DNA of 33,725 bases from positions 1 to 33,725 of the forward strand of contig JBKHGE010000023.1 of NCBI GenBank assembly GCA_046539845.1, in the 5' to 3' direction. A program made the position numbers and the translations under genes. Origin of the DNA: Desulfonatronovibrionaceae bacterium. Its GTDB lineage: Bacteria > Desulfobacterota > Desulfovibrionia > Desulfovibrionales > Desulfonatronovibrionaceae. Every line of letters starts with the position of its first letter. The stretch's first letter is position 1. The notes under the pieces were generated by a model. The model was given only the letters and a program-made list of their open reading frames with translations. It was not told where the DNA came from and did not search any database. Below, piece after piece: positions 1-33,725 of this stretch.

Positions 1-1
1 A

Positions 2-363
2 TGGGTGTTTTTGCTGGCCGGATTGTACGGATGCGAGCTGTTTGTCTTTCCCGCTTTGAAGGTCAGGATCCCGGTGGGGCTGCTTTATCTGGTGAAGACC
101 CTTGTTTTGTGGATGCTGCTCAAGAGTTTTTTGGATGGATTCTACTCCGAGATCTATCTGAAAAAGATCAGGAAAAAGCAAGTAAACTACATTGTCCTGG
201 ACTTTTTCAAGCTCCTTTTTTTCTGTGCCCTGGTCATCCTGGTCATAAAAAACGTCTTTAAGGTCAATCCAGGCTCCATTCTCACCTCTTCAGCCATCCT
301 AACCGCGATTATAGGTCTGTCCATCCAGGATACCATCGGGAGCCTTATATCCGGCCTGCTTAT
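2..363 (+). pseudogene. 5' fragment of an MscS-family mechanosensitive channel with C-terminal cNMP domain; starts upstream of the window and is cut by the IS
   Basis: Hydrophobic helices ending in the MscS TM2/TM3 signature SILTSSAILTAIIGLSIQDTIGSLISGLLI. MscS similarity stops at TTAT 360-363; the ORF tail ITDRKTLSFGAGI is IS left-end sequence. Confidence 0.8.
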
Positions 364-447
364 CATAACGGACCGTAAAACCCTGTCCTTTGGGGCAGGG
401 ATATAAGGTGCTTTCTTGTGATTTTTTTGAAGAAAAGGCGCAAGAAA

Positions 448-858
448 CTATTTTTCTCTCTGTTGTTCTACGTATTGCCGAATGATTGATATCGGAGCAC
501 CCCCGCAAGATCCGGCAAAGTAACTTGGACTCCAGAGTTTGCCTTTCCAGTATTTGTTTTTAAGCTCAGGGTGTTTTTTCTTGAGCAGACGGCTGGAGAC
601 TCCTTTGAGACTGTTGACCAGTTTGGATACTGGGACTTTGGGAGGATAATGAACGAGCAAATGCACATGGTCCTCTTCGCCGTTTGTCTCCACAAGCTTG
701 GTTTCAAAATCCCGGCACACAGCCTCGAAAATTTCCTTTAGGCTCTCTAATGCTTGTGGGGTCAATACTCCATATCGGTATTTGGTCACAAAGACCAAAT
801 GAACATGGAGGGTAAATACGCAATGTCTTCCGGTTCGTAAAGTGCTTGACGTGTCCAT
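448..858 (-). CDS. tnpA: Y1 HUH transposase TnpA (IS200-like)
   Basis: HLVFVTKYR, HUH motif DHVHLL, SLKGVSSR, LWSPSYF and catalytic Tyr helix IRQYVEQQ. Confidence 0.95.
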   Translation of the reverse strand: MDTSSTLRTGRHCVFTLHVHLVFVTKYRYGVLTPQALESLKEIFEAVCRDFETKLVETNGEEDHVHLLVHYPPKVPVSKLVNSLKGVSSRLLKKKHPELKNKYWKGKLWSPSYFAGSCGGAPISIIRQYVEQQREK

Positions 859-895
859 AGACCAAAAGTATAATGAAAACCATGATCATACGCAA
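846..895. promoter_or_regulatory. Overlapping divergent sigma70 promoters for tnpB (+) and tnpA (-)
   Basis: Plus strand: TTGACG 846-851, N17, TATAAT 869-874. Minus strand: TTGCGT 895-890, N17, TATACT 872-867. Confidence 0.7.
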
Positions 896-2108
896 GGGCT
901 ATAAATTCAGACTCAAGCTCCAGGATGGAGATAAGCAGCAGTTCTCCCAATTCGCCGGGTGCTGTCGTTTCGTCTGGAACAAGGCCCTTGCTATGCAGGA
1001 CGGACTTTTCCTGGACGAAAACGAAAAGCTCCTGCCCAAGACCAAACTCCTAAATCTTCTTGCGGAGTGGAAGCAGGAACACCCTTTCCTCAAGGATTCT
1101 CATTCCCAAATCCTGCAACAAACGCTCATTGACCTGGACCGAGCATATCAGAACTTTTTTAGAAGGTTGAAAAACGGGGAAGCCCCCGGCTACCCTCGGT
1201 ACAAAAAGAAATTTGTGCATGATTCTTTCCGGTTCCCCCAAGGATTTAGGATTGAAAATAGACACGTCTATCTCCCCAAGCTCGGATGGTTTCGGTTCTA
1301 CAAGAGTCGTGAGATAGAGGGAACGCCTAAGAACGTGACCGTATCCAGAGACGGGAAGCATTGGGATATATCCGTGCAGGTGGAGCAGGAAATCTCTGAT
1401 CCCTGTCCTGCGCAAGAGCCAAGCACAGGGCTGGATATGGGAATCTCCCGATTCTACACCTGCTCGGACGGTACGTTTGGCGAACCACTAAACGCCTTCA
1501 GGAAGGTAGAGAAAAAACTGGCCAAGGAGCAACGAAAGCTCTCTCGTAAGAAGGAGTTTTCGAGAAACTGGAAGAAGCAAAAAGCAAAGGTGAACAAGGT
1601 CCATCGTAAAATCCGGGACGTGCGCCTGGACTATCTGCATAAGCACTCTACCTTCCTGGCCGAGAGCTATATCCGGATCTATGCGGAAGACCTGCAAATA
1701 AAGAACATGTCCTGTTCTGCAAAGGGGACCCAGGAAGAGCCTGGAAAGAACGTCCGGGCCAAGTCCGGACTGAACAAATCCATTCTGGATCAAGGCTGGG
1801 GTGAGTTCATGCGTCAACTCGACTACAAACTGAATTGGCGTGGTGGAAAATTGGTCAAGGTTCCTCCGCATCATACGTCACAAACTTGTTCCGGGTGCGG
1901 TCATGTATCAAAGATGAACCGGAAGTCTCAGGGCCGGTTTGTGTGTGAGAGATGCGGCTTGGTCATAAATGCTGACCATAACGCCGCAATAAATTTGAGA
2001 ACCCTCGGGCAAAGGGGGATGGCCTGTGGATCGAATCGTACAAGCGGTCGGAAACAGGAACTATCGGGAAATGGCGACATAGTACCGGCCCTTCCCCTGT
2101 CACACTAA
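882..2108 (+). CDS. tnpB: RNA-guided endonuclease TnpB (ORF track start 873; ATG 882 preferred because 873 lies inside the -10 box)
   Basis: N-terminal GYKFRL..FAGCCRFVWNKAL; RuvC-I GLDMG, RuvC-II AEDL, zinc finger CSGC..CERC, RuvC-III NADHNAAIN. Confidence 0.95.
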   Translation: MIIRKGYKFRLKLQDGDKQQFSQFAGCCRFVWNKALAMQDGLFLDENEKLLPKTKLLNLLAEWKQEHPFLKDSHSQILQQTLIDLDRAYQNFFRRLKNGEAPGYPRYKKKFVHDSFRFPQGFRIENRHVYLPKLGWFRFYKSREIEGTPKNVTVSRDGKHWDISVQVEQEISDPCPAQEPSTGLDMGISRFYTCSDGTFGEPLNAFRKVEKKLAKEQRKLSRKKEFSRNWKKQKAKVNKVHRKIRDVRLDYLHKHSTFLAESYIRIYAEDLQIKNMSCSAKGTQEEPGKNVRAKSGLNKSILDQGWGEFMRQLDYKLNWRGGKLVKVPPHHTSQTCSGCGHVSKMNRKSQGRFVCERCGLVINADHNAAINLRTLGQRGMACGSNRTSGRKQELSGNGDIVPALPLSH

Positions 2109-2175
2109 CTGCGTGATTTAAAGGGAATCCCCTTCCTTCAGGTGGGGGAGGATGTCAAATCCGCAATCTGGAGGA
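1960..2175 (+). ncRNA. Putative TnpB omega/reRNA: scaffold overlapping the tnpB 3' end and right end, guide taken from the flank starting at 2159
   Basis: Inferred from the established TnpB architecture and the right-end hairpin. The 5' boundary is a guess. Confidence 0.5.
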
Positions 2176-2782
2176 CAGCTGGCAGGCCTGGGACGAACTG
2201 TACACTTCCATCTGGTACCAGTTCAAGAAGGCCGGCATAGAGATATCCCTGCCCCGCCAGGGCGTGTACCTCAAAGAGGAGGGGAAAAATAATACCGATT
2301 TGGAGATCACCGGGCTGCTCAAGGAGCTGCCCCTTTTCTCCGGGCTCTCCCTGCAGGAGCTGGAGCTTTTGGTCCGGGCGGCCGTGGTCCGCACCTATCC
2401 GGAGCAGTCCCGGATTATAAGCCGGGGAGACGAGGACAGCAATCTGTTTGTCATCCTCTCCGGACGGGTCAGGGTCAGGCGCGGCCAGGAGGAGCTTACG
2501 GTCCTGGAAAAAGGGGATTTTTTCAAGGAAATGGCCCTGCTTACTGGCGAACCCTGGTCCGCTGACATCTGCGCTGCGGATACGGTCACCTGTCTGATGA
2601 TTGACCGCGAGGCCTTCCGCGTCCTTCTGGAGATGAATCCGGTCGTGTATGAGAATATAAACCGCTTGTTCACCGAACGAAGCAGGCAGGCAGAGATTCC
2701 TGGGGAGGGAAGGAAGAAGTCCTCTGCCGAATCCTTTCTGGCTAGGTCTAAGAGCATTTTCAGGCCCCAATGCGGGGAATGA
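2159..2782 (+). pseudogene. 3' fragment of the MscS-cNMP channel (end of the MscS cytoplasmic domain plus a cyclic nucleotide-binding domain)
   Basis: The frame is open from 2159: IRNLEDSWQAWDELYTSIWYQFKKAGIEISLPRQ (MscS C-terminal IWY.F...GIEI.P type motif), then a cNMP fold LPLFSGLS..IISRGD..LFVILSGRVRV..GDFF.EMALLTGEP.SA. Confidence 0.8.
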
Positions 2783-3038
2783 AAAAGTGTTTAATCGCCA
2801 CCTCACGAAGGTCGTGAATCCAAAGCTGCTATAAAGGATGCCTCTGTGGGATCAGCGGTGGCATTCTTTCTTGCTGCATGTACGCTAGTGCCCGCGTACT
2901 CCTTTGGGCTTCCCGTCCTGAAAATGAAAATAGCTGGCGCGGGTACCGCTTACGCGGCACACGCAGGCGGCCTTGTGACCACGCACGGCAAAGAAAATCA
3001 GCTTTAAAAAACCCGCTGATTGGGCTGACCCTCTTCAA

Positions 3039-3075
3039 TATTCGCGGGTCTGCTTTTCTTTTTTGCCCGCGAATA
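3039..3075. terminator. Perfect 10-bp inverted repeat between convergent genes, likely terminator
   Basis: TATTCGCGGG-N17-CCCGCGAATA, 72 bp downstream of the rnhA stop. No clear U-tail. Confidence 0.45.
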
Positions 3076-3147
3076 AGCGCTGGCATTTCTTTTCCCGACG
3101 ATATCTGCGGCTCTGCGGGTAATTTTCTTTTACCAGGGCCTGGGCGT

Positions 3148-3621
3148 CTATTCTTGGTATCCGGTGTCCTCGGGGAGATTGTCAGCCGCAGCCTCGGCCC
3201 GGGCCATCTCATCGCATTTTTCGTTTCGTTCGTCCCCGGAGTGGCCGCGTATCCACTCGAATTGCACCTCGTGTTTCTCAAGCTCCCGGGCCAGGGCCTC
3301 CCATAGGTCCCTGTTCTTGACCGGCTTTTTCCCGGCCGTACGCCAGCCGTTTTTTTGCCACTTGTTCAGCCAGCCTTCGGTAATGGCCCGGGCCACGTAC
3401 TGCGAATCGGTGCGGATGGTCACCCGGGCCGGCTTTTTGAGTGCGGCCAGGCCAAAGAGAACCGCCATGATCTCCATACGGTTGTTTGTGGTCCGGCTGA
3501 ATCCGCCGGTTACAAATTTTTGCTTGTCCCGCCACTCCAGAATAGCCGCGTAACCCCCGGGTCCGGGGTTGCCCAAACTGCTCCCGTCCGTGGTTATGAT
3601 CACCTCAGGTTTTGCGCTCAT
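3148..3621 (-). CDS. rnhA: Ribonuclease HI
   Basis: TDGSSLGNPGPGG, TTNNRME, TDSQYV, PVKNRDLW, WIRGHSG..NEKCDEMA. Confidence 0.97.
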   Translation of the reverse strand: MSAKPEVIITTDGSSLGNPGPGGYAAILEWRDKQKFVTGGFSRTTNNRMEIMAVLFGLAALKKPARVTIRTDSQYVARAITEGWLNKWQKNGWRTAGKKPVKNRDLWEALARELEKHEVQFEWIRGHSGDERNEKCDEMARAEAAADNLPEDTGYQE

Positions 3622-4100
3622 GAGCCGGCAGAGTCCAGTCTTTCGGCCATCAAGACAAGGGCCTCTTTCAGGCCCTGCGGCCAGCGGTTCGGCCAGTAGG
3701 AGCGGAAGTGTTCGTTTTCCAGGTGCTCAATGAATTCTTTTCCGACCGCCTGGCGCACGAGCGGAGGAAAGACGATTACCGCTTCCTGCCGGGGGGGACA
3801 CAGGCCGATAAAAATGGTTTTCTTGTCCAGTCGGGGCACGGAGATTTCCTTCCGGGTGATCCGGATATTCAACTCCAGGCCGAAATCTTTTCTGATCCGG
3901 CCCGCAAAGTCGTAAACGGCCTGTTTTTCGGATTTGTTCAGGGTTTCGGTCTCGTCCCACATATTCTGGCGGGACTGGATGCTGTTCAGGGAGTTTTCAT
4001 AATGCTTCCAGAACAAAACACCGGCGGCGATAAACACGCCAACCAAAGCCAAAACGCGCAAAAGTTGCCTGGCCGGAGTGGAAGTGTTTGTTGCGCTCAT
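3618..4100 (-). CDS. Membrane-anchored conserved hypothetical protein, possibly TPM-domain-like (alternative start 4145)
   Basis: One N-terminal TM segment (VLALVGVFIAAGVLFW) followed by a D.T.TL...EK pattern reminiscent of TPM domains. Its stop overlaps the rnhA start (ATGA), suggesting translational coupling. Confidence 0.7.
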   Translation of the reverse strand: MSATNTSTPARQLLRVLALVGVFIAAGVLFWKHYENSLNSIQSRQNMWDETETLNKSEKQAVYDFAGRIRKDFGLELNIRITRKEISVPRLDKKTIFIGLCPPRQEAVIVFPPLVRQAVGKEFIEHLENEHFRSYWPNRWPQGLKEALVLMAERLDSAGS

Positions 4101-4242
4101 GGGATGTTTATTTTGTCGGGGACGACCCGGAATAGGCGTTTTCAATCCCTTTGTTTTTGTCTTTGAGGCGGTTTGCTGCCCCTTCGTGCTCTGGCTCCTA
4201 TGGGCTGTCTAACCGGCTGTTGATTCTTTGTGCCGTTCGGGT

Positions 4243-5607
4243 TCAGCCGGAGGCAATCCACTCCTGCAGCGGTTTTTCCACTAACTCGCGCATCTCTTTA
4301 AGCCTTTGCTCGGACTCGGCCTCGAATCTGAGGACAAGCACCGGCTGGGTATTTGAGGCCCGAAGCAGGGCCCAGCCGTCATCAAAGGTTATGCGTACCC
4401 CGTCCACGTCCACTATATCGTATTTGTCCCGGAAATATTCCCTGGCCGTGTCCACAACCCGAAACTTCTTTTCTTCCGGGCATTCTACCCTGATTTCCGG
4501 GGTATTGAAAGTGGTCGGCCAGTCGCTGAGATACGAGGATAGGCCCTTGTCCGGATCCTTGGCCACAGTCTCGCACAGGCGCAGGGCGGCATACAGGGCA
4601 TCATCAAAACCATAGTAGCGGTCGGCAAAGAACATATGTCCACTCATCTCCCCGGCCAGTACAGCTCCGGTCTCTTTCATCCTGGCCTTTATCAGGGAGT
4701 GCCCGGTTTTCCACATGACCGGATTACCACCATGCTCTTTAATGTCTTTAAACAGCAGGTGCGAGCATTTTACCTCCCCGATTACCGTCTCCCCGGGGTG
4801 CTCCTTGAGTACTTCCCGGCTGAAAATGGCCAAAAGTTTGTCCCCGTAAATAAGATCCCCGTTTTCATCAACCACTCCGATGCGGTCCCCGTCTCCGTCC
4901 AGTCCGATTCCCAGATGGGCTTTTTCTCGGACTACTGTGCTCCGCAGGTCAGTTATGTTCTCCAAGACAGTGGGATCGGGATGGTGGTTGGGAAAGTCCC
5001 CGTCCGGCTCACAGTATATGGGCATCACTTCCGCACCAGCCCGATCTAAAAGCTCGGCACAGACTTCGCCCGCGCTTCCGTTGCCCCCATCCACAACCAC
5101 CTTGATTTTGGCCTTGATCCGGCTGGTGGCCAGGAGGTGCTCCAGGTATTCGGGGACGATATTTATCTCCGTGGCCATGGCCGTGCTTTCCGGGAATTCT
5201 CCCTCTTGCATTATGGAGTAGATGCGGCGGATCTCGTCCGTGTGGATGGTATTGTCTCCGGCCCAGACTTTAAAGCCGTTGAAATCCGGAGGATTATGGC
5301 TGGCTGTGATCATCACCCCGGCGCTGAAGCCCAGATGCTTTATTGCAAAGTAGAAAAGAGGAGTGGCCACCATGTCCACATAGGTAACGTCCACTCCGGT
5401 GGCCATAAGCCCCTTTATTATCCGGGTCTGGTACTCCGGGGAGCTGTGCCGGCAGTCGCGTCCAACCACGGCCCGGGTAAAGCCGCGGTCCAGGAAGTAG
5501 GTGCCACAGGCCCGTCCCAGGGTCTCTACCCATTCTCCGTCAAAGTCCTCGTCCACGATGCCCCTGATGTCGTAGGCCCGAAAGACGTCCGGCTTGATTT
5601 CCTTCAT
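4243..5607 (-). CDS. Phosphomannomutase/phosphoglucomutase
   Basis: FRAYDIRG, phosphoserine loop ITASHNP, metal loop DGDGDR, sugar loop GEMSGH, RASNTQP. Confidence 0.96.
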   Translation of the reverse strand: MKEIKPDVFRAYDIRGIVDEDFDGEWVETLGRACGTYFLDRGFTRAVVGRDCRHSSPEYQTRIIKGLMATGVDVTYVDMVATPLFYFAIKHLGFSAGVMITASHNPPDFNGFKVWAGDNTIHTDEIRRIYSIMQEGEFPESTAMATEINIVPEYLEHLLATSRIKAKIKVVVDGGNGSAGEVCAELLDRAGAEVMPIYCEPDGDFPNHHPDPTVLENITDLRSTVVREKAHLGIGLDGDGDRIGVVDENGDLIYGDKLLAIFSREVLKEHPGETVIGEVKCSHLLFKDIKEHGGNPVMWKTGHSLIKARMKETGAVLAGEMSGHMFFADRYYGFDDALYAALRLCETVAKDPDKGLSSYLSDWPTTFNTPEIRVECPEEKKFRVVDTAREYFRDKYDIVDVDGVRITFDDGWALLRASNTQPVLVLRFEAESEQRLKEMRELVEKPLQEWIASG

Positions 5608-5715
5608 TTCATACCTCGTGGTGATTTTTCAGCCGATGCGGCATTTCTGTGGCAGACTGCCTTCAGTGATTTGTTTAACTCGTTCGCAAATGATTGTAAA
5701 ACTCTTTTGATTTAC

Positions 5716-5744
5716 TTGACCTGACTATATATGTCCTTTAGATT
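5716..5744 (+). promoter_or_regulatory. Putative sigma70 promoter of hflKC
   Basis: TTGACC-N17-TAGATT, followed by a hairpin-forming leader at 5751-5793. Confidence 0.5.
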
Positions 5745-5862
5745 CTAGCATTCCGGTAGTTGCAGTAAACGGCTGCAATAGGATATTGCCGGAAGGTATG
5801 GCGGCTTGTAAGGCTGGCCCGGATTGAAACAGCAATCATTATTTTAAGGACAAGCGTAAAAG

Positions 5863-6951
5863 ATGAACTGGGATTGGGAAAAATTACAGGAAAAAAGGCA
5901 GCGGCAAAAGTCTTCCGGGGGCGGCGGAAAGCCCCAGGGACCGGATTTGAGTGAGTTGGGGGAAAAGCTGAAACAATTCAAGGGTTTCAAGCTGCCCGGG
6001 GGCAAGCTGTTGATTGCTTTGGCCATTGTTTTGTGGCTTTTGAGCGGGATCTATATTGTTGATCCGGATGAAGTGGGCGTGGTTCAGAGGTTTGGGGCAT
6101 TCAACCGCATTACCGAGTCCGGGCCGCATTACCGTCTCCCGTATCCCATAGAAAAAGTCCAGACCCCGAAGGTTACCCAGGTGCGCAGGGTGGAGGTCGG
6201 CTTCCGCAGCCCGGAAACCAAAAGCAATCTGTCCAGCAGCAAACTCGTTCCGGAGGAATCTCTGATGCTCACCGGGGATGAGAACATAGTCAATGCTCAG
6301 TTCATTGCCCAGTACAGGATCAAGGACCCCCACAAGTATCTGTTCAATATAGCCCAGTCTCAGAAGACCGTGCGCGATGCGGCCGAGGCTGCCATGCGCG
6401 AGGTAATCGGCTATAATATGATCGATTCCGCCCTGACCACCGGCAAAACCGAGATCCAAAACGATACCAAAGAGCTATTGCAGAAGATATTGAATCGCTA
6501 TGGAGCCGGTATCCAAGTGACTACTATCCAGCTCCAGGACGTCCAGCCCCCGGATCCGGTGGTGGATGCGTTCAAGGACGTGGCCAGCGCCAGGGAGGAC
6601 AAGACCAAATTTATAAACGAAGCCCAGGCCTATGAAAACGATCTTATCCCCAAGACCAGGGGTGAAGTGGCCTCAATTTTGAATAAGGCCCATGCCTATA
6701 AAGAGACCGAGATCCGGCAGGCAAGGGGGCAGAGCAAAAAGTTTCTGGCCGTGTGGGGGGCGTACAAAGAATCCCCCGCGGTCACCCGAAAAAGGTTATA
6801 TTTGGATACTATGCAGGAAATATATTCCAAGCCCGGAGTGGACAAGCTGATTTTGAGCGAAGAGGCCATGCAGGGAAGCATTCCCTATCTGCCCCTGCCC
6901 GGACCGGGTCAGGGCAAGGCGCCCGGACTGAATTCCGCGGGGAGTAAATAA
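5863..6951 (+). CDS. hflK: FtsH protease modulator HflK
   Basis: MNWDWEKLQ N-terminus, one TM, SPFH domain (MLTGDENIV, VQPPDPVVDAFKDVASARED, VTRKRLYLDTM). Confidence 0.95.
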   Translation: MNWDWEKLQEKRQRQKSSGGGGKPQGPDLSELGEKLKQFKGFKLPGGKLLIALAIVLWLLSGIYIVDPDEVGVVQRFGAFNRITESGPHYRLPYPIEKVQTPKVTQVRRVEVGFRSPETKSNLSSSKLVPEESLMLTGDENIVNAQFIAQYRIKDPHKYLFNIAQSQKTVRDAAEAAMREVIGYNMIDSALTTGKTEIQNDTKELLQKILNRYGAGIQVTTIQLQDVQPPDPVVDAFKDVASAREDKTKFINEAQAYENDLIPKTRGEVASILNKAHAYKETEIRQARGQSKKFLAVWGAYKESPAVTRKRLYLDTMQEIYSKPGVDKLILSEEAMQGSIPYLPLPGPGQGKAPGLNSAGSK

Positions 6952-6952
6952 G

Positions 6953-7813
6953 ATGGATAACAAAAAAAGTGTGGTAGTTATAATACTGGTGGCAGTGGTT
7001 TTGTTTTTGGGCAGTCAGTCGGTGTATACCGTGGACCAGACGCAGCGGGGTCTTTTGCTCCAGCTGGGTAAACCGGTGGATTCCGGAATTGAGCCCGGCC
7101 TGCACTTCAAGCTCCCTTTTGTCCAGAACGTGATCCGCTTTGATAAGCGGGTCCTGGAATACGACGCGCCTCCGGCCGAGATCCTGACCCGGGATAAAAA
7201 GAATCTGGTCGTGGACAACTATTCCCGCTGGCGCATATCAGACACCCTGGACTTCTATCAGACGGCCCGGACCGTTTCCGGAGGACGCTCCCGTTTGGAC
7301 GACATCATCTATTCTGAACTTCGGGTGGCCTTGGGCAATTTTTCTTTGACCGAGATAGTCTCTGCGGAGAGGAGCGAGATCATGAGCCGGGTCACGGAAA
7401 AGAGCCGCGAGAAGTTGAGCGATTATGGCATAGAGGTCCTGGATGTGCGCATCAAAAGGACCGATCTGCCCGAGGAGAACCAGAAGGCCATTTTTGGCCG
7501 CATGCGTGCGGAAAGAGAGAGACAGGCCAAGAGATACCGGGCCGAGGGCCGGGAAGAAGGGGTCAAGGTCAAGACCGGTGCGGACCGGGAGCGGGCGGTA
7601 ATGCTGGCTGACGCCCGGGAGGAGTCCCAAGTCCTGCGCGGGGAAGGCGATGCCGAGGCCACAGGTATTTATGCCCAGGCTTTGAGCAAGGATCCTGAGT
7701 TCTACCAGTTCTGGAAGTCCATGGAGGCCTATAAACAGGGTGTGAATAACGGTACCGATTTTGTGTTCACCCCCAGGGAAGAATTCTGGCGGTACATGGA
7801 ATCCAGCAAATAA
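6953..7813 (+). CDS. hflC: FtsH protease modulator HflC
   Basis: PGLHFKLPF, LTRDKKNLVVD, DVRIKRTDLP, RMRAERER, DPEFYQF; 1 bp after hflK. Confidence 0.95.
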   Translation: MDNKKSVVVIILVAVVLFLGSQSVYTVDQTQRGLLLQLGKPVDSGIEPGLHFKLPFVQNVIRFDKRVLEYDAPPAEILTRDKKNLVVDNYSRWRISDTLDFYQTARTVSGGRSRLDDIIYSELRVALGNFSLTEIVSAERSEIMSRVTEKSREKLSDYGIEVLDVRIKRTDLPEENQKAIFGRMRAERERQAKRYRAEGREEGVKVKTGADRERAVMLADAREESQVLRGEGDAEATGIYAQALSKDPEFYQFWKSMEAYKQGVNNGTDFVFTPREEFWRYMESSK

Positions 7814-8150
7814 GAGTTGGCCGAAGTGGGTGACTATGAGCCCTGTCCATGCATAGCAGGGTATGAACGGACCACATTTGGGATTGGCAGGTTTGGGGTT
7901 ATCTCGTACTTTTTTTGTGATAATCTCCTATGGGTGTCCTTCCAGCTGCAGGATACTGCTAAGGTTTGAGGACCTGCGGGGCGGCTGCCAGCCCGGCCCT
8001 GAAAGACCTCCCAGAGGGAATCGAAGCAGGGAAATGATGTAGATTCTTATGTGCGGGTAGGTATGCTGCGGCTTTGGGGCGTATGGGCGTACCCGGGGTC
8101 AAGGTCGCTTGCAAACAATCCATTCCTGATTATCCGGGGGCGGCCCGGGC

Positions 8151-8867
8151 TTATTGTATCGTGTCCAGGGCCTCGTCCATGGAGTCGTGCAGGGTGATCT
8201 TGTCCATAAGCCCGATCTGACGAAAGACTTCCTTGAAATTCTCCGACAGCCCGGCGGCATGGACCTCTTTGGACCTGGTGCGCAGCTCTTCCAAAAATTC
8301 GGCCATCGCGGACAGCCCGGCCCCGTTTATGGATACATTGGGGTCAAAGCAGAGGACAATGCGTTCCGGATGCAGATCCAGGGCCTTGTCCCGGGCCCTT
8401 TTCAAGAACGGTTCCGAGGCGGAGGTGATATTACCCCGGAAGCTGATAATCGCAGTGTCTTCCTCCCGGCTAACGCCGATACTCTTTTTTTCCGCTCGGT
8501 TTAGCTCCATCCTTTCCGTGGCCCTTTGCAGGGCCTTTTCCAGGGAATCGCGTTTTATAGGTTTGTTCACGAAATCAGCTGCGTCCAGATTCAGGGCCTT
8601 GATGGCCAAGTCCATGTCCCCGTGTCCGGTGATTACGATCACTTCGGTCTCCGGATCGATTTCCTTGATCTTCTGCAAGACTTCCAGCCCGTCCATGGTG
8701 GGCATCTTGATATCGGTCAAAACCAGCTTGGGCCGTTCCCGCCGGAACAAATCCAGCCCCTGTTCTCCGCTTTCCGCCGGGAGCATCTCATACCCGTAGG
8801 CCTCCAGAAACAGCCCGAACATGCGCAGGGTGATTTTTTCGTCGTCTATGACCAGGATTTTGCTCAT
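8151..8867 (-). CDS. Response regulator with C-terminal STAS (anti-sigma antagonist) domain
   Basis: REC domain (ILVIDDE, LTDIKMP, ITGHGD, VNKP) followed by a STAS-like segment (ISFRGNIT..SINGAGL..GLSENFKEVF). Confidence 0.88.
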   Translation of the reverse strand: MSKILVIDDEKITLRMFGLFLEAYGYEMLPAESGEQGLDLFRRERPKLVLTDIKMPTMDGLEVLQKIKEIDPETEVIVITGHGDMDLAIKALNLDAADFVNKPIKRDSLEKALQRATERMELNRAEKKSIGVSREEDTAIISFRGNITSASEPFLKRARDKALDLHPERIVLCFDPNVSINGAGLSAMAEFLEELRTRSKEVHAAGLSENFKEVFRQIGLMDKITLHDSMDEALDTIQ

Positions 8868-9933
8868 GCCGGATTGCCTGTCTGATCGGCGCGAGGGAAC
8901 TCAATAATAAAGGAAGTACCCTGTCCGACCGTGCTCTCTATTTTATGTTCTCCGTTGAAATCTCTGATAATGCCGTAGGAGATGGCCAGCCCCAGGCCCA
9001 TACCCTGGCCTGTCTCTTTGGTGGTGAAAAAGGGCTCGAATATGTTATCCTGGATATCTTCGGCTATCCCGATTCCGTTGTCCTCGATCCGTACACTTAC
9101 CTTTTCCAGACTAGACGATGTGCTTATTCTGATCAAACCTTTTTTGGGCCGTGGATAATTGTCCATCCTCTCCAGGATGGCGTCTCTGGCATTGGTTATT
9201 ACGTTGAAGAACACCTGCTGCAGACGGTTGTCCTGGGCGTAGATCAGGGGCAGGTCCTCTTTCAGGTCCACTTCGAATTCGATATTGTCCAGGTGGAATT
9301 GGCTCATGAGTACGGACAAGACCCCGGAGACAGGCCTGTTGATATCAATTTTTTCCTTAAACAGCGTGGACTTGCGGCCAAAGGCTCGCAGGTTGTTGAT
9401 TATCCCGGTGGCCCTGTCCACTTGGCTGCTTATGTCCTTGAGGATGTCCAGGGTGATTTTATCCTTTGTCTGCGGGTCTTTTTCCATGGACATGAGCAGG
9501 TAGTCGCTGCCCATGCGGATGGCGTTTAAGGGCTGGTTTAATTCATGGGCCACTCCGGCGGACATTTCCCCCAGGGTCTTCATCTTGCTGGCCTGGATGA
9601 GCTGGGCGTCCTTTTCGATCATATCCGTGATGTCTGTGGAGGCGATAATAACCGCCTGCACCCCCTCATAGCTTATCGGAGAGACCCGGATGTTCACGAA
9701 AAAAGGAGTGCCGTCCTTTTTGTACTGCAGTCTTTTGGGATAGTGCTCCAGCCCGCCGGGGTCTGTATCCGTCTCAAAGTGTTCAATTATTTCCCGGTTG
9801 TGCTCCGGACCCAGATCCAGAAAGGATTTGCCCAGGATTTCTTCTTTGGGGTACTTATAGGTTTCCTCTGCCCGGGGGTTTATGTCCAGGATGCGGTAGC
9901 TGAATTGGTCGACGACAAAGATAGGGTCCGGTC
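8864..9933 (-). pseudogene. PAS sensor histidine kinase, apparently 5'-truncated
   Basis: PAS domain (PDPIFVVD..KKDGTPFFV), H-box AHELNQPL, N box NARDA, G1 DNGIGI, F box FEPFFTTK, G2 GMGLGL. The in-frame upstream extension to 10132 is the antisense of mobA, and no credible start precedes the PAS domain. Confidence 0.7.
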
Positions 9934-9968
9934 CTTTCCCCTGGACATAAGACAGGAAGGGCAGGACG

Positions 9969-10622
9969 ATGTCAGGGAAAAACCAGTGTATTGGGGTGGT
10001 TCTGGCCGGAGGCCGCAGCATGCGCCTGGGTCGGGACAAATGTCGGATCGATCTGGGCGGCCGGGACTTCGTGGCCCGTAGCGTGGACCTCTTGTCCGGG
10101 TTGTGTCCCGAGACCTGGGTGGTGGGGCGCAACGCTTCTGTCCACGGACTAAACGTCCCCTGGACATTGGACGACTATCCGGACCGGGGACCTCTGGGCG
10201 GTATCTTGACCGCACTTAATCGGGCCGAGGGAAGGCCTTGCCTTGTTCTGGCCTGCGACTTGCCATTTATGGATCAGGGGACATTGCGCACCCTTGTCCA
10301 GGCCAGGGGGCACAAAAGACCACATGCGGTGTTGACCACTTTTGAGCAAAGCGAGACCGGGTATATTGAATCCCTGGCTGCTGTTTATGAGCCGGAGGCA
10401 AAGAAGTTCCTTTTGGCGGGCATTGAACAGGGAAGACATAAATTGAGCCGCCTGATCCCTGCGGACTACAGGCATCCGGTGTATTATTCCCGGCAACAGT
10501 CCCTGCCGTTTTTCAATGTCAATTATCCGTGTGATCTGGCATTGTTGGAGAATTTCCGGGAGACGGTCATCTCTCGGGACAAATCGGGCGTTTTCTCCCT
10601 GGTCGGGGAGGCTGCGTCCTGA
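9969..10622 (+). CDS. mobA: Molybdenum cofactor guanylyltransferase
   Basis: VLAGGRSMRLGRDK, GPLGGILTAL, LACDLPF, FFNVNYP. Confidence 0.9.
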   Translation: MSGKNQCIGVVLAGGRSMRLGRDKCRIDLGGRDFVARSVDLLSGLCPETWVVGRNASVHGLNVPWTLDDYPDRGPLGGILTALNRAEGRPCLVLACDLPFMDQGTLRTLVQARGHKRPHAVLTTFEQSETGYIESLAAVYEPEAKKFLLAGIEQGRHKLSRLIPADYRHPVYYSRQQSLPFFNVNYPCDLALLENFRETVISRDKSGVFSLVGEAAS

Positions 10623-10636
10623 GGCAACCCTCCTCC

Positions 10637-10701
10637 GCTCCCTGTTCTTTAAAGCTGGGTTAAGCGGTTCGGCTCGCGGCAGGCTTTAAAGGACAGGGAG
10701 C
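10637..10701. repeat. 19-bp inverted repeat between mobA and fdhE
   Basis: GCTCCCTGTTCTTTAAAGC-N27-GCTTTAAAGGACAGGGAGC; one mismatch, which is a G-U pair on the + strand. Confidence 0.85.
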
Positions 10702-10802
10702 CAAAATTTTGCGGCCTTTTTTATTCTCGGCCAACGATTTTCGGCCCGTAAACGGGCGATTAGATGATCTGATGGCCAAAAATCTAAACCTGGAGGTATA
10801 AA

Positions 10803-11681
10803 TTGGATATTATTGCCGACAGGGAAGCGATCGAGAACCGATTCGCTTCACTGAAGACTATGGCCGGGAAGGGCGAGCTGGATCTTCCTCAGGATCTGAT
10901 CCAAATGCTGCACGAGGTCTGTCAAGAGCAAATCCGGACCGGACAGGGGGTTCAAGTACATATCGGAGAGGAGATGGTTACCCCGGCTGATAAACGGGCT
11001 TCCGGGGCCCCGCTTCTTCCCCGGGGGGAGTTTCCCATTGACCGCAAGAACGCCCGGGAGCTGTTTGATAGTACCCTGCGCATTGTCCGGGATACCGGGG
11101 AGCAGCTCAGGGAGGCGGCCGAAGTCGTGGAAAAAGAGGTCGCTGACCTGGAGCCCTGCTGGCAGGCTTTCCTTACCGGTGAGGATACGTTTTTTGCCCG
11201 TTTCGGGGAAAAGACACCACAGGCACCCAGGATATTGAACTTTTTAGTGCAGTCCAGCCTGATTCCGGGACTGGAGGCGGCGGGCAGGGAGCTCGATTCC
11301 CGCCGGGAAACCGAGGCCAAATGGGAGTTTGGATACTGCCCGGTGTGCGCAAGCCCGCCCCTTATGGGCTCTTTGCGTGGTAAAGAGGGCCGGCGGTACA
11401 TGACCTGCAGTTTCTGTCATACTGACTATTACGTCCCGCGTCTTGGTTGTCCCTTCTGCATGCGTTCCGGTCAGGGTCTGAATTATTTCACCATCAAGGA
11501 ATACCCCGGTTTCCGGGTGGATGTCTGCCGGGAGTGCAAGGGATACATCAAGGTGGCTGATTTCCGGGAGATGGACCGCACACACCTGCCCCTTTTGGAC
11601 GACCTGGAGACCGTAGGTCTGGATGCAGCGGCCCGCAGCCAGGATTACTACCGACCCACTCTGTCTCCGTGGGGGTTTTAG
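10803..11681 (+). CDS. fdhE: Formate dehydrogenase accessory protein FdhE
   Basis: Four CxxC motifs (GYCPVC, CSFC, CPFC, RVDVCRECKGYIK) and LLDDL..LD; TTG start with GGAGG RBS. Confidence 0.9.
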   Translation: MDIIADREAIENRFASLKTMAGKGELDLPQDLIQMLHEVCQEQIRTGQGVQVHIGEEMVTPADKRASGAPLLPRGEFPIDRKNARELFDSTLRIVRDTGEQLREAAEVVEKEVADLEPCWQAFLTGEDTFFARFGEKTPQAPRILNFLVQSSLIPGLEAAGRELDSRRETEAKWEFGYCPVCASPPLMGSLRGKEGRRYMTCSFCHTDYYVPRLGCPFCMRSGQGLNYFTIKEYPGFRVDVCRECKGYIKVADFREMDRTHLPLLDDLETVGLDAAARSQDYYRPTLSPWGF

Positions 11682-11876
11682 CCGGCCGCTTTTAGAGTCG
11701 CAATGGCAGCAAGGAAGGAATAGATTCAAAGGTTTATTTTATAGATAACTGCCCTTAGACCGTGAACTCCCTTGTCTCGTTCGTTGGGATGTTTCCACGG
11801 CCCGGGTTACAGGTGTTTTTTCAGAGGTCAGCTAGACCGGTTCTGTGGTTTTATAGGCAATAGGAGCAGGCGCTGA

Positions 11877-12743
11877 TCACTTATCTATAAAGGCGGCCGC
11901 GTTATAGCTGGACCGGACGAGGGGAGCGGCGAATACATGTCTGATCCCGGCTGCTTCGCCCACCCTGCGGTACTGTTCAAAGGTCTGCGGGGGGACATAT
12001 CTTTGGACCCGGGGATGGCTTGCCGAGGGGCGCATGTATTGGCCGATAGTGACTATGTCGCATTCCGCCCGGGCCAGGTCGTGCAGGATCCCTGAGATCT
12101 GGGTGTCTGTTTCCCCCAGTCCGACCATAAATCCGGACTTGGTTTTAATATCCGGTGCGGTTCTCTTGGCCTGTTTTAAAAGGTTCAGGCTCTGCCGGTA
12201 GTCGGCCTGGGGCCGGATATCCGGATACAGCTCCGGGGCGGTCTCCAAGTTGTGGTTCAATACCTCCGGGCGCATGTCCAGGACTTTTTTCAGATCCTTT
12301 TTGTGGCCCTGAAAATCCGGGATCAGGACTTCCACGCTGGTGTTTTCCGAGTGACCGCGGATCTCTTCTATTACCCGGGCAAAGTGTGCCGCGCCTCCGT
12401 CCGGCAGGTCGTCCCTGGTGACCGAGGTGATGACCGCGTGTCTGAGTCTCAGGCGCAAGACCGCTTCGGCCACGCGTTCCGGCTCGGTTGCATCCACAGG
12501 CTCGGGCCGGCCCGGGGAAATATTGCAAAAGGCGCAGTTACGGGTGCAGTTTTTCCCCAGGACAAGGAAAGCGGCCACTTTTTGGGAAAAGCATTCAAAG
12601 ATGTTCGGGCATTTGGCATCCTGGCATACGGTCCGAAGCCCCAGGTCCCGGAGCAGTTTTCCGGTCCCGGTGAAATCCCTGCCCTTGGGCAGTTTGATGC
12701 GAAGCCAGGGTGGTATGCGCGAATTGTCTGAGCATGTTTGCAC
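11877..12743 (-). CDS. lipA: Lipoyl synthase
   Basis: TVCQDAKCPNIFEC auxiliary cluster motif, radical SAM CTRNCAFC, VITSVTRDDL, PLVRSSY; GTG start with AGGAGG RBS. Confidence 0.96.
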   Translation of the reverse strand: MQTCSDNSRIPPWLRIKLPKGRDFTGTGKLLRDLGLRTVCQDAKCPNIFECFSQKVAAFLVLGKNCTRNCAFCNISPGRPEPVDATEPERVAEAVLRLRLRHAVITSVTRDDLPDGGAAHFARVIEEIRGHSENTSVEVLIPDFQGHKKDLKKVLDMRPEVLNHNLETAPELYPDIRPQADYRQSLNLLKQAKRTAPDIKTKSGFMVGLGETDTQISGILHDLARAECDIVTIGQYMRPSASHPRVQRYVPPQTFEQYRRVGEAAGIRHVFAAPLVRSSYNAAAFIDK

Positions 12744-13338
12744 TTAAGACCTCCTTTATTTCTTCATATCCGACTCGCTGGTCATTTCGCTCCCGGCAGA
12801 CAGAGGTCTGCGCGGCATCTTTCAGCCCGCAGGGGGTTATGTACCTAAAAAGGCTCAGATCCGGTCCTACATTCAAGGACAAACCGTGATAGGAGACCCA
12901 GTGCCGGACCGCGATTCCAATGGAGGCGATCTTCTTCTTGTTTGTCCACACACCCGGGTAGCCGGGCCGGGCCTCAGCCGGAATGCAAAAGAAGTGTAGG
13001 GTGTTGATCACCGCTTCCTGCAGGTCAAAGATCAATTTCTTTATCCCCCCGGGGCGTTTTTCCACACCCAGCACCGGATACATGACGAGCTGATCCGGGA
13101 AGTGACAGGTGATATCCCCGCCCCGAGTGGTTGGAATAATCTCAATGCCCTGCTCTTTAAGCTCGTTTTCGCTTATAAGCAGGTTTTCCCGCCCCCCGTT
13201 TCTGCCCAGGGTAATTACCGCTGGGTGGCGCAGGAAAAACACGGTCTCTTTCCCGCCGCAGCGGACTTCTTCCAGCCGTCGGAGCTGAATGTCCACTGCC
13301 TCTGTGTACGGGATCAGTCCCAGATCAATGATATCCAT
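12595..13338 (-). CDS. lipB: Octanoyltransferase
   Basis: HPAVITLGR, RGGDITCH, KIASIG, HGLSLNV, ITPCG. Start MDIIDLG at 13338 preferred over 13401. Confidence 0.92.
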   Translation of the reverse strand: MDIIDLGLIPYTEAVDIQLRRLEEVRCGGKETVFFLRHPAVITLGRNGGRENLLISENELKEQGIEIIPTTRGGDITCHFPDQLVMYPVLGVEKRPGGIKKLIFDLQEAVINTLHFFCIPAEARPGYPGVWTNKKKIASIGIAVRHWVSYHGLSLNVGPDLSLFRYITPCGLKDAAQTSVCRERNDQRVGYEEIKEVLSANMLRQFAHTTLASHQTAQGQGFHRDRKTAPGPGASDRMPGCQMPEHL

Positions 13339-13429
13339 TTTATTTCCGGACACAAATTCAGGCAAAATTTCGAAGTTAAGAGTCTGCAACTCAAATACCA
13401 AACATTGATTTCAGATGCTGCTTCGGGCA

Positions 13430-14332
13430 TCAGGCACCCGGCCTGCTGCTTGGGATGTTTTTGTTCAGTTTATGCATCTCCCGCATCCCGGCCCAGGAAT
13501 GCCACAGGATTGTCATAAGGATGATTCCCCCGCCCAGAAAGGTGGCCTCGGGGATCATCTCCCCGATAAACAGCCAGACCCAGATCGGGGCAAGTAAGGT
13601 TTCCACCAGCAAAAACAGGCTTACTTCCGGCGAGGGTAGGTACCTGGTGCTCTGGGCGATGAGGATGAGCGCGGCCGGCATCTGTACCAGCCCCATCAGG
13701 GCCAGCACCGCGTATGTCTCTGCCGGGAGATGCAAGGGGGCGGCCAGGGGCAGGGAGACTATACACATGACCAGGCCCCCCAGGCAGATGAGGACAAACC
13801 TGTCCAGGGAGCTGAAGCGGCGCAAGAGGGTGAGATTGGCCCCCATTAAGCAGGCGGCCAGAAGGGCGATCAGATCTCCCTTGATCCCGCCGAAGCGCAG
13901 AGATCCGGAAAACACGACCACCACCCCGCAGAGCGCAGCGGCAATGGCCGCCCATGTGCGCATGCCGATCTTGTCTATTCGGAATATCCGGGTGAATATG
14001 GCGGCGAAAAGCGGGGAGGCACTGATAAGGACTACTGCATTGGCCACCTTGGTATGCATGATGGAACTCACAAAGCAGGTCCCGCCCAGTCCGAAGAATA
14101 TCGCGGAACAGGCACCGGCGATCCAGATCTTTTTTTTCCGGGGCAGGGAGGGCTTTTTTTTGATCAAACATATAGCGCCCACGGAAAAGAACATGAATAT
14201 GCCCCGCCAGAAAAGGATATTCCAGCTCCCGGTCTGGGCCAGGCGGACCAAAAGGGAGTCCAGGCTGAGTATGGCCACTCCCAGGCCGACAATGGCCAGC
14301 CCTTTTTTTTTGTCTGTATGCATGGGCTTCAT
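13430..14332 (-). CDS. DMT/EamA-family transporter
   Basis: About 10 hydrophobic segments in two repeats; SPLFAA, GDLIAL, ETLLAPIWVWLFIGE. Confidence 0.9.
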   Translation of the reverse strand: MKPMHTDKKKGLAIVGLGVAILSLDSLLVRLAQTGSWNILFWRGIFMFFSVGAICLIKKKPSLPRKKKIWIAGACSAIFFGLGGTCFVSSIMHTKVANAVVLISASPLFAAIFTRIFRIDKIGMRTWAAIAAALCGVVVVFSGSLRFGGIKGDLIALLAACLMGANLTLLRRFSSLDRFVLICLGGLVMCIVSLPLAAPLHLPAETYAVLALMGLVQMPAALILIAQSTRYLPSPEVSLFLLVETLLAPIWVWLFIGEMIPEATFLGGGIILMTILWHSWAGMREMHKLNKNIPSSRPGA

Positions 14333-14432
14333 CCGGTAAGATCGTTTGGGGGATAGAGGGCTGTATGTAATTCATCCCTGGCGTCTGTCGCGAAGCCGCG
14401 GAGAGATTATATCCTTTATTCGCTTTCAGGGC

Positions 14433-14474
14433 AAATAAAGCAGCCCCGGATCAGGAATCGACCCGGGGCTGCTT
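14433..14474 (-). terminator. Rho-independent terminator after the lipoprotein proX
   Basis: AAGCAGCCCCGG-loop-CCGGGGCTGCTT followed by TATTT on the minus strand. Confidence 0.75.
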
Positions 14475-14497
14475 GGCCGCGTCATTCCAATCTTTGG

Positions 14498-15607
14498 TTA
14501 TTGACCGGCCGCTTCTCTGGCTTTTTTCTGCCATTCGATCCACTTGTCTTTGTTCGCCTTTATCCATTCTGTAGCGTGCTTTTCCACGTCCTCCTGGGTG
14601 TCCTCGCCTTCAAACATCTTCTGGTTTTGAGTGGTTATGTCGTCAAAGGAAACAGACATGAGTTCGAACAGCTTTTTGGCGCCCGGGTTGTTGTCCAAAA
14701 ACTCCTTGTTGGCCACTACCCGGATGTCGTTGGCTGCAAAGCCCATATTGATGGGGTCGGTTACCGCCCCGTCTATATCGTTTCCGACAAGGGCCTCCTG
14801 GGGATTATCCAGGTCCTCCTGCTCCGGGGTGGGCTTGATCTCCGGGACGCCGATCCACAGGACGTCTTCGCCCGGCTTGAGTTTGTTCACCGTCCAGTTC
14901 GGGGTCCAGGTGTAAAAGAACACCGGTTCGCCGTTTTTGTGTTTGGCCACCTCGGAACTCATGCTCGCAGAGTATGACCCGGTGGTCACGTCAATGTTTT
15001 CGGCCACTTCCGGATAGGCCTCTTCCATGTGATAGGTGATTATCTTGTGGCATCCCCAGCCCGGAGGGCAGCCGACCATTTCCGCCTTGCCATCGTTGTC
15101 CACGTCAAAGGCCTCGACTACTTCCTCGCGCTTGAAATCAGCCAGGCTCTTTATGTCGTATTCTTCCACCAGGTCCTTGGAGGCCAGATAACCCTGCACG
15201 GCGCCGTTTTTAACGATATAGCCCACTTTTTCGGCCTTTTGATCGAAGTCGTCCGGGAGCATCTTGTTGTGCAGCGGGAACCAGCCGTTGGCCCAGAAGT
15301 CCAGGTCGCCGTCAACTAGGGACTGATAGAAGATGGGCCCGCTGACCTCCTTGTATTTTTCCACTTCATAGCCCATGTGTTCCAGGGCCCGGGTGTAGAT
15401 GGCCTCCAAAATAAATCCGCTGTTCCAAGTGGCCCGGGCCGGGCGCACCTTTTTGCCGCTGCCCGGATAGGTGGAGAATTCCTGGTTTACGAAAGCGCAT
15501 TCAAAATCCGGTGCTTCAGCGGTCTCTTTTTGTTCGCAGCTCATAAGCGGGACCAGTAGAACAGCCCCGAGTAAAAAAATTGTCAGTGCCTTGAGTTTGG
15601 ATTGCAT
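14498..15607 (-). CDS. proX: Glycine betaine/proline betaine ABC substrate-binding protein, predicted lipoprotein
   Basis: Three-Trp betaine box motifs NGWFPLH, GCPPGWGC, YTWTPNW; lipobox-like LMSC after a hydrophobic signal. Confidence 0.9.
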   Translation of the reverse strand: MQSKLKALTIFLLGAVLLVPLMSCEQKETAEAPDFECAFVNQEFSTYPGSGKKVRPARATWNSGFILEAIYTRALEHMGYEVEKYKEVSGPIFYQSLVDGDLDFWANGWFPLHNKMLPDDFDQKAEKVGYIVKNGAVQGYLASKDLVEEYDIKSLADFKREEVVEAFDVDNDGKAEMVGCPPGWGCHKIITYHMEEAYPEVAENIDVTTGSYSASMSSEVAKHKNGEPVFFYTWTPNWTVNKLKPGEDVLWIGVPEIKPTPEQEDLDNPQEALVGNDIDGAVTDPINMGFAANDIRVVANKEFLDNNPGAKKLFELMSVSFDDITTQNQKMFEGEDTQEDVEKHATEWIKANKDKWIEWQKKAREAAGQ

Positions 15608-15853
15608 GTTGCCCCTCCTTTTATTCAGGTTTAAAAATTATTTCTGGGCTACAAAACGCAAAGCATGCACAAAAGGCGAATCTTGCCACTAAATACGAAA
15701 AAATTAAGCATCATGCGCTGTGCAGACAAGGAAATAATGGCCGTTTAAGTCTGCATTAATTCCCATGCGTCCAGTCCAGCGTTTTTTAGAAAGCACATAT
15801 TTTTGTCCGCTAAAAAGCTTGTCTCCGATACACATTATCGGGACACCTAAAAA

Positions 15854-15882
15854 AAGTTAAATCCGGTTTTTGGGCGTGTCAA
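15854..15882 (-). promoter_or_regulatory. Putative sigma70 promoter of the lipoprotein proX
   Basis: TTGACA-N17-TAACTT on the minus strand, downstream of the terminator at 16007-16040. Confidence 0.55.
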
Positions 15883-16006
15883 CCGTGTCCGTATAGAAGC
15901 GGTTTTGTCCTGTGCAGGAAGGGGGCGGGTTGTTTGTTTAAGCGGGCTTTCCGATTGAAACACCAGAAAGGATCAAGCGGATGAGATCCATCGCCGGGGT
16001 CCGGGA

Positions 16007-16040
16007 ATTAAATAAGGCCCCGCCAGGGGCGGGGCCTTTT
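16007..16040 (-). terminator. Rho-independent terminator after the soluble proX (possibly bidirectional)
   Basis: AAGGCCCCGCC-3nt-GGCGGGGCCTT with T-rich tails on both strands. Confidence 0.8.
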
Positions 16041-16052
16041 AGGAACGGTTTT

Positions 16053-17144
16053 TTACTTGGCGGCCTCTCTGGCTTCTCTCTGCCACTTGATCCATTTGTC
16101 CTTGTTGGCCTGGATCCATTCCGTGGCATGCTTTTCTATATCCTCTTGACTGTCTTCGCCGGCGAACATCTTGTCGTTCTGAGCGGCAATATCCTCAAAA
16201 GGCACACTCATGACCTCGAGCAACTTCTTTACCGCCGGGTTGTCCTGCAGGAATTCCTTGTTGGCCACCGGCCGGATATCGTTGGCGGCAAAACCGAACT
16301 CGATGGGATCGGAAACCGCGCCCGGGATATCGTGCCCGGTCAATGCGGCCTCAGGGTCCTTGAGTTCTTTCTGGGCGTCGTTGGGGATGATCTCCGGGAC
16401 GCCGATCCACAGGACATCCTCGCCCGGCTTGAGTTTGTTCACCGTCCAGTTCGGGGTCCAGGTGAAAAAGAACACCGGCTCGCCGTTTTTATGCCTGGAC
16501 ACGGCATCGGCCATGCTCGCGGCATAGGAGGCCTTGATCACGTTGATGTTTTCGCCCACTTCCGGGTAGGCCTCTTCCATGTGAAAGGTAATGGCCTGCT
16601 CGCAGCCCCAGCCCGGAGGGCAGCCGACCATGTCCGCCTTGCCGTCATTGTCTACGTCAAAGGCCTCTCTGACTTCCTTGCGCTTGAAGTCGGCCAAGGT
16701 CTTTATGTCGTATTTCTCCACCAGGTCCTTGGAGGCCAGATAGCCCTGGAGGGCGCCGCTTTTGACCACATAGCCCACTCTTTCGGCCTTGTCATCGAAA
16801 TTGCCGGGGAGCTGCTTGTTCTGCAGCGGGAACCAGCCGTTGGCCCAGTAGTCCAGATCCCCGTCTACTACGGACTGGTAGAAGATAGGGTTACTTACTT
16901 CCTTATATTTCTCGACATCATAGCCCAGATGCTCCAGGGCCCGGCTGTAAATGGCCTCCAGGATGAATCCAGATGTCCAGGAGCAGCGTCCCGGCTTTAC
17001 CGTGACTCCGTCACCAGGAAAGGTGGAGAATTCCTGGTTTATAAAGTCAACTTCAAAGTCCTTGGCCTGTGCGTTGCCGGTAAGCGGCAGCATTAAGACT
17101 GCACTGAACAGTAAAATGAACAGGGCTTTACTTGTGGTCCTCAT
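16053..17144 (-). CDS. proX: Glycine betaine/proline betaine ABC substrate-binding protein, predicted soluble periplasmic
   Basis: NGWFPLQ, GCPPGWGC, FTWTPNW; signal peptide ending AQA-K. Paralogue of 14498-15607. Confidence 0.9.
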   Translation of the reverse strand: MRTTSKALFILLFSAVLMLPLTGNAQAKDFEVDFINQEFSTFPGDGVTVKPGRCSWTSGFILEAIYSRALEHLGYDVEKYKEVSNPIFYQSVVDGDLDYWANGWFPLQNKQLPGNFDDKAERVGYVVKSGALQGYLASKDLVEKYDIKTLADFKRKEVREAFDVDNDGKADMVGCPPGWGCEQAITFHMEEAYPEVGENINVIKASYAASMADAVSRHKNGEPVFFFTWTPNWTVNKLKPGEDVLWIGVPEIIPNDAQKELKDPEAALTGHDIPGAVSDPIEFGFAANDIRPVANKEFLQDNPAVKKLLEVMSVPFEDIAAQNDKMFAGEDSQEDIEKHATEWIQANKDKWIKWQREAREAAK

Positions 17145-17284
17145 AAGAGACCTCCTTTGGTTTGTGTGGTTTTAAGTTGGAAACAGAATTTCATTTACCA
17201 CACGCTTCATATAGATATGCCTTCAAGCCGGCACAAAGGTTTTGTGCCGACAAATATCGGCTAAGATAGCCGGAAGATATGGCT

Positions 17285-18547
17285 TTATGTCCCTTCCTCC
17301 CAGGAGTTCAGGTATTCGATCTGCTCCGGGGTGAGTTCGTCGATACTCAGCCCCATGGCTTCAAGCTGGATCCCGGCGATTTCGTTGTCGATCTCTTCCG
17401 GGAGCTGCAGCACCTTGGCCGGGAGATTACCCCGGTTTTTGACTCCGTATTCGCAGGCCATGGCCTGACCGCAGAAAGAGGTGGACATGACCTCGCTGGG
17501 ATGCCCTTCGGCCGCGGACAGATTGACCAGCCGGCCTTCGCCGAGGACAAAGATCTTTTTGCCCTCAACCGTGAACTCGTCCATGAAAGGACGGATCCTT
17601 TTGCCCTCCCCGGCCTTTTCCCGCAGGGTGTCCAGTTCGATTTCATTGTCGAAATGACCGGAGTTGCAGATTATGGCCCCGTTATGCATCATCTTCATGT
17701 GCTCGTAGCTTATGACGTGCTTGTTCCCGGTCACCGTGCAGAAGATGTCCCCGATGCGGGCAGCTTCATTCATGGGCATGACCCGGAAACCGTCATAGGC
17801 GGCCTGCAAAGCGCAGAAATTGTCCACCTCGGTGACTATGACATTGGCCCCCAGCCCGGTGGCCCGCTTGGCCACGCCCTTGCCGCAGCTGCCGTAGCCG
17901 ACGACCACAAAGGTTTTGCCGGCCATGAGTACGTTTGTGGCCCTGAGAATGCCGTCGATAGTGGACTGGCCCGTGCCGTAGAAGTTGTCCACCAGGTGCT
18001 TGGTCTTGTTGTCATTGACCGCGATCATCGGGTACTTGAGGGCGTTGTCCTTTTCCATGGCCTTGAGCCGGATTATACCCGTGGTGGTCTCCTCGCATCC
18101 GCAGATGATATCCGGGATGAGTTCCGGATTGCTCTTGTGGATCTCGGAGACCAGGTCGCAGCCGTCGTCAATGGTTATCTGCGGCTTACTCTGGATCACG
18201 TTGTGCAGGTAGCGATAGTAGTCCTCACCGGTCTCGCCCTTGTACGCCCAGACCTTGACCCCTTCGTCGGCCAGGGCGGCGGCTACGTCGTCCTGAGTGG
18301 ACAGAGGATTGCAGCCGGTTATGGACACCTCGGCCCCGCCGGCAATCAAGGTCCGGATCAGTATGCCGGTCTCTTTGGTCACATGCAGGGCCAAACCGAT
18401 CCTGACCCCCTGCAGGGGCTTTTCAGCTGCAAACCGTTCCCTTACCTTTAAAAGCGCGCCCATGTTCAGCTCGGCCAGATCCAGGTTATGTCTTCCTTGG
18501 GCAGCAAGGGACATGTCTTTCACTTCGTAATGGTTTCCTTTGTCCAT
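17285..18547 (-). CDS. ahcY: S-adenosylhomocysteine hydrolase
   Basis: LHVTKET, CNPLSTQD, DDGCDL, EETTTG, KHLVDN.YGTGQS, GYGSCGKG, GRLVNL..AEGHPSEVM. Confidence 0.97.
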   Translation of the reverse strand: MDKGNHYEVKDMSLAAQGRHNLDLAELNMGALLKVRERFAAEKPLQGVRIGLALHVTKETGILIRTLIAGGAEVSITGCNPLSTQDDVAAALADEGVKVWAYKGETGEDYYRYLHNVIQSKPQITIDDGCDLVSEIHKSNPELIPDIICGCEETTTGIIRLKAMEKDNALKYPMIAVNDNKTKHLVDNFYGTGQSTIDGILRATNVLMAGKTFVVVGYGSCGKGVAKRATGLGANVIVTEVDNFCALQAAYDGFRVMPMNEAARIGDIFCTVTGNKHVISYEHMKMMHNGAIICNSGHFDNEIELDTLREKAGEGKRIRPFMDEFTVEGKKIFVLGEGRLVNLSAAEGHPSEVMSTSFCGQAMACEYGVKNRGNLPAKVLQLPEEIDNEIAGIQLEAMGLSIDELTPEQIEYLNSWEEGT

Positions 18548-18583
18548 TTCTTCTCCTTTATTTAGTTTTGCTTCGTTTTGATT

Positions 18584-21001
18584 CTATGCGGAACCGACGA
18601 GTTTCTGCGCAGTCTTGACCGCGTTCACTGCATCAGTGGAAAAACCGTCGGCCCCTATTCTGGAAGCGAATTCCTCAGTGATCACCGCCCCCCCGATCAT
18701 GACCTTTATGCCCGTGTCCTTTTCCCGCAAGAGGTCGATGGTGTCCTGCATCCGGACCATGGTAGTGGTCATGAGTGCGGACAGACCCACGATATCCGCC
18801 TCCTGCTCTATGGCTTCCCGGACTATGTTCTTTGCAGGCACATCCTTGCCCAGATCAATGACCTCAAAGCCGTGGTTGCGCAAAAGTAGACAGACGATGT
18901 TCTTGCCTATGTCGTGGATATCGCCTTCTACAGTGGCCATGATGATTTTTTTGCTCTTTTCGCTGTCCGCCCCGCCTTCCAGATGGGGTTTGACCCGGGC
19001 GAAACCCTCCTGCATAGTCTCTGCGGAGAGCAGGAGCTGGGGGAGGAAATATTCTTTTTTTTCGTATTTTTCCCCGACTTCAATAATCCCGGGGATGAGC
19101 TGGTCGTTAACAATATTGAACGGCTTTTCTCCGCTATCCAGCTCCCTTTGCACCAATTCCTGTATGTTTTCTTTGTCCCCTTTGAGTACTGCTTCCTGTA
19201 AAACCGGCCTTTCTCTTTTCTCGGCCCCGGGTTTTGGGTCTGTGCCGGTGCTCGAGCCGCCGCCGTGGCGCCAGTCGGAATAGCCGTGGATAAAGGCCGA
19301 GGCCTGGGGATCCCTGCCCATGAGTACCTCGGACGCGGCCATTGCCTCCCGGATGCTGGCTGTGTTCGGATTGGCGATGCAGCTGCTTAAGCCCGTGGAA
19401 ACAGCCATGCTCAAGAAATTGGCGTTCAAGAGTTCTCTGGCCGGAAGGCCGAAAGAGATATTGGACAGTCCCAAGGTGGTGCACAAGCCGAGTTTGTCCC
19501 TGCAGTAGCGGATGGTCTCCAGACAGGCCCGGGCCGCCTCCGGCTTGGAAGAGACCGCCAGGGCCAGGACATCGACCATGATCAGCCGTTTGGGTATACC
19601 CAGGTCCTGGGCCCGCTGCAGCAGATCTTCTATAATCCGGATCCGGTCCCTGGATTCAACCGGGAGATCGCCCCCGCAAAGGGGCAGCAAAATGAAGGCC
19701 GAACCGTATTTTCGGCACAACGGCCCGAGTTCGTTCATTTTGTTCCCTTCACCGCTGATGGAGTTTATAAGAGCGGTGCCCGGATATTCCTCCAGGGCGG
19801 CAGAAATGGCCGCCGGGTCGGAGGAGTCCAGACACAGGGGTGCGGAGTGCCTCCTGGTCAGCTCCTGAACCAGGCGGGGCATTACCCGGGCCTCGTTGAC
19901 CATGGGGGCGCCGACATTGACATCCAAAATCGAGGCCCCGGCCTCCACCTGCTCCCGGGCCAGCCGCAGGGCCTCGGACAGGGTCTCTTCCTGTAGCTGT
20001 GCGGACAGGGTCTTTTTACCGGTGGGGTTGATCCTCTCCCCGATGCACACCGTGGGATGTTCCGGCCCCATAGGGACTGAGTTTCCTCTGGAGGTCAAAA
20101 TCAGATCCGGATGCTGACCGGCCCGGGGCAGGGAAATTTTTTTGTTCGCGCATTTTTCTTGCAATCGCCGGATATGGGCCGGAGAAGTCCCGCAGCATCC
20201 GCCCAGAAGAGAAGCGCCCATGTCCGCGAATACCGCGGTCAGCTCCGCAAATTCTTCCGGTCCCATCCGGAAAACGGTCTCCCCGTTTTCCAGTTCCGGT
20301 AGTCCGGCGTTGGGTTCCACCAGCAAAGGGGTGTTTAAGCGCACGAGCATGCGCTCCACGACATCCTTGAACTGGGCCGGGCCCGCACTGCAATTGGTGC
20401 CTATGATGTCCGCGCCCAGGTTCTGCATGGTGTCCACAAAGGTAAGCGGGTCCGTACCGGTAAGGCTGGTCCCGTTTTCAAAGGTCATGGACACGGCCAC
20501 CGGCAGATCGCAGACTTCGCGGGCAGCGATGACCACGGCCCTGGCTTCGGAGAGATCGAAGTGGGTCTCGGCCAGGATGAAATCCGCTCCGCCCTGGGCC
20601 AGGCCCTTGATCTGTTCTTTGTATGCCCGGACCAGATCCGGAAATCTGGCATCGCCCAGGGGGGCGAGCATCTCCCCGGTGGGACCGGCGGTCCCGGCCA
20701 CCCAGGCCCAATCCCCGGCCACTTCACGGGCCACACCGGCCATATGCCGGTTGAAGTCGGTTACGTCCACACCGGGTTCGAGCTTGTATCCGGTGGCCCC
20801 GAACGTGTTCGTGGTCAGGACGTTTGCCCCGGCCTCCAGATACTGGGAATGTACCGCGGCTATGGCTTGGGGATTTTTCCTCCCGAAGTCCTCCGGGGAT
20901 TCGCCGGGTCCGAGCCCTTCTTTTTGGAGTAGGGTGCCCATGGCCCCGTCAAACACGAGCATGTTTCCCCTGCGGATATGTTCAAGGATGCTGGTTTTCA
21001 T
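18584..21001 (-). CDS. metH: Cobalamin-dependent methionine synthase without the C-terminal reactivation domain
   Basis: Homocysteine domain (DGAMGT, NCS, GGCCG), pterin domain (IGERINPTGK, GLSNISFGLP), B12 domain (TVEGDIHDIGKN, SALMTTT, GGA); ends at 805 aa. Confidence 0.93.
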   Translation of the reverse strand: MKTSILEHIRRGNMLVFDGAMGTLLQKEGLGPGESPEDFGRKNPQAIAAVHSQYLEAGANVLTTNTFGATGYKLEPGVDVTDFNRHMAGVAREVAGDWAWVAGTAGPTGEMLAPLGDARFPDLVRAYKEQIKGLAQGGADFILAETHFDLSEARAVVIAAREVCDLPVAVSMTFENGTSLTGTDPLTFVDTMQNLGADIIGTNCSAGPAQFKDVVERMLVRLNTPLLVEPNAGLPELENGETVFRMGPEEFAELTAVFADMGASLLGGCCGTSPAHIRRLQEKCANKKISLPRAGQHPDLILTSRGNSVPMGPEHPTVCIGERINPTGKKTLSAQLQEETLSEALRLAREQVEAGASILDVNVGAPMVNEARVMPRLVQELTRRHSAPLCLDSSDPAAISAALEEYPGTALINSISGEGNKMNELGPLCRKYGSAFILLPLCGGDLPVESRDRIRIIEDLLQRAQDLGIPKRLIMVDVLALAVSSKPEAARACLETIRYCRDKLGLCTTLGLSNISFGLPARELLNANFLSMAVSTGLSSCIANPNTASIREAMAASEVLMGRDPQASAFIHGYSDWRHGGGSSTGTDPKPGAEKRERPVLQEAVLKGDKENIQELVQRELDSGEKPFNIVNDQLIPGIIEVGEKYEKKEYFLPQLLLSAETMQEGFARVKPHLEGGADSEKSKKIIMATVEGDIHDIGKNIVCLLLRNHGFEVIDLGKDVPAKNIVREAIEQEADIVGLSALMTTTMVRMQDTIDLLREKDTGIKVMIGGAVITEEFASRIGADGFSTDAVNAVKTAQKLVGSA

Positions 21002-21004
21002 TTA

Positions 21005-21847
21005 CTAGACGTTGTTTTCCTTTTTTAGAACAAATATGCCCCAGACCAGGTTCCCGGATTTGCCGCCGTTCACCCAGTTTTGCAGGCCCGTTTTCATGTT
21101 GTTGATATACTCGGGGGAAACGCTTTTCAAGAGTTCGTCCTCCATGTTTGCGGTTTCCTCCAGTATCCGGCCGTAATGGGTGATCATCTGGTCCGTGTAG
21201 TTTTCGAACTTCCTTTCCTTGAGCCCGTATTTTTCTCCGGTTTCCCGGTAAAATCCTGGAGAACCCATGCTTTCCAGGTGGATGCGGTCGTAGATGGGCT
21301 GCAGATCATTGCAGTTGCAGTCATCGGACTGCATGGGATCGGTGAAGATAAACTCCCCGCCCGTCTTGAGCACTCGGGAGACCTCGTGGATGACCTTTTC
21401 CCGATTCCCGCTATGCAGGATTGCATCCTGGGACCAGACCAGGTCGAAGGAATCGTCCGGGTAGGGGATGTCCTCGAAGCTGCCGTCTTTCACCTCTATC
21501 AGGTGTTCCACTCCCTGTTTTTTGTTTTTTTCCCGGTTCCTTTCGTTTTCCTTCTCGCTTAAGTTCAGGCAGCACACCCGGCAGCCGTACTTTTTGGCCA
21601 GGTATCTGGCTGCCCCGCCGTATCCGGCCCCGATATCCAGGACCCGGGACCCAGCATTCAGGGTTTCGGAACAATTGGCCATGGCGGCCACAGTCTTTCT
21701 ACTGGCCTCGAACACCGAATCCTGAGGCGAGTCATAAAGTCCGATATGGATGTCCTCGCCGCCCCATACCTTGTAATAAAAGGTATCCGCGTCTTGGCTG
21801 TTGTAATAATTGCGTGCGGTCTGCACTGGTGCTGTATATGTCTGCAT
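21005..21847 (-). CDS. sdmt: Sarcosine/dimethylglycine N-methyltransferase
   Basis: YYNSQDADTFY..WGGEDIHIGLY, LDIGAGYGGAARYLA, WSQDAILHSG, FTDPMQ, IYDRIHL, WGIF; ATG 21847 with AGGAGG RBS. Confidence 0.92.
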   Translation of the reverse strand: MQTYTAPVQTARNYYNSQDADTFYYKVWGGEDIHIGLYDSPQDSVFEASRKTVAAMANCSETLNAGSRVLDIGAGYGGAARYLAKKYGCRVCCLNLSEKENERNREKNKKQGVEHLIEVKDGSFEDIPYPDDSFDLVWSQDAILHSGNREKVIHEVSRVLKTGGEFIFTDPMQSDDCNCNDLQPIYDRIHLESMGSPGFYRETGEKYGLKERKFENYTDQMITHYGRILEETANMEDELLKSVSPEYINNMKTGLQNWVNGGKSGNLVWGIFVLKKENNV

Positions 21848-21848
21848 T

Positions 21849-22673
21849 TTATAAGTCCTCCTCTTTTTTGGGGATGTATTCCTTTTCCGCGACATGGATG
21901 TAATAGTCGGGGTCATCCTCTTTGTAGGTTTCCTTGAAGTCGCCGAAAGTCTCGATGGACTGGAAGCCCACCCCGTGCATCAGATCCTGCAGATATTTTT
22001 TGCGCAAGGGGAACATGTTCAGATAATACTCGGAGTTGTCCTTGTGGAAAACGTATTTGAACCGGGCCAGCCCCTCGTCAATATGTTCCGGTTCAGCAGA
22101 AACGGCATCCCCGCAGTAATAGTACTTGTGTTTGCAGGTGAAGCCGTGATCCAGCATGGAGTCGTAATTACGCTGATCCAGAATCAAGACGCCGTCGTGG
22201 CGCAGTGTGGCGTAGAATTCAGCCAAAGCTTTCCTGCGGTCCCTTTCCTCGAATAAATGAGTAAAGGAATTGCCCAAGCAGATGACCGCGTCGAATTCAC
22301 TGTGGATATCCCGGTTAAGCATTCTCCAGTCGGCCTGGACCGTGCGTAGCATGACTCCGTGGTCGCGGGCGTTAGAAAAGGCCTGAGTGAGCATTTCCGG
22401 GTTTCCGTCCGCGCTGATTACCTCGAATCCGGCCTTTAAAAGGCGAACTGAATGGAAGCCGGTTCCGGTAGCTACGTCCAAAACCCTTTTGGCTCCGCGT
22501 TTTTTAAGTTCCCGAATGTAGAAATCACCTTCGTTTTTGGCCCTGGATTCCCAATCGATGAGTTCGTCCCACTTTTCCACAAAGGGTTTGACGTACTCTT
22601 CCTGATAGTGACCGGACTCCCTGACTTTGATCGGGTCTTTGCCAAAATTTTGTTTTTGATTTTCAACCGACAT
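21849..22673 (-). CDS. gsmt: Glycine/sarcosine N-methyltransferase
   Basis: FVEKWDELIDWE.RA, LDVATGTGFHSVRL, CLGNSFTHLF, DQRNYD, HKYYYCG, GLARF.Y, LNMFPLRK. Confidence 0.94.
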   Translation of the reverse strand: MSVENQKQNFGKDPIKVRESGHYQEEYVKPFVEKWDELIDWESRAKNEGDFYIRELKKRGAKRVLDVATGTGFHSVRLLKAGFEVISADGNPEMLTQAFSNARDHGVMLRTVQADWRMLNRDIHSEFDAVICLGNSFTHLFEERDRRKALAEFYATLRHDGVLILDQRNYDSMLDHGFTCKHKYYYCGDAVSAEPEHIDEGLARFKYVFHKDNSEYYLNMFPLRKKYLQDLMHGVGFQSIETFGDFKETYKEDDPDYYIHVAEKEYIPKKEEDL

Positions 22674-22700
22674 ATTTACCTCCTTAGGTAGGATTAGAGA

Positions 22701-23624
22701 TTAGCTGATTTCCTGCAACCGCTTACCCACCTCTTCCGGAGTGAAGGTATGGGCCTGAGTGCCGTGTTTTTCCACGCAGAAGCTGGCGCAGACCGCTCCC
22801 AATCTGGCCGCTTCCTCCAGCGGCAAATCCTGGGAAAGCCCCTTTATGACACCGGCCCGGAATGCGTCCCCGGCCCCGGTGGGGTCGGGTGCATTTTCCA
22901 CTTTGACCGCGGGCACAGGATGTTCTCCGGTTTTGTTGATTATCCTCCCTCCTTTTTCCCCCAGAGTGACAATTATGTTCTCGGTAAGCTCCAGGATCCT
23001 GGCATGTGAAAGACCGGTCTTCTGGCAGACCTGTTCCAGTTCGTAGTCGTTGCAGACAAGGATAAGCGATCCGTGCATCATTCGGCGCAGTTCCTCCCCG
23101 CTCAAAGCAGGGATGGACTGGCCGGGGTCACAGATAAAAGGGATTTTCTCTTTCCGGAATTTTTCCGGGTAATGCTGCATGTCCTGGAGATTGCCCGGAG
23201 AAACAATGGCCAGGCAGTTGTCCCGGGCGAAGCCGTTTACTTCCTGGTTGCAGGGGTAGCCCATGGCTCCGGGGTTGAAGCCGATTATCTGGTTGTCGTT
23301 CTGGTCTGTGGTTATGTACGCGCTGGCAGTGGGGACATCCTGCAGCGTACGTATTCCTTGGGTGGAGAGGTCGTTTTTCTCCAGCCAATCCTTGTATTCG
23401 CCGAAATCCTTGCCCGCGGTAGCGAAGATCACCGGTTTTTCCTCCAGCAGGCGCAGGTTGTAGGCGATATTCCCGGCGGTCCCGCCAAACTTTTCCTCCA
23501 TGCCGTTGACCATAAAGCAGACGTTTAGCATGTGGATCTTATCCGGCAGGATGTGATCCGAGAATTTGCCCGGGAAGGGCATTATCCTGTCCAAAGCGAG
23601 CGAACCAGATACAATAATGTCCAT
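22701..23624 (-). CDS. PfkB-family kinase, probable adenosine kinase
   Basis: SGSLALD.IM.FPGKF.DHILPD, FGGTAGNIAY, PfkB signature DPTGAGDAFRAG; resembles bacterial (mycobacterial-type) adenosine kinases and lies in an operon with ahcY. Confidence 0.82.
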   Translation of the reverse strand: MDIIVSGSLALDRIMPFPGKFSDHILPDKIHMLNVCFMVNGMEEKFGGTAGNIAYNLRLLEEKPVIFATAGKDFGEYKDWLEKNDLSTQGIRTLQDVPTASAYITTDQNDNQIIGFNPGAMGYPCNQEVNGFARDNCLAIVSPGNLQDMQHYPEKFRKEKIPFICDPGQSIPALSGEELRRMMHGSLILVCNDYELEQVCQKTGLSHARILELTENIIVTLGEKGGRIINKTGEHPVPAVKVENAPDPTGAGDAFRAGVIKGLSQDLPLEEAARLGAVCASFCVEKHGTQAHTFTPEEVGKRLQEIS

Positions 23625-23644
23625 GATTAATTCCTATTTCGATT

Positions 23645-24814
23645 TTATACCTTGCAGGCGGTTCTCAGGTCGTCGACAGCGTCGGCCTTCTCCCAAAGGA
23701 ATTCCGGGTGTTCGCGGCCGAAATGACCGTAATTGGTAGTCTGTCTGTAGATGGGCCGAAGCAGGTTCAGCCGTTTGATAACGTAGTAGGGCCGCATGTC
23801 GAATACTTCCCGGACTGCCTTGGTCAGGGTCTCGTCGTCTACTTCCCCGGTCCCTCGGGAAGTGACCACCACTGAAACCGGATCAGCCACCCCGATGGCA
23901 TAGGCGATCTGCACCTCGCAGCAGTCCGCAAGGCCGGCGGCGACCACATTTTTGGCGATATACCTGGCCATATATGCCCCGGAGCGGTCCACCTTGGAGG
24001 GGTCTTTTCCGGAGAATGCACCGCCGCCGTGGGCCCCCTGGCCGCCGTATGTGTCCTGGATGATCTTGCGGCCGGTGAGTCCACAGTCGCCCATGGGTCC
24101 GCCGACCACAAAGCGGCCGGTGGGATTGATATAAATAGTGGTATCTTTGTCTATGAGGTCCTCGGGGATGGTCCTGTTGACCACTTCCTCCCGGATGGCG
24201 TCCTGAAGATCGGAATAGGATATTTTGTCCGTGTGCTGGGAGGAGATGACTATGTTCTCGATTCCCACCGGCTGGTCACCCTCGTATTTAACCGCCACCT
24301 GGGTCTTTCCATCCGGGCGCAAAAAATCCAGGATGCCGTTTTTGCGCACATAGGCCAGCCTGCGGGAGAGCTTGTGTGCCCAGTAGATCGGGGCGGGCAT
24401 GAGCTTATCCGTTTCCCTGCAGGCGAAACCGAACATCATCCCCTGATCCCCGGCACCCTGTTCTTCCGGTTTCTTGCGGTTCACGCCCTGGGCAATATCC
24501 GGGGACTGTTTGTCTATACTGGAAATGACCGAGCAGGTCTCCCAGTCAAAGCCCATATCCGAATGGTTGTAGCCGATATCCCGGATGGTGTTCCTGGCAA
24601 TCTCCTGCAGGTCGGCAAACGCCTCGGTTCCGATCTCCCCGCCGATAAACACCAGGCCGGTTGTGGCCAGAGTCTCACAGGCCACCTTGGCATTGGGGTC
24701 CTGGTCCAGGATGCAGTCCAGGACGGCATCGGAAATGGCATCCGCCACTTTGTCCGGGTGACCCTCGGTCACTGACTCGGACGTGAAAACGTATTTACCG
24801 TTGTTCTTGATCAT
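23645..24814 (-). CDS. metK: S-adenosylmethionine synthetase
   Basis: [48 protein letters not shown]. Confidence 0.98.
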
Positions 24815-24931
24815 GATTTAAACCTCCTTTTCGCCCCGTTATATATAGGCTGAATTGGGGCCTTGGTTTTAATTGCGTTCCCTGACGGAACTCCCGGATA
24901 CATAAGTCCGGGTGTATGACTCGTGGTTAAT

Positions 24932-25801
24932 TCAGAACGGACAGTTATTGATGATGTCCAGGGAGGGTTGGGCCCGGTTAAGGGTGTACAGGTGTACCCC
25001 CGGCGCCCCTTTTTCCAAGAGGTCGTTTATCTGTTCGGCAGCAAAATCGATTCCGAATTTGAGCACGCCTTCCGGCCCCTGGTTTTCCTTTATCTTTTCC
25101 ACTTCCAAAAACAGCGAACCCGGAATCATGGTCCCGGATACGGACAAGATGTACCGGAGGGAATTAAAGCTCAGTATGGGCAGCACCCCGGGAATTACCG
25201 GACATTCGATCCCTAATCCCTGCAATCGGTCCACAAAATCGAAGTATTGCCGGTTGTCAAAAAAGAATTGGGTGTGCAGGAGGTCCACCCCTTTTTCCAC
25301 TTTGTGTTTGAGCCAGTAGAGGTCCTCCTTGATGCTCGGTGACTCCGGATGTGCCCCAGGATAAGCGGCTGCCGCCACACACAGGTCCGGGTTCTGGGCC
25401 TTGAGGAATTCCACCAGCTCCGAGGCGTAATCGAATTCTCCGTTGCCTGTCCTGGCTTCCGGATCCCGGGGTTGGTCCCCGCGCAGGGCCAGCACATTGT
25501 CGATCCCGACTTCCGAGATCTCTTGTAAAAACCCTTTCAGTTCCTCCCGGCTGGAGTTAACACAGGTCTGATGGACCATGACCTCCAGGCCGTGGTCCTG
25601 CTTCATGGTCCGGGCCACGGGCATGGTATTGCCCCGGCCGGTTCCACCCGCACCGCAGGTAATGGATACAAAATCCGGCCCGGACCGGCTGAGTTGTTCC
25701 ACGTTCTCCCAGAATCTCGGATATTTTTCCTCCTCTTTGGGTGGGAAGAATTCCAGGGAGAGCGATCGGTGCTTGTCTCTGATCTTATCAAGTATGCGCA
25801 T
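24932..25801 (-). CDS. metF: Methylenetetrahydrofolate reductase
   Basis: SLEFFPPK, PDFVSIT.GAGG, NVLALRGD, AAYP..HPES, TQFFFD, GVHLYTLN. Confidence 0.94.
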   Translation of the reverse strand: MRILDKIRDKHRSLSLEFFPPKEEEKYPRFWENVEQLSRSGPDFVSITCGAGGTGRGNTMPVARTMKQDHGLEVMVHQTCVNSSREELKGFLQEISEVGIDNVLALRGDQPRDPEARTGNGEFDYASELVEFLKAQNPDLCVAAAAYPGAHPESPSIKEDLYWLKHKVEKGVDLLHTQFFFDNRQYFDFVDRLQGLGIECPVIPGVLPILSFNSLRYILSVSGTMIPGSLFLEVEKIKENQGPEGVLKFGIDFAAEQINDLLEKGAPGVHLYTLNRAQPSLDIINNCPF

Positions 25802-25973
25802 CTTTAATTCTCCAGACTCTTTTTTTCAGGCCCATAATAGAGGCTTCGTATTTTTTACGCATGTCAGATGCCAAACCAAAAGAAAACAGTTGAAAAGGGT
25901 ATTATCAAAAATTTAGTGATTGCGTAGTGAAATTCAGTTTGAAAACACGGGTTGGGCGCCTGTTAGGTTTGTG

Positions 25974-26001
25974 ACCATAGCGTATTATTTGTGCTTGTCA
26001 A
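25974..26001 (-). promoter_or_regulatory. Putative sigma70 promoter of the metF-ahcY operon
   Basis: TTGACA-N16-TATGGT on the minus strand, with a very AT-rich tract immediately upstream. Confidence 0.55.
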
Positions 26002-27076
26002 GAAATGTTTTTAAAGAAATTTTTAAGCAATTAAAAATGTAAAAATCAATAGAAAATATTAAAATTTATGCATTATAAGTATAATCATATATACTTTTAT
26101 TTGTTTTGTAGATTGAATAAATATCAAAACTAAAAAAATGCTGTTATATTTTAAATTTGTATATTATTTTTATGTAAAAGTTTAATATTTTTTCATTGTC
26201 TATATTGTTTAAATTTATAATAGTCGTCCTAAACCATGTAGGTTTTAGTTTAAATATTTTAAAAATAAAATTGTAATCGTATTTTTTTTGATTCGTAATG
26301 GTCCAGGGATTATATCTGACTGGAAAAGAAGACAAGGATTTATGCAAGATTGTTGGGTCAATTCTCTTTCAAGGCCTCCAGAATAATGTCTATATAGGCC
26401 CAATAAAAAGTCGGTCCCAATAATATTTTTTTGTGCTTCAGGTGTTGGAGACCAAATTCAAAAAATCGTTTTCAAAGGCTTCCCCCGGATGGACAAATCC
26501 TTTTGCGATCCTGACATTGGCAGGTCTGGTCCGGGCTCGGCCAGCCATGAGGAGGCTCATGTCCGGGTCGGCCTTTATCCCCGCCCTCTGATCATCATCC
26601 CGGGGATGCTCCCGGAAATAGGTCGCTAATGCCCGGACCCTTGCCTGATCGCCAACCGGAGGTCTCAGCCGGAAAAGTGTTCTTTACCTTGGCCGATTAA
26701 ATTTTCTCCGGAGCCGGTCATGTTGACGGCAGTGATCATTATTCAGGGCCTTGGACATCCAGTGGGTTTATTTTGTGGTTTATATCTGGGATGTTACATA
26801 TCCGGGTATCCGCATAAAGTCCTTGCTATGCTTGTGCACTGTCTGCCTTGTATGCTTAGTTGCGTAAGCATTGCTTGATGTTGCTGTAGTGAAACTTGTA
26901 TTCAGAGTCATTTTTTTTCATTTCCACCCGGCAGGTTTTGTTCTTCAAGTCTCACAACAGATGTTATTTTCTTTTTAAGAATACAAGGTATTCTGTTTTG
27001 TCTGCAAAGCGTATTTCTCTTTGCGTTCTACTGATAGAAGGCTATATTGTCTGCTTAGAGTAATTCGATGCATCCC

Positions 27077-27106
27077 TTGACATTGATTTCAATGTCTGTT
27101 TATTTT
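27077..27106 (+). promoter_or_regulatory. Putative proVW promoter overlapped by a palindromic operator
   Basis: TTGACA 27077-27082 overlaps GACATTGA-TT-TCAATGTC (27079-27096); weak -10 candidate TATTTT 27101-27106. Confidence 0.55.
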
Positions 27107-27255
27107 TTTTGTTTAGAAGATAACATAATTCAGGGAAACGGGGCGATCCTCAGGTCGGGCGGATAGTTTCTGGAGGTGGACTTTCCTTCCTGAGGCGGCA
27201 TTTCGTGCCCATTGAAGATGCTTTTAGACAAAAATACATTTTTACAGGAGTTGAT

Positions 27256-28464
27256 ATGACCAGGAATGACACTGTTTCCAGAGTTAAGGTGGAGAATCTG
27301 TATAAAATATTTGGAAGCGGAGATCTTAACCAGGCCTATGAGCTCGTGGGCAAAGGGGAAAGTAAGGACGAAATCTTTGCCAAGACCGGCCTGACCATCG
27401 GGGTTAAGGATGCCTGTTTCGAGGTCAAGGGCAACGAGATATTCGTGGTTATGGGCCTGTCCGGCTCGGGCAAATCCACTCTGGTCCGTATGCTTAACAG
27501 ACTTATCGAGCCTACCAGCGGCACGGTTCTTATCGAAGGCAATGATATCAGCAAGCTGAATAATGAGGAGCTTGTCCAGCTCAGGCGTGATTATATGAGC
27601 ATGGTCTTTCAGTCCTTTGCCCTTTTGCCGCATCTAACAGTCGCACAGAACGCCGCCCTGGGTTTGGCCATGGCCGGGCGTCCGACAGATGAACAGGAAA
27701 AAAGGGCCATGGAGGTTTTGGAGATGGTCGGGCTCAAGGCCAATGCAAACAGCTACCCATCGGAACTCTCCGGGGGTATGCAACAGAGAGTGGGGTTGGC
27801 CCGCGGTCTGGCAACCGATCCGGATATTATGCTCATGGACGAGGCGTTTTCCGCACTTGACCCCTTGATCCGCGCCCAGATGCAGGACGAGTTGTTGCGT
27901 ATTCAGGAAGAGAACCCGCGCACGATTGTTTTTATTTCTCATGACTTGGACGAGGCCATCCGCATCGGAGACAGGATAGCGATCATGGATGCCGGGGAGA
28001 TCGTCCAGATCGGCACCCCGGAAGAAATCCTCAAGGACCCGGCCAATGATTATGTCCGCTCTTTTTTCCGCGGGGTGGATCCAACCATGGTCTTTACCGC
28101 CAGGGAAATAGCCGCGGACCATTATGAGACCATAATCCGGCACAAGGGAGTCGGTCCGAGGAGCGCCCTGGAGCAGCTTTATCACAGTGATGCCCATGTA
28201 GGATATATATTGAACAGCAGGAAGCAGTATGAGGGTATGGTGTCCGCAACCAGGCTCAAGGAGGTGGTCGAGCGTAGCGGCTCTTTGGAAGAGGCGTTCG
28301 TGGACTATGTCTCGCCGGTGGGCTGCGACGAATATCTGCAGGACGTGCTGGAGAAGATCACCAATTCTGAATATCCAGTGCCGGTGGTGAATGAAGACAA
28401 TGTCTATCAGGGGGCCATATCCAGGCGGCGTTTTTTGAAGACACTTGTCAAGTCCGAAGTTTAG
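27256..28464 (+). CDS. proV: Glycine betaine/proline ABC transporter ATP-binding subunit with C-terminal CBS-like region
   Basis: MGLSGSGKSTL, VFQSFAL, LSGGMQQRVGLAR, LMDEAFSALDPLIR, SHDLDEA; ATG 27256 preceded by AGGAG. Confidence 0.95.
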   Translation: MTRNDTVSRVKVENLYKIFGSGDLNQAYELVGKGESKDEIFAKTGLTIGVKDACFEVKGNEIFVVMGLSGSGKSTLVRMLNRLIEPTSGTVLIEGNDISKLNNEELVQLRRDYMSMVFQSFALLPHLTVAQNAALGLAMAGRPTDEQEKRAMEVLEMVGLKANANSYPSELSGGMQQRVGLARGLATDPDIMLMDEAFSALDPLIRAQMQDELLRIQEENPRTIVFISHDLDEAIRIGDRIAIMDAGEIVQIGTPEEILKDPANDYVRSFFRGVDPTMVFTAREIAADHYETIIRHKGVGPRSALEQLYHSDAHVGYILNSRKQYEGMVSATRLKEVVERSGSLEEAFVDYVSPVGCDEYLQDVLEKITNSEYPVPVVNEDNVYQGAISRRRFLKTLVKSEV

Positions 28465-28587
28465 GGGCAAAGGGCAGGTCGGTCCGAGCGGAGCGCTTTC
28501 CAGGCGTCCGGGGACACTTGATGTCCTTAGTTTGTCTCGGGCCGGCTACGGCCTTTCGTTTGTTTCAAGAGTTCAAGCAAGGAGGAA

Positions 28588-29430
28588 ATGATGCTGAATA
28601 TATTTGATTGGTTTACCCTGCCGTTGGAAAATTGGGTGGAGACAGGAGTGGACTGGCTGGTAACCAATTACCGCTTTATTTTTCAGGCCATTAAATGGCC
28701 GATTGATAAGGTGCTAGTGGCCATCAGGGATTTTTTGCTCTGGGTCAATCCGGTCGTGGTAATTGCGGTCATGGTCGGTATAGCCTGGAAGTATGCCTCG
28801 CGTGGGGTGGCTGTGTTCACTTTGCTCGCCCTTCTTTTGCTCGGCTATACCGGGGTTTGGGAAGAGGCCATGATCACTTTGTCCATGATCCTGGCTTCTG
28901 TGATCTTCTGTATAGTGGTAGGGATTCCTCTGGGCATTTTGTTGTCTCAGAGCGACAGGCTGGCCGGAGTGATCCGGCCGGTGCTGGATATAATGCAGAG
29001 CACCCCGGCCTTCGTGTATCTGGTGCCCGTGGTCATGCTCTTCAGTATCGGGACCGTGGCCGGAGTCATCGCCACTATTGTCTTTGCCATCCCCCCGACC
29101 ATTAAGCTTACCAATCTGGGGATTAGGCAGGTGCACCCGGAACTCATCGAGGCCGGCCTGGCCTGCGGGGCCACAAGAAAACAGATACTGCTCCGCATCC
29201 AGCTGCCCCTGGCCAAACAGACCATTATGGCCGGGCTGAACCAGACCATTATGCTTTCTTTGGCCATGGTGGTCATCGCTTCGCTTATCGGGGCCGGCGG
29301 TCTGGGCGTGCTCGTGTTCGAGGGTGTAAACAGCATGCGGGTAGGACTGGCAGTTATCGGCGGACTGGGCATTGTCCTTATAGCCATTGTCTTGGACCGC
29401 ATCACTCAGTCTCTGGCCGGCAAAAGATAG
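28588..29430 (+). CDS. proW: Glycine betaine/proline ABC transporter permease
   Basis: RPVLDIMQSTPAFVYLVP, LTNLGIRQV, EAA-like IEAGLACGA, MAGLNQTIMLSL, LDRITQ. Confidence 0.95.
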   Translation: MMLNIFDWFTLPLENWVETGVDWLVTNYRFIFQAIKWPIDKVLVAIRDFLLWVNPVVVIAVMVGIAWKYASRGVAVFTLLALLLLGYTGVWEEAMITLSMILASVIFCIVVGIPLGILLSQSDRLAGVIRPVLDIMQSTPAFVYLVPVVMLFSIGTVAGVIATIVFAIPPTIKLTNLGIRQVHPELIEAGLACGATRKQILLRIQLPLAKQTIMAGLNQTIMLSLAMVVIASLIGAGGLGVLVFEGVNSMRVGLAVIGGLGIVLIAIVLDRITQSLAGKR

Positions 29431-29444
29431 GCACGGAAGATATA

Positions 29445-29484
29445 ACGGGTTGGGCTTTTTTATACGGGCGCCCAATCCGTTTTT
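29445..29484 (+). terminator. Probable terminator after proW
   Basis: ACGGGTTGGGC-loop-GCCCAATCCGT followed by TTTT. Confidence 0.6.
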
Positions 29485-29623
29485 ACTTTAGGCCGCGAGG
29501 CGGTTTGTCTCCGGACACAGGATTAATGTGGCCTCTATTTCCGTTGCGGTGGTTGTGTTCACAGACTGTCGCGGCAGAATCCTCGGGGCCGAATCAGGGA
29601 GATAAAAAAATCAGGAGGTCAAA

Positions 29624-30247
29624 ATGGGCAGCAAGGAATCCATTCTGGAGAAGGTATATAACCCGGCGGACAAACAGGATCTTATGGCCGCATACAGCGA
29701 TTGGGCCGGGGAATATGATCGGGATACAGTGGATGAATTCGGCTATGTGGGGTTTAAGGCCTGTGCCGAGGTCCTGGACAGGCACCTGCAGGGGGATCCG
29801 GAGGTAAGGGTTCTGGACGCTGGCTGCGGGACTGGTCTGGTGGCGGAAATCCTTTGGCCCCGCGGATATATGACAATGGACGGCCTGGATTATTCCCGGG
29901 AAATGCTGGATCAGGCGGAGCGCAAAGGGGTGTACGCCAATCTGCTGCACGTGGACCTGACCCGGCCCCTGGATATCGAAGACAACGCTTACGGGGCCAT
30001 AGTCTGTGCCGGTACTCTGACATACGGCCATGTGGGCCCGGAGGTCTTTTCCGAGTTCATCCGGATCACCAGGCCCGGGGGCGTGGTTTGCTTTACCATC
30101 AGGGAAGGCGCCTATGAGGAATACGGTTTCCGCAATGAAATGCTGCGCCTGGAAACCGAAGGGGCCTGGGAGCTCTTAGAGATGCTGGATACAGAATATT
30201 ACAAAGGCAGGGTGGGGGCCAAAATCTGCGTGTACAGGATTTCCTAG
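29624..30247 (+). CDS. Class I SAM-dependent methyltransferase, substrate unknown (resembles METTL27/WBSCR27-like proteins)
   Basis: Y..WA..YD motif, VLDAGCGTGL, GLDYS.EML, GTLTYGHV, RPGG; AGGAGG RBS. Confidence 0.88.
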   Translation: MGSKESILEKVYNPADKQDLMAAYSDWAGEYDRDTVDEFGYVGFKACAEVLDRHLQGDPEVRVLDAGCGTGLVAEILWPRGYMTMDGLDYSREMLDQAERKGVYANLLHVDLTRPLDIEDNAYGAIVCAGTLTYGHVGPEVFSEFIRITRPGGVVCFTIREGAYEEYGFRNEMLRLETEGAWELLEMLDTEYYKGRVGAKICVYRIS

Positions 30248-30305
30248 CCGCTCTTAATTGTTAAAAAATCACCTGTCCCGCGGCCCGCTGATAGCTTTCG
30301 GGTTG

Positions 30306-32288
30306 TCAGCGGGGATTGTCCTGGATACCGGGCCCGGCGGGGATCGCGTTTTTCGAAAATTGGGTGGATGCCCCCAAAAATTTTTTCAGATCGCAGAGGT
30401 TAAGCGGTCTGGAAAAGAGAAAGCCTTGCAGAGCATCGCATCCGGCCCTGTAGACCATCCTTAGCTGTTCCCGTTCCTCTATGCCTTCGGCAATAACCTG
30501 AATATTAATGGCATGGGCCATATTGACTATACCCTCGAGTATGGCCCGGTTGTTGTGCGAGTTCTTGCTCTCGGAGATAAATGATTTGTCCACTTTTATA
30601 AAATCCACCGGTATATTTTTCAGGTGATTCAGGGAGGAATACCCGGTCCCAAAGTCATCCAGAGCGAATTTGATCCCTGTTTTCCGGATTTTTTCCAGCT
30701 TGGCTGCGTTTTTTGTATAATCGTCAAAAAGGGTGGATTCCGTGATCTCCAGCAAAAGGTTTTCCGGGGGAAAGTCGCCGGCCCGGAGGAAATCCTCAAG
30801 GTGTCTCATTATGGATTTGTGCTTAAATTGCCGGGGAGAGATATTCACACTTAAAAGGAAATCCGGGTTCTTTTGCACAAACGGCTTTATTTGCGACAAT
30901 GCCCTTTGCAGGACCCATTTACCCAAAGGCACTATAAGACCGGTTTCCTCGGCTATGGGTATGAATTTGGTTGGCGGGATGTGTGCGGCTGTGGCGTACT
31001 TCCATCTGAGTAGGGCCTCAGCTCCGTATATGCGGGTGGCGTCACAGGACAAAATCGGCTGATAGAAAAGTTCGAATTCCGCATTGTCCAGGGCCCGTCC
31101 GATCTCAATCTCCAGTTCCATATTCTCCACGGCTTGGTTGTACATCTTCTGGGTAAAGACCTTGTAGTGGCCTTTTTTGCTCTTTTTGGCCTTGTACATG
31201 GCCACATCTGCGTTGCGCAGCAGGTCCTCTTCGTTTTCGTTCCATTTACAATTCAAAACCACGCCGGTGCTCGTGGAGATGTATATCTCCTGATTGTCCA
31301 GGATAAACGGTTGCTGCATTTCCTTGTGGATGCGCTTCACTACTTTGATCACCTGGGCCCGGCTGTCTATGTTCTCTAAAAGAAGGATGAATTCGTCTCC
31401 TCCCAGGCGGCCCACGGTGTCGTATTCGCGCAACAGGCTGCTTAGCCGGCCGGCGACTTTTTTCAGCAGTTCGTCTCCGATGTGATGGCCCATGGAATCG
31501 TTTATGCGTTTGAAATTGTCCAGGTCCAACATGAGCAGGGCAAAATTGGGACGGCTGTTGCGGGAGTTTCTTTTTATGGCGTCTTTCAGTTTCTGCATCA
31601 GAAAAAAGCGGTTGGGCAACCGGGTGAGGGAATCATGAAAGGCCTGAATTGAGAGCTGCTTTTCCGAGTCCTCCAGCTTGCTGATCTTGTCCCGCAGGGT
31701 TTGGTACAATTCATAGTTTTCGATGCAGTTCGCCCCGCTGAGCATGAGTATCTTCAAGACCGAAAGCGCATAGTCCGGGATGGATTGGAAGCTGTCTTTG
31801 AGCACAGCCAGAAAAAGACCCCTTACCCGGGATGAGGTGGCCAGGATATGCACCAATAGCTCCTGGCCGTTGGTGGATAAATGGCGCAGGGGCTTTTTGT
31901 GCAGGATGGCCTGGGCCAGTTTGCGGGTCTCGATCAGGTTGTTTAGCTCTTGGTCCTGGTTGATAATATCCGTTTGTCCCTGTTCAAGGTACAGAACGAA
32001 TTCGTTGTCTTTGTCTATGAGGTAGATATAGCAGGCATCGACAGGGATGGTGTTTGAGCAGCCGTCTACAATCTTATCCAGAATGAGGTTTACACTGGAG
32101 AGCTTGCCAAAGCTCTCCTGGAAGTCTCCCAGCCGGACCACGTTTTCCATGGCCTCCAGTGTGTTTCTGTTCAGCCGGTCAAGGTAGTCGATCCTTTCTT
32201 TCAGGTAGCTGAGCGAATACTGGTCGGGGTTTTGTTTTTCGTCCTCTAGCGGCGGGGATTTTTCCGTTTCCATATTTTTAAATCCCAA
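30306..32288 (-). CDS. GGDEF-EAL c-di-GMP enzyme with an N-terminal GAF-like region (alternative start 32273)
   Basis: HDSLTRLPNR, DLDNFK.IND..GH, I-site REYD, GGDEF; EALLRW, EITES, DDFGTGYSSL, KVDKSF, AEGIE, QGFLFSRP. Confidence 0.94.
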   Translation of the reverse strand: MGFKNMETEKSPPLEDEKQNPDQYSLSYLKERIDYLDRLNRNTLEAMENVVRLGDFQESFGKLSSVNLILDKIVDGCSNTIPVDACYIYLIDKDNEFVLYLEQGQTDIINQDQELNNLIETRKLAQAILHKKPLRHLSTNGQELLVHILATSSRVRGLFLAVLKDSFQSIPDYALSVLKILMLSGANCIENYELYQTLRDKISKLEDSEKQLSIQAFHDSLTRLPNRFFLMQKLKDAIKRNSRNSRPNFALLMLDLDNFKRINDSMGHHIGDELLKKVAGRLSSLLREYDTVGRLGGDEFILLLENIDSRAQVIKVVKRIHKEMQQPFILDNQEIYISTSTGVVLNCKWNENEEDLLRNADVAMYKAKKSKKGHYKVFTQKMYNQAVENMELEIEIGRALDNAEFELFYQPILSCDATRIYGAEALLRWKYATAAHIPPTKFIPIAEETGLIVPLGKWVLQRALSQIKPFVQKNPDFLLSVNISPRQFKHKSIMRHLEDFLRAGDFPPENLLLEITESTLFDDYTKNAAKLEKIRKTGIKFALDDFGTGYSSLNHLKNIPVDFIKVDKSFISESKNSHNNRAILEGIVNMAHAINIQVIAEGIEEREQLRMVYRAGCDALQGFLFSRPLNLCDLKKFLGASTQFSKNAIPAGPGIQDNPR

Positions 32289-32378
32289 GGGGTGTTGTTT
32301 TTGTTTGCTGTTTAAAAAGGATCTTATTTACGGGCCGCACCGCGCTGCAGAGTTACCCCCCCGGTTTGGCCGGGGGAA

Positions 32379-33605
32379 TTAAAGGAGCGTGTCTATCATC
32401 TCCACGGCCCGGTACCGTGTCTGGGTGAACACAGTAGGGATAATTCCGGGAGAGAGCCCCAGGGTCTCCCAAATCCGGGGCGGGACAGACGGGATAAATT
32501 GGTTCCCGCTGTAGCCCATAAACAAAGCCTGGACCAGGGAATCAGCCAGCTGGACGATACCTATTTCCAGCCTGTAATCTGACTTCTCGAACCGGTGGTG
32601 AAAGCGCGCGGCCTGGACCAAAAATTCCGGAAGGCTCCACAGCTCCAGTATCTTTGCCCCTACCTGGCAGTGAGTAAACCCCCAGACTTCGTTTTCCATC
32701 GCGTGCAGGGGGATTCTTTTTTCCCGCGCCTGTTTGATGGCGTAGAGGGCGGCCCGGGGGTGATTCTTGAGCATGATCAGGCGGCCGATATCGTGCAGCA
32801 TGCCGGCGATCAGGTATCTATCCGGGGGGATGTTCTTTTCCTCGGCCAGGATCTCCGCCACAAGTCCACAGCCGATGCAGTGGCTCCAGAATTTGTGCAT
32901 ATCCATGACCTTTGCCGGGATATCCCTGAACATGGACATAACGCTTATACTCAGCGCGATTTTGCTGATTTCGTTTATGCCTACCAGGGTGACCGCCCGC
33001 TCCATAGTCTCGATTTTGCGCATCAGTCCGTAAACAGGGCTGTTTACCAGCCTGAGGACCTTGGCGCACAGACCGGGGTCGTTACCCAGAATCCGGGCTA
33101 GGTGATGCGAGGTGCATTTGGGGTCGTTGACCGCAGCCATAAGCCGGCTGAATATATCCGGGAGTGTGGCCAGGTTCTCGTCCTTGTGGATTAGCCTGTT
33201 CAAGTCCGGCCTTTCCAAGGCCTTTGAAAGGGGCTCCGGATCCATGTCCTGCCCAGCCACCGGCTCGAGCGGGTTGTTTTCCGGGTCTGCGGTCCACAGG
33301 ACTATATTTTTGAACACCTCCCGGTTGGCCGCTTCTTGGAAATCCCAGGTTGTAAAATAAGGCAGAAGTGCATCCCGGGTCTTTTTGATCTCTTCTCTGC
33401 TTGTCCCGCACTTGGGCTCAGCCTCGGCAGGGTTATTCTCCACCCGCAGGTGCCAGACCCCCCAGGCCTTGCACTTTTGGATATCCTTGACCGAAAGGGT
33501 CCTGCCCGGGGGAAACAGGAAACGACCCTGACCGGACCTTACTTCAGTAGCAGTGACCGCTCCGGGGGCGATTTTTGCAATGCTTACCAAAGGATACTCG
33601 GTCAT
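32379..33605 (-). CDS. HDOD-domain signal transduction protein
   Basis: LATLPDI, DPGLCAKVLRLVNSP.YG, FWSH, AGMLHDIGRL, GFTHCQVGA..LE.WSLP, HH. Confidence 0.92.
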   Translation of the reverse strand: MTEYPLVSIAKIAPGAVTATEVRSGQGRFLFPPGRTLSVKDIQKCKAWGVWHLRVENNPAEAEPKCGTSREEIKKTRDALLPYFTTWDFQEAANREVFKNIVLWTADPENNPLEPVAGQDMDPEPLSKALERPDLNRLIHKDENLATLPDIFSRLMAAVNDPKCTSHHLARILGNDPGLCAKVLRLVNSPVYGLMRKIETMERAVTLVGINEISKIALSISVMSMFRDIPAKVMDMHKFWSHCIGCGLVAEILAEEKNIPPDRYLIAGMLHDIGRLIMLKNHPRAALYAIKQAREKRIPLHAMENEVWGFTHCQVGAKILELWSLPEFLVQAARFHHRFEKSDYRLEIGIVQLADSLVQALFMGYSGNQFIPSVPPRIWETLGLSPGIIPTVFTQTRYRAVEMIDTLL

Positions 33606-33725
33606 TTTTCGGCCTTTTGTTGCTTTGCGAAAGGTGCAACCGCATTGGCTAACAATAATTTAAGAAATATTTTCACTGGTGTCCCAACAAACTTTTTTAG
33701 ACATTAGATAACTTACTATAATTTT

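Follow-up and report, generated by a model that had tools for sequence, protein, structure and literature searches.

A predicted betaine operon carrying its own methyl cycle in a sulfate-reducing Desulfonatronovibrionaceae bacterium

Genes and signals of the block

The window, the whole 33,725-nucleotide stretch analysed here, belongs to a genome (G000) identified as that of a sulfate reducer by a dsrA score over its cut-off. On the minus strand, between 17285 and 25801, it carries seven intact open reading frames in the order metF-metK-PfkB kinase-gsmt-sdmt-metH-ahcY. The genes are separated by 117, 20, 27, 1, 3 and 36 bp when the ATG at 21847 is taken as the sdmt start; a mechanical ORF list has a longer upstream alternative at 21916. 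The order, strand and gaps given in an earlier, sequence-only reading of this DNA were reproduced exactly when the ORFs were rechecked. Purine-rich sequences resembling ribosome-binding sites precede six of the seven starts, the exception being metH, which begins 3 bp past the sdmt stop with no such sequence close by. GC3 values of the block genes (0.64-0.77) lie near the genome mean of 0.68 +/- 0.05, and a plasmid search returned one record, predicted to be non-mobilizable and with a gsmt-like match below 60% identity, giving no sign of current mobility.

The gsmt gene (21849..22673, minus strand) encodes a predicted glycine/sarcosine N-methyltransferase that scores 484.9 bits against NF051855 (cut-off 350) and matches the solved GSMT structure 5GWX at E 1e-129. 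The product of sdmt (21005..21847, minus strand), a predicted sarcosine/dimethylglycine N-methyltransferase, falls below the cut-off of its best family, NF041675 (413.8 against 550), and matches the structure 2O57 at E 8.5e-73. In Methanohalophilus profundi the gene that follows gsmt encodes a protein 66% identical to it, and the gene in that position is homologous in 78 of 80 loci taken from the 581 gsmt loci found. Within the Desulfovibrionales few genomes have gsmt (18 of 401 sampled), and quick trees of gsmt and sdmt with few rows pinned down no donor.

The other five genes, all on the minus strand, encode methyl-cycle functions. The methylene-THF reductase gene metF (24932..25801) reaches the threshold of Pfam MTHFR with 277 bits, lies just below that of TIGR00676 (291.1 against 293.7), and is the sole copy in G000 (a single tblastn match). 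Cassette-linked MetF proteins whose T-x-GAGG motif has Cys where Tyr is usual may constitute a subfamily specialised for this flux. The SAM synthetase gene metK (23645..24814; TIGR01034 599, cut-off 309) is an extra copy, 71% identical to a native metK on another contig (C17), and is placed in its tree with support of 84/54. The nucleoside kinase gene (22701..23624) matches PF00294, reaches no NCBIfam cut-off, retains the PfkB motifs and falls in the subgroup of 2PKF and 3B1N, its best PDB matches being 3B1N/3B1R (E 2e-65) and the adenosine kinase 2PKF/4O1G (E 6e-54). Its product is 41% identical to that of the gene after sdmt in Methanohalophilus, the position named adk in the accessible text of PMC5201303. 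The block kinase is most likely an adenosine kinase, a preference suggested by its context and by the HxTxE type of the neighbouring AhcY.

The gene for B12-dependent methionine synthase, metH (18584..21001), is also a sole copy in G000 (single match). Its product shows four Pfam domains and the sequences GGCC and DIHDIG, which we take to be MetH motifs. The score of 486.6 against the TIGR02082 cut-off of 1010.85 reflects an 805-aa protein without the activation domain; PF02965, the reactivation domain, is absent from it and was found in none of five genomes searched. The last gene of the block, ahcY (17285..18547), occupies a single locus in G000 and encodes a short-type SAH hydrolase of 420 aa (TIGR00936 591, cut-off 498). 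Its fingerprint, HVTKE, fits the HxTxE type and departs from the HxExK of enzymes that prefer S-inosylhomocysteine (PMC10978960). Trees for ahcY, metH, metF and the kinase, like those of gsmt and sdmt, were quick trees of few rows each and left the donors of the block genes unplaced.

A putative sigma-70-like promoter lies 5' of metF at 25974..26001 (minus strand, TTGACA ... TATGGT, 10 of 12 consensus matches). A consensus scan proves nothing by itself, and this one gave seven sites in the window where shuffles led to an expectation of 13; for this reason no site was retained except the one that congeners conserve. Its -35 hexamer does not vary among the three congeners aligned and its -10 region is similar in all of them, within poorly conserved surrounding DNA. 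No other conserved operator was found in the 1.4-kb divergent region of three congeners, the alignment upstream of proV gave no clearly conserved promoter site, and an Rfam scan of the window at the gathering threshold returned no riboswitch or other match. A strong hairpin occurs only 3' of proX. The short gaps and the conserved promoter-like site suggest that the seven genes are co-transcribed, and an internal promoter could lie in the 117-bp gap between metF and metK.

Transport genes and functions encoded elsewhere

The earlier statement that ProU genes flank the block is true, but the system is split. Downstream on the same strand, two proX genes follow ahcY. The nearer, for a betaine/proline binding protein (16053..17144, minus strand, NF008334 over its cut-off), is probably the final gene of the transcript, with a hairpin and U tract at 16038-16014; the other (14498..15607, minus strand) is a tandem paralogue, 72% identical. 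The gap between ahcY and proX is 140 bp in G000 and 69 bp in G002, and it holds a hairpin in G000 and G003, so proX may be partly uncoupled from the block. There are two proX copies in G003 as well and one in G002. Some 1.4 kb upstream of metF and divergent from it lie the ABC ATPase gene proV (27205..28464, plus strand, NF007480 over its cut-off, true start likely near 27256) and the permease gene proW (28588..29430, plus strand), recognised by Pfam BPD_transp_1, its best families, NF008196 and TIGR03416, both being below their cut-offs. No proX stands behind proW here, and a proX-like gene is found there in none of four genomes of the genus, whereas all nine matching relatives from other genera have one. 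A 21-nt inverted repeat around proVW was considered as the ends of an inversion and rejected, as it is not conserved in congeners and probably arose by chance.

Family and structure matches upheld the gene identities and the physical coupling of the methyl cycle to glycine methylation. The description of the block as a self-contained betaine factory could not be maintained: its MetH is without PF02965, and a RACo/RamA-type protein (contig C4), glyA (C6) and gcvP (C40) are all encoded on other contigs, unlinked to the block. Short MetH from Desulfovibrio is reactivated by a RamA-like protein (bioRxiv 192971), and the block MetH fits this type, predicted to need such a reactivator.

In the pathway that we propose, GSMT and SDMT would transfer three methyls from SAM to glycine, and AhcY would cleave the inhibitory SAH. 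The kinase would clear adenosine and MetH homocysteine, so that the reversible AhcY reaction would be pulled forward; MetF would provide methyl-THF and MetK would form SAM again. Methylene-THF and glycine would be supplied by the unlinked serine hydroxymethyltransferase and glycine cleavage, B12 reactivation by the unlinked RACo/RamA-type protein, and betaine recovery by the split ProU system.

Copy numbers, ancestral sites and rival readings

The order of the block is complete in G002 and G003 and is the same in G001 (64% complete) as far as a 4.8-kb contig goes, showing that the clustering is not due to chance. The adjacency of lipA/lipB was dismissed as part of the system, these genes not being found beside the block in G002 or G003. 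Sampled relatives free of the block have metF, metK, metH and ahcY mostly scattered, in pairs at most. The earlier reading had raised the possibility that the block holds the only copies of these four genes. This proved right for metF, metH and ahcY in G000, a 65-contig draft at 98.9% completeness, and wrong for metK, with its second copy on C17. G003 (99% complete) likewise has a single metF, metH and ahcY, whereas metK, ahcY, metH and metF are each present twice in G002 (the two copies being 71, 39, 57 and 42% identical, respectively), where the scattered copies occupy ancestral sites.

These sites could be defined from outgroups. In all nine outgroup loci a sigma-70 gene and a thioredoxin-like gene enclose the ancestral metH; ancestral metF lies before asd (8 of 8) and after pilC (6 of 8), and the ancestral long-type ahcY adjoins dciA in two of six loci. 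The metF and metH sites are empty in all three members other than G002, with their flanks assembled and adjacent. The ahcY site is empty in G000, with 160 bp between the flanks; emptiness was scored in G000 alone, the site not being found in G001 and its right flank being rearranged in G003. A tree of five flanking genes places G002 outside G000, G001 and G003 (support 96/96), so one loss per gene is enough. The extra-set state recurs in G713, which has metF-metK-kinase-gsmt-sdmt with a second metF and metK, and in G452, with a second metK. An extra cycle serving betaine synthesis thus appears to have become the cell's only methionine cycle, since the ancestral sites that could be scored outside G002 are empty while G002 has both sets.

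Four other explanations were weighed. One is that gsmt-sdmt was inserted into a pre-existing housekeeping met/SAM operon, the clustering having nothing to do with betaine demand. Partial met clusters without gsmt are indeed known, ahcY-metK in one genus (g2) and metK-kinase in one family (f2), and the block is the sole source of metF, metH and ahcY in G000. The five-gene operon, however, occurs in no sampled gsmt-free relative, where metF and metH stand alone at conserved distant sites, and G002 has ancestral copies besides the block. Moreover, of the three metK-kinase loci of f2 that were examined, two continue with sdmt, one of them with a 28-codon gsmt remnant, and the congener of the latter (G438) has an intact gsmt. 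Insertion is therefore very improbable and largely refuted. Even less credible is that the single copies are an artefact of assembly or binning: G000 is an incomplete draft in 65 contigs, but its completeness is high, continuous sequence spans the three ancestral sites with adjacent flanks, and G003 has the same single copies. A cycle running through S-inosylhomocysteine, with SAH deaminated, a short archaeal-like hydrolase freeing inosine and the kinase acting on inosine, is also improbable. The top solved relatives of AhcY include the S-inosylhomocysteine hydrolase 7R3A, 3B1N is presumably a broad nucleoside kinase, and an unlinked amidohydrolase of G000 is 42% identical to the amidohydrolase encoded upstream of the Methanohalophilus metK, in the betaine cluster; against this stand the HxTxE-type fingerprint and the location of the amidohydrolase outside the block.

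The earlier reading also held that the whole methyl cycle is salt-switched at the level of transcription and that betaine synthesis is a sizeable C1/electron sink, a combination that we consider unlikely. At the head of the block there is a single promoter-like site, which faces away from proVW, and a search with one ArsR-methyltransferase query found a full-length SahR-like repressor in none of four genomes of the genus. In addition, methylation is costly, at 12 ATP equivalents per regenerated SAM according to one review (PMC12807369). Genera g3 to g6, which are free of gsmt, lack the SahR-like gene as well, however; its loss is therefore not linked to the block and was rejected as a consequence of it. 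With no full-length SahR-like protein found in the four genomes and no Rfam match in the window, these searches gave neither a SahR-type or other salt-responsive regulator nor a riboswitch that could control the block. Sole-copy metF, metH and ahcY, with no MetE found, require basal expression, so the block cannot just be silent when salt is low. The accessible texts of PMC3176816 and PMC5201303 describe Methanohalophilus GSMT as controlled at enzyme level by K+, betaine and SAH. Proteins of betaine synthesis were abundant there at all three salt levels, low, control and high (bioRxiv 2026.01.29.702513). Any salt control is more likely to be graded or enzyme-level than on/off. As to the sink, Fhs was found in none of five genomes searched, which leaves a large sink without support, and three reductions per betaine, kept as a retained cell solute, would be small beside sulfate respiration.

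We favour the reading, at a probability of roughly 0.8, that the block is a de novo betaine operon with its own methyl cycle, and that in this lineage the cell now has no other machinery for recycling methionine and SAM. The sequences themselves show the homology-based gene identities, the gene order, the copy numbers, the empty sites and the shape of the tree, whereas co-transcription, activities, flux and any salt control are inferred. The ancestor of the genus would have acquired or assembled the block as an additional set, both sets being kept in basal G002. The ancestor of G000, G001 and G003 would then have lost the scattered metF, metH and long-type ahcY and retained the native metK. 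A bolder form, offered tentatively and at less than even odds, is that an accessory osmolyte cassette captured the whole methyl cycle: with the extra set beside gsmt-sdmt and three ancestral genes lost, the cell could no longer do without the betaine operon, and a salt-tuned promoter and enzyme pool would have to support all of its methionine synthesis and SAM-dependent methylation.

The novelty once suggested for the full methyl loop did not survive comparison with the literature, as far as its accessible text goes: clusters with MTHFR, MS, MAT and SAHase are published (PMC7824335), as is one with adenosine kinase (Methanohalophilus, PMC5201303). The new point is evolutionary, namely that a betaine block replaced scattered ancestral metF, metH and ahcY. 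No description of the block or the displacement in sulfate reducers was found in the literature searched, where supplements or subscription gene tables could list the block. The locus documents, for the Desulfovibrionales, predicted de novo synthesis of betaine coupled to a complete methyl cycle. It also illustrates, in clear stages, how an operon forms and genes are displaced, with a stress-related extra set that duplicates, then replaces, housekeeping genes. G002 with both sets and G000/G003 with one form a natural before-and-after pair, in which the regulation of a dedicated and a housekeeping methyl cycle can be compared. The seven-gene SAM-recycling block could also serve as a template for engineering salt tolerance or methyltransferases, with B12 and a RamA-type reactivator also needed.

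Comparison with known clusters

Among the closest published arrangements is that of Roseivivax and Roseovarius, in which a fused GMT/DMT accompanies MTHFR-MS-MAT-SAHase (PMC7824335, 2020). As presented in the accessible text, those clusters share with ours the association of betaine methyltransferases with all four core methionine-cycle enzymes and the rationale of SAM supply and SAH removal. In the present block MAT, SAHase, MS and MTHFR cluster with the methyltransferases in the same way, MetF and MetH being assigned by Pfam domains with scores below their TIGR cut-offs. The differences here are separate methyltransferase genes, a sulfate-reducer host, a MetH of the short, RamA-dependent type, ProU genes split around the block, and a nucleoside kinase, in a comparison that leaves out the unnamed 'o' ORF of A. 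halophila. The main text of PMC7824335 does not contain 'Desulfo', and its accessible part does not discuss replaced housekeeping copies. The Halorhodospira cluster GMT-DMT-MAT-SAHase-MTHFR (accessible parts of PMC7824335 and PMC7042295) is likewise a probable operon tying methyl supply to betaine synthesis, but has methionine synthase elsewhere and no kinase listed.

Methanohalophilus portucalensis carries sams1-sahh1-gsmt-sdmt-adk with sahh2 downstream (PMC3176816, PMC5201303, in their accessible text). That cluster, too, has gsmt and sdmt as separate genes of the same families, together with genes for SAM synthetase, SAH hydrolase and adenosine kinase, whereas metF and metH are lacking and the order is different. 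Betaine synthesis has been demonstrated experimentally in that organism and is predicted from genes here. The MetK and kinase of Methanohalophilus, and its linked AhcY, fall in another lineage, common to loci of Desulfobulbus alkaliphilus, Desulfuromusa and Desulfocarbo. The SahR regulon of delta-proteobacteria places ahcY, metH, metF and metK under coordinated control (accessible text of PMC4239095), but through a repressor acting on scattered genes, in contrast to the single block seen here, where no full-length SahR-like protein was found.

The Desulfobulbus alkaliphilus locus (L046), for which no published description was found in the literature searched, also unites the seven functions within a single block, and its host is likewise a sulfate/sulfur-cycling member of the Desulfobacterota. 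Its order differs (metK-ahcY-gsmt-sdmt-metF-kinase-split metH), its MetH carries its own activation domain, and its MetK, AhcY and kinase are those of the other lineage. For the most part the two blocks seem to have been put together separately, though their MetF proteins group together (SH-aLRT 97).

The block and its published relatives

Read along the minus strand, the seven genes are metF (24932-25801), metK, PfkB kinase gene, gsmt, sdmt (21005-21847), metH and ahcY (17285-18547), separated by 117, 20, 27, 1, 3 and 36 bp, precisely what the sequence-only reading had described. The block is real and, judged from its sequence, would work like known clusters joining betaine synthesis to the methyl cycle. 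In family profile searches GSMT, MetK and AhcY reached the NCBIfam cut-offs and MetF scored slightly below the TIGR cut-off, yet above that of Pfam; SDMT scored 413.8 against an NCBIfam cut-off of 550, MetH 486.6 against a TIGR cut-off of 1010.85, and the kinase reached no NCBIfam cut-off. Solved relatives back the names of GSMT (GSMT 5GWX, E 1e-129), SDMT (2O57, itself a putative SDMT) and the kinase (3B1N and the adenosine kinase 2PKF). AhcY is of the short type (420 aa), and its fingerprint, HVTKE, agrees with the HxTxE type, which is tied to SAH preference (excerpts of PMC10978960).

We infer that the block genes may be co-transcribed. A promoter-like site, TTGACA ... TATGGT, at 26001-25974 upstream of metF is the sole clearly conserved element 5' of that gene (3/3 aligned congeners), and proX is followed at 16038-16014 by a strong hairpin and U tract; a hairpin also lies in the ahcY-proX gap of the genome under study (G000) and of its congener G003, but with no good U tract. 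No Rfam family matched in the window. The stretch between the divergent units (25802-26300) is strongly AT-rich, the congeners are AT-rich there too, and GC is 0.37 across 26001-27000. An imperfect 21-nt inverted repeat (25943-25963 / 29464-29484) flanks the divergent promoter region and proVW; it has just these two copies genome-wide, is not conserved in the congeners and is probably due to chance.

Congeners G002 and G003 carry this set of seven genes with proX downstream and proVW divergent, and G001 matches as far as its contig end. GSMT scored above cut-off in 18 of 401 sampled genomes of the order and 8 of 401 of the phylum, G000 being counted in each. Inspection of the locus in all 17 further positive genomes of the order confined the complete block to the genus; the others have metF-metK-kinase-gsmt-sdmt (G713), metK-kinase-gsmt-sdmt (G438), metK-ahcY-gsmt-sdmt (G452, G440), gsmt-sdmt (G753, G705) or gsmt alone (eight genomes, several on short contigs). 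The seven other phylum positives comprise metK-ahcY-gsmt-sdmt (3), gsmt-sdmt (1) and gsmt alone (3). Among the best 80 of 581 gsmt loci in GTDB, many of which end at contig edges so that counts are lower bounds, the neighbours of gsmt are sdmt (78), metK (15), ahcY (11), metH-like (11), metF (5) and kinase (5). All six partners occur in 2/80, one a close congener, and so not independent of the genus result, the other Desulfobulbus alkaliphilus. Its locus (L046, 1081-11469) covers the seven functions but arranges them differently, as metK-ahcY-gsmt-sdmt-metF-kinase and then a split metH which, unlike that of the block, carries its own activation domain; it appears to be a second assembly.

The full loop and the kinase have each been published, though in different organisms. 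According to excerpts of Imhoff et al. 2020 (PMC7824335), two Rhodobacteraceae have a fused GMT/DMT clustered with MTHFR-MS-MAT-SAHase, Actinopolyspora halophila has a similar cluster, and Halorhodospira has GMT-DMT-MAT-SAHase-MTHFR; the rationale offered there is the one that the sequence-only reading gave for the block. Excerpts of Lai and co-workers (PMC3176816, PMC5201303) describe sams1-sahh1-gsmt-sdmt-adk in Methanohalophilus. Further related literature was available as excerpts (PMC9062515, PMC4928046, PMC12807369, PMC6295475, PMC6491731, PMC10992897, PMC4239095, PMC7042295). Literature searches covering the main texts of mostly open-access papers turned up neither a sulfate reducer described with this block nor a report of the displacement.

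Probable takeover from the ancestral methyl cycle

What is added here is a captured evolutionary sequence, in which an extra methyl cycle took over from the ancestral one. In G000 the block holds the sole ahcY, metH and metF, but not the sole metK, which has a second copy on contig C17; its kinase is the only one of its subgroup in the genome. G003 has the same copy numbers (one ahcY, metH, metF and subgroup kinase, and a second metK). G002 carries, besides the block, scattered metK, long-type ahcY, metH and metF; their identity to the genes of the block is 71%, 39%, 57% and 42%, respectively. Compared with outgroup loci, a chosen subset of 41 genomes searched, the scattered metH, metF and ahcY occupy ancestral sites: metH is flanked by a sigma-70 gene on one side and by thioredoxin-like and GNAT genes on the other (9/9), metF precedes asd (8/8) and comes after pilC (6/8), and ahcY is next to dciA (2/6). 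In G000 the flanks are adjacent and the genes missing at all three sites (C9 45425/45771, C40 13240/13302, C17 20326/20487). G001 and G003 likewise lack a gene at the metH and metF sites; the ahcY site could not be located in G001, and in G003 it is rearranged. In a tree built from five flanking proteins, G002 falls outside G000, G001 and G003 (support 96/96), so that a single loss per gene accounts for the pattern. Second gene copies beside the cassettes of G713 and G452 represent the same extra-set state as G002.

Apart from the metK tree, the gene trees are quick ones and show long branches. For metK, the native copy of the genus clusters with those of other family members (100/99), and the copy in the block makes a clade by itself, of uncertain placement. 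In the quick trees, AhcY of the block clusters with genus g2 and family f2, its MetH falls among other families of the order, and its MetF joins the MetF encoded in the cassettes of D. alkaliphilus and Desulfuromusa. In Methanohalophilus, D. alkaliphilus, Desulfuromusa and Desulfocarbo the gsmt-linked MetK and AhcY belong to a distinct lineage, implying at least two cassette lineages. Cassette-linked MetF (window 24932-25801; L022, L023, L035, L046, L186) has the motif T-C-GAGG where checked ancestral copies have T-Y-GAGG; across 120 homologues the position is Cys in 27 and Tyr in 93, the gsmt-linked MetF of L088 being an exception with Tyr. Cys-type MetF is possibly a cassette-specific subfamily. 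MetF of the genus and G713 has H-Q-TC instead of H-L-TC.

Methyl flow and its control

Conversion of glycine to betaine takes three SAM-dependent methylations and releases three SAH. Since the AhcY reaction is reversible, the kinase and MetH would pull it forward, and MetF and MetK would recharge the cycle. The GSMT of Methanohalophilus is inhibited by SAH (I50 37-70 uM; excerpts of PMC5201303). The block had been called self-contained, but parts of the cycle lie outside it: its MetH lacks the activation domain (PF02965 was not found in 5/5 genomes searched), and a RACo-domain gene (C4), glyA (C6) and gcvP (C40) are unlinked. Desulfovibrio MetH of this type relies on a RamA-like protein (excerpts of bioRxiv 192971). 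From two serines the cell would likely make one betaine plus CO2 and NH3, spending three MetF reductions and regaining one NADH. Such a balance would be a growth-linked biosynthetic cost and not a catabolic sink. Fhs was not found in 5/5 genomes searched, and the sizeable C1/electron sink that had been envisaged is unsupported.

Salt switching of the whole methyl cycle, the osmotic control proposed from the sequence, is possible but unsupported. The search found no MetE, so basal expression of the block is required whenever methionine is not supplied. No SahR-like repressor was found in the genus, but the gsmt-free genera g3 to g6 lack it too. In Methanohalophilus, GSMT is controlled at the enzyme level by K+, betaine and SAH (excerpts of PMC3176816), and betaine proteins were abundant at every salinity in one proteome (bioRxiv 2026.01.29.702513). 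The G000 genome (2.34 Mb, 98.9% complete, dsrA present) encodes a proteome of median pI 6.27 (988 long ORFs), not strongly acidic, which fits an organic-solute strategy.

Neighbouring genes and other methyl-cycle linkages

A proX-like gene follows proW in 9/9 matching relatives outside the genus and 0/4 inside, so ProU is split in the genus. An unassigned class I methyltransferase gene (29624-30247) follows proW; it is present in G001 and G003, not in G002, and has a paralogue on C51. Downstream of the proX pair lie lipA-lipB and an EamA transporter gene (11877-13401 and 13430-14332); G002 and G003 keep the EamA adjacency but not that of lipAB, and the EamA protein could export betaine or a metabolite. 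Another complete ABC transporter of the betaine type is encoded on C15 of G000 (41421-44344, L179), and an IS200/IS605-type element, with tnpA (Y1 transposase) and a divergent tnpB of the RNA-guided family, lies at 448-2108 of the window.

Elsewhere, G025 (L114:7405-10921) and G438 (L185:7323-11450), congeners of each other, share glyA, metK, kinase and sdmt; gsmt is intact in G438, whereas G025 retains only a 28-codon C-terminal remnant. G038 has metK-kinase-sdmt and no gsmt. A lone sdmt may act on scavenged sarcosine or dimethylglycine. Ca. Electrothrix (L089:12078-16222), where gsmt-sdmt precedes a homocysteine methyltransferase-MTHFR fusion, metK, and ahcY split across two ORFs, would represent a third mode of methyl-cycle linkage. 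In G032 (L115:8972-19618) and G009 (L120:9476-20000), metK, joined by the kinase gene in G032, stands first in a cluster that also encodes two MttB-like methyltransferases, a corrinoid protein and a RACo-like protein; such clusters may lead from methylated amines to SAM.
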